A stretch of DNA of 64,000 nucleotides from Hypanus sabinus (taxonomy: Eukaryota), in contig NC_082726.1 of the NCBI RefSeq assembly GCF_030144855.1, forward strand, positions 38,502,001 through 38,566,000. The letters run 5' to 3'. A program made the translations under genes and the position numbers. Shown in pieces: positions 1 to 64,000 of this stretch (position 1 is its first letter; each line of letters begins with the position of its first letter). Below the pieces are notes generated by a model. The model did not search any database, was not told the origin of the DNA, and was given only the letters and a program-made list of their open reading frames with translations.

Positions 1-1561
1 AAACCAAATATACTCAGTTTTGTCAATTTCCCAATGGTTGGCCTGGGTTAATATTTTCCCCTAAATATTTATAACCATTATTTATTCAATGACATAATTT
101 AGCGCCTGCTCATAAATCACATTTTGCCTATACATAATTTGCATTCACATGAATATTTATTATAAGGTCTAACCTACCAGAACAATATTAATTTTTTTAG
201 TCTAAGTGCCTAGAAGCAATTATTGTTTTGTTATCCATTTATTCTTAACTGAGCAATTAAATTATCATTTTCATTGACTAAATTACAGGAATATTTTCTG
301 GCAAACGTTGACGATGCTTTTTCCATTTAGATAAGGGAATAAATATCTGCACAGGCACAGAGATGGCTAGAAATAAAATACAATGAGATTAAAAGGAATT
401 GCTGGTTTCACGCCGAGGAAAAATTTGGATTACACATAATGAAATTAAAGTTACTTTCTTTGGAGGAAGAAAGTAAAATCTTCCAAGATTTTGTCTCAAA
501 TGATTTACATAGAACATATCTTAAAGTTTGACCTGTTTAATTGCACAAAGCAATTGATTACAATTTGGCAACTTTATATGATTTCTTATCCATATTATGC
601 CAAAGACCAATTTTTTCTGCGCAATTGGGGAAATTACATAATAGGTTTGATAGTCTACAAGATCATTATGGAGATTGTAATTCATGGCATTACATTTTGA
701 CCTTCTGGACATCATGCTTTGCTTATTGTGACTAATAACTTGGTAACAGCAATGGCAAAAAAGTTTCTAACATAAAGTGTAGCAGACTTTAGTTTATTAA
801 TTTGTGATTACCTTGCTGTCAATTTAATAACTGCAAGATAAAATGTGTAAGCATGTGAGGTAAATCATAGGATATTTCCAGGGATCATCTCAAAAATAAG
901 CTCTTGACATGTTGACATATACATGAATAACAATACTGGCTTGGCCTCATCAGCTGAATGCCATTTTATAGTTTTGGATTCCTAACATTTATGCCTATAT
1001 TTCTTTATGCTTATGATATTTATTTGTGCTTAAAAAAGGATCAAAAAGATAATGTTATAACGTTTTGAAAAGTTAAAAAACCCTTAGGTTGCTGCTCATT
1101 GCTAATTAGGAAATTACGGTCTTTATTCAGTGGATAAGAACACAAGCCTTAATGGAAACAAGGCATGTAACTGAAGATCAATTCTGTTCATCTGAATCCT
1201 TACTTGTGCCTTTAAACAAAAGATTATATTCTTGATATTAAAGATGCTACCTAGTTAGGCACATAACAGATTCCTCCAACTGTGTGTTTCATACAATCTA
1301 TTCCTCTCTTCAAACATGAGCCAATGTATGTCTTTTGTGTTCTAAATTCTTAAATATTCTTAATAATATTACAGTTAAGAACTCAATATTGAAATATGAT
1401 GATATGAATAATGCAAAGCTTGTTGACAAATCTGTATTATTGAATCATCTCATCTTAACTGTACTATTGTTAAGAAACTGTAATTTTCACACTTTTGTCA
1501 TTTCTCATCATTCTTTTAATCTTGTATATCTTAACAATACTTTTGCTGACATAATACCTAC

Positions 1562-1622
1562 CTCCTGCACAGACGCTTGATGGTTCAACTGCTAGAATTT
1601 CAATGCAAGATTTTTTAAGAAT
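1562..1622 (-). CDS. ANTXR1: ANTXR1-like exon 9
   Basis: [20 protein letters not shown]; 61 nt; donor G|GTAGG. Confidence 0.92.
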
Positions 1623-4600
1623 CTGTTAACACAGAAAATGTGAAAATATTTTAGTACTTAACAAAATTTTCAACTACCGTTTAAGAAAAGTAGTTTATTG
1701 CAAAAAGTGTACTTCCTTAATAACTAATTAAAATGCAGAAGAATATTTTTAATAAACTCCACTGGTAGAAAAGGTGCAATGAATTGCTGAATTGGACCTA
1801 CCGCATCAATAATGCTTCCTAATGCTTCAAATCCACCCGTTACTGGGAACACATGATCAATGCTATCAGCAATTTTGGCTAACTAGAAAAGAAATCCGTT
1901 GATTATAAAGTTATCAGGTTGATACACACTGCCAGTTATTTCCCCCTTATTCTGTGGAGTTTCCAATTGATAATAGCAAACAAAACATAGTAATAAAATG
2001 CATATATTATTAAGCTGTGTCTCGGCACAAAATCCCAAGGAAAATATGGGGTAAATAGGTTTTCATGCAATGTATTTCTTGAGACATTGGAACTGCATTG
2101 CAAAAACTGCTGTCGACTTCCTATAGTTTATTAGCATAGCACCAGACCATTCAAGACATTTGCAAATATTATATTTTTAATTTAAACTTGTTTTCCTGTG
2201 CCATCTAGGACACCTAAGTGAGACAAAAAAATAATTGATGTCTTTCTCATAAATGTCAACATGGAAAAACTTTGCAGCATTATCCCTACAAAATGGATAA
2301 GGTTCACACAAAATGCTGGAACAATCATCCCATAGGGCTCTTCCATATTGGGCCTTTAAGAATACAAATTGAGGAAAATGGTAGTTAAAGCACCAAAGTG
2401 GGAAAGAGCAGAGAAAACATGATTAACTACCATCACAATTCTGTGTTCATCAGCTACTGTTTTTGCCATTAGTGTGTCATTTGTGATCTTTGAAAAAACA
2501 TTAGTTTTATTTTACATAAAAATACTTTTAAAAAATGTACACTGTACCTGAGTTTGATTGAAATCTTTCACACCAACACAATAAATTGTAGCTCCAAACC
2601 TTCTAGCTCTTTCAGCCTATGCAATGAAAAGATATTTGTCAAACATTGTTGGTGTTAAAGTTAAAACTAAGACTTTCTTTTTGTTCTACTGCAATGAACA
2701 CTTACTTCTGCTTGTGCACGGTCATACAGCTTGTCAATCAATTCCCCATCTGTCAATGCAATGATGACACTAGCAGCTTGAAACCCTGTGGTTGTGGAAT
2801 CAAAATTAATACTTTTCCTAATATTTACCTTTTCAATGACCCATATATAAGATATGGGTCAACATTATCATTAGTACCCAAAGGTCTCTCCAGTTCTGCA
2901 TATGATGCTCCTTCCTTTTCAGAATTCCTGAATTATTCTTGATGTCTCAAAGAATGATACTCAGGCACTGATGCTCGCCTAATTATCAATGATATTTGAA
3001 AAGCTATCTGCTTTACTCATGAAGCACTCTAAAGGAAAGTTTCTGATTTAATTCTGTAAATTAAAATAAAATAATTTCCGATACTGGCTTTTTGGTCTCC
3101 AGTTGTATTAATGTGCGGTGGCAGTATCGTGTACAAAAGTCAACGCGCATTAAAATCAAATTTCCCGCTCTCTGGGGAGCTGCAGTGACTTATGGGAGAT
3201 ATTCCAAGAAGCAGAAAATGTGATTGTAATGTGTACTGACTTTTTCATGCGCTGCCACCACTGCACACTACAGTAATCATGTAGCGGGAGACTGAGAATT
3301 AAATTATTTTAATTAGGCTTTGCAATAAAAATCAGAATTTTTTTTGAAACAAAGCAAATTCTAAGTAAGGATGATGGTCCCAGTTTAAAAAAAAATCTGT
3401 GTATAAGAAGAAGGAAAGGAGCAGGTTTAAATTATGAGAAAATTCATTTAAAGGTGCAAGTGAATCAAAAATTACATTTTCATTTTAAGTACCATAGCTG
3501 CACTTGTCTGTATTAGACAATGGGTTCTGCTTGGGTAAATTGCATGTGACAACTGTCATTTCTAATAGTGTGGTTGAATATTGGGTCATAAGTTGACTAA
3601 AAAAGTACTGATCGCATAGCTAAAGAGTATCCTAAGCACAGTATTAGAAGTGGAGATACTCAATTTTTTGCTGGATTCCATCAGCTTAAGCTGGGTAATG
3701 GAACCAACGGCTTATTGCCTGTAAGACCTGTGTCCAGAGACAAACAAGGGCAAGTCCTGATAACACTTTATTGTGTGTAAAGGGTCCTGATATCATACTT
3801 CAAATAAGGTCAAATATTTTCCACAGCGTATACATATAATAATCTGCTAAACCAATGGCTTTCATTCCTTCAGTAATTTGCCAATTTCAACTGCATTCTT
3901 TGTAAAGTTCCAGTTAAAGCCAATTATTGTGTTGAGGAAGGGAGGGGGTGGGCAAAAATAAATAATGCTCCGCAACTAAGTTATTTTCATTCCTTCTGGT
4001 AAGCACAGAATACCGGCAGAGATCCGAGATCTGGCATTGTTTACTTTATTGGCTATGTCTCGTAGTCTACTGAAACCAAGGAGAAGAGAGACAGACAATA
4101 ACATGGATATTCAAGTATGTGTACTCATAATCAGAAATATTACATTTTTAAATAATAACTGTACAGAATAAATTCTTTATAAGAATGACGAATGTACATT
4201 ATACCTCACAAGCCTTAACAAGCATAATAAAGTAGGTCAAAAACATCAACACAAACAATAACAGCAACTTGCATTTACTGTATATTGTACTCTTAAAGCT
4301 GTACTTCAGATTGATAATGAAATAAAAGTAGTTGGTGAGCTACAGATGGTGATCAAAACATGGCCACAGATGCGTTTTGAGAATGGCCTCGGAAGTGGAG
4401 AGGGAAAGAGATTTAGGAAAGGCACTTTAAGAGCTGCATGCATCTTACAGTGATAGGCTGCGGGAGAATAAACATGATGCCTGAGTTAGAATATTAGAGG
4501 TGGTGTGAGGGTCAAGATTGAAGCAAAGGTGGTTATAGAAGTCGTGATGCCATGGAGGCATTTAAGCACAACTATGTGGATCAACTGTGGTCACTAACAT

Positions 4601-7600
4601 AAAAACCTAATGCAGGGGTTCCCAACCCTGTTTTACGCCACGGACCAATACCATTAAGCAAGGGGTCCGTGGACCCAGTTTGGGAAGCCCTGGGCTAATG
4701 CTTACCTGAGTAGTTTTCATGGTAAATCTGTTCAGTAGCCTGTAAAATGAAAAAGAATAATATAATATGAAAGTAAACTAATAGCAATCTATTTTAATGA
4801 CAGAAGTGATGGATTTTTTAATGATAGAGAACAGATCTTGATGTATGGATTTTACCTTTATGATACCCTCATGCATGAATGTATCTCCCCCGGGCACTTC
4901 CTTCCGTAGGGTATTTAGACCTTTGCGTATAGTTACCCTTAAAATAAGATAAAACTATTTAGCAATGACTTTAATATAGCAAAATGTCATTAGACCTTTT
5001 CACAGAAGGCTTATCAAACATAATTTACAAGGAAGCATTAAAAAAATTCCAAAGTTTAAAACTTAAGCAACTGAAAGCAAGTCCATTACTGGTGCTGCAA
5101 TTACATTAACAAATAACAGAAATGCAAAATCAAGTAATATATTGGTCATTTCATCCTGAATGAACCCTTAAAAATTGCAGATTTGAATTGCAGTTTGAAT
5201 TCTGAAATAAAATTGGAAAATGATGGAAACATTCAGCGATTCAGGAAGCATGTGTAGATAGATATTTAATGCTTCAGGTCAAAAAATATTCATTGGAATT
5301 GAGAAAGAGAAAATATATTTGTCAAGTTGCAGAGAGGGTAAGGGAGAAATGCATAGTTCAAAGGGAATACTTCTAATAGGACAAGGCCAGGTTTGCCATG
5401 GCAAACAGTTGATAGGATAAACATGGAAGATAGAGAGAGAAAATAAACAACGGAATATGCAAAAGATGTGAAATGAGAATCAGGGGCGTAGGATACTCCC
5501 AGCAGATCAGACAATATTAGTAAGCAGAAATGAATTGAATTAATAATGGAAAATAGAACTAATCAGCTATAATGCAGATAGAGAAGACATGTTATCTGGA
5601 TTTTTTGAAGCTGATATTGAGTCCTAAACAATGAAGGCTGCAAACTGCCCAAACTTTTGAAGTGTTTCTTTTCCTCAAAGTGATATTCAGTTTTGTTTGC
5701 ACAGTAAAAGGAAGCAACAGAAAAATAGATCAGAGTGGGGGAGAGAAGACAGTCACATTATCTTCAGTATGTGCATGCTGCAACCTATTAACCAGGTAGC
5801 TTCACAAACATCCTTATCACCATTCAATTGTAGTCTTCCTCAACCAGAGATTTGTTTTGTCTTATCTATTTGTCTCTCACTTTCTTTGCAGTTCCCTCTC
5901 CAGCTCTGATTAAAGAGTCTTCAATCTGAAATTTGAAATCTGTTTCTCTTTCCACAGATATGGCCTGACCTGTTGAGTATTTTCTGCAATTTTAAAAATA
6001 ATTTTTACTAGTGTTTTTATATTGCAATTCAGTCAAAGCAGTGGTTTGGCTGGATATTCCAATGGTTTCTATTTCACAAGATCAGAAGGGAAGACATTAG
6101 TAAAATAACTATTAATGGCATAAGCGTTCCACAATTTATTATTTTTAAATACTTGGAACACTCACCATTTATTGACATGCTCTGTTTGAATACTTACCTA
6201 TCTGCGGTCAGCTTCATCAAAGTTCTGCTTACTGAAGAGAAAACAATAAAAGACATCCGCAGCTGGGGACTGAAAGAAGTTAATTGTTAGTTTAAGTATT
6301 TTAAATGTATTAACTACTATATTTGACAAAAACAATTTTAAGATGACTTAATACCTCAAAAACTTTTCAGCAAGATCTTCGACAAAAGAATATATTTCAT
6401 GCCAGTGGTTCATAACACTTCCTGATCTGAAAAAGATATGATTTACTATTATTTACACAAATACTGAGAAAATCCTCCTACACAGCTTGAGGAACTACTC
6501 TTTGAGACCTTAAATCCCTGAGCTGGATGTACCTTCAAAGATACAAATGAATGTTGGATGGTGACTGTTCTTCACCTCAACTGAAATTAGTTTTGTTGTC
6601 TGAAATGAAATGAGATATCAATGTGGAATTGAACACAACAAACAGCAAATAACATTATAATTGTTAGCATCTCATTATCTCCCTCAGCACCTGGTCATTA
6701 TCTCAATGCAGGACATTTATTCACACCTGGGATATGGTCCTAGAAAGTGATACAGATATTCATAATTACTGGTTAATTCTAGGATTTTGATTCGGTCAAA
6801 ATATGGTGATAGATTTTGAAAATAGGATGGCATGCAATTTGAAAAGGAACTTTCAGTGATAAGATCCCCATTTACTTGCTTGTCCTTTTTCTTCCAGGTG
6901 ACAGAAGTCATAGGCCGGGAGGATCTATAGAAGCAGCACAGACAAGCTCTTGTGGTGCATTCTGTAAGTGGTACATATTGTACAATATGCTGATGGTGGA
7001 GGAAGTGAATACTCACCGTGGTGAGTGGGGTGTCAGACAGGTAGGCTAATTCGCTCTGAATGGTATCTAGCTTCTTGAATGTTCTTGGAATTGCACTTGG
7101 AGAATAAACAATCACAGTCATTGTATGACTTGCATTTGGTGGAAAGGCTTCAGAAAGACCAGAGAGAAGCTTGTCACAAAATATCAAAGCCTTCTCATAC
7201 TTTTCTAGCCGTTATTTATATATGCTTCTCCACTTAGCTTTCTACACAATGGTGACACCAGTGATGTTGACAATGGAGAAATTTGAAGATGAAATGTCAC
7301 TGAAAGACAAAGGGAGATGATTAAGCTCCCTTTTATTAGAGTTTGTGCCATCTTCAAACTGAGAATAAATTCCCTCAAAACTGGGAGTTCATGCGATGCT
7401 GTTGGCCATCAGCAAAATGAAATACTATTTTTCATTGGTCCATAACCTCATGGCCGAGCATAACTCTCACAATTGTTATAATCAAGTCAAGATATCAATC
7501 CTAAGTTAAATGAGGAATGTAGAAGAGCATGCAAGAATAGCAACTGACATACTTTAAACTGAAGCACCAATTTTGTGAAATAATTACTGAAATAATGTAA

Positions 7601-10600
7601 TGATCGGTCAAGAATCGTAAAGGATAATTAAAGAACTAAGGTGGTGACACGGGAGGAGGCTCCCTGAACATTCATCTGATGGTGGAGCTATCAGTACTGT
7701 TCAAATGGAGAGGTTGGAACTGCACCTAGCCAAAACGGTTAAATGGATGACACCTCCGCCATCCTTATGTTGTCCTCAGAAGCAAAGAAACCAGTTTTCA
7801 TGTAATTTGGTTTACTTCATAGGATAACAAAAAAGCAATTTAGCTACAACAACATCTGTTATGATGAAGACCAGCTTGACTGGTTGAGCCATGTTGCAAC
7901 AATAATCTTGCACTAAACATGAGCAAGACCAAGGAACATATTTATTTATTTATTTTATAGATCATCCCTCAAAATGTATTTTAGAGATCTAGAGCAGAAT
8001 AGGCCCTTCCAGCCCAGCAACCCATCTATTTAACCTCAGCCTTATCACAGGACAATGTACAATAACCAATTAAACTCTGACCGGTACGTCTTTGGAATGC
8101 AGGAGTAAACTGGAGCAATAAATAATGAGAACATGAAACAATGAGATGAATAGTCCTTAAAGTCGTATCATTGGCTGTAGGAACATTTCAATAATGAAGT
8201 ACGTGAGCTGATGGAACTCGGCAGGTCAGGCAGCATTTATAGAGAGGAATAAACAATTGATGTTTTGGGCTGAGACCCTTCATCAGGACTGAAAAAGTTG
8301 GAATATATGTGAACCAACTTGAGAAGTAGGCTTCTAAGGACAGTAATATAATTTTTCAAAAAGTATTTACTGCAAATAAAGAGAGTATTGGGTAATAGGA
8401 TGATGAGTGGAAGGTTCGGGTGAAGAGTTGTCATGGGGTGCAGCACATGAGAGACAATAATGCTGAATTCTGGAATAGCATGTTTTCGGAGATCTTGAAT
8501 CTAGAATTACATGACATTGTGGGTAACACACACAAAATGCTAGAGGAACTCAGCAGATCAGGCAGTATCTATTGGAAAGGAATAAAGAGTTGATGCTACA
8601 GGCCAAGATCGTTCATCAGGACTGGAAAGGAAGAGGAGGAAGACAGAATAAGAAGGGGGAGGACTGCAAGCTAGAAGGTGGCAGGTGAAGCCAGCTGAGG
8701 GGGAAGGTAGGTGGGTGAGGGAGGGGGGATGGAGTGAAAAGCTGGGAGGTGATAGGTGGAAAAGATAAAAGGCTGAAGAAGAAGGAATCTGTTAAGAGAG
8801 GAAAGTGGACCATGAGAGAAAGGGAAAGAGGAGGGGCACCAGAGGGAGGTGTTAAGCAGGTGAGAAGAAACAAAGAGGTAAGAGGGGAGCCAGAAAGAAG
8901 GGGGAGGGGGAGAAATTACCAGAAGTTAGAGAAATCGATGTTCAAACCATCAAGTTGGAAGTTACCCAGATGGAACATAAGGTGTTGCTCCAGTCATGGC
9001 ATTACAGGACGCCATAGACCGACATGTTGAAATGGAAATGGGGAATGGGGAATTGGAATTAAAATGGTTGGCCACTGGGAAATGCTGAATGAAGGTGCTC
9101 GACTAAGTGATCCCCCAATCTATGTTGAGTCTCTCCGATGCAGAGGAGACCAGACCGGGAGCACCAGATACAGTAGATAACCCCGACAGACTTGCAGGTG
9201 AAATGTGTCACTTGGAAGGGCTTTTTGGGGTCCTGAATGGAGGTGAGGAAGGAGGTGAATGGGCAGGTGTAGCACTTTTTCCACTTGCTGAGATAAATTA
9301 AATACCAGGAGTGAGGTCAGTGGGGAGGGATGAATGGACAAGGGAATATGAGAGAGAGAGAGAGCGATCCCTACAGAGAGTTTGGGAGGGTGGTTATAGA
9401 TATGTTTGGTGGGATTGGCATGCTGGAATCTGAAGCAAAAGACAAATTACTGGAGGAACTCAGAAGGTCAAGCCGTATCAATAGAGGCAAAGGGATGACC
9501 TTACATCAGGATCAACATAGAACATGTTCAAGCACAGAAGATGCTATCCAACCATTTGTGTTTTGTCAGGGAAATTCTAGGCTCTTGAGTCCACAATGTT
9601 GCGCTGACCATGAAACCTACTCTAGAAGCTGCCTAGAATTTCCCTACTACATTGCCCTCTATTTTTTCAAACTCTGTGTACCTATCTAAGAGTCTCTTTA
9701 AAGACCCAACTGTATCCATCTCCACCACCATTGCTGGTAGTGCATTCCAGCATCGGAGAGTTAAATATTGGCAGCTAATAAGGAGAGAGTTTGGGAGGTG
9801 AATGCTAAAACATACCTGACAAAACACGAATGGTTGGATAGCATCTTCTGTGCTTGAAGTTTACAGTGAAAGCTTTTGACAGATCTGTGCTCTTGGAGCA
9901 GTTGGGAGATAAGGCAGCAATAAGATTTTCAAAAATCAAGGACATAGTTTTAAGGCAACATTCTTCTGGTATGAGATTTTCAGTGATCTGGAGTTTCAGG
10001 AAGAAGTAAGAGCTAGGAATAGAGAGAAATTGTGAAATGTCCTAATTAATCCCATCAGTAGCAGTGGATCCTGGTAGGAAGCTTAGTTCTTTTTTGAGGA
10101 AGTAGTCAGTTTAAAGTTGGAGGTGGTATAGCCTTCAGGAAGTGAGGCAGAGAGTACTAGTTTGGGATATTTGTAGCACTGCTACAAAAAGGATGCACTG
10201 CTATTAAGAATAAGATAATTTGCTCCAAGCATGTTAGAAGAGGTAAACATGTAACATGCATAAATGCAGAATAAGAAATGAAGTCCCCCACATGCACCAA
10301 AAGCCCAAAGGTATGTACAACTGAGAAGTGAGTCTTTTATGTAATGAAAATAGAAGCTTGAAATAAATATTTTTAACCTTGGTGGCAAACTGGTGATTCT
10401 GATGAAAGGAAGGCATTGACAAAGTTTTGGACATGTTGTGATGTATGCATAAGATTGTAGATGGCTCCAAGCCTTTTTTTAAACTGGTATTTCAATCAAT
10501 TCATATCCTTATTCAGTTCAAGTGCCCATGCGATTAATCATTTTACTTTCAAGAAGGAGTCATGGTCAACTATCTTTGTCTGAAAGCATTTTCAGACTAA

Positions 10601-13600
10601 CTGGAATTCGATAATTGATAGAATGTTGACTGCACCTATGTGGCCATCAGGGATCCACGTGTGAACCACAAGATTTATGTGAAATAATTCATGCAGCAAG
10701 ACTGAATACCGTTGTTTTGTTTACATTGCACACATGTCAAAGGCTAAACCTCAAAGAGAGCCACTGTTACAAATAACTACCAATATAAATGATCATAAAT
10801 TTCCTGAATATATAATGAAGCTAGTGAATGTTCTGAAATTGTGATCAGCTATCGGGAATCTCTACGGATGATAAAACCCAATTTTGTCAGCAGGCAAGAA
10901 GAATGCCTTCGACCAGGTTTATCCCAAACATGGTAAATCTAGATGGCATCAAATCTATAAAACTTTAATGTGCTAATAGAGGTTCACAGGCTTATAGGTA
11001 CATTTAATTATTCAGAGAAAATTTCAGAAAAGAAGATGCAGAGAAAACATGACTTGGTAATCATGAACACATAAACTACTAGCAAATTTCAGAATACGTA
11101 GGCAGTCTTGGAAAATTGGCTCTATAACAAGAAATGGAAATAGTAATTTACAACCTCCAAGAAAATATGGACTAATTGTAAACTTTGAACTAGAAGTATT
11201 TCTACCTCTCCCAAAATAAATAGCAAACAGAACACTTTTTAATTTAGATTGTCCTCAAATCCCTGTCCTTGTGGGCATATGCTAATTCACTTACCATAAA
11301 GCAATAAATATTCTAACTCATTTCTCTCTACATTGCAAGGGATCTGCATGATTTAGTTAAAAATCTGATAGTGAGAAGGTTTATTTTCTGCTAAAAGAGA
11401 TTTAAAGCATAAATGAGTCTTCTACTGCTTGAAGTATAATGATTTTATGAAACCTGCTTTAGAACATTTTCAAACCCACTGTTTTGTTTTGTCTCAGAAT
11501 TATGTACAACTGACGGCTAAATCTGGCATAGAAAGCCTTCGTAAATGATCTTTTAAATTTTTTTTGTGTCTGTTCTGAGGTAGTCGTGGTGATACATGAC
11601 TGTACACTTTGATTTTGCCAGCGTTTTTGTTTGAGGTTTTTCCCTCAAATATTTTTCACTTACGTTTGGTTCTTTTAGTTTTAACATGTCATCCTAGAAA
11701 AAGGTGATCATGGGTATATAAACAGGAAGTCATTGTGCCTCACAAAAGCTAGTTCAGCTATTCAACCATTTTGGATACCATGGCAAATTCAACAAAGTTT
11801 TGTGAAACAGTGTTTGACCAACTTACTTGAGTTCTTTGAACATTCAAAGATTCAAAGTACATTTAGAACCAAGTTCATATGTGGAAGACAATCCTCAGAT
11901 TCATCTTCACACAGACAGACAGGAAAGAAAGAAAAACCATGGAACCTGTTCAAAGAAAAATATCAAACCCCAAAGTGCAAAAATAGAACAAATTGCACAA
12001 ACAGCAAAAAGATTAGTGTAAAGTACAGAACATAAAACATCAAATTGCGAAGTCATTGAAATAGTCCAGGAATGTTCAGTTTAATTCAGTCCAGTTCAAT
12101 TTAGCACCGTGTCATTCGTTGACTGCAGGCCACAGAGCCAGCCCACCTGATCAAAATCACACAATATATCAACTAAAGAAGAGCAGTTAGAAACCAGGAA
12201 CACATCACAACGTGAACTACATCAATTAAACCTTGCCAAAGACCCAAGATTCCAGCACTATTCTCCAGCAGCATTGAGCAAGAGAAAGAGAGCCCAATCA
12301 AATGTAGACCCCTTCCCCTGGCAGCAGCAAGTGAGAAGGAGAGAAACGTCAGTCAAACACAGACAGACAGTACTGAACACCCACTCGCCTTCTGCTCTCC
12401 ACCTCATTCGTTTTAATCTTCCTCGACGTTTTAATCTGCGAGATATGGAGTCAATCATGGGCTTGTGTCCTGTCTCCGGGCTTCTTGGACTCCAGGCCAC
12501 ACACTTTGCTGGAAACCTCACCAAACTCCCTCGGAGACAGCAAGAGCTTGGTCAATCGGCTCAAAAACACACAATCAAAATGTAGATCACAGGCTCCAAC
12601 AGTAGCTGACTCGTATTTGAAAGAAGAAGAAGTGAAAGAAATAGTTTTGTGAACTGTCTGAAGATTCACTCTTTTGGTCGCATTGCTTGTGGTGCCATCT
12701 TCTTCACAGTGTGTAGATGTGTTATAGATAAATGGGAACTGATGGATGTACTAAAGATATAAAAGTTATTGGTGATAATACAATTCTATGTCTGAACATT
12801 TTACCATGGATAGAATTTTGACTATAAAAGGAGACAGCATAAGCACAACAGGGTGTTATCTGGTTGGCAAAATGTGAAGAACACTGTGCCACAGGCATTG
12901 ATGCTGAGGTTTCAACTTCTTACAATTTTTATAAATTACTTGGATGAAAGCATCTCCAGCAATGTTATTATATTTCTGTTGACATAATGATCAGAAACAA
13001 AAGAGCACACAAGAAAGTAGGAGCAAAGTGCACCTCTGAACTTTTCAAACCTCTCTTGCCATTAATGGGACATTGAACAATACAGCACAATACAGGCTTT
13101 TCATACCACGATGCTGTGCCAAGATTTTAACCTATTTCAAGATCAATCTAACGATTTCCTCCCACAATTCCCTCCATTTTTCTTTCATCCATGTACCCAT
13201 CTAAGAGTCTCTTAAATATCCCTAATATATCTGTAGCTATCACCACCCTGGCAGTGTGTTCCGTGCACAACCACTCTCTATGTAAAAAAAAAAATTACCT
13301 CTGACATCATCCCTATACTTTCATCCAATAATGTTAAAAGTATGCCCTCCCGTTTTAGCCATTGTAACCTCGGCGCAAAGGCACTGGATGTACATTCTAT
13401 CTAAGCCACTTACCATCTTATACTCCTCTATCACCTACCACCTCTCATCATCCTTCATTCCAAAGAAAAAAGCCCTAGTTTCCTCAAAAGACATGCTCTC
13501 TAATCCAGGCAGCATCCTGTAAATATACTTTGCATCCTCTGTAAAGCTTCTACACCCTTCCTATAAAGAGGCAACCAGAATTGAATGCAATATTTCAAAT

Positions 13601-14382
13601 ATTCTAACTAGGGTTTTATAGAGCTGCAACATTACCTTGTGGCTCTTTAACTCAATCTCCTGAGTAATGAAGGCAACACACCATAAACCTTCTTAACAAC
13701 CCTATCAACCTACATGGCAACTTTGAGGGATCTATGGATGTGGAGCCCAAGATCCCTCTGTTCCTCCACACTGCTAAGAATCCTACAGTGCCTTCAAGTT
13801 CAGCCTTCCAAAGTACATCACTTCACACTTCTACAGATTGAACTCCATCTGCCACTTTTCAGCCCAGCTCTGCGTTCTATCAATGTCCTTTCATAACCTA
13901 TGACAACCTTTTACACTATCCACACCTCCAATCTTTGTATCATCTGCAAATTACTAACCCACCCTTCCACTTCCTCACCTAACTTAATTATAAAAATTAC
14001 AAAGAGCAATGGGCCAAATAACAATGTCTGCAGAACACCACTAATCATTGACCTTCAGGTAGAATATTCTCCATCTGCTACCATCCTCTGCCTTCTGTAG
14101 GCAATGCTGCTGATCTGCCCAAAGATTCAACTCCTTTTCTGTGCAGATTCCACATTGTCCTTAATCCTTCAATTTACAAAAGCCTTCTCTTGGAAAAACC
14201 TCTAATAATCTTGCCTTCAGGACTTTCTAAGTTCAAAAGTTCCAGAGATTCATCACCCTCTGGGAGAAGAAATTCCTGTACACTGGAGAGTAAAAGGACC
14301 GTCCCTCATAATGTATTTACTTCCTCTCATTCAAGATTTGAGTGGAAACATCTCATCATCTAGCTTATGAAGTATCCTTAGG

Positions 14383-14417
<35 letters not shown>

Positions 14418-17400
14418 ACACTGATTAACAGAAAAAGATTCTTTCAGGTCAAAGTGAAAACAGATCTCTACAGAGTGATTTAAATTAGTTACAAATATAA
14501 AACACTAAATATTTGATTTCATAAGTAAATACCCCTTTGATATGACACACCAAAGCATCACTGGTACAGCCAATTAGCTTTAGAAGTCACATAATCAGTT
14601 AAATGGAGATTACCATGTGCAGTCAAGATGTTTCAATGATTGTAGTAAAAATATACCCGTATGTAGAAGGTCCAAATGCCGTTAAGTCAATATCCTGGCA
14701 AAAACCACACCATGAAGTCAGAAGACCATACCAAGCAAATCCGTGAAAAGGTTATTGAAAAGCACAAATCAGGAGATGGATACAAGAAAATTTCCAAGTC
14801 ATTGAATATCCCTTGAAGTATAGTTAAGTCAGTCACCAAGAAATGGAAAGAATATGAACCAGCTGTAAATCTGCCTACACCAGGCCAACCTCAAAAACTG
14901 AGAGACCGTACAAGAAATGGACTATTGAGGGATGCTACCAAGAGACCTATGACAACTCTGGAGGAATCACAAGCTTCAGTGGTTGAGATGGAAGCGACTG
15001 CACTTTCAATGGTTGCCCAGGTGCTTCACCAGTCACACCTTTATGACAGAGTGGCAAGCCACTGTTGAAAAAAAAACGCACATGAAATCTTGGCTGGAGT
15101 TTACCAGAAGGCATGTGGGAAATTCTGATGTCAGCTGGAAGAAGTTTCTATGGTGTGATGGAACTAAAATTGAGCTTTTTGGCCATCAGACTAAACGCTA
15201 TGTTTGGTGTAAGCCAAACACTGCACATCATCAAAAACACAACATCCCTACCGTGAAGCATGGTGGTGGCTGCATCATGCTGTGGGTTGCTTTACTGTAG
15301 CAGGCTCTCGAAGGCTTGTGAAGGTAGAGTGAAGAATAAATGCAGCAAAATACGGAGAAATCCTGGAGGAAAAACATGATGCAGTCTGCAAGAGAACTGC
15401 AACTTGGGAGAAGATTTGTTTTCCAGCAAGACAATGACCTCAAGCATAAAGCCAAAGCTACACAGGAATGGCTTAAAAACAACAAAGTTAATGTTCTTGA
15501 GTTGTCAAGTCAGAGTCGACCTTAATCCATTAAAGAATGTGTGGCTGGACTTGCAAAGGGCCATTCACTCACGATCCCCATGCAATCTGAGTTGAGCTGA
15601 TTTGTAGATATCTATCCACACAGATTCAAGGGTGTAATTGCTGTCAAAGGTGCATCTAATAAATGCTGACTTGAAGAGGGTGAATACTTATGCATTCAAT
15701 TATTTTGTGTTTTATATTTGTGTAACCCGCTGTAATGGCTTCTCTGCAATGTTCACCGCTGAGGTAGCAGTTTCTCTGTAGCAGCAATGCCTGGGTTATG
15801 GCAGAAACTGTGGTATGCATGTTAGCCAATCAGGATTTTATTACTCTGTCTTTTGAATCCGGGTGGAGATTTTTTGCGGGCTTTTGCCAGGGAGAGATGA
15901 GGAGAGAAGACGCGAATGGAGAGATTTGGTAGACCACCGGACAGGGTGGACTTGGAGCAAGGATCCAAATGAGGCGATGATCGGAAGAGGTCGATGGTGA
16001 TTGATCAACTTATCAGTGAGCTCCAACTTTGTGCAACAGACTGTTTACAAGATTGGGCCCTTTTTCTTTTTATTTCGTTTCTCTACTAACCATATAGTCA
16101 AAGTAAGAATTATAAAGCTTAATCGTTTAATCGCATATTGTGTACTGTTTGTTATTTTGGGGTACTGATTTGTAACAGGGGACACATTGCACAACCCAAA
16201 CAAGATTTCTTAAGTTTGGATGGGCTGGGGGTTATCATTCCCCTATATTAAGTCGCTAGCCGAAGTGAGAATTATATTTGTAAATAATCTGGGTCACTTC
16301 GTAGAGATCTGTTTTCACTTTGACATGAAAGAGTCTACTTCTGTTGATCAGTGTCAAAAAAGCCAAATTAAATCCACTGTGATTCAATGTTGTAAAACAA
16401 TAAAACACATACATTTCTAAGGGGTTTGAATACTTTTTATAGGCACTTTAGCAATAAAGGCCACTATGCAATTTGCCTTCTTAATTACTATCCACATCTG
16501 CAAGCTAACATTTTATGTTTCAGGCACAGAAGATCTCTAAACTCCCATTATACATCACTCTTTGCAATTTCTCTCCATTTAGATAATACTCTGTCTTTTG
16601 ATTCCTGCTACCAAACTGCCTGACATTACTTTATCTAAACTCTATTTCCAGGATTTTGCCCACTTGCTTAACCTATTCCTATCCTGCAGAATCAAAATAT
16701 CTTTATCACAGCATTCTCTCGCTCATCTATTTTCATGTCAACTAAGCCAAACTTGGATACCTACATTCCGCCCTCTCATTCCAGTCATTAATTTAAGAAA
16801 TAAATAACTGATGGCCAAGGACTGATCTTTAGGACGTTCCATGAGTTATGTTTTTCCAGTTTGAAATAGATTAATTCATTTTTATCCTCAATTCCCAATA
16901 CCATGAATGCTTCTATATTAGCAATTTATACAGCATCTTATCAAATGCCTTCTGAAAATCTAAATACACTGCAGGTACAGATTCCCGTATTACTTGTAAA
17001 CAATTGCAGCAAATTTGTTAAACATGGTTCCACTTTCATAAAGCAATGCTGATTGGTTTGATTGCATTAATCCATTTAAATAGCAGCAAACTCTTTCTTG
17101 ATTCTACACTTCAGAATCTTTCCAATGACAGATGTTAAACTAACCACCCTTCTCTAATCGTACATTCACAATTTTCCACATCGGTGCCATGCTGGAAGAT
17201 GGTTAGTTGGTGAGGTACCAGAAAACTGGAGGGAGGCTAATCTTATGCCTTAATTTAAGAAGGGCTGCCAGGATAAGCCAGGTTATTTCAGGCAGATGAG
17301 CCTAACATCAGAAATGGTAGAGTGAACGACAGGTTCTACCTGCATTTAGGAATAATTAGCGATATTCGGTATGACTTTGTGAGTGAAAAATCATGTCTTA

Positions 17401-20400
17401 TGAATTTGATTTTGTTTTTTGAAGAGGTGACCAACCAAGAGGACTGGCAAGGGCAGGGCAGTAGAGTTTGTCTCCATGGACTTTAGAAAGGTCCTACAAA
17501 GACTTTTGATAAGGTTTTGTGTGGTAGGCTGGTCTGGAAGTTGAGATCACATTCGATTCAGGATGAGCTAGTTAATCGGTCAAAAAATTGGCTTGAGGTT
17601 AGGAGTCAGAGGGCAGTAGTGGAGGCTTTTTCTTCAGATTTGTGGTCTGTGACCATTGGGGTGTCATGGGTGTTGGTGCTGGGCCACAGTTATTTGTCAT
17701 CTACAGTATATTAACAATCTGGATTAGACTGCAGTTAACATAGTTAAAAAGTCTACGTATGATACTAAAATTGGTAGTATAGTGAAGAGGTTTATTAAAG
17801 ACTACAACAGAATCTAAATCAACTGGGACAGCAGGCCAAGAAATACCAGATGGAATTTAACTTTCACACACAGACTGGTAAGCTCAGTTAAGATGAAGAG
17901 GGTTCCGGCTTCTACTACTGTTTATTCTGCTGGCAAATATACAGTCTCAGGAAAATAAAGCAGAAAACCTCAGAGCAATATTGCAGTAGTGGACATCAGA
18001 ATCTGTTACGTTCTTTGTTTCACAAAGACTTGGCTGTCGCCTGCCATTCCAGGTGCAGTGATACAGCTTGCAGGCTTCACGATTCATCACCAAGATAGGG
18101 CTGCTGTGCCTTTCAAGGGCAGAGGAGGTGGAGAATGCTTTATGACTAACTCCTTGTGGTGCACAAATGTGGTGGTTCTGTCCCAGTCTTGCTCACCCAT
18201 ACTGGAACATCTAGTAATCAAGAGTCGTCCATTTTATCTGCCATGGGAGTTTTCAGCCATCTTGGTGGCGGTGTACATTCCACCTCAGGCCCATGTCAAA
18301 TTGGCTCGACATAATCAACAGGTTCATTGATGTTTTTCCTGTAATTTTGCGGTATTTTAACCAGGCATCTTGAAAAGGTCCCTAAATAATTATCACCAGT
18401 GGAACCAACATATTAGACCACTGTTATACTACCAACAAAAATGCTTACCATGCCACCCCACACCCAAACTTTGGAAAGTCTGATCACCTGGCTATACTCC
18501 CTGAATATAGGCAGAGACTGAAGAATACAGCACCAGTAGAGAGGACCAAGATAGTATGGAAAGGGAGGCAGAGAAGTGCTTACAGGACAGCTTTGAGTCG
18601 GTGGACTGGACAATATTCAGGGATTAATTTTCGAATCTGAATGAATATAGCACAGATGTCACTGACTTCATTAAAACCTGTGTGGATGACTGTTTGCCTA
18701 TGAGAACATACCATAGATACCCAAATCAAAAGCTGTGGATGAAGCAGGAAATTTGTAGTCGGCTGAGGGCTAGATCTGTGGCATTCAAGACTTGTGATTC
18801 AGGACTACACAAGTAGGTCAGGTACAACTTACAGAGGGCTATCTCAAGAGCAAAATGACAATTCTGATGGAGATTAGAGGCAGAATTGGAACCACACCAA
18901 CTCTAGCAGGGTTTGCAGGCCATTACTTCCTACAAAGCAAAGCCTAATATCATGAATTGTAGTGATGCTTCTTTCCCAGATGAGATCAATGCTTTTTATG
19001 CATGCTTTGAAAGGGAGAATAAAACTATAGCTATGAGTTTTTCGGTGTCTAGTGATCCTGCGATCTCTGTCTCAGAGGGTGATGTCAGAACGTCTTTCAA
19101 GAGGGTGAACCCTCACAAGGTGACAGGCGATGATGCACCTGGTAGGACTCTGAAAACCTACCAACCAACTAGTGGGTGTGTTCAAATACATCTTCAATTT
19201 TTCTTTGGTGCGGTTGGAAGTTCCCACCTGCTTCAAAAGAGCAACTTTCATACCAGTGCCCAAGAGGAGCAGGGGTAAGCTGCCTTAACATCTGCCATCT
19301 AGCAGCACTCACATCTATGGTGATGAAGTGCTTTCAGAGGTTGGTTATGGCTAGAATCAACTTCAGCCCAAGCAAAGACCTGGACCCACTGCAATTTGTC
19401 TACCACAACAATAGGTCTACCATACGTCAAATCTCATTGGCTCTTCACGTGGCCTTGGATTACTTGGACAATACCAATACTTACGTCAGGCTGCTGTTTA
19501 TTGCCTACAGCTCAGAGCTTAACACAGTCATTCCCACAGTTCTGATCAAAAAGCACCAAAACTTGGACCTCTGGATCCTTGACTTCCTCACCAGAAGACC
19601 ACAGTCTGTGCGGATTGGAAACAACGTCTCCACCTCACTGATAATCAACACTGGCACACCTCAGAGATGTGTTCTTATCCCACTGCTCAACTCTCTCTAC
19701 ACTGATGACTGTGTATGCAGAGCCCAAATGCCATTTATAAATTTATTGATGATACAACTGTTGTTGGCAGGATTTCAGAAGGTGACAAGAAAGTGTATAG
19801 GATAGATCAGATGGATCAGTGGTGTTGTAGCGACAACCTTGCACTCAGTAAGACTAAAGAATTGATTGTGGACTTCAGAAAGAGTAAGACAAGGGAACGC
19901 ACATTTGTCCTCATCGAAGGATCAGAAATATTAAGGGTGAGCAATTTCACGTTGCTGGGTGTCAATACTCCTGCGAATCTATCCTGGGCCCAACATATCG
20001 ATGCAGCTACAAAGAAGGAACGACAGTGGCTATATTTTTTTTTACTTGAAGTTTGAGAAGATTGGCATGCTACCAAAAGCACTCAGAAATTTCTACAGAT
20101 GTGCCATGGAGAGCATTCTGTATTGCTGTCTGCAATGGGGAGAGGGGGCACTGCACAGGATCAAAATAAGCTGCAGAAAGTTGTAAATTCAGTCAACTCC
20201 AACATGGGTACGAGCCACACCAGCATCCTGAACAACTTAAGCAGTGATGCCTCAAAAAACCAGCATCTACCATTAAGCGCATCTGCCAGGACATGCCCTC
20301 TTCTCAGTCCTACCATCAGGGAGGAGGTACAAGAGCCCAAGGCACACACTCAATGATTCAGGAACAGCTTCTTTTCCTCTACCATCAGATTTCTGAATGG

Positions 20401-23400
20401 ACATTGAACCCATGAACACTACCTCACTATTTCTTTCTCTTTTTGAACTACATTTAACATTTATTTATGTGTGTGTGTCTATATATATATAACATAAAGT
20501 AATTGATTGCATAAGTATTCACCCCATACAAGTCAGTATTTAGTAGATGCACCTTTGGAGGCAATTACAGCTTCGAGTCTGTGTGGATAGGTCTCTAGCA
20601 GCTTTGTACGTCTGGACACTGCGATTTCTCCCCATTCTTCTTTATAAAACTGATCAAGTTCTGTCAGTTTGCAAAGGGATCATGAGTGAACAGCCTTTTT
20701 CAAACACAGCCACAAATTCTCAATTAGATTGAGGCCTGGACTCTGACTTGACCAATTAAGAACATTAACTTTGTTGTTTTTAAGCCGTTCCTGTGTAGTT
20801 TTGATTTTATGCTTGGGGTCATTGTCTTGCTGGAAAACAAATCTCCCAAGTCGCAATTCCGTTTCAAAACATGCTGAAGGACAGGAGTGTACCCTGAATA
20901 TACATTGAAGCAATCAGCCACCGAATGACAGAGCTATCAGTGACTGAGTAATATCTTCACTGCAGGTGAATTCACCTCTGACTTCCACATCTGCCCACCT
21001 AAATTCTCAAGAAGTCAGGCATGAAACTCCCTCCCAAGCCTGTGCTAAAGGTACTGGCCTGAGAACTCTTATTTTGGAGATCTCATTTCATTCTAAGCTC
21101 TGGAGCCCAGTATTGTGGCCCACTTTCAGCCATCTAGATTTTGCTGTCTCACCAACATGAGCATACATGATAGATCTTCCTGGTTACAAGCAGTTTTTAA
21201 TGAAGCAAACCCCCTCCACTCCCCAGTGACTTGTAAAAGACAGGAAGGGACTCTGTGTCTTAATAGTTGCCAAAAGCAGTGTAAAACTAGTAGTAAAACC
21301 ACATTTTGATTAATTACTCAATTAATTGTTTCACTGAGCATAATTTCATGTATATTTAAAAGTAAAGCAACTAGGATCTGGTATTTAATTAAAACCGATA
21401 TTTCGAAAACATTCAGCAACTAAGTAGGATACTTCTAGACAAAATGACCAGGCATAGAAAATGTATGTGAGTTCAGTGAATCCTTTCTTGACAGTTTTCA
21501 AGGAACACAGGTTCAAAGTGACCAGTTTTTCACAGCCTACTGTCGAACACAGCCTAGTTTTTCACTGGGGTTCATTGTCTCCACCATAAACCAAACAGAA
21601 TTCTTAAATGTGCCATATTCTACTAAACAATTTGAGATGTATAAAGTTCCATGAGCAAAAACTGTTGGAAATACACAATGTTGCAAGTTGTTCAATTCTG
21701 AAAAAGAGGATAGATTAATGTTTCAGAGAAAAGATGCTAACAGTCATTAATTGTTTCATGCAACAATCTACTGTAGTTTCTTATGCTTCTGATACCTCAT
21801 CAATTGTCCTCTACGAAATTTAATATTGATAACATTTTTGCTTTTTTTTTATCTTTAAGAATTAAGTCTAAGATTTTGTGATGACAGAGTAAGCTATACC
21901 AGAATCTTTCTGGCCTCTGTCCATGCTTAATGCCTCCTCATCTACCACTCAGTATCAGGCACACTCAATACAATATTATACCATTATTATCAGGAGCATC
22001 TATCTTCCTTAATGTCAGTTCCAGTAGCAGAATGTGCCACTCATATATTATCAGTAACCCTTTCTTAATTTTACTGCAGCTTCACCTTCTCTCACACTGT
22101 GCCATTGCCAGGGTTTGTTCCTTGTTGATGCATTACAACACCATAGTCAGTCTCATTTACAACTCTTTCATACAGTATATTCACTGAATGTCATAGTAGC
22201 TTTGTCTATACTATACCAATAATACCTCACAGTTACAGTGGGTGTCTGATTCCACTCCAGAACCAGAATACATAATCTCCACAATAATCCAGGGCAACAC
22301 TGCTATTTCATCAAATTAAGCTTGTGGAGCAGACTGTTAGCCAAGACACGATAGTTCAGAAACACATCAAATTGCCTTGATACAATCCTAAAAAGAATTG
22401 GATGTTATTTTATTTTCCATACTTGCTAGCTGAGAACAATTACTATTTTGCAATGTAATTAAATGCAAACAAAGCACTTTGAGATGCTTCTGACATGTCT
22501 ACTTTTTGTACTGTTTCATGTAGCACCATGGTCCTGAAAAACATTGTCTCGTTTTTACTGTGTACTGTACCAGCAGTTATGGTCGAAATGACAATAAAAA
22601 GTGACTTGACTTGACAGATTGTAATAATATGCAGTTTAAATTCATACCTTTTATCTTTTCAGTGCCATGGATTTTTCTCTTCAATGTTAGATTACAACTC
22701 TCTGACCCCTCCACTCACACCATTAGGACTACTCATATAGAGCGTCTTCCATCCACTCAGTACTTCAACAAGTTCCAGTTCTCTCCTATCTAGTGTTACC
22801 TTCATTCTTCACTCAGTCATTGCCACTTTCGGAGACAAAGTATTTCCACCATGCTATAGATTCACTCAGTTTACTTTTATTATTTACATATGTGATCACC
22901 GACAAATTTAGAGCATTTATTTGCTTTGGAGAAAGTGATGGTAAAGTACCATTTTTAACTACTGCAATCTGTTTAATTATAGTCTCCCAAATTATTGTAG
23001 GATTGAAAGTTTGAGTATTTAAACTCAGCAACAATAAAGAATCAGAATATATGACTAAGTCAGAATCACGCCCATCTTGGAGAGGAATATGATGCCATTC
23101 CAATATACCTGGGGCCCTTGTCCTTTCCCCCAGATGTAAAGATTGTGAGTTTGTGAGGTGCTGTCAAAAAATCAGGGCCACACTTTACTGCTCAGATAAA
23201 GAGATACACCTGATATAGATTCATAGACTTGGCTGGGTAATTTACTTGCTGTCTTTCTTACCTCAACCAAGTGTTCAATAGTACTGCCTTTCTTAATGCT
23301 AGTACTGATATTTCCCATCCACTGCTGTTAGTAAGGTTGCTTATTCAATAGCACCATCTGAACTTCTCCCCTCACAGCTCCATTCAGAAGCCCTTCGTCA

Positions 23401-26400
23401 GGACGTAGGGCCTCGGCCCAAAACGTCGACAGTGCTTCTCCCCATAGATGCCGCCTGGCCTGCTGTGTTCCACCAGCATTTTGTGTGTGTTGTTTGAATT
23501 TCTAGCATCTGCAGATTTCCTCATGTTTGCTCCATTCAGAAGCCTTTGTTTGAGTGAGAAACATTCTCTGATTTTACATACCGTAACTACACTTTCAATA
23601 TCACCAAAATCTAAGGTCTTTCATGCAGTTCTTTCCTCAGGTTAATGATTTTGTCCTTGTGGTACTGAGGGCTCTTCCCCAATGACTATGCTAATCATGT
23701 TCCCCTATTTTTCAGTCAGTAAAAGTGAAACTTCTCCTATGCTATTACCCAAAGTCATTGTCTTTCTACTTATTTTCCATACTGCCTAACTGCTCTCACC
23801 AAATTCACAGATAATGAAGAATGACTACCCAAGTCATTCACAGAGTGCCTATCTCTTGCTTCACTGCTAATGCCTCACTTATCAAATACAGGCCTTTCAC
23901 AGTTATCGTCTTATATAATTGCTTTCTTCCAATATCACATGATCTACATGAGTTTGCTGGTTGCATATACTTGTACCATGTTGCTTCTTACAACATGGTT
24001 CCAGGCTCAGACTTACATTGGGAGTTCAAACCTCAGCTGATTGACAAAGCCCTACACAGCAAAGGAACTTTCTGTCCATGTGGCCAACTTTGCCCTTAAA
24101 TGGATCACACAGCCGGTAATAGCCTGTTCTCAGCCTCATCAGCTGTCAAAACTTCCCAGTGACCAACAGTATCACAGAATGCTGTGTAATTATTTTATCA
24201 GTATTATATTTATGGTCTATATGCAAGATCAAAGTGCTATATTTTCATTACTTCCTTCTTTGCTTTTGCTAGATCTTTAAGCTTATTTCTTTTTTATTTT
24301 TGCAGGTGAAACAACATTTAACAGCATTGACAATTTCTAAAAATAAATTTTATGTCTGTTTAATGCACGTTCAAGATTCAAGTTTATTTGTCATCTGTAC
24401 ATCGAATCATATAATGAAATGTGTGGTTTTCATTAACAACCTTTGACTTGCTTAAATAAAACTGTTAACTAAGCTGCAACAGTCTTACAAAGTTTGAGGT
24501 TGTATTTGTGTTGACATTAGGAATAGTGTCATCACACTCTAGCAGAATAATTATGTTAAGCTTGCCACTGTCCGTGTGATGACCCTCAGAAACTGAGCCT
24601 GCGGTGGGTGAACTTATCCCTGTGATTCGTGTCCGGCAGCTGAGGGAAAAATCATCCTGCAGAACAAATGAATGAGGAGCAGTGGAGACCAAATTACCAA
24701 ATGTAAAAACGATGTGAAAGCAATTGTCATTAACTTACTCAACTACTGCCTCTGTAAAACAGCAACAGAAGTGAGCAGAAAAAAGAGTGCCCTTGACCGG
24801 GCGCCAGTTTTCAGAAGCCTACATTACAAGTTTACTTATTCAGATGTGAGATTAGGAGAAGACTGGGCTTGAACAGATGAGTGATAAGATCTGATTAAAG
24901 ACAAGAATTGATCCCTATCAAAAATCTGTATGTAAATTTGACAGATGTTACAGTAGAATAAGTCACCTGTCTACCTTCCAGCACTCCAGGTGTACTGATT
25001 TAAGATAACTCTGCTTGGAGTTATAGGATTGCCGAAGAGGGTTCTTGGTATAATACAAAGGAAGTGAGTTAGTGCTGGAATACTACTCTCTGTAGAGTCC
25101 TTACTATACCAGTTTGCTTTACTAACCAAAGGTTATTACTCTAATACAGGTGCATGCTAAAATTTAATTGTAGACCTTCTGAAGAGAAAAACAAGCAAAC
25201 TTCTTGTCATACTGTAACTAGTGGTATAACATCAGGTGGTCTGTGCTCATGTGATTTACTGCTAGTTTCTCAGCCTAACATTCTTCCAACTTGTATTGAA
25301 TTCCAGAAATTCTGTCTCTTGTACTAATATGCTTTGTACCAGTGTCAATGTTTTCTTTCCATTGTCAGTGGTCCTCACTCAGGACAGAAAATTTCTCACC
25401 CTAAAACAGGGTTTTACTATTAGTGCATATTTCCTTGTGTGGCTCTCATCTACGACAAACTTTCATTGTACTTCAGTGACCTCTAATGCATCTCACTCTT
25501 GTTAAGACTTGCTTAACTAATGGCAGGATCCCTTAAGAGGTAAGTGTCACTCAACCAGTCCTTCCTTGGTCAATGGCATTCCTTATTCAGTCCTATGTTT
25601 TTCTATCTGGTGTATTTGTATCATAAACTCAATGTGAATCTCATTTGATTTTCTTTTCGTCCAACACCATAAACTATAATTATTGCAAATCAACAGCACA
25701 ATCGTTTCTTATTCATTTCCAAGGCCTTTGTCAGCAAATGCCATTCCTTTTCTCCTTAGAGATCTCAGCTCTCCTCTTCAGCACTACTTTCCAAGTCAGG
25801 ATTTCTCAATCAAGTACCAGTACATTTTTTACCTTGTGACAGCATGTCCTACTCAGTAACTGTCCTCCCGGGGTGACCTCTCCCATTCTGACCCTGTTCC
25901 CATTATGTCTATGTGTCAAGCACTAACAATAGACTTCCAATACCTCTCATCGGTTCCAGAATCTCTCCACCAGGATCCTGTATCATTCACACATATCTCA
26001 TGCAAATGCAGCATTTCTCACCCAGTGTAATATTTCTCATGCAATACTCTTCTTCTCACACAGTCCTTGCACAAGTTGGAAATAAAGAATGAATGAAGGA
26101 TACTTAGACTTGGGTGAAAAACACTTCCCTTGGGCAAGCTAGAGCTTTTCTCTTTGGAGCAAAGGAGGAAGAAAGGTAATTTGATAGATGAGTATAAGAT
26201 TATAAGAGGATAGCCAGCACCTTATACCCAGGGCGGCAATGGCTAATGGCAGCGGATGGATTTTTAAGGTGATTGGAAGAAAATATAGGGGGGTGTCAGA
26301 GGAACTATTCTTTTCAGACAGTATGGTAAGTGCATGGAACGCATAGCCAGGGGTGGTGGTAGAGGCAGATATTTAAGGGACATTTAAGAGACTCTTGGAG

Positions 26401-27838
26401 AGGCACATTGATGAAAGGAAAATGGAGGGCTATGTGGGAAGGAAGAGTTAGATTGATCATGGAGTGGTTTAAAAGTCAGCACAACATTGTGGGCTGAAGA
26501 CCTTGTACTGTGTATTACATTTATGTATTACATGTATATTACGGCATAACAGTAAAAGTTGAATGTAATGGTTGGACTTGCTCTGCTCCTGGCCCTTTGC
26601 CATCAGTACATTGTCATCAACAGACCATCTTTTTCACCTAGTATCTCATAGTAAGCAGTACTGTTTCTGACTTATTGTTAGACCTGATCCAGTCGTTTTT
26701 CACGCTATTATAGGATCTTAGCATCTATCAATATTTCTCATTCAATGACAGTACCACTCAACCGTTATCTTTTAACTCTCACCAGTGCAAGTCTCAAGCT
26801 ACCTCTCACACACTGCTACTATCTCTCAGTCACTGGTGATATTTTCTCACATTACCACAATCTCAGTTTTTGATGTTTCTCAGCCTGAATTTGTAATTCA
26901 TCAGTTGAAAATATTCGCACTCAGCCATTTATCTCATCAACCGATAATACCTCTCAATTGATGCTGCGAACTCTACACTTGTTACTGGTTCTCATATAGT
27001 GCCTTCAGCTCAGGCAATGCATGTATTCTGCATTCACCACTAGAATCTCTGTGCTTTTTTACTGTTAAAAACTTTGTCACTGATTGCATTTCTCATCAGC
27101 GTCACTGTGTCAACTGTTACTAGTATTTGTCACCTAGTGCTACGATCTCTCATCAATAAATGTTTCTTCTCACACAGTCAGTAGCTCAGCCAATGTCAGT
27201 ATATCTCACCCAATACCAGCATCCCCACAAAGGCAGATTTTCTCACCCAATATTAGAATCTCAAAAGTTAGCAATGTCTCTCACCCAGTGCCAGCACCTG
27301 CACTAAATGACAGTATTTCCAATAGGGCTAGAGATTTTCACTTAATAATGATAGTGTCAAATCCAGTGCAACTGTTCCATTCCCTTGTCAGCAACCCCAT
27401 CAGCACCAATGTTTCTCACTGGCTGCTAGTACCCAGTGCCAGCATGTCCACCACTGCCTGTGTTCAGATTCATGTACCATATGTGCATTGAAACACACAG
27501 TGAAATGTGCCATTTGTATTAACAACCGACACTCCTAGGGTTGTACTGGGGGCACCCCCACAAGTGTCACCACACATTCTGGCATCAACACAGCAAGCCC
27601 ACAATGCCGGGCAGAACAACACGGGACACAACAAAACACAACAGTGTTCCTTGTCTAGTGCCAGTGATTCTCACCCACTGCCAGCATCTCCACCAGTGTC
27701 CGCTTTTCTTTACTCACTGCCAGTGTTCCTTGCCCAGTGCCAATATCTCAACTAGCGGCAGTGGCTCTTACAGGGACAAGGGCTTTGCCCAAAACTAGTG
27801 AGTCCCCTGATCGCGCGGCCGCCTCCCCTTCCCACAGA

Positions 27839-27871
<33 letters not shown>

Positions 27872-28375
27872 CCTACCGCCCCTGTACAAGGGAACTGCTC
27901 ACCGCCCCCCCCCCCCCCCCACACACACACACACACACACACAACCAGCGGCCGCTGCGCGAGCCCAGCCCGGGGGTGGGGGGGTTGACGCGCGCGCGTT
28001 CAGGGCTTTTGCGCCCAGTCGAGGAGTTCTGGAGCCGAGCGGTGGCAAGGAGGTGTGGGGGGGGGGGGGGCACACCCAAACCAACTCTCTTTGCCTGCTG
28101 CTACGCTCGCCTGAACATCTCCGCTGCTAAACACGAAGCACAAAGCCTTGTTTGCATCTCGCACCTCGGGAGGGCGGAGAGATATATAACAAATAAAAGC
28201 AAAACCAACGCCGCTCCACTTACTTATCCAAGACAAAGTACAGATCGAAAGCTCCGTGACAGGACGGTTTGTCATCGGCTTTGTCCTCCGGGCCAGGAGT
28301 CGAGGAGCAGCGGGCGCTCAGAAGCAGCAGCGCGCTCAGCGCCGCTCTGCAGACGCCGCTTGCACACCTCGCCAT
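1562..28375 (-). CDS. ANTXR1: Anthrax toxin receptor (ANTXR1-like; by synteny the ANTXRL orthologue), spliced, partial. Exons 28375-28224, 6426-6355, 6269-6198, 4937-4856, 4739-4706, 2785-2706, 2616-2548, 1882-1802, 1622-1562; the gene continues beyond the window start
   Basis: Nine exons join in frame with GT-AG boundaries (152,72,72,82,34,80,69,81,61 nt). They give a signal peptide plus vWA domain: [17 protein letters not shown]...[12 protein letters not shown]...[10 protein letters not shown]...[12 protein letters not shown]...[20 protein letters not shown]...[20 protein letters not shown], which closely follows ANTXR1. Paralogue assignment is uncertain. Confidence 0.93.
1802..1882 (-). 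CDS. ANTXR1: ANTXR1-like exon 8
   Basis: [27 protein letters not shown]; 81 nt. Confidence 0.93.
2548..2616 (-). CDS. ANTXR1: ANTXR1-like exon 7
   Basis: [23 protein letters not shown]; 69 nt. Confidence 0.93.
2706..2785 (-). CDS. ANTXR1: ANTXR1-like exon 6
   Basis: [26 protein letters not shown] (MIDAS Asp); 80 nt. Confidence 0.93.
4613..4692. mobile_element. 80-bp hAT/Charlie-like MITE
   Basis: TIRs CAGGGGTTCCCAAC / TTTGGGAAGCCCTG, internal inverted CCACGGACC/GGTCCGTGG, imperfect 8-bp TSD acctaatg/ggctaatg. Confidence 0.75.
4706..4739 (-). CDS. ANTXR1: ANTXR1-like exon 5
   Basis: [11 protein letters not shown](G); 34 nt; ttttacag acceptor, GTAAG donor. Confidence 0.9.
4856..4937 (-). 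CDS. ANTXR1: ANTXR1-like exon 4
   Basis: [27 protein letters not shown] (MIDAS Thr); 82 nt, AG/GT flanks. Confidence 0.92.
6198..6269 (-). CDS. ANTXR1: ANTXR1-like exon 3
   Basis: [23 protein letters not shown](R); ctttcag acceptor, GTAAGT donor; 72 nt. Confidence 0.93.
   Translation of the reverse strand, partial: SPAADVFYCFLFSKQNFDEADRR
6355..6426 (-). CDS. ANTXR1: ANTXR1-like exon 2
   Basis: tttttcag|A TCA GGA AGT...; (K)[23 protein letters not shown](S); donor AG|GTATT; 72 nt. Confidence 0.93.
6720..7345 (-). mobile_element. Degenerate LINE (CR1/L2-like) RT C-terminal fragment
   Basis: Minus-strand remnants resembling ..[14 protein letters not shown]; heavily decayed, approximate bounds. 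Confidence 0.45.
8205..8295 (-). mobile_element. Penelope-like 3' terminal fragment with degenerate hammerhead motif
   Basis: Minus strand CAGTC-CTGATGA-AGGGTCTCAGCCC-AAAACATC followed by the family tail tgctgcctgacctgc. Confidence 0.65.
8525..9350 (-). mobile_element. Penelope-like retroelement 3' fragment (GIY-YIG endonuclease remnant + pyrimidine-rich 3' region + tail)
   Basis: Minus strand reads ...[39 protein letters not shown], then PVANHFNS in a shifted frame (GIY-YIG pattern); tail ...ctgctgagttcctctagcattttgtgtgtgtt. Confidence 0.8.
9583..9752 (-). mobile_element. CR1 3' end fragment
   Basis: Minus-strand [24 protein letters not shown], the typical CR1 ORF2 C-terminus. Confidence 0.75.
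11785..12990 (+). mobile_element. Decayed CR1 RT fragment interrupted by an ~870-bp insertion (11841-~12705)
   Basis: [10 protein letters not shown] at ~11811-11840; the CR1 frame resumes near 12720 (IDKWELMDV...VPQ...FINYLDE). The insert begins with attcaaagattcaaag and ends gccatcttc, like a reversed non-LTR-derived repeat. Confidence 0.55.
13070..14100 (-). mobile_element. CR1 LINE 3' fragment (RT C-terminus + 3' UTR)
   Basis: Minus strand [16 protein letters not shown] and LLPGLE-like motifs, with a CR1-type tail (gaacaatacagcacaatacaggc). Confidence 0.85.
14386..14414. repeat. (TA)n microsatellite
   Basis: tatatata run at the left end of the Tc1. Confidence 0.95.
14415..16448 (+). mobile_element. 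Tc1/mariner (IR/DR type) transposon with disrupted transposase; outer left TIR missing
   Basis: Transposase from ATG 14712 ([29 protein letters not shown]), [33 protein letters not shown] and DLNP motifs, with stops and frameshifts. 14417-14472 is the reverse complement of 16301-16356. The right end reads ggggtttgaatactttttataggcac. Confidence 0.9.
15721..16276. mobile_element. Solo LTR nested in the right arm of the Tc1
   Basis: Starts TGTAAC, ends ATTATA (degenerate TTACA); tttg duplicated on both sides; the Tc1 sequence resumes seamlessly after it. Confidence 0.65.
17195..17865 (+). mobile_element. Decayed CR1 RT fragment
   Basis: [39 protein letters not shown] and QMEFN remnants. Confidence 0.8.
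17866..20460 (+). mobile_element. Rex1/Babar-clade LINE, degenerate (APE endonuclease + RT)
   Basis: [81 protein letters not shown]; many frameshifts. Confidence 0.88.
20490..20875 (-). mobile_element. Tc1 transposase 3' fragment (same family as 14415-16448)
   Basis: [48 protein letters not shown]; internal DR aagtattcacccc. Confidence 0.88.
23390..23532 (+). mobile_element. Penelope-like tail with inverted junction
   Basis: cccttcgtcagg|acgtagggcctcggcccaaaacgtcgac...agatgccgcctggcctgctgtgttccaccagcattttgtgtg. Confidence 0.65.
26100..26520 (+). mobile_element. CR1 3' end fragment
   Basis: [28 protein letters not shown] pattern and a CR1-type tail. Confidence 0.8.
26700..27760. repeat. Highly diverged ~20-bp minisatellite-like array (core tctcacccagtgccagca)
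   Basis: Recurrent tctcacccaataccagcatc, tctcacccagtgccagcacc, tctcacccactgccagcatc; interrupted by a SINE-like insert at ~27470-27645. Confidence 0.5.
27836..27942. repeat. Two (CA)n microsatellites flanking a poly-C run
   Basis: Seen directly. Confidence 0.95.
28224..28375 (-). CDS. ANTXR1: ANTXR1-like coding exon 1 (signal peptide + start of vWA)
   Basis: ATG in strong context (AGAATGG); [50 protein letters not shown](K); donor AA|GTAAGT. Confidence 0.92.
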
Positions 28376-28579
28376 TCTCAGCACATGAACTATTAACCCC
28401 CTCACCCCCCAAATATAGCCCCACTCAGACGTATGTACGACAGCAGCCGGAGCCTGGGGCTTTGCTATTGCTTTGGACAAAATTCCAACGAATGATTTTG
28501 CTTCTCCGCAAATTGGCGTTCGCGGAGCACGTCAGCCCGAGATTCCCCTGCGGTCAGACTGACGTTTGCTCAGCCCACT

Positions 28580-28850
28580 GCAGAGGCGCCAACTGCTCAC
28601 TGCAGCTTGGGTTCAACCCCGTCCCACGCATTACACTGGCAGCCAGTGCAGTCCAGCATTGGATTATCCTCTGTCCGCGTCCCTGCACCGTAGCCAGTGC
28701 ACTCTGGTCTGGGATCACTTCACGTCTTGCTCCCGGCACCGGCAATATTGCACTTCTGCCTGGGATCAGCCCGCATCTTGTTCCCTGCACTGCAGCCAGT
28801 GCACTCTTAACTGGGATCTCCCCCATCCCGATTTCTGAAGCCTGGGTCCA
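28580..28850. repeat. Diverged ~51-bp tandem repeat upstream of ANTXR-like exon 1
   Basis: Units like tccctgcactgcagccagtgcactcttaactgggatc at ~28680, ~28731 and ~28782. Confidence 0.6.
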
Positions 28851-31800
28851 ACCCGTTCCTTTTCATTGGTTTTTTATGTTTCTTTCTACTTACTGTGAAT
28901 GCCCGCAAGAAACGAATTTCAGGGTTCTATATGGTGGCATATGCAAATAAATCATATGCCATAATAAATTTATGATAATAAATTTACTTCGAACTTTTGA
29001 ACTTCGCCCTGACAATTAATGCACTCCCACTTGGTACCGATCCTGTCTCCTTCCTGCAATGACAAGTAGTTGCAATATGGCCTGCTAACAACGCCCGTTC
29101 AGTGTCCAGCCCTGGCAATCGGAGTATTGCAGACTTGGAGGGTCCCCAGCGCCCTCCATACACTGGCGACGTGGATTTCATTCTGGGATCACCCTCTTCC
29201 GCTCACTGCAACTTGCAGTATCGTCCCCTGCTATTGCTATTGATAATGCTTCTAATTCCAGTCCAGTGTATTGAACTGGTAGCCAGTGCACTGCCCATTG
29301 CAACTTGAGACCAGTCTGTACCGCTCTTTGGCACTGCCAACCAACTCACAGAGAGTGCTATGCTGGTTGTCAGTTCAATAAACTGAACTGGAATTAGAAT
29401 CATTGTCAATAGCAATTTTGAAAGAGATCATTGGAGCTGGAAAATGTGGCAGGATTGTGAAGAAGTGCACGAGAATTGTGTTGTTGGTCACAAAGAAAAC
29501 ACGACCACGATGGGCCGAATTACGTTATTTGCTGCCATGTGTTTTTACACATTCAACCCATAAAGTGCTTTTAATTAGCCTACGTGAGCAAACCTTAATG
29601 TAGTCTCATATCGCAATAAGTTTGTAACTGTTCAGTCTAATTTTATTATGTCCCAGCGTTCCCAAAGCTTCTCACTCTTACATCAATAACAGCATCCTTT
29701 AAAACGATTACACAAGTTACTCGACAAACTCAAATATTTTTAAATGATTATTTTATTTTACGAAATTATCATTATTTAATGTTCATGTTCATTAACTGAG
29801 TAAGGCGCTGAGTTTTTAAATTTAACACGTAAAGCTGGAGTTGCAGGGGTGTTACTGCGACATTCATGATTAATCATGAGTTCGGGTTTCTGACCTGAAA
29901 GTCGCAGGAGGTTTCCAAAAACACCATGCAATATATAATAATTAGTAAGAGGGCGCTTGAGAGATAAAGTGCAAACGATAGGAAATGTTATCGTGAAATA
30001 ATATTGTTATGTTCAATTACGTCCAATAAAAGTATTCTTTCATCAGACTGAACAATATAGGCATTGTGTTTCTGCGTCTTGTTGTTGAGAAATGTTTCTC
30101 CTGCTGCGACTCCTAAAGCTGAATGATAATTCATATTTATCCTCAAGTAAGTAGATCGTCTTTCAAAATGTTATCAGGTCAGCCCATTTCTAGGGCATCT
30201 TAAGATAACTTCTGCAAACGGACTTATTTATTTATATCCTCAAATTCATCAATGAAGTGTTACTTTTGAAACGTTTGTTACTGTTGGCATCAAAGTTGAA
30301 ACACCACAGATTTGTAGTGAAAAGGGTTAAAGAGTACACGCAGTTCCCGATATCCAATCAGTCTGTTGCCTCGATTTCCAGCTTAAACATGTAAATAAAC
30401 ATGTGGTAACGTAAATCACATTTTCGCATTTTCAGTCACAAGCAAATTTGTACATTGCTTGACATTATTAATACCTGGGAGTTTTGAACTTCTGAACGCA
30501 AAGTGCCCTGTCGTTTTAATTTAGCATATGCCGAGCAGGATGTACATTGGAATTACAAATAAACAGAGTTAATATTGTTATCTCGGTAACTGTCAGAATG
30601 GAGACAGAATATTAAAGTTGAAAATGCAGTGCGTATCTTCGTGTTCATGTATGAAAATGCTAAAATAGTACAGATGTAAACAGTTCCTGATGTAAACAAA
30701 CAAATCTTAGCAGAGATTTTGTTAAAGAACAACTGCGAAATGCTTACATAAAATCACACCGAAAGATTGAAAATGGGACCGTGAATTGAGAGACTTAAGT
30801 TAAATTGTAGCATTTTACTAAGCATCCCTCTTTTAAATCTAATTCACAGCTCCCAACGTATAATCATTGCATTGAAGTTCCGTTCTATAGAAGACTTGAA
30901 CTACTTCATTGTCAAATTATTCATTTTGGCTTTATTAATGGAGAACATTTCTCCACGATGCTGCTCTTAAATGTAAAAGCAGCTCTTAAAATTTGACTTT
31001 TTGTCATATAAGCAGGCATTCTTTCAGCGATGGGGTGCATCTTCATTCACGGCTACACAACTACCCGATGAACATTAATCAAAAGGGTTGGTTATTTCAG
31101 ATGTCAAGATGTTCATAGGAATTTTCTGTCAGGCGTTGACACGCCTTTATTTGGAACGACATCTTTCAAAAGTGATGTTGCTCTTTGAACTGTAGGCATA
31201 TTTGATTGTGACAAGATATTTGGCCATTATAGAAGCATTTTTACATAAGCAATTCGCAGATGACTTTTACATGGAACGAATTAGACAATTGACCAGGAGC
31301 AGTCTGTCACGCAATAGTGATTTCGCATATTTACCGATTAAATGCAACTTGTTTATCAAGCAACATTATATAACTAATTCTAGGACAGGAAGAATTAAGA
31401 ATACAGTGTTCGTAATGGACAGTTGCATCAAAAACCGTTTTTTAGAAATATATTTTAGAATGTTTTAACGAATGTTAGAAGTTACCTACAGAGCTTCGTT
31501 TAACCAACGATAAATAGCCCACCATCGCAATTTGTGTCCAGGTGAATTGGTAAGTATTCTATAGCACTTTAAATATCATTCCGAAGGGATGAAGCTGGGA
31601 ATTAATTATTGTATGAAATGTTTACAGGAAAAAGTCTTGTTTAGATTGATACGACTAATTCCCGGAAGACTCTGTACTTTTTGATAAAATTTTCTTATTC
31701 TTTTACACATACAATGGTTACAAATATAATCCCATTTCAGGAACTGCTTGAACAAGAATTATAGCAATTATTAGAACAACGAATAAAATATTTTTAAAAA

Positions 31801-33576
31801 TGCAACGTTTTCTCTCAAGCAAGTGGCGCATTTCGGATGTAATTATCTCGCTGCGTGGAATTGTAACTTGTGCAACGAAAGTTTTTTTTTAAATTCTCCT
31901 GAATCTAAAAGACTTCTGAGTGACAAGTAGCTGCGCCGTTTTATAATGAGCATTAACTGAATTAGTCTAGTGTTTTTTTATCTGGCAGAATTAGTCATAA
32001 ATAATGCAGTAACCCGCTGGTTTATAAATATTAGTACAGAAGTCCGTTCTTGTGAATCAACCCGCCGTCATCACTTGTCACGCTCTTGTTAAATATGCAC
32101 AACAGACTCCAAAGTGGTTTTCCTTTCTTAAAATGCATTTTGTAAAATTCACATCCATCAAAAAAACAGTGGTACAAATTAGTTACACTGACGTTTTCTT
32201 CCAGCAGAGTTATTAAATCTTGCGAACTTTCGTATTCAATAAGTTTTTTTTAAGATCTGCGACTGCTCTTTCATTGCTTAGTAGATTTAAGATCGGCTAG
32301 AACGGCGAACACAAAAATAAAGACATTAAGTTAGCGTTTGGAACGCATAATGTGTAAGCGAAGAAATTCGGAATTTGTCACTCTTCACAGAAACAAGATC
32401 ATTTCAGACTGCTTTTGCGCTGATACAGGAAAAGGCTTAAGCACGATTGTCTTCAAATAAGTCAAATATTATTGCTATTATTCTTAAGGAGTAATCGCTA
32501 TCATTGTTTAGAGCTTCATAAAATTCAATGTACTCTGTCTAAGATAACGGTTGGACATAAATATGTAATATTTAGCATTTGACCTTAAACCAGGTGGTTT
32601 AAATAACCCAAATAGATATTATCACTTCTAATCATTATAAACGGTATGCACCAGATTCCATGTGTTATAGAAAATATTTTAGAAGCTATTAAATATTTCT
32701 TTAATGCATTACAATTGTTGGTTTCCATGTTTTCATTAATAGGTTGCTCCATATAACCACCAATGAAAGTGCCAATTGAGAGTGCATGCAAGCGGAAGAG
32801 CCCAGGGATTGCTTGGCACGCTTCAGTGAACAAATGATCTTGCAAAGGAAAGTGTCTTTTACAGCGGGACAAACTGTCATTTCCACGCAGCGCTCGCCAG
32901 CGTCACTCTCACTTTCAGGAATCAATAGACATCACAGCGCCCAAAGAAGGTCCTACCTGAAGGAGAAATTGAAGAAATCGATTCCAAAGAGCCATCGACT
33001 GGCATTGGTAAATGCAAGCGGGGTTTGTGTTTGTCTGTAGGTGCCGACTGTCTGTGGGTATTTTATACGAGTATATGTTGTAGACTTGTGATAAATCTTC
33101 TTTCCGTTCTGGCCAACAGTCACGTTTTAAATACCGAGACTGGAATCTGAGAGCAATCTACATAATTTAACTATCGCAAATCAGGAAGGTGCTTTATTTG
33201 TAACCTTTTAGGTGCTAGCTTATCTGTTTAATCGAATACATTTAATAAATCAGAAACCGTTATGATCATGTGGAGCTTGATATGGTTAAATCGCGATTAT
33301 TCAGCCAGGATTAAGAACTGCGTTCATCTTGAATATAAATTCATTAAACGCTACTGCTAAGTCTATATTTTAAAATATATATTTTAAATTACTTAAAACA
33401 ATCCGAGCGGTAACAAGTAACAGTCTTTGACTACGCGCAAAGTGACGATTTTAAACATGATCGTTGCTGGTGATGGTGTATAAGAAAGGTCGGAACTAAC
33501 AGGCAGACAGATGGACAGACAATGGGGATCAGACTCAGTGAGCTGATATGCATCAAATGAACAATCCTCTGACTTT

Positions 33577-33706
33577 NNNNNNNNNNNNNNNNNNNNNNNN
33601 NNNNNNNNNNNNNNNNNNNNNNNNNNNNNNNNNNNNNNNNNNNNNNNNNNNNNNNNNNNNNNNNNNNNNNNNNNNNNNNNNNNNNNNNNNNNNNNNNNNN
33701 NNNNNN
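33577..33706. other. Assembly gap (130 N)
   Basis: Run of N, flanked on the right by a (GA)-rich tract. Confidence 0.99.
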
Positions 33707-35569
33707 AGGGAGAGAGAGCGAGGGGAGAGAGAAACGCATTCACCCACATCGCTTATACTTTTGTGAGCGTTTAGACCAGTCGATATGCCAGGTTCAATCA
33801 GATCACTATGAATAGGCACCAAACAGTGCGTCTGCAACATGGTTTAAATGTTGAAAGCAATCTAATAACGTAGCAACTTAGCAATAAGTTCTCCATCTCT
33901 AGAGTTGGCTGTGAAAAACGGCGGCCTCTATTCAGTGGGAAATATTTATATTGAGATTACTTCCAACAGTCTGAAGTACTCTCTGAAGTATACTAAAAAT
34001 AATTATGTTGATGTTGGCATCTTTGTGTCAAATTGATTTTGCACGCGTGTCACTTGGTATTGTGGAACAAAAGACAAGCTGCGGGGAAAGGCGAGGACTG
34101 AATGAACAGTAAAATACGGTATCATGCTTCCAAGTGTCACTTGACTCAGTAAGACCCGAGAAGTTTTTTTCACACTGTGCCGAGAGAGCAGAGGTGCGAA
34201 CCGGGTTGAATAGACCTGCTTTGTACTGTTGAGAGTCATCAGAAAAGCACGTTAATGCCACAGTCCGTTAGCTTCTAACCGAAGCGACAACCGAGAGAAC
34301 ACGGCAAATCCTGATAAAAACAATTAACCGCAAGGGATGAAATACTCTTTGTTTGATTTTATATTATATATAATGTATATTATATCTTTACTAATTTATG
34401 CCACTGGCCTTAATGAATGCCGTGGAAGTAGTCATCCAGCTCCATCTCTCAGTTCATTAGTTTTCGCATTTAATTTAGGTCTCGGCTCCATACAATGCTG
34501 ATGATAAAAACGCTCAATATAATAAAAGGTCGCTCAGAATTGTCACAAGTTATCAATATCGCTTCGGCTGATAAGCATAATAGCATCAATTGCGAAGAAG
34601 GTTAGGTAAAATCATATAGTCTCAATTACAGTAACAAGAATGAAAAATGATTGATAACTTTATTATGCTTGCACTGCGCCGGGTTGTCTCTTTTCGTGAG
34701 CAGTGTTTCAGGCACAATGTCAGAAGCACAAAGTATACTCAACAAACGCAATGGTTTTGTTTCACTGATTTACAAGATGATGAACATTCTTCCACGGTCA
34801 ATACATTTAATTTCAATTGTATTTAATGTTTATCATGTCAATATATATCACATATCGACGGCTCTTTCTCATAACTACTCCCAATTCATGAAATTAACAT
34901 TTTAAAATCTTAATCCGCACAATTAAGCATATGCAGTAGCGAACATATCATTTGTAGCTTTTATCTTTTTTAAAAATACTACAATTATGCTTTGATATAT
35001 CATAATTTTACCAAATAATTTAGACGAGTCGTTTTATTCTGTAGCCCAGAACTTGAACCTATTTCTTAAAAGCAGTTTGCACCAACGATTCACTTACGGT
35101 TAAATTTCTGCGGTAATGATTAGTGGAGATTAGGAAGGGAATAAATGAAGATGATTTGGTAAATGGGCTAACACAATAAGCATTATTGATAAACAAAATA
35201 GCATTTTATAAACAGATTTTTGGGAAATTCGGATTTAAGCTATCATAGCTTGAATAGTTGTATAAACTTGTTTTTTTTTAAATCAAGAATGAAATATGTA
35301 GCATCCTGATCTTTCGCGGGTTACAAGCTCGGTAATCGTCTGTTGTAAAATAGGAGTATATCGCTTAATAATACTTAAGGGCGCAATATTTCGAAAAGTT
35401 GCTGGTTCTAATTAATCGTTTCATGTGAATAAGTTGAAGATCGTATTTGTGCAAAGTAGATATTTCTTAACTTCCACCCATCTAAACGTCTCAAGTGACA
35501 GGTATAATCCCACATGCACCACGAAAGTAAAGAAATTAACCCGTTTTATCTTTATGTCACAGGTGAATT

Positions 35570-35785
35570 ATGGAACTTACCCCTTTCTCTAAGGGGCTAT
35601 GGACAGGTGACAATAAATTTCTGCATCATCACTTCACTGACATACTAACAAGTGTGCACATTACCCGGGAGATCCCCGAAGATGCTGTTTTCGGTCCCTG
35701 CATCCTCCAGAACAACTTTTACGACACAATCGCGTTCATTGCCTTGAAGTCTTCAGATCGGAGATGTGTACCCTATGTGTTCCGG
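35570..35785 (+). CDS. ZNF488: ZNF488 coding exon 1 (PR domain, N-half)
   Basis: Acceptor tcacag|GTGAATT ATG (exon starts 35563, implying an upstream non-coding exon); donor CGG|GTGAGT. Confidence 0.9.
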
Positions 35786-38700
35786 GTGAGTGCCCTCTAA
35801 TCCAATACGACACAAATCTTTAAAATTTCACATTGGGAGCTAATTGTCTATGACACTTGAAGGAACATCAAACCACAGCCCAACTATACGAACTAACTGT
35901 CTCGCCAAAGCTCAAGATTAAAAATCTACTTTTATAATTATTACAATATTGATAGGATCAAAACTTGGAAGAGATTTATGTAAAAGTCAAAATCATAGTG
36001 GTGGTCTCCAGTTGAAAATTGGATGTCATATCAGAATGAAGTGAAAGATATTTTGCATTAACTTGACACCTTTGTGAATTTAGATCATGGAAAATTGAAA
36101 ACGTATTTACAGAGTCTGACCTGAATTTTTCAGGAATTGATTAGAAGTTTTCTTCCGTGCAGGTGGATATAACTGCGTTGAATAGTTCCACGGATGGGTT
36201 GTCTTGGTTGCGGCTGGTACAAGCGGCGAACAACGCCAAGGAGCAGAACTTGGAGGCTTACCTGAAGAGCGGACAACTGTATTACCGCTCTACGCGGAGG
36301 ATTAGAAGGGACGAGGAGCTCTTCGTGTGGTACGACAACGAACTCTCCACGCTCCTCGGCTTCACTGATATCAAAACTCGTACTGGCTCAAACAGTGAGT
36401 AATCCGGACACCACGCAAAGCTTTAGGATGACGCCAGCCAAGATGAAAGAAAGAATAATGCATTTTACCGTCGTCAGTCTGAGTTCAGATGAAAACCAAA
36501 AGCGACTTTGTTCAAACTGATTTTCATAAATAGGGCCTCAAAATGAAAAAGCGAAATTAAATAACCCACAATCGTTAAAAAAGGCCTATAACTTGAAATG
36601 AGAAGTTTTTTAATGTATTATTTTTTTGAAAATACTCTCAAAACGGATTTTTAGAGCAACATAATGAAATTAAGTATCATAGATCCCAACTACATATGAT
36701 TGCTACAATAAATCAGGAGGAGATCTGGCAAATCTCACATCAGATTACAAGGCGAACTGACCAAACCAAAATCGAACAATTTAGCACCGATTGGCCACTG
36801 AAAATCACGCGAGAATGGATAAGCCACACTTTATAGAATTGGATACACTGATATTTGGGTTGAAAGGCATGGTTGGAGAGTTCAAAAGAAGTCTGCCTCA
36901 AAAGTAGATGCCACCTTGCTTACGTCATTGTTACACATGGCAATACATCACATTATTTTAAGGAGCTTTCTTTCGTATCATATTATCTAATACAACTTCT
37001 CGATTATAAATTTGTGTGTTAGGATAGCATTGTTAACGTGACGGTGCTGCCAGAAAAATGAGATAATCTTTGGAGGGCTTGGTGTTATATTTGATTACTT
37101 GTAATTGCCCCATTTTCTCCCATTTCGCGGAGGTCTTGCCGTTCCTAGATAGCTATCCTGTTAAAGTGCTACAGAAAATGCACCATAACTTTATTATCAA
37201 TTCGTGTCCACGTGCAAGGATTAGCAGGAAATATTTATCCCGTTTACCTTAGAGTTAACAATGCTTTTAAATTTCTTTATTTCTACCCCACTGTTTATTT
37301 TAATCGTTCTTTGACTTACATGTCAACAGCATAGAAATGAAGACCCAGAGTAATAACTGCTTGGATCTCAAATATAGCAACTTAACCCATATTGTGGCTA
37401 CCACCCGTTTTGACAGAATTGTCTGTTTTTGACAGAATTTCCTGTTTTTGACAGAGCAGCAAAAATCGAACAAAAATAGGAGAAAAGATCTCTTTTTTTT
37501 GCAAAATAGCATGAAGTATCTCATATTTTATTGAGCTGTAACCAAGACCATTGGATTTATTGATCTTTTCTAAGCCAAATGGGAGGGAGTTGGTGTCGCC
37601 TCTCCAGAGACGTGAAAACATGACTTCTCCCCGAGAATTTAGTGCTGTATGTATGACCACCTTTACAAAGTCATGGAATTATTTTGTAGGAGTTTGCTGT
37701 TCTTCCTGAAGGGCTAGTGATGTTTAATCATTAAGCAAAGCCACTAAAATGTATACGTATTCGCCGTTTTCCTTATCCGTGTTTGCGGGATTGTGCAGAT
37801 TGGCTGGGAATTGCCATATTAGAACGGTGGCTATACTTCAATATTAGACTTAAAACTTAAAGACTGTTCTTGGGGTCTGGAAAGTGAAATCTGCGTGCAA
37901 GGAATGGGACACGGCGGTCTCGCGGTTTACAGATCCAGCTGTCGGAAGATGTGGGTTCAATTCCCGCCGCAATATGTAAGGGGTTTTCCTCCTGACATTC
38001 TCCCTCTGACCGGGAGGGTTTCCACCAGGTGCTCCATTTCCCCCTACGTTCCAAAGACCCCCGATTAGTGGGCATGCGATGTTATCGCAGAAAACCTTGG
38101 CGACACCTGCACATCGGACTGTGTTGGTCGTTGGCGGAAATGATCATTTCGTTGTATCTTTTAATATACATGTGACAAATCTTAAAGAACAGATTTTATT
38201 TCATTCGGTAAATGAATATTTCTGCAGTGGCACATTGAGAATGAGATGTTAACTTGTTTCATTGTTTTCGGCAGCATTCAGATGCGCGGACTGCGGCCAG
38301 GAACTGAAGTATGAAAATCCATATCTGGCCCACGTTCGATTCTTTTGCGGAAAGAGGAAGGATTATCTCTGGCGAGATTTTCAGACCCTTGGCTTTGGTC
38401 ACAGTGGCCTTTTTAAAGACCCTTCCAAGAACGCTGAGCTCAAAGATAAGAGCAAGGTGACCAACTTTCATAGGATCGCCCATGACTTGGAACACTCTAA
38501 GAAGAAATCAATGGCACAGGTCGAGGAGCGACCGCCCTCCGAAAAACACCCCAACAAGCGGAAACTAGAAGGTGCAGAGGACAACAAAAGCAGGAAAACG
38601 GTCTTATTGGAGAAAACAAATAACCTGGTGTGCGTCCAGAACGGAATTTCTAAAGATGAGCCAAGTGTTTTCCCGACGCTTGCGGTTTCTGTTTGGAAAC

Positions 38701-39452
38701 TTAATTCTGATAAGTATTTGTTGAAGAAGGATTCATCGGAGCATAAAGCAAGTGCATTTACTGAGGTTCGAAGACAGCGCGAAAAAGCCAAAGCTGAAAA
38801 ATTAGACGGCAGTGCTAAAGATGAAACCCCTGACTTGACGAGGAAGGTGGGTGCAAGAGCAGAGGTGGGTCTCAGTTCCTCTGGCAGCGCCTTCTCTTCA
38901 GTTTTGCCTTCTGGTGTCAGAGCAGATGAGCAGAAGAGTGCATTCTGTCAGCCATGCAGACGAACGGGGGAAGGGACCCCTTTGCTTCTGAGCCATGCTA
39001 CTGCTGAGGTCGCCGGGGATTTATCTGATTCCACCGCTACGAGTCATCTCCTGGGTCCCACTAATCTGCTAAACTCTAAGTCTATCAACACTGATCTTGG
39101 CAATTCTCACATATTACACGCAAGTGTTGCAACCGGCAGCCCACTTTTATACCCCACTGACATGTGGCCAAAACCGGTTGGCGTTCAACTCCAATCCACG
39201 TCCACGCTGACACTGCTCCCCCCATCCTACACGTCCTTCGGGGTTTCTGCTCAGAACTGGTGCGCCAAATGCAACGCGTCCTTTCGAATGACTTCAGACC
39301 TGGTGTTTCACATGAGGTCTCACCACAAAAAAGAGTATGCAACCGACTACTTGAACAAGAGAAGGCGAGAGGAAAAGTTGACGTGCCCGATATGTAATGA
39401 GTTTTTTAGAGAGCGCCATCATCTATCCCGACACATGACATCTCACAATTGA
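35570..39452 (+). CDS. ZNF488: Zinc finger protein 488 / PRDM8 paralogue with PR/SET domain, ~541 aa; exons 35570-35785, 36163-36394, 38275-39452
   Basis: In-frame GT-AG splicing (216+232+1178 nt = 542 codons). N-terminal PRDM8-type PR domain (GLWTGD...FGPC...YDTIAFIALKS..PYVFRVD...WLRLVQAA...EQNLEAY...YYRSTRRIRRDEELFVWY), a CxxC..H..C finger, and two terminal C2H2 fingers (QNWCAKCNASFRMTSDLVFHMRSHH; CPICNEFFRERHHLSRHMTSH). DLVFHM and adjacency to RBP3 favour ZNF488 over PRDM8. Confidence 0.9.
36163..36394 (+). CDS. ZNF488: ZNF488 coding exon 2 (PR domain, C-half)
   Basis: ttccgtgcag|GTG GAT; VDITALNSSTDGLSWLRLVQ...EELFVWYDNEL; donor A|GTGAGT, phase 1. Confidence 0.9.
37930..38185 (+). mobile_element. 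tRNA-derived SINE (V-SINE-like) in ZNF488 intron
   Basis: B-box gggttcaattccc, core ggtttccaccaggtgctccatttcccc...ccaaagac, tail tacatgtgacaaat. Confidence 0.7.
38275..39452 (+). CDS. ZNF488: ZNF488 coding exon 3 (zinc fingers, stop)
   Basis: ttttcggcag|CA TTC AGA TGC; long ORF ending HMTSHN-TGA. Confidence 0.92.
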
Positions 39453-42400
39453 GTTGTGAATTCAAACTGAAGGGAGTGAATTTTAAAGGCTTCCCGACAG
39501 TATGACCAGAAGAAGCTAGGATGGAATTCCTTAAGAAACTGTTGTCACTTCAGATGAGAGTGAGTTCGTCTCACGGGCAATATTACAACAGGAAGGAGAA
39601 ACAGTCTTAAATATAAAAAAAACAATCTATTTAGGCAATAAGATATATTAGAGTTATGTAAAGGTACCAATGACATTAAAGGTTATACTTGTAGGATAAT
39701 CGTTTTGATCTGGCAATGAATTAACTGTGCACCCCATGGACCATTCATGATAACAAATTCCTGCTTTTGAATCTTTGTAAACTTAGAGTATCGACCATGG
39801 ATTCTGCGGTTGATACAACGACCTTCAACCTGTATAATTATTTCTGTTTGGATAATTAATTTTGCGGAAAATCTGTACCGGAATTCAATTAACTTATCAC
39901 AATGCATTTTTTGTCTCGAATTATAGTTTCATATCATGTAAGCGCAAGTTGGAGAGATTTAAAAAAATACTATTGCTACACCAAACTAACGTGTATCTAT
40001 TTAAAAAGATTCATGATTGCGTGCAAAGCATATATAGATGACTGTTTAGTCTTGAAAATAGTCTAATTCGTACACTACTCCACGACGGTGAATAAAACAA
40101 AATATTTGGGTAGCTAGTTAAAAGCGCTAGCAACAAACAACCTCTCGAATGTACTCCAAGGGTCCAGCAGCATCTGTGAGAGAAGGAACTTTTGACTTTT
40201 CGGGTGGAAACTCTGCATCAGGACGAAGTACTTCTGTACAGTAAAGGCTATGCTATCGATGTGTCTGAATTAAGATAAGCATTAGTGACAGGACCATCCG
40301 AAAGCCCGCCCATGCATTCATTAAAGGCAACTCTATATCTGTCAATCATACCAAAGGCGAGTGGAACAGCAAAACTACTGGCGTACCTCGGTGTTGTGAG
40401 CTTTTTTAATTTGCAGATTAAATTGGAGGATTTTTCAGGATATTTGCATATCTGAGTTGTTCAAGTATCAAGATAAAGAATGACAGTCTGAATATGGTTC
40501 ATTAGTTCTCGTTCTATATTTTCCAGATTTCAGTAATAAGGAGCTCCATATTAAACTGAGATCCCCCCCCCCCACCACCTTAGCACCGTATGAATGTTAA
40601 CTGTGTTGAATAAGTTACGGCTGTAAACGTTTTAGAAGAAGTATGTTGTCCCAGAATTTGAAATTATTTCTAGGTTTGAGGAGATTTCTTGTAATCTGCT
40701 GTTTAGTCATTCACAGATGATGCGGTTCTATTTTTTGTGTAGCTACATGAACCGCAATTCAAGGGACAATTATTGAGATTTCTATTTGAAAAATACAAAT
40801 TATAGCTTTATGTTCCCTTAGCTAGCATAAATGGAGAGAACTCACACCGCTGAACGTTGGAACATATGAAGCGGTCGATAGCTGTATACGAATTTGAGGC
40901 AGGGGTTGGCCACTCGTTCCTTCATTGTTCCTCCATTTAGAAAGGTAATTGCTGATTCGCTTGCATTCCAGTCTACTGGGGTAACCAGCAAACACAGCGT
41001 TAGAAGCGCTGGAAGGGCAGAATAGATCAGCTAGAAATGGTGAAAGGGGCTTCATACTCTGAGGGTTCGCAGCTTCAAATCGGCACCTTTGAATTCAAGA
41101 ATAATCGAAAAGTCTATACTGAAAAAAATTATATCAATTGTTACACCCAAGAGACAATTCAACGCTGGGTAACCAGACCGGAATTCATACTGGACCTATC
41201 AAAAGGTAATAAGCTACATTTATATAGAGCTTTTCACATCCCACGTCAATGCATTTAGGGGAGTTAGTAAGTGACAAAAAGACAAAACGGTGACGATGTC
41301 TAGTTACATACACAAAATGCTGGTGGAACTCAGTGTGTCGGGCAGCATCTAAGGAAGGGGGCAAACAGTCGACGTAATCGTAATGATCTGGTCAACTACT
41401 CATCACAAGTGATTGACGCTCACTCTGAAATTGTACTAACTACTTGAACTCTTTCCTCGTTGAAAGAAGCCATTCGCTTTATTGCGACGCTCTCTGGTAG
41501 CGAGCGAACTGCGATATTGTTCAGCAGTGAGATGCGAAATGATACAGGACGTCAGAAGGTGAGCGGGCGGTGGTCTGTTTCCGGATGCACAGCGTGCATT
41601 TAGTCGACAGAATTCAACAATAGCTTCGGCTTCCAAATCGATTTCTGCGCTATATTTTACATTATTAAGCTCACGGAGGTTTACTGTGGTTTGGGAAGAA
41701 GAAGGTGTCCGAGAATCGAACCCTCTTAAAACTGATTTAGATTGTAAGCGTTTTAGGGGCGGAGAATCAAACTCCGCCGGTTTAGTAGAGACTAACGCCT
41801 ATCCGGGGAAGTTGAGCAGAACAGGATTTAAGCAGAATGGTGACCCTTCGAGCTAAAGTATCCTGCTACCCGCCTGCGAGTGCTAGAAGTTATTCCCGCT
41901 AGCACGAAATACTGCACGGTGTTTAAGGTGGCGCCTTTTAGAACGGAAGTCAATATACGAGGTGTAAGAAGGATAAGGGAGAAGCATAAGAAACACGGTG
42001 GTTGGATTTGGGAGCACCTGTTCGGATGGATGCCAGGGGCAAGTATTTCACGGCATTTTAAAAGTATCTGGACGAGCAAGAGAGTCACAAGGGTCAGAAG
42101 GCTGCGAGCCCAATGATGGTGAATCGGATTAATGTACATGGTCAATGGCCGTGGGGGTGGGTGAATTGCCTGTTCTTCTGCTGTTTGTCTCTGCGAACCT
42201 ATAAAAATATTGCGAAATGATAGAAAATAGAAATCCGAACTGCTGAGCAGTCGCCGCGTCAGGCAAAACTTGAAACCAAAGATCACCGATTTGAAACGTG
42301 TATTGTTCCTTCTGTACAGTATTTGCTAAGAAGTCACTTAACACCCACCTTGAGAAAAGACCGGTGTGAATACTGTATTGCAAACTGATTGACGAATACT

Positions 42401-42647
42401 TTAATGTTACTGGTTTGAAAAGTTTATCGAGAAAGTTTTTTTTACTATCAACAAACAAAACTTAATTCGAAAGGGAGAAAATAGATTTAGCAAATGCAAT
42501 TTTCGCCACTAACTAAGAAGACAGGTGCAATTAAATATTTACACAACCAGCATGCTATTATTTGGATACCCAATTTTAATTCCCAAATATCAGAGGCTGT
42601 TCAGTTCTATGCACACTTCCTCATATAAGAAGGCAGCCGTCAGTCAG

Positions 42648-42730
42648 GTGGACGAAGGGTCTCGGCCCGAAACGTCGACAGCGCTTCTCCCTGTAGATGC
42701 TGCCTGACCAGCATTTTGTGTGTGTTGCTG
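42648..42730 (+). mobile_element. Penelope-like tail with 5'-truncated hammerhead motif
   Basis: gacgaagggtctcggcccgaaacgtcgacagcgcttctcc...agatgctgcctgacc. Confidence 0.7.
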
Positions 42731-43529
42731 GAGGTGTTAACTATTTTGTTAATAATTCATTACTGAGGAGATTCATCATGCAAACCTTCAGATGCATATT
42801 ATTATTTTATTCATTTTGGTCCACTTGTATGTTTCCCGCATTGTTTTATGTGTAAGGTTATTGTCTATAGATTGTTACCCGGAGTACCCTCTGCAGTGTT
42901 CTGACACAAAAGTGACGGACTTACTGACCCAGTGTTGCTTTTGTGGAATTTGCACGTTTTCCCTGTAACTATATGTCACCTCCCTTCCCTCTCCCCACAT
43001 CTCAAAAGACTTGCTGATTGGTGGGATGATTAACTACTGCTAGTGTGGGTGGGGTCAGAAAGGAGAAATGGGATTCAGATTGTACTGAGAGCCAGCATGA
43101 TAATGCTTTATTTTCTAGTTGTTTATCAAATGGATGATAAAAAAATACCAGCAGGCCACATTTTAAGAGCAGTGAGGTGACGGCAATATCGTGCCAACCC
43201 TGGTCAGGCCGCTGTTTTACCGCGGACAGTTGTGGTCAGCATATTGAGGGAAGGACGTGCTCATACAGAAGGTGCAATTAATGCCACTTACATTTTAGTC
43301 AAACTATACTTTCTCTACATTTCTTAAACAAATAAACAGTTTTTGGCATTACTTATATACCGAGACAATTAGTAGTGTTGCCTCTCACACCCCTTCAAAA
43401 TAAAACACGAGATTTTTACAAATCGTTTTGGATTTTAAGGATTTTTATTTTATTTTAGGCTCCTCTTTGTTGAATACCACTTTACTTTAGCACAATCATA
43501 TGAAAGTAGCAATCCTTAGTTACAAATCA

Positions 43530-43535
43530 TTTATT
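43530..43535 (-). other. Candidate RBP3 polyadenylation signal
   Basis: First AATAAA I found on the minus strand downstream of the stop (~950 nt). Confidence 0.35.
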
Positions 43536-44485
43536 TCATTTAACTCCACAGGAAAGTCTTGAAGCGTCAGTCTTCCTTCTCAGGGACTACACACATTCAG
43601 TTTGAGTTGGTACCAGACGTAGTAAAATTTCAGTTCATTTCTGCCAGAATTCATTTCAAAAGAGTACAATCTACTCTCAAACCAAATTTAGGGTCACCTG
43701 CCTTAGACGAAATAGTGACATACAGTATATCTAAACAGGCCGGGGAGTTCTCCACCATATCCCACCAAAGGGATCAATTGTGCCAATGTTTTCTCATACC
43801 TTAAGGTTATTAAATCGATTTTTTTGGCTCGTTCACGTCTTACCAAGAATTATGGGTTATATAATTTTCTTTAGGCAAGGGTCTACAATGAGATTTCCAG
43901 AGTTCAATAGGAAGTTGCTTAGACCTATAACTGATACCCACCCATATAGCCAATAAAATCAACCACAGACAGTATTTAAAAAAAAACGATCAAAGTTGTA
44001 TTGAAAGAAACAACGGTAACTGGGCGTATTACTTCCGAGGCACCTATAGCAGAGCGTTGCTATCGGAAAACGTTCTGCTATTTTTTTTTTCGTAATTGGA
44101 AGCCGGTTGGCAGAGTGCCCTTGAAGTAAGGTTACTCCGTTTATGGTTGTCCTATATTCCAGATAATGGGCGTTAATGCAAACTATGAGAAAGCAAATAA
44201 TGACCAATCTAAAAACAATTGCATAAATGTCTCAGACAAGTGCAATCAAGGCAAACAAAATGAGGGCAACTAACGGTGCCAAAAATGTCCAAAATGTCAC
44301 ACAACCAGGCAGGCAGTGGAGACCCGTTATTTCACTCTGAGCGACATCAACTGAGACATGAGAATGCACTTCTATTTAAAGCGCGCTTGTAGTCTCTACG
44401 CCGAGATTTCACCCCTTCTCTAGGCATTCTATTCAGGAAGCAATTAGCGACAATTATACGCTGTGTGAATCTCCAGAGGAGTAAG

Positions 44486-44811
44486 TTAGGTACGTCCGTG
44501 CAAATGGCTTCTCAGGATCTCCCTAGCCGTCTCCAGCGCTGTGGCAGAGGGTACATCGATGTGAGGTGCGACTCCGGCTCCTTCCCAGGAGGTTCCACCC
44601 GGACTGGACGACCTGACGGTCGGCATAGTCAGGTAGAGGTCGGTGTCGTCTACATGGTAGGTTTGTGGAGGGTGACATCCGCCACTCGTCAACTCGCCGA
44701 CGATGAGAGCTCTTCCCACTCTTTTCATCACGAAGGCGAATTGCTCCGCTGCTCCCGAAGTGACGTTGCTTGTAAGGACAATTAGCTCCCGTTTAGAACC
44801 ATATCGCTCCC
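44486..44811 (-). CDS. RBP3: RBP3 exon 4 (coding part)
   Basis: [63 protein letters not shown]...[11 protein letters not shown]...HLHGRT-TAA. Confidence 0.95.
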
Positions 44812-47800
44812 CTTGACAAAATGAATAACACCGTAATGAGGCGGGATTAAGACTGAGAACGAACAATGAAGCGGATGCTGTCTTCTATTCTTACCTGATG
44901 ACCAAGGAACAGTCCATATTTCGTAGGTTGTGTCATTAGGTCTATTGTAAACGGTATCCAGGAGCACCGGATTCCCATCGTCAAAGAAATAGGAGCACAG
45001 GGTTGGGATAGAAGAGGTGGGTCCTCCAATGTTGTTCCTAGGCCAAACATGTGTGTTTGCATTGTTAAGCTCGTAAACAACAACACATTCGTTAAGCTTG
45101 TAAACAAAAACACACTAGGGTGGGGGCAGAGGGGACACGAGCAAATTCGGCAAGAACCAGAATTAATTTAAACACATGTGAAGAACTAAGCTGTTACATA
45201 CCACCGCAGTATAGTTCTAGGAGACTTTGACATTCGTGTTGCTTAAATGTCAAGATCCATCCATTCACTCAATGAAGCATTAAAATCTACTACAAGGAAC
45301 ACGATGCCGAATGAGCTTAGCGGGTCAGGCAGCAACGATGGAGAGAAATGGACAGTCACCGTTTTGGGGCGAGAACTTTCATCTGGACTGTAGCCATCCA
45401 AATGTTGCCTGACCCGTTGATTTCCTCTGAAATCTTATTGTTCCTGCAGTCCATCTGAACATCAGTCCCAACTCTCCCATCTCCATCAACAGGCCATCAC
45501 ACTTCTGTCCTTACAGTGGTTTATTTTTAGCTGACTTTCAACAACAAGTGTTTTGTCGAGTACCTTTGCACTGTCCGCCATAAAAAAGACAGGAACTCCC
45601 CGTGGCTATCCATTTCAATTTGACTTTCTGTTCTATTCTGATATGTCTGTCCACGGCATAACTCAACCACAATGACGAGGCCAAACTCAGGCTGGAGGAG
45701 CAACACCTCATATTACGTTTGGGTAGCCTCCAACCTGAACATCGACTTCGCTAACTCCCGCTCATTTCTTCCCATTCCCCTCTCTTTTCTTTCATCATTC
45801 TGGTTCCTCTTCCCCACCCTCCCTCCATTTTCTCCCCCGCCTGATCGTCACCTTCCCTGGTTCCCCTCCATCTTTCCTTTCTTCCATGGTCTACTGATAT
45901 CTCCTATTAGCCCCCTTCTTCTTCAGCCCTTTACCGCTTCCATCTATCTTGCCTCACTTCTTACTTCAATTCCCCTTCTCCCACTCACATTCCCCTCAAC
46001 CACATGCTTCCCCCTCCCCGCACCTTCTTATTCTGGCTTCCTTTCTAGTGCTGATGAAGGTCTCGGCCCGAAACGTCGAATATTTATTCTTCTCCATAAA
46101 TGCTGCCCGACCCCGGAATTTCTCCAGTATTTTGTGGACGTTGAAGACCAGAACGCACTTGTTATCTTTCAAGAGCTACGACTACCTCAACCCCGCCTTC
46201 CCAATCTTTTATCCGATCAAGAATTAGAATTATTACGTTATTCTGTTGGATAGTTAGGAAAAAATTAGTTGGAGTTTGCATACTCGCTCTAATTCACTAT
46301 TAGTAGTAAATACGTATTCCCCCCCCCCCCCCAGTAAATAAGATGTAGCGCCTCAGTAGCGTACGGGGCATCGGAAGTAGGGAAGTAGGAGTTCAATCCC
46401 GGCGACCTCTGTAAAGCGTTTCTGTACGTGCTTTAGTGGAATGCGTGGGTTTCACCGGCTCACCCGGTTTCCTCCCACAGTGCAAGGACCTACCGGGTAG
46501 GTTAATTGGTCATTGTAAATTGTCCCGTGATTAGGTTAGGGTAAAATCGCAGATGTCGGGGTTGCTGGGCGGTGCATTTCGAAGGACCTATTGCGATCTG
46601 CGTCTCTTAAAAAAAACTTAAGCAGATGACCTGAACGACTAACTCAAAGATTCGGCCTGATTATACAGAATTGGCGATTATGACGTTTGTCAAAATTTGG
46701 ACTCACGGAAAATAGTAATATATGGCTTAAGGAAATTCATGGACTCCCAACCATCAGGATAATTCCTAAGCACTAAAAGTGAAATATGTGCGTTTGATCA
46801 CATAGTCTTGATCGGAAATGAAATGAAATCCCGGAGATCTATAACAAGCCTGATTCGTTATATTCAGTAACTGAGTTTGATAGGTCGGATTTTACACGCA
46901 GAATCAGGTTTCAGACCCCTCGTAGCCGTTTTTTAAAACGCTGCTAGTAAATAATGCAACAACTTGCCGTGTGGGGTACAAGTACATCAACAGTCATAGT
47001 CAGGAACTGTAGCTTTGTGGCAGACGGACAGTCTCGTTGTGAGTCTGTGATGGCACTGATGCAAGTCTGCCTCTGCCTCACTGATTTGCTGCTGTCCTAA
47101 ACTCAACAGCGCCCTCCATTGTCTTTAATCGATATTGCTACCTCCCACTTCCTACATTAGCCAACCATAAGGGAACGTGGATAAATTGCCAAGTAAATTC
47201 CAAACTATGCGTAGTTGACGTATTGTGCCTAATCTCTCGAAGAAGATGGTGACCGTTTCAAACCCATTTTATGCTGTTCAATCAAAGGCACCCAACAGAG
47301 AATGCTTTCATCAAAGATATCCTGAGAAAAAAAACATCAAAACCCTGGAATGCTTTGATTCACCTTGATGGGATATTGCAATAAATATTTATTATCTCAG
47401 TTTCTCAATTATTGAAGCTGAATATCAAGACGAATTAAAATTGTTATTTTAATTTAGAGCATGGATTTTTGTCAGTCGTTGTTGGAGTTTCCTGAATGAT
47501 AAGCAAACAAAAAGAACTTTCTACTGTACCTAGGCACACGTGACAGTAATAAATCAGACCCAATTCCAGTTCTGATATTTACGACCCAAGATGGCTTCCG
47601 TTCAATTCCGCCATGGACGATACCAAGACTGGCTGCGGAAGAAGGGTTGGGCATGGAGTTAGAAAAGCCATCACGTGAAAAACCCAGCGCTTCTGAAATG
47701 GCAAGAGAAGCTCCGAAGTCCTCAACCCTGGGAGAAGAAGAATCTTCGCCTAGAAGACTCCTGGGTCTGGCCCAGGATAGAGGACTCTAGCGAGCTTCTG

Positions 47801-50800
47801 TAAGGCCCAGTAGAGGTCATGGGCTCAAGTGACTAAGCAGGTATGGTTTCCGTTAATTTAGGATATAAAACTTCACAGGTTAGGCTATTGGATCTTACCA
47901 TGACGCTGTTACCTACGGTGCTTAGAATGCGGTCAGGAGAAAGTTTACCTGGGATACATGCTTCCACTACAGACGCACACAAGAGAGAGTTCGACTCCCG
48001 CATACAAACTTTTGAAAGACTAACTAGTCTCAATGATCATTTTAACTGGTTTGTTTGGAATTAATTCGTCCTATATTACACACCTTAATGAGATGCTCTT
48101 GGGAAAACTGAAGTTTGGCAAAGTATTTTGATTAGTTTTAAATACTTTTGAGACCCGGAAATTGCTCGGAGATTGAAACAACGCATTGAGTGCGGAGGAA
48201 ACATGAGTTATCGAATTAACTTGCATAGCCAACAGGTGAAAACCATTTGAACACTGATCCCCATAGAACCGTCATCAAATGTTGACAGTGAACAATGATA
48301 TGCGGGTTGGTAGGTTACCTGGCCACTTTAACTTTCCCCGAGTGTGCTGGTGAGTTCCGGAAGTTAGGAGAGTTAATGGGGCTGTGGGAAGAATAAACTG
48401 GAATTTTGCAGGAATGGTGCGAATGGGCACTTGATATCCAGCGCGGCTTCAGTGGGTGGAAGGGATGCTGTCCCTCCGGCTGCACAATTTTGAGCATAAT
48501 TTCCATTTCCAGACCATTCAGGATTGAGTTGAAGATAACACTGCACACCACTAGCTAATGTTACCAAGTGCCAAGAAAACGAATCTCAAAGTGATATATA
48601 CGCAGACTGATACATTTACTTTAATCTTTGCATTACCTCAGATCCACAATCAGTGCAATTGTGTGCGCGATCTTATTCCATACGTGAACTGCCATTAGAT
48701 CAGACACTTGGGTAATCAAATCAATGTCGCCGAACATGTCGAAACGGAGGTAGCCGACACCATTCTCAAACACTTTCGTCTGGAAGGAAAATTTAATCAA
48801 GTCTTCAAACATCTCAGGAGGTGGGATCTGGGGGAAAGGGAATAGGAGGAATTAATGGACACAAATTCCGAAAACAATAGATTGTTTCTCAATGCCTTGG
48901 GATTTCGGGTTAGAAAATTTCTGTTATCCTACCGGCATGGGGACCACGCTGGGGATATGGTCCTTCAGATCGTCTGGGATATAAGCTACCCGGAGATGTT
49001 TATCTCCAGAGAGTTTCTGCAGGACCTCCGACAACTTCTGAGCCAGCTCCATCTCGGAATTAATGACAGCGTACTTCCCGTCTTGAATCAAGTCGGCGAT
49101 CAGCTTCGCTACCATAGCACCGATTTCAGCAAATGCATAATTATCTGCCACCAACTTCCCGGCTGTGCGCACAATCCCTGGGACCTTGGCTCGAAGATCT
49201 ATGATGCCAAGGGCCACGCCCATAGCTTCGCTGGCTTGGACCAAAATATGCGGTTCAGTGCCAGATAGGCTCCAAGACTTCCCTGTCACAGCACTTAGAG
49301 CAACCTGATTTGGAATCGAGACATAGAGGTTGCTGTCTCCTATCCGGTAAGTAGATACGGACAAGACGCCTCCAATGGTTGGCTCCCCGACCACTGTTGC
49401 CCTATTCTGGTCTTTCATTGCTCTGGTAAACGCCTCTGCGGCAGAACCCGTGATATGACTAGTTAAGATGTAGATATCCTTATTGGTGGCATATCTTTGG
49501 CCAAGTACCTTGGGCAGTGTCCATACTTCCAAAGTGGACGAGGAGGAGCGGGTAAACACAGTGTACAGGTGACGGAGAGGTTCGGAGTCAAAGAAGTAAG
49601 AACATAAAATCGGAATTGCAGTTGAATAGCCACCGACGTTGTATCTCATGTCAATAATCAGAACGTCTGTATTGACCAGTTTGTTCCAAACCTGGTCCAG
49701 TAACTGTGGGACAATAGCGTTGATGATTTCTGCGTCGGCCATCATATCAAACCGTAGGTACCCAATATTGTTTGGTAGCACTTCAACCTTGAAGAGGGCT
49801 TGAATTGTGCGGTCGAGCTCCTCGGGGGAAGGGATTTTGCTAATGTGGCCGTTTAGGACCTCAGGCGCGCTCTCGCTGTAAAAGACGTGGAAGTGGTGGT
49901 CACCAGAGGTCTCCTTCAGGTCGGAGGTCAACTGAGCAGCCAGTGACTCGTAGTCTACGACAGAGCGGTATAAACCATCCAACCATTTTGATCTGAGCAG
50001 CGAGCTGACCTCGGCGGCCACTTCTGGAATGGCATAGTGGACGTTCAGGAGATACCCAGTGTCTTCCACCACCTTGAACATTTTAGCATGGAACATTAGA
50101 ACATCCTTCGCCTTGTCCATCGCCTCTTCTGCCAAAACTATGGCATCGGGTACCACGCCACCGCCCAGCCAACTCTCCCCATTATTATCTATAAAGTTTA
50201 TGAAAGGGACAGTAATAAACAAATTGGTATTTTCTATGTGAAAGGATTGGGAATGAAGAAGAGTGCCGGATGTGATCTCCCCAATCACGGTGGCCCTACT
50301 CAGTGACTGCATCAGGTAGGCGAGCTCCTCGGCAGCTGTGGCAGTGCGGTGGCTGGTCAGCACGAAGACGCCCTTCTTTGATCCATAGAAGCTCCCATCC
50401 AAATCAGGAAGCGTGAAATATTCTTTGGTGGAGTTGTCCAGCCTGTTGAAAACGGTGTACAATCGAACGGGTGGGTGTCGGTCTTGGAAATATGACAGCA
50501 ACACGGGCACAGCGGCCGAAGTGCCACCTACGTTGTACCTAAGATCTATTATCAAATTGTCAGTGTCTTGAATTGGCCCCCACACTTTCTCAACTATGTA
50601 AGGACTCAGTTTCGTTAATGCCGCCTCAGTAGGAAACACATCGAATCTCAAGTACCCCGTATTGCCGGGTAAGATTTGCACCTGAAACACAGCGTCTACA
50701 ATTTGCCGGAGATAATTGACATCTGATGGTAAGACCTCGGATGGGCTCTCTTCTGTGGTGACCGGAGCTTCGGACCTTACGCTAATCATTAGACGGGGAT

Positions 50801-51932
50801 CTTCGGAGATGGTCTGAAGCTCGTAATTAAGTTTTGCTGCCAGGTCTTGTTCTGACGTTACAGCCGAGCGAGCAATTTTAGCAACGTGAAGGGCCAGGGA
50901 AGGTACCTGATCTACAAAGCAATAGTGGGCGCCCAACAGCTCTGTGACTTTCCGGATTACATTGGGCATTTCTTTCCTTACGGCTAGAATGGAGGTGGCT
51001 TTCTCAAGGGCTCTGTCTGCATTTACCGGTACACAGGGGAACACACCGTTCACTTCCCAGCTCTGGCCGGTGATGGGGCTGACTGACCTGGCAAGGGGAA
51101 CAGTGATGAAGAAGTCAGATGAGCCAATGCGCAGCTTCTGAACGTTGAGAGAGCCGCCCGCTGTCCGCTCCCCCACCAAAAGGCCGCGGTCTAACTGCTT
51201 CAGGATGTACGCTACGTCCTCGGCTACCCCATTGGTGTTCTTGCTAATAAGCACCAGGACGTCTTTATCCTTGTCATATCTTTCACCCAGCAGAACGGGT
51301 AGGGTCCATATATCCTTCGTGGTATTGGACGGGCGGTCATATATAGAGTCGATATGTATGGCAGGGTTTGCATCGCAGAAGTAAGATATGATGTAAGGAA
51401 TACCGGAAACCTTTCCGCTGCTACTGTAGCGGAGATCCAGGATCATGGCGCTGGTGCTGACCATGGACTTCCAAACCGTGTTTACTAGAATCGGGCCAAC
51501 TACTTTGACGATGTCCTCCTCAATAATATGGTCAATTCTCAAGTAGCCAATGTTATTTTCCAAGATTTCGAACTTGATTGAATTTTGGACCAATGCCATG
51601 ACTATCTCGGGGCTTGGGGGAGGGAGGTTGACTGGTTCCGAGAGAGAGGTCCCGGGTTCGTACGTGACCAGTAATCGGGGGTCGCTCAAGGCCCCCTGGA
51701 CGCCAGAGGTCAACATTGCCGCAAGACTTTGCGGATCATTCTCACGCAATATGTCGCCACTCTGATTGACTTGCCTGATGGCCTCTTTCATCCCAACTAA
51801 ATTCTCTGGGAAGCAGTAGTTATCCAGCAGGATCTCAGCCATGTCCAGCATCAGCGTGGATTGAAATGTCTCGTCGGTGGGCACATACTGCAGTAAAAAA
51901 AGCGCCAGACAAATGAACGTCCTTGTCGTCAT
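44486..51932 (-). CDS. RBP3: Retinol-binding protein 3 (interphotoreceptor retinoid-binding protein, IRBP), four modules, ~1219 aa; exons 51932-48933, 48827-48637, 45037-44895, 44811-44486
   Basis: Signal peptide [18 protein letters not shown], then [26 protein letters not shown]. Four modules with the repeated GYLR(F/I)D, IDLRYN.GG, VGE.T.GG and W.G.GV.P motifs. Exons of 3000/191/143/326 nt splice in frame with GT-AG. Confidence 0.97.
44895..45037 (-). CDS. RBP3: RBP3 exon 3
   Basis: [47 protein letters not shown](G)|GTAAG; 143 nt. Confidence 0.95.
45295..46140 (+). mobile_element. Penelope-like fragments in RBP3 intron 2 (inverted tail, GIY-YIG C-terminus, 3' region, hammerhead motif)
   Basis: PVAIHFN..., [23 protein letters not shown]; CTGATGAAGGTCTCGGCCCGAAACGTC at 46051-46077. 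Confidence 0.8.
46345..46610 (+). mobile_element. tRNA-derived SINE (V-SINE-like)
   Basis: B-box ggagttcaatccc, core tgcgtgggtttc..ccggtttcctcccacag..aag, ttaattggtcattgtaaattgtccc. Confidence 0.75.
48637..48827 (-). CDS. RBP3: RBP3 exon 2
   Basis: cccccag|[34 protein letters not shown]...LIVDL(R)|GTAAT; 191 nt. Confidence 0.95.
48933..51932 (-). CDS. RBP3: RBP3 exon 1 (modules 1-3 and start of module 4)
   Basis: 3000-nt open frame from the ATG at 51932 to ...VVPMP|GTAGGA. Confidence 0.97.
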
Positions 51933-52004
51933 TTTCACAAAGCTCCAGTACACCGGGGGAACCGACCTGGAGCAACACCCTTCAATTTGGACTGAAATGA
52001 AAGC

Positions 52005-52082
52005 TGTCTCTTAAATCTCGGTGCTCCGGATGAGAGAGATTAAAGTGCTCATTTCTGTTGGGTGTATAATCTCATTAGAGTG
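52005..52082 (-). promoter_or_regulatory. RBP3 proximal promoter: paired-class homeodomain P3 palindrome, CRX/OTX2-type K50 site and TATA-like box
   Basis: TAATCTCATTA (TAAT-N3-ATTA) at 52067-52077, GATTAA at 52038-52043, ATTTAAGA on the minus strand at ~52009-52016, all within ~150 bp of the ATG. Confidence 0.7.
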
Positions 52083-53960
52083 CAGACTCCCGAACCGTTG
52101 CCTATAAATAGCATTAAAAAAGCATGGTTTTCCAACGTTAGGTGGTTCCAATTCCAGCTTTGAATCTCAACCTTGCACAGGATCCTGAATGGTAGATCTG
52201 GCAGAGTAGTCAGAAGTGAAGTTTGCTTATTGCCGGCTAAGCAAAGGTTGTAGTTAATATTGCATGGAGAATTTCTTCACGAATAAAATCAGAATACATC
52301 CGGCTGCTAATTAGTGATCAACAAATAGCCTGTCAAATGTTCTACTATCCCGATAATTTTCTTTCACTTCTACTTTCTGTTTTTGGAGAGATTGATTTCT
52401 TTCTCTCCTCCGGTTTTTCTATCTTCTTTTATAAGCACAGCATTATAACCCAAGTTTCCCACTGTATCACATAAATGGAATCTGTTGTGACAGTAATCCC
52501 CACACAATATGTGATTAACTTTTTAACACCGCTGAGGAACATATGGCCGTGTCTTATCAACGGTCTCAGCCAATGGAAGCGCTTGTTTTGAGGCTACTTA
52601 GCACATTAGCATCCTGCATTTGGGGTCAGTGTGATTATGAAGGCGACGGGTTGCACTTTGGCAACCGAATGTATTCCCAACTTAGCTTTCGGGCATTTAT
52701 CCGAATATTTTGATATTTTAAGTGGGAGAAAGATTGGTAAGCCCATGGGATAGAAATTTTTGAAAAACTGATTTAATAAAATGGACTTTCTTTTTAATGG
52801 AATCAACCAAAATCAACATTAATGGTATTTATCATTTCAAAATAGACATGTGAATAACGGAACGGAAAGAGATAGTTAGCATGAGGTTGAAATAAAAGTA
52901 AATGAATACACTGTAATTTTTTTTGCGGCTATCGGACCCGCCCGCAGCTTTTGAAGGAAATGAATGAGTCTTAGTCTAAAACGAGGCGGTTTCACGGCCA
53001 GATGCTTTTGTCCACGACCTACAATACATTTGAAATGCCGCACAGCCTAATCATAGCTGTTGGATAACAATTCCTTGTAATTCAAATTCCTTTAATTATT
53101 TAGAAAAACACAATCAACATTAGATCTAGTGAAAATCGAATCTCAGTACCCGTTACTAAATATTCAGCTTCCAGAGCAGATGGGAAAACATCTCGATCTT
53201 GGTTCAATTTCTGTGCGGTTTTGATGCGTGTCTATGATCTGAAGTTAGCACAGCTATAAAGGAAGGTTTATATTGAATGTTCTAAGGGAATTATTGGTGA
53301 TTCGGACGATCTTTTATGGAAACCCTATTTTCTCTCTCCTTTCTTTGTGATAACATTTGGAAAATGAAGTTAATAGACTTAAAGCCAATATGTTACCTCT
53401 ATATAAACCGCGTGTATCTTCCAACTTAAATCTGCAGTGTAGGATATTAAAATATATATAAATTTATGTCACATCACCACTCTAGGAAGAATCCGCCACC
53501 TCAGTCACTTAAGTTGGAAGTGTAGTTTGCTGACATGATACCATGGAGATTATCAAACTGGTCTTATAGAACGTACGATGTTTTAAACTTTCAAATAGAA
53601 AAAAACTGAATTTCAACAATAGATCTCAATTTCAATGTTTTCCCTGCTCATTGAACGTCTAATGAATATAATATATTATTCTTAATTAATAACTGTAGAA
53701 GTGATTTAATTTGATTCCTCTCCGGATTAGTTAATCCAACTATTCAAAAAGAGAAAAAAAACATTTTACACCTTTGGATATCTTTACTACGTTTAAGACA
53801 TAAAATTTCTCAGTGTATTGAAACTGTTGTTAAAATGTCTACGTTTGTACATTTAATCAACTCAGATCATATCACCGTTACATAAATATATTTTATTGGA
53901 TACGATATTGCGTTGAGAACGGTGATCTGACTGCGACCGGTCTGAATCCCTCCCGGATTA

Positions 53961-53975
53961 CCACGAGATGGCGCC
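53961..53975 (+). promoter_or_regulatory. Candidate CTCF site
   Basis: CCACGAGATGGCGCC, one mismatch to the CCASYAGRKGGCRS core. Confidence 0.45.
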
Positions 53976-55374
53976 GGCGCCGCTATTTTGGAGTTGCTGA
54001 TCTGGGCCTTCAGTTTTCAGTTCAAACCAGGAACAAGGAGACTTCTGAAATTCTCTTACTACTTTTCCAGTAGAAACTTAAATGTAAATCGTAATTGAAC
54101 ATATGTAATATACAACGATTGTTTATCATGCGTGCATTAAGGGCCATAAGATATAGGTATAGAATTGGTTACATATGTAGAAATTCCATAACATATTTAC
54201 AAATTTAATTGGTTACAGAACCATGACAGCGCTTTTGTGCTTTAGATCCTGACAAAATACCTACAAAATAACTCCAGTCATTTGCACATATTTTCCATTA
54301 TTTGGGTCTTTAATTAACCGATATCACCTGGGTTACAGCTACTTCAGTTCTTGTTGCTTTACAAGTTTCTCTAAGATGATTTATCTGTCAATCAAAGCCA
54401 GGAGCCTTTTAGCTCCCGGTTCGCCACATTTTTCAACCCCTTCTCCAGCGCGCGCGCACACCTGACAGTTATTTCGGCACCGCCAGCTCGTGTGAATTTC
54501 TGTCAGGGAGAATGTTTGGAAGCAGTTATAATTTAGTAGTTACAGAATGAAGTTTATTGTTAGCTAAAGTCTATAAGATCGATCTGGGGCTAAATTTGTA
54601 TTTGCAGGAAAAATTGTTGCCGATTTCTAGAGAACGTGTAAATATTATTTAAGAATGGATGGCAAAAACGATGATCGCAGGAACCTTCTGGAATATAATT
54701 CCCTTTGTTCGAACTTCCCAATTGTGGCTGCAGTCAGAAACTCGTTTCGGTAAGAAAAGCAACAGTTTCCACGACATGGAAATGAATATAAACAGCCGTG
54801 CTCCACTTCGGCCAAATTTAGCAGGGCATAATCGTTTCAGTGGAAATGTTTTCATGAAGGTCATGTTATAAACTTTAGTTAGACCACACTTGGCGGACTG
54901 AGCTCAGTTCTGGTGACAAAATAAGAACGACCGAGGCACGAAGCAAGGTACAATTGGCATGAAAATCTGAACTGACTCATCTCTGGAGAAGGCTGAGGTA
55001 AAATGATGAAAGATCTCCATAAGGCAGAGAAGTCAAGAATGTAATATACTTTCTAATAATTCCATTAAGGAATTCGGGGGAAAGTTTTTACTCAAAGGAT
55101 ACTTTAATGCAAGTAATAAGTAGCCACCACAGAAGACATATTGAGGTATTTAACTAGAAATGACAAACTCTGGCTGGCAAAAGATGTGAGGTATGTTTAC
55201 TGTAGTTGTAGAAGAGGGCGCATGTCGCAGCCAAACATTGCCGTGATCTATGGGGCAATAGTAACTCCAGGCCTCCCATATGCTTCTAAGACCCGGATTA
55301 CTTCTCGCAGGTATCTGAAGGCACTGGGGAGATACAGTCTCCAAAACGACCACATAACTTACTGGAACTGAGCT

Positions 55375-55665
55375 CTGAATTAGGCTATTCGGCCCATTAA
55401 GTCTGCTCTGCTATACCATTCCATCATCCCTCTCAACCCCATTCTTCTGCCTTCTCTCCATACCATTTGACGCCCTAGCAAATCAAGAACCTAGCAATCT
55501 TTTGCTTTAAATATACCCAATTATTATGGCCTCCACAACCCTTTATGGTAATGAAATCTATAGATTCACTACCCTTTCGCTGAAGAAATCCCTCTTAAAC
55601 TCGGCTCTAAGAGGATGCCCTTTTGAGTATGTACTCCCTGGTGTCAGACTACTCCACTATAAGAA
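55375..55665 (-). mobile_element. CR1-derived 3' tail
   Basis: ggctattcggcccattaagtctgct...ctctcaaccccattc...tatagattcactaccct..tgaagaaatccctc. Confidence 0.65.
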
Positions 55666-56240
55666 ACGTCAGCGTGTTAGGCAAATAGAGAGTCGACGTT
55701 TGGAGTCGAGGCTTTCCGCTTCTCTAGACAGCGCTTTGTGTGTTGCTCCAGATTTCATCGGCTGCCACCTCTGTCACACATCCTCCATGGGTTACTCCGG
55801 GAACACGTGGACGTGCCGCTACCCGTCGTTTTGGCAGGCACGTCGCCTGGCTTCAAGCGGTGGTATCAAGTGGAACTCCGCACTATCCTTTGCTCAGAGG
55901 CGAAGAGCGGAACTCGTAAATCAATTGCATCATCCAGCAGCGAGCAGCTTCCAGCGTCTACAATTTAAATCAATGTATGAAGAGAAAACAACATTAACAT
56001 AAGATACAATGCCATTAAAATAATTGCATTTCTTACTTTAAAATACAATGTTTTGGCCCAGGAAGTAAAATGGAAACGGATAACCAATATCGAGGCTGTT
56101 TTACTTCCCTGCAGTTATCTTAGTTTTAGCGCTGTCCCTTGCAGAGGCTCTTAGCGAATGCAGTACTTTGCTCTGCGCCAAACTAATGGGCAATTTCTGC
56201 ACTAAATAGGAAACCGGGGTTGTTTTCACATTCCCAATTT

Positions 56241-56365
56241 CATAGAAACATAGAAAACCTACGGCAGAATACAGGCCTTTCGGCCCACAAAGCTATGCCG
56301 AACATGTCCTCACCTTAGAAATTACCGAGAGTTACCCATAGCCCTCGATATTTCTAAGCTCCATG
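56241..56365 (-). mobile_element. CR1 3' terminus
   Basis: catagaaacatagaaaacctac..aatacaggcctttcggcccaca (reversed CR1 tail repeat). Confidence 0.7.
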
Positions 56366-57624
56366 ACAAACCTCCACCCACAAACAAATTTCACCTTAAG
56401 TTGAACAGGAGCTTGGTTTTTAATATTTATTGGGCTTTTTGCAACGCACGAAGTATTGCTGAGTGAGCTCCTCGGTGTACCCGGGTAGTCCGAATCCACC
56501 GGTATTCCCGGGCAAGAATAAGTCGGTATCTGAAGTTAACTACGGGTTGCATTGCACATTTAAGCCTACCGAGCAGTTCAGTGATGTGGTAGTCCGGCAC
56601 CCTGACTGATCCAGGTTGCCTGAAGCCTTTGCCTTCAAAGCCAACACCCAGATGCTCTTAAGGAGGTCGAGGTTGGACATTTTCCTAAAATGGTCCACGG
56701 TGAAAATGATTGACTCTAGGTCTTTAACCCAGTAACATTAAAAGAACCAAGATTATCGCCTGAATAAGGGAGGAAACCAGGTTGCGTCTGTGTTCCCACG
56801 CATCTACTGCCCTTCCGCTTCTAGTGGCTTAGCAAGTGATACCTGACATCAACAGATACAGCCATAGCGGATCAAATAGTCACTGTTGTGAGCGGCAAAC
56901 CGATCAAACTTGTTCCGTTCAGCCCGTCTCTCCGCTGCTAGCCCGGTGAGTTGCCGCCCGTGCCCCTGTGGTGATCATTGGTGCGCAGGGAGTCACGTGC
57001 TCTGGTGAAGCCGCAGCCGTGTTGAAGACAGGACTATGCCGTGGTTAGACCGAGCGCGGTTACAATGGAGGTTTGGCTGAGGTATGAAGTAACGAACGGT
57101 GCTTTTACAAAAGCAACTTCACTTAAGGTCTTCTACCAGAAAGCCACTTTGGATGTTATATCAGGTAAAAAAGATATTTTATTTTGTTAAAAATGTAGAC
57201 CATGTTACTGGATTAGTTAATCTAGAAAATGCGAGATTAGATGCCATTTCGAGATTCAACTGAAAAGGAACTGGTTCAGGTAGCTTTTTTTCGCCACTAA
57301 AGTTCTTGTTAAGGAATGGATACTACTACTCTAACTTCGATTGGAGGCATTCTCGGTGTTTCTTATCTGGAGCACATCGTTGCCTGCCGGGCAGCTGAAG
57401 ACTGAAGCCAGGCTGTGTCTCGGGAAATGGCCACTAGTGGAGAGAAGCAAAGATCAACAGAGATCGTCAAAATTTCGCGCACAATTCGGACTTTTCGCGT
57501 CTTGGCCAATGACTGCGTTGAGATGCTGGAGTTCATGCATTGGGAGTAGAGGGTCTTCTGAAATGGTGCAAGAAACAGCCCAGCTCCCAGACTTAGCTCC
57601 CAGCTCAGGAGCAGTTCACCCCCT

Positions 57625-58444
57625 CCTGAGTACAGGGCGACATTGGAAAACTTTATCACATGGTGCGAGCAGAATCATCTGCAGCTTAATCTGAAAAAGA
57701 CTAAGGAGCTGGTGGTGGACCTGAGGAGGGCTAAGACACTGGTGACCCCTGTTTCCATCCAATGGGTCAGTGTGGACATGGTGGAGGATTACAGGTACCT
57801 GGGGATACAAATGGACAATAAACTGGACTGGTCAAAGAACACTGAGGCTGTCTACAAGAAAGGTCAGAGCCGTCTCTATTTCCTGAGGAGACTGAGGTAC
57901 TAGAACATTTGCTGGATGATGCTGAGGATGTTCAACGAGGCTGTGGTGGCCAGTGCTATCATGTTTGCTGTTGTGTGCTGGGGCAGCAGGTTGAGGGTAG
58001 CAGACACCAACAGAATCAACAAACTTATTTGTAAGGCCAGTGATGTTGTGGAGGTGGAACTGGACTGGAACTGGAACTGATGGTGGTGTCTGAAAAGAGG
58101 ATGCTGTCCAAGTTGCATGCCATCTTGGACAATGACTCCCATCCACTCCATAATGTACTAGTTAGGCACAGGAGTTAGGCCAGAGACTCATTCCACCAAG
58201 AAGTAACACTGAGCATCATAGGAAGTCATTCCTACCTGTGGCCATCAAACTTTACAACTCCTCCCTCGGAGTGTCAGACACCCTGAGCCAACAGGCTGGT
58301 CCTGGACTTATTTCCACTTGGCATGATTAACTTATTTATTTATTTATGGTTTTATATTGCTATATTTCTTCACTATTCTTGGTTGGCGCTGCTGTAACGA
58401 AACCAAATTTCCCTCAGGATCAATAAAGTATGTCTGTCTGTATG
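57625..58444 (+). mobile_element. Rex1/Babar-clade LINE 3' fragment
   Basis: FITWCEQNHLQLNLKKTKELVVDLRR...YRYLGIQMDNKLDWSKNT..KKGQSRLYFLRRLR; ends ggatcaataaagtatgtctgtctgt. Confidence 0.88.
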
Positions 58445-59029
58445 TCCCTTCCCAGTGATAAAATTCGTAAGTTCCACATTGATTTCATCAGATGTGTCAA
58501 AACCTAAAAAAAACTAGAGGTGAAGCAAGCCATCTCCAAGTAATGATCTATAAGCTGCAGCGATTACGGCAATTCACTATTTTCTATGTAACACTCAGGT
58601 GATTCAACATTGATGTTGCTCTTTCAAATATCTCTAGCTCCTCTGCTGCCAGCTTTATCCTCAGAAGTGGATTTCTATAGCACTGATACATGATAAAAAA
58701 AACTGCAGCTACTTTAAGTCTGAAATAAAAACATAATATGTTGAAAACATCCACCTTGTCAGGCAGTTTCTGCGGAAGGAGAGACAGAATGAACTTTTCA
58801 GGCACAAGGGCCCTTCATCTGGCTGAATCGGAGTACTGAGTGTTTCTGGTATTTTCTGTTTTCAGTACTGCACCGTGCACTGAGTTAATGTTCCAGTAGG
58901 GCAGTGTAGGTCACCAGTAGTGAAATGTGCCGTAAGTGGGAAGGCTGCTTCATACCAGGAATGGTCCATAAGTGCATCTTGCTCATCCTGAGGGGAAAAA
59001 ATATTCATAATCCCAGCAAATGTTTATTG

Positions 59030-59805
59030 AAACAACATGCACAAAATGCTGGTGGAATGCAGCAGGCCAGGCAGCATCTATAAGAAGAAGTACAGTCGAC
59101 ATTTCGGGCCACGTCCCATTACCATTCTGATATGTCATTCCACGTCTCATTCCCATTCAGATATGTCACTCATTTTAATTCCACATCCCATTCCCATTCT
59201 GATATGTCTATCCATGGCCTCCTTTATTATCAAGATGAAGCCACACTCAGGTTGGAGGAACAACACCTTATATACCAGCTGGGTAGTCTCCAACCTGATG
59301 GCATGAACATTGATTTCTCTAACTTCTGTTAATGCCCCCCTCCCCTTCTTACCCCACCCTTTATCTATCTATCTATCTATCTATTTATTAATTATTTTTC
59401 CCTTTTTTCCTCTCTCTTTTTTCTCTCTCTGTCCCACTCACAACCACTCCTTGCCCACTTTCCATCTCCCTCTGGTGCTCCCCTCCCCCTTTCTTTCTCC
59501 CTAGGCCTCCCGGCCCATGATCCTCTCCCTTCTCCAGCCCTGTATCCCTTTTGCCAAACATCTTTCCAGCTCTTAGCTTCATCCCTCCCCCTCCGGTCTT
59601 CTCCTATAATTTCTGATCTCCCCCTCCCCCTCCCACTTTCAACTCTTACTATCTTTCCTTTCAGTTAGTCCCGACGAAGGGTCTCGGCCCAAAATGTTGA
59701 CAACGCTTCTCCCTATAGATGCTGCCTGGCCTGCTCCGTTCCACCAGCATTTTGTGTGAGTTGCTTGAATTTCCAGCATCTGCAGATTTCACTTGTGTTT
59801 GCGTT
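59030..59805 (+). mobile_element. Penelope-like fragment with inverted 5' copy of its tail
   Basis: 59035-59110 is the reverse complement of the tail at ~59685-59765; GIY-YIG C-terminus [49 protein letters not shown]; decayed hammerhead motif at ~59667-59702. Confidence 0.82.
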
Positions 59806-59990
59806 TTTAAATGTATATTGAACTCAATTTATCTTATCGAGTTTAGTTTCTATTTCTGAATCATTTCCATATTGTAGAGAATGAAACAGCAAATGGAAAG
59901 AGTTTGAACATTCTGCCCATGCTTGTGGGTGGGAGGGAGGAAAGGGGTTTGTTTACTGTTATTGTTTTGTTGCTTGTTGTGTTCTGTGTT

Positions 59991-60327
59991 GGTCATGAAC
60001 CCTGCTGGCTTTGCACCTGCATTTTTTAATTGTTGTCGCATCTAGAGTCATTAAGCCCTTGTGCTTTCTGTTTAATCCTGTCAAGTTAGTTGTATCTGGC
60101 ATGGGTTTTCTGCATTCTGTGACTATTTAAAGCAGGCTCCTAAGTAGCGCTGATTGCGGGGTCCTTGTGTGTGTGTTTCAAGAACGATTAGTCTTGCAGC
60201 GTCGCTCAGTCAAGCCACCAAAGTTCAGTTGGACTTTTGATGAATAAACTCTTGTTTCTTGCTCAACGTGGAAGTTTGCTGTTCCTCCGCACCTGGATGC
60301 CATCATTTGTTAGCACACATTGTGACA
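59991..60327 (+). mobile_element. Solo LTR (337 bp) inserted in a SINE-like repeat
   Basis: Exact 5-bp TSD GTGTT (59986-59990 / 60328-60332), ends gGTCATG...TGTGACA, internal TATTTAAA and AATAAA. Confidence 0.75.
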
Positions 60328-60554
60328 GTGTTGCTCTGCCAAGCAAAGAATGCATGCTATGTTGGTGCCAAAGTGTGTGGTGACACTGGCAGGCTGGTCT
60401 TGCACATTGTTAGGTGTGTTGGCTTTTAACACAAACAATGTATCTTTCAATGTACATGAGCTAAATAAACATTTTTTTTCTCCAGCATTTGGAGCAATTC
60501 GATGGCCACCACGCTTCAGTGAACATAATAGTGGTTCGGACTGAATAGCGATAC

Positions 60555-60915
60555 AAGGGCTTGCAGATGCTGGAATCGGAAGCAACAAACAGAATGCGGA
60601 AGAATTTGAAGGGTCAGGCAGCATGTGAGGAAGCAAAGGAGCAGTTGTTGCTTTGGACTGAGAACCTTGAATATTTGACTGAACGATGGGGGGGGGGGAA
60701 TAGCCAGTGTAAAGGTGTGGGGAAACGAGGTCGAGCGATAGGTGATTCCAGGTGAGGAGTGGTGTTGGGCAGATGGAGGGATGAAGAGTAGGTATGGTGA
60801 TAGACACTGAGAGGTGATAGGTGAGTCAACAAAGGGTTGCAGATGATGGAATCTGATAGGAAGGGAAGTTGGGGTGTGGAACTGCACAGGAAAATGGGGT
60901 GGGCAGAGGATAACA
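60555..60915 (-). mobile_element. Penelope-like 3' region fragment
   Basis: gcagatgctggaatc...gggtcaggcagcat followed by a purine-rich tract resembling 8640-8900. Confidence 0.55.
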
Positions 60916-63594
60916 GTAGGGCATTTTATTGTCCTTTGGTTTGGGAATTCTGCATCTTCTTTCTATTCCAACAAAACAAAATATATTTGTCCTTCTTTAT
61001 GGATATACATATACATGGATCTGAGGGATGCCCCTTTCACATCCCAAACTCATCCAGAGTGGTGTCTCTGTTCCCCTTCACGTCTCTGACTACCATTTTT
61101 TTAATTTCACTGTAACAGAGTTCTAGACCATTTGAAAGAACAAAAATGTCAGAGTGCTGAGGTTTACCTTGTCATTGGATGTTTTGTTGACATTTTACTT
61201 GGGCAATGAACCAAAAGTGAATACATTGATCTGTAAATAGGAACAGGAATTAGCCACTCAACGCTTTCAATGCAACCATCACTGATACGTACCAAGCCTC
61301 AACTCTTCTTCTGTGCCAGTTTTCACAACCCTCCTTTCCTTGATCATCCAAACACTTACGGACCTCCTCCATAAGTACCTCCAGTTATCTACCTTGCTCA
61401 AGTCTCCAAGGCCGAGAACTCAAGATGTTCACCAACTTCAGTTTTGAATTAATATGTTTCAGGTTGTTATTTTGCTCAGACAGGATTTGCCTTTTTAAGG
61501 GATATAATAAAGGAAACTAAAATAATAAAAAGAATGATTGGCAGCTTGTATATTGAAAGAAAAATTAAAATTCAGCTTGTGCAATAAGAGACCCATCCAT
61601 GGTGACTGACAAATAGAGTAGGAAAGATAAAAAAAAACTTTGGAAAAGAAATCAGCCAAGTTTGGTAAGAGTTTGCTGGGATTGGATTTGATCCAGTATT
61701 CCTGCAGGAACATTTATTAGAAAAACATTTCCAAACACTTATGGTCAAATATACTGATATAAAGTTCATACCTAATAAAAGTATTCAGTGTACTTACACG
61801 TTACAGAAACTATTCAGTTCTTGTATTTTATTTTAAATGCAGCCTTTCCCTGCTAACTCTTTCTCATAACAGGGGTGTTATCAGTGTGATCTGGTATCAG
61901 GCAGTAAACATCACACCTGTATAATTTTTCCAGTTATGTCATACATAATCTTGTGATGAAGCACAGTTTTTATAATAAAAAGTAACTTTTGCTTAGTTGG
62001 TATAAGCAAAATGATTACATCTTAATTTATCTTTATACATTTAGTTCTACTTTCTTAGTGTTTAGCTCTGTGTACAATTTAACACGCAGTTACACTTGCA
62101 TTTTCAATGTATCTAACATCATGTATGTAAAATTACTTTTCTTCAAGGATCAAGCGTGAATATTATTTGCCATGTACATTTACATGTATTAGGGATTTGC
62201 TGTGGTGTGATTGTGCAACATGCAATAAAACAGCATTAAAAATGATCATGAATAAAGAATTATATTAGTAGATTATGTAATGCCAGTCTAAGGAACATAC
62301 AGCAGATTGAGGGCTTGATTCTGTACCTTAGCAGGAGAACGTATGGCTGTTAAATACAGTATTAGCCTTCAGGTTTTTGACTAAAGGAGACATTGATAGC
62401 GGGAGAAGTCAAACACAGCAATCAGGTGAATGGAAAGACGGGGAAATGAAAGCATGAAAACCAGATGATGGGTAATAGGACACAGGAGTAGATAATCCTG
62501 GACTGAACTTTGATTGAACATACTGTTCAAATTTCAACATTTCTGTGAACATAAACCACTGCCCTTTGGCAATTAGCATACATTGTTATAATAGTATTAA
62601 TTTCCCAGAATTGGGGTGAATCATTTCAGGGCACTGGAGTATTAAGGGCACAGCTGAAAAGAAACATTGAAATTCTCCCTTCTGGACTCAGTCCCTGGCA
62701 GTACTTGGACCTCGGTGCTGCACCACCATTAATGTCCCACTAGAGATGTCTATATATTCATCACTAGGCTGACCTGTGGGCCCGTTCACAGTGGAATAGG
62801 GTCTTGACTGCACCTCCCCATTTTTACCATAACTATATGAAGGAAAATGTCACATAATTCAACTATTCTATTGTTAAGTTAACCAGACAGTGCAAATTCA
62901 TTCCTAAAAGGTGGTTTAATTTTCCACCGTGGAAAGTTTCTACATACTTTCATGATTATTAATAAATATTATGTTAATGAAAAACAACACATTCTTTTTG
63001 ACACAATACTTAGTGATTCCATCTCCTTTTCATTGATTTGACAATTGTTGGCTTGACAATTTGTTATGGAATTACTGTTAAACAGCATTGCAAAACATCT
63101 TTCTGCTAAATGATTCCTTACATTCTTATGCATTTTATCTGAGGGCGTTCCCTGTTTTTTTATATAGGCAAAATGGGAATAGAGTTGGAAGACTTAAGAA
63201 GCTCACTCTATAGTTACTGAAATGTTTTACTACATTGCTACAGTTAACTATTTATTTATAGGATTTGTATTTGCAGTATCAATGATGATCAGAAGTGTGA
63301 ACATTGAGGAAGCTGGACAGGAAATTGTACAGTTGGTATACAACTTCATTAATAAAGATTTACCTCAACACAGTATTAAGCCATCTGAAGATACATTTGA
63401 CCAATCAAGTTTCATAAACTAAAGGGAATTGTAACATTGAAGAAACTATTTGACTATTTGACTTAAACGAGGTATGTAATTTAAGGGCTCCACGTACTGT
63501 TTTAAACTTTAGAAAACATGGGGAAAGAAACTGGTACACCCGTTGGCATCACAGCACGCACCCTTCTCCTCACTGCACACCCACACTCATGCTG

Positions 63595-63865
63595 ATCATA
63601 ATGAGGGAGCTTAGACCAGGGGCTACTTAAGACTGAAATGTTGAATAATTTCTTCTCTCAGAGAATTGTGATCTTTGGAACTCTCCACTCCAGACACCTG
63701 TGATGTTGTGTCATTAAAATATATTCACAGCTGAAACAAATAGGTTTATGCACTGGAGGAGAATCCAATAAGATGTGATCAGGTAGGTCAATGGAGTTGG
63801 ATCAGAGATTAAATCAGTGAGTGATGGAACAGCTTTACAGGCCTTATGCCCTCATAGTCTATCCC
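63595..63865 (+). mobile_element. Decayed CR1 3' fragment
   Basis: ttcttctctcagagaattgtg..tggaactctc...atattcacagctgaaacaaataggttt pattern. Confidence 0.55.
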
Positions 63866-64000
63866 TTTTGCTGCTTTGGAGGTATTCAGTGACTAAATGG
63901 CCGGGTGAGGACCTCTTTGCAGTATAATGTGTGGAAGCTGGTTTGAACTGGATCAGAAAAGTGACAAACACAAATTGTCTCAATTACAGAGATTTACAAG

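Follow-up and report, generated by a model that had tools for sequence, protein, structure and literature searches.

Mouse Zfp488 is a repressor of the oligodendrocyte lineage that works together with Olig2 (PMC3210692). PRDM8 and Bhlhb5 are known to assemble into a repressor complex (PMC4620005), and a zebrafish prdm8 product, a PR protein of 502 aa, has been described in pMN progenitors and OPCs (bioRxiv 10.1101/2020.03.27.012294). Regarding the history of these genes, Vervoort et al. (2016) inferred that a second gnathostome Prdm8 paralogue was lost in sarcopterygians (PMC4760075). Within the literature that we searched, ZNF488/Zfp488 and PRDM8 were brought together only in incidental co-mentions, and no evolutionary link was drawn between them.

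In this work, we describe a gene of the stingray Hypanus sabinus within a window of 64,000 nt, namely the whole stretch of DNA that was analysed (contig NC_082726.1 of assembly GCF_030144855.1, positions 38,502,001 to 38,566,000), from whose first letter all coordinates are counted. According to our main reading, to which we assign a probability of roughly 0.88, this is the stingray ZNF488 orthologue, a gnathostome paralogue of PRDM8, expressed, composed of at least four exons and keeping the full ancestral layout, with a product that is likely an Olig-recruited co-repressor. The layout, consisting of a PR/SET domain, a C2HC zinc knuckle, a disordered linker and two C-terminal C2H2 fingers, would be that of the ancestral PRDM8-type protein. 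The features of the locus are as follows:

32980..33008, + strand: 3' end of a 5'UTR exon, donor GTAAAT at 33009, from contigs X1, X3 and X5.
35563..35785, + strand: coding exon 1, acceptor CAG at 35560-62, ATG at 35570, 72 codons, donor GTGAGT; N-terminal half of the PR domain.
35666..36357, + strand: PR/SET domain, residues 33-137, split by a 377-nt intron (35786-36162); limits from the Pfam envelope in the 98%-identical Hemitrygon akajei protein.
36163..36394, + strand: coding exon 2, 77 codons plus 1 nt (phase 1 at its end), acceptor CAG, donor GTGAGT; C-terminal half of the PR domain.
38275..39452, + strand: coding part of the last exon, acceptor AG, stop at 39450-52; first finger, low-complexity linker and terminal finger pair.
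38283..38348, + strand: atypical C-x2-C-x12-H-x4-C finger (C2HC zinc knuckle), residues 153-174, common to PRDM8; CADCGQELKYENPYLAHVRFFC
39261..39326, + strand: C2H2 finger 2, containing DLVFHM at 39297-39314.
39384..39446, + strand: C2H2 finger 3, C-terminal, Pfam zf-C2H2 and zf-C2H2_4 (above cut-off).
44486..51953, - strand: RBP3 (IRBP), downstream neighbour convergent with ZNF488; synteny marker.

The three coding exons of ZNF488, as read from the sequence of the + strand (35570-35785, 36163-36394 and 38275-39452), give a spliced CDS of 1626 nt which encodes 541 aa with 0 internal stops. Splice evidence was obtained from contigs of three runs, presumed to be RNA, belonging to three organisms related to the ray; a further run, X2, yielded no contigs here. 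Among the contigs of X1, contig 2 spans 35562-35787 (exon 1), contig 4 corresponds exactly to 36162-36394 (exon 2), and contig 7 (3644 nt) goes from 38277 to beyond 39600, so the 3'UTR extends past 39600. An earlier note on this DNA had set the start at 35570, which is indeed the ATG; however, the exon begins at 35563 and is preceded by one or more 5'UTR exons, the one detected having its end at 33008. Upstream of 35562, the contigs of X1, X3 and X5 carry letters matching positions 32980-33006 of the window only. A run of N at ~33.58-33.73 kb lies within the 5' intron, and the X1 contigs also cover introns of the gene.

The claim that two of these exons encode a PR domain was borne out by the open frame, by Pfam, by a sequence search of the PDB and by the predicted fold. 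Exon 2 alone matches Pfam PRDM2_PR (PF21549) with 9e-16 and 58.2 bits vs a cut-off of 27, and exon 1 alone (72 aa) gave no Pfam match; in the full-length ZNF488 of Hemitrygon akajei (P0001) the match covers residues 33-137 (2.4e-15), and thus the domain spans both PR exons. In the PDB sequence search, exon 2 matched PRDM12, PRDM14 and PRDM9, and when an AlphaFold model of residues 1-190 (mean pLDDT 76.6) was used for a fold search, the top 29 PDB matches were all PR domains. With a PR/SET domain that exceeds the gathering score of Pfam and is predicted to take a PR fold, followed by C2H2 fingers, the ray ZNF488 has the features that define the PRDM family. Across gnathostome ZNF488, identity is 65-82% in the PR domain vs 40-54% in the linker, and the former values point to a weaker constraint than that of the PRDM8 PR domain (86-91%).

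The first finger of PRDM8 type and the terminal pair with DLVFHM, all reported by the earlier note, could each be located by coordinates. Knuckle residues C153, C156, H169 and C174 are kept in at least 90% of 50 ZNF488/PRDM8 sequences. At the variable site of DLV[YF]HM, 115/120 proteins of ZNF488 type have F and 113/113 of PRDM8 type have Y, as do the lamprey, hagfish and octopus proteins.

PRDM8 was placed by the earlier note beside FGF5 and ANTXR2; in the window, RBP3 alone was recognised as a neighbour, with a 1009-aa ORF (48924-51953) matching Peptidase_S41_N (1.8e-107, four repeats) and a further exon at 44486-44866. The convergent ZNF488-RBP3 arrangement was also found at the seal locus (L001) and at the frog loci (L003, L004), and the two genes are adjacent in the published gene orders of human, ANTXRL-ANXA8-ZNF488-RBP3-GDF2 (PMC8624726), and duck, where RBP3 is beside ZNF488 (PMC8690979). 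The ray gene therefore occupies the conserved convergent position beside RBP3.

Two other readings of the gene had to be weighed against ZNF488. That it is PRDM8 itself, misread as ZNF488, has in its favor that in older annotations numerous orthologues of fish go by the name 'PR domain zinc finger protein 8', that close relatives in Pristis, Leucoraja, Callorhinchus and many teleosts are named PRDM8, and that the domain architecture is identical to PRDM8; nevertheless, we regard its likelihood as negligible. In a maximum-likelihood tree where the ZNF488 and PRDM8 clades are separate, the ray gene falls inside the ZNF488 clade with support of 100/100, together with the short proteins of mammals, Anolis and frogs, and a constrained grouping with PRDM8 was rejected by the AU test (p=2.5e-60). 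Furthermore, its neighbor is RBP3, it reads DLVFHM instead of DLVYHM, and a second gene, PRDM8b, exists in Narcine, Callorhinchus and Scyliorhinus torazame, where it groups with tetrapod PRDM8. The separate PRDM8 postulated by the earlier note was recovered as PRDM8b in rays, sharks and chimaera (proteins of Hypanus, Mobula, Narcine, Scyliorhinus and Callorhinchus), for the rays through proteins of other rays and not through the locus of this genome. In a published zebrafish survey, prdm8b is located in retina, cerebellum and tegmentum. The PRDM8 identity was discarded on the basis of the tree, the AU test and the coexisting PRDM8b; by its sequence, the ray gene stands outside the PRDM8 orthogroup, since it neither groups with tetrapod PRDM8 nor carries DLVYHM. 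The orthology to ZNF488 proposed earlier is supported by the tree, the AU test, the synteny with RBP3 and the separate PRDM8b, and no observation spoke against this identity. The tree tentatively puts the cyclostome genes as sister to ZNF488. A long-branch group of teleost proteins ('prdm8a' or 'znf488-like', with DLVQHM) had no firm placement in the tree.

A further reading takes the PR exons as a relic or a separate transcript, the functional product being a short mammalian-like ZNF488 encoded by exon 3 alone. Exon 3 is by itself a long ORF, short ZNF488 forms are known in mammals, Anolis and frogs, and one X3 contig has an out-of-frame joint, exon 2 being linked to a site 4 nt before the acceptor (36394 to 38271), which would cause a frameshift and a stop at residue 164. 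This reading is very improbable, as neither PR exon contains a stop, their splice sites are canonical GT..AG with matching phases, no Met precedes the first finger in ray exon 3, and the PR domain, with a complete predicted fold, shows the mentioned conservation over gnathostomes. Moreover, in contigs from public runs of related species, exon 1 is joined to exon 2 (35785 to 36163; X1 and X3) and exon 2 in frame to exon 3 (36394 to 38275; X1), both coding joints being consistent with the earlier statement that the PR exons are spliced to exon 3.

Compared with mammalian ZNF488/Zfp488 (~340 aa), to which it is orthologous by tree and RBP3 microsynteny, the ray protein has the same two fingers at its C-terminus, marked by DLVFHM and LTCPIC.E[FY]F, and a linker alignable over ~330 residues, but has ~200 extra N-terminal residues comprising the PR/SET domain and the C2HC knuckle. 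With the non-mammalian ZNF488 of RefSeq (Hemitrygon akajei, Danio rerio) it has in common the exon-derived architecture and the length; with respect to the Hemitrygon akajei "zinc finger protein 488" (532/541 identical, gap-free), only nine amino-acid substitutions were found and the structure is alike. A ray-type ZNF488 with a PR domain is therefore already known in RefSeq, as this 98%-identical orthologue. PRDM8 (fish PRDM8b) displays the same domain order, the PR domains being 57-59% identical and the C-terminal fingers 83-84%, and probably the same mode of action, by analogy that of a bHLH-tethered repressor. Conversely, PRDM8 has Y for F in DLV[YF]HM and LKCPICNESF vs the LTCPICNEFF of ray ZNF488, forms its own clade and has a more strongly constrained PR domain, whereas ray ZNF488 is flanked by RBP3.

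Besides cartilaginous fish, PR-bearing ZNF488 is found in birds, crocodiles, turtles, salamanders, caecilians, coelacanth, lungfish and ray-finned fishes, and PF21549 is present throughout annotated non-mammalian ZNF488. The ancestral PR-bearing ZNF488 seen by the earlier note in this gene is upheld as regards the retained domain, but not as something special to cartilaginous fish: outside mammals nearly all vertebrates keep the domain, as existing annotation already shows, hence the ray gene is no relic of that lineage. The mammals sampled, namely the placentals seal, pocket mouse and sloth, have ZNF488 without a PR domain, and no PR-exon relic was detected within ~11 kb upstream of the seal gene; mammalian ZNF488 branches are much longer (stem, 0.86). 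The sequences support that mammals lost the PR exons, as the earlier note had it, but such loss is not limited to the mammalian line, given that the N-termini of Anolis and frogs are eroded as well. In Anolis, a finger relic with stop codons was found, with no PR-exon relic within 10-11 kb upstream, and in frogs (Pelobates cultripes locus) a relic of PR exon 2 with stop codons was found. Judging from these sequences, the N-terminus of ZNF488 is independently eroded in mammals, Anolis and frogs, with the C-terminal fingers always kept.

This repeated erosion bears on what the PR domain does. Should it be an active histone lysine methyltransferase, the ray protein would be a true chromatin-modifying enzyme. 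The domain is intact and conserved, and an alignment to PRDM9 retains the tyrosines of QLYYRS and LFVWYD, which in PRDM9 line the lysine channel; against this, the VNCA stretch of PRDM9, which corresponds to the NH-motif of SET domains, is VQAA in ray ZNF488 (VQSA in PRDM8), and the domain has been discarded at least three times while the gene was retained. PRDM8 itself is listed among the PRDMs with reported HMT activity by Vervoort et al. (PMC4760075). On balance, we find an enzymatic role unlikely; that ray ZNF488 may be a chromatin modifier, as the earlier note suggested, and may be linked to the origin of myelin is conjecture. The PR domain is more probably a protein-interaction or repression module than an indispensable enzyme; mammals, Anolis and frogs have each eroded it on their own, yet all of them keep the C-terminal fingers. 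Its conservation in ZNF488 for more than 400 My argues for some function, the term 'dispensable' being limited to some tetrapod lineages.

Regarding the function of the whole protein, which we infer wholly from its orthologues, ray ZNF488 would most likely be a co-repressor of the nucleus that Olig-family bHLH factors bring to DNA, both in the oligodendrocyte lineage and in ventral neural progenitors. A Danio rerio protein of 502 aa with the ZNF488 signature (P0442) was formerly called 'prdm8' and is now named ZNF488 by RefSeq, and the zebrafish 'prdm8' of the pMN/OPC work appears to be a ZNF488 orthologue; this equation rests on the signature, on both being 502 aa long and on the 85% identity of P0442, itself outside the tree, to a cyprinid protein of the ZNF488 clade.

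PR-bearing ZNF488 being normal and annotated outside mammals, the ray gene is an ordinary one and by itself adds little. In a broader frame, we tentatively propose, at somewhat less than an even chance, that ZNF488 is the supposedly lost Prdm8 paralogue, surviving in all sarcopterygians; that its PR domain was eroded independently at least three times beside nearly invariant C-terminal fingers; that the ancestral form was a PR-bearing Olig2 partner in the motor-neuron and oligodendrocyte progenitor domain; and that the PR domain was accessory, its loss coinciding with faster change in the remaining sequence. If the ancestral ZNF488 was such a partner, the zebrafish 'prdm8' phenotypes should be read as ZNF488 biology. 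The proposal would correct the published inference of a sarcopterygian loss of the second Prdm8 paralogue. The comparison itself tidies the nomenclature (fish 'prdm8' being ZNF488 and fish 'prdm8b' being PRDM8), and joins two bodies of work without mutual citation in the literature searched, those on zebrafish prdm8 in pMN/OPC fate and on mammalian Zfp488-Olig2. Within the family, the repeated N-terminal erosion constitutes a natural experiment on the need of PRDM factors for their PR domain.

The gene model read from the window comprises three coding exons, and their spliced coding sequence of 1626 nt specifies a 541-aa protein without internal stop. The exons and zinc-finger motifs are as follows.

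35570-35785, forward strand: ZNF488 coding exon 1, from the ATG at 35570; 72 codons, GTGAGT directly after (sequence read)
36163-36394, forward strand: ZNF488 coding exon 2; CAG acceptor before, GTGAGT after, ending in phase 1
38275-39452, forward strand: ZNF488 coding exon 3; AG before, stop codon at 39450-39452
38283-38348, forward strand: C-x2-C-x12-H-x4-C knuckle at the start of exon 3
39261-39326, forward strand: C2H2 finger with DLVFHM near the end of exon 3
39384-39446, forward strand: last C2H2 finger, at the end of exon 3

The PR domain that an earlier note had read from two coding exons is present: exons 1 and 2 are open, and exon 2 by itself matches Pfam PRDM2_PR (9e-16) as well as the solved PR domains of PRDM12, PRDM14 and PRDM9. 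In the full-length Hemitrygon akajei protein (P0001), which is almost identical, the Pfam match extends over residues 33-137, so that the domain is spread over both exons. For residues 1-190, an AlphaFold model based on an alignment of 50 sequences reached a mean pLDDT of 76.6, and its best 29 PDB matches were PR domains (29/29). In an alignment with PRDM9, two tyrosines are kept and VQAA stands where PRDM9 has VNCA, residues which we take to belong to the active site. The PRDM8-type first finger and the terminal finger pair with DLVFHM, also claimed in the note, were likewise found in exon 3.

Regarding transcription, four public runs were aligned to 35400-39600 as contig sets whose RNA origin is only guessed; they come from related organisms, 90-99% alike to the window. 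The intron 35786-36162 (GT..AG) is skipped by contigs in runs X1 and X3, exons 1 and 2 are each matched end to end by X1 contigs, and the joint 36394|38275 is in frame in X1, with a synonymous CA to CG difference; thus, the PR exons are spliced to exon 3. This in-frame junction is kept in all annotated relatives. X1 covers the introns too (pre-mRNA or DNA). A low-depth contig from a related species (X3, contig 9) joins 36394 to 38271, a point 4 nt before the acceptor used in the gene model, adding 4 nt at a non-canonical ..CG end. With the letters of the window, this joint would shift the frame and bring a stop at residue 164, leaving a PR-only product; it may be a minor isoform, a difference between species or an artefact. 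Contigs in X1, X3 and X5 extend 5' of 35562 and the extension matches the window at 32980-33006 only, which defines an upstream 5'UTR exon (end 33008, donor GTAAAT) and, before coding exon 1, an acceptor at 35560-62, while one X1 contig of 3644 nt running from 38277 to beyond 39600 indicates a long 3'UTR. The intron that separates the 5'UTR exon from coding exon 1 includes a run of N (~33580-33730). About 4 kb before the 5'UTR exon lies a G+C-rich stretch (0.45-0.48; ~27800-29000) with TG/CA microsatellite-derived ORFs, possibly a promoter region resembling a CpG island.

In a protein search, exon 3 matched best a stingray entry of RefSeq, "zinc finger protein 488" from Hemitrygon akajei; the spliced window protein aligns to it free of gaps with 532/541 identical residues, which points to a closely related, dasyatid-like ray. 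In a tree of 64 sequences (IQ-TREE, LG+C20; mollusc and spider Prdm8 as outgroup), the window gene falls inside a ZNF488 clade (100/100) whose branching follows the species tree and which includes the short seal, pocket-mouse, sloth, Anolis and frog proteins, and PRDM8 plus PRDM8b form a separate clade (82/86). When the chondrichthyan ZNF488-type genes are constrained to group with PRDM8, the log-likelihood drops by 134 units and the AU test rejects the grouping (p=2.5e-60), which upholds the orthology proposed in the note. DLVFHM is a signature of the clade, with F in 115/120 ZNF488-type proteins and Y at that site in 113/113 PRDM8-type proteins, as well as in lamprey, hagfish and octopus. 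Nor does the gene appear to be the only copy: among the proteins matched by a lamprey PRDM8 query, tetrapod PRDM8 and teleost prdm8b were joined by the product of another gene, "PRDM8b", from Hypanus sabinus, two Mobula species, Narcine, Scyliorhinus, Heterodontus, Pristiophorus and Callorhinchus.

Three further groups of proteins were observed. Cyclostome "PRDM8" proteins of lamprey and hagfish (P0269, P0286, P0129) join the gnathostome ZNF488 clade as its sister group (97/88), yet still show DLVYHM and L[KR]C, residues of a PRDM8-like or ancestral kind; an old duplication or an artefact may account for this position. A third, fast-evolving teleost PRDM8/ZNF488-like gene with DLVQHM, labelled "prdm8a" or "znf488-like" (P0433, P0435 and P0437, from Danio, Esox and Astyanax), has an uncertain position owing to its long branches. 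Transcriptome assemblies also contain many proteins of 380-500 aa that lack a PR domain (P0192, P0198, P0201 and many others), each bearing a copy of the C-terminal finger pair, 65-75% identical, followed by a short tail.

The location of the gene was consistent with its phylogenetic position, as RBP3 (IRBP) adjoins it in convergent orientation.

48924-51953, reverse strand: RBP3/IRBP first coding exon, a 1009-aa ORF with four Peptidase_S41_N/S41 repeats (1.8e-107)
44486-44866, reverse strand: at least one further RBP3/IRBP exon

The same layout was found at the ZNF488 loci of seal, Engystomops and Pelobates cultripes, and for comparison, published gene lists place ANTXRL, ANXA8, ZNF488, RBP3, GDF2 and GDF10 at human 10q11.22 (PMC8624726), and GDF2, RBP3, ZNF488 and ANTXRL together in duck (PMC8690979). 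Elsewhere in the window, a fragment of a Tc1/mariner-like transposase and a series of ORFs resembling reverse transcriptase were recognized by eye (14983-15300 and 17989-20056, forward strand); both are presumably decayed, since two ORFs from these regions had no Pfam match at E<=0.01.

The full domain is indeed kept in the ray, as the note held, but this is no peculiarity of cartilaginous fishes. PR-bearing relatives (PF21549) of 500-550 aa, labelled ZNF488 or, in older annotations, PRDM8, occur in sharks, skates, chimaera, coelacanth, lungfish, bichir, sturgeon, gar, bowfin and teleosts, and in caecilians, salamanders, turtles, crocodiles and many birds, so that judging from these sequences retention is the rule outside mammals. 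Loss of the PR exons on the mammalian line, also proposed in the note, agrees with the seal locus, where no relic of these exons or of the first finger was found within ~11 kb upstream of the coding exon; however, loss was not restricted to mammals, which were sampled here as seal, pocket-mouse and sloth. In Anolis carolinensis, a first-finger relic with two in-frame stops lies behind a splice acceptor just upstream of the annotated start (L002:9878-10030, in the ZNF488 locus), and the annotated Pelobates cultripes protein begins at a Met within a decayed PR exon 2 (L004:9884-10114) with stops in its upstream half; PR exon 1 was looked for at this locus and not found. Engystomops has a weaker N-terminal relic. 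By these sequence relics, the Anolis and Pelobates erosions are independent of, and additional to, the mammalian one. The longest branches in the clade are those of the mammal, Anolis and frog lineages. Between ray and chimaera, coelacanth, gar or bird, the ZNF488 PR domain is 65-82% identical and the linker 40-54%, whereas the PR domain of PRDM8 is under stronger constraint (86-91%).

With respect to function, PRDM8 is described in a review as having no DNA targeting of its own and as a repressor recruited by Bhlhb5, an Olig-related bHLH protein (PMC4620005), and Zfp488 is described as an oligodendrocyte-specific zinc-finger repressor that works with Olig2 (PMC3210692). In zebrafish, the fate choice between OPC and oligodendrocyte is controlled by "prdm8", a 502-aa PR protein with expression in pMN progenitors and in OPCs (bioRxiv 10.1101/2020.03.27.012294). 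By its length and signature, this protein appears to be ZNF488: the Danio protein P0442 has exactly 502 aa, is now named ZNF488 in RefSeq, shows the signature of the ZNF488 clade, and shares 85% identity with a cyprinid query (P0114) that is itself among the ZNF488-type matches of the exon 3 search. On the basis of these data, ray ZNF488 would be expected to act as a repressor tethered by an Olig-family factor in ventral neural progenitors and the oligodendrocyte lineage, with the C-terminal fingers and linker as its indispensable part and the PR domain as an accessory repression or interaction module.

The ray gene is already known, being annotated in a 98%-identical relative and apparently having a functionally studied zebrafish orthologue. 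Vervoort et al. detected a gnathostome Prdm8 duplication and inferred the loss of one copy from sarcopterygians (PMC4760075), Sun et al. took the zebrafish pair as PRDM8 co-orthologues (PMC2200798), and in the literature searched we found no paper treating ZNF488 and PRDM8 together evolutionarily. Given this background, the explicit statement suggested by our comparisons, namely that the second Prdm8 paralogue survives as ZNF488 and that its PR domain was eroded several times in tetrapods, would be a modest clarification rather than a discovery, and one that goes against the inference of sarcopterygian loss by Vervoort et al.
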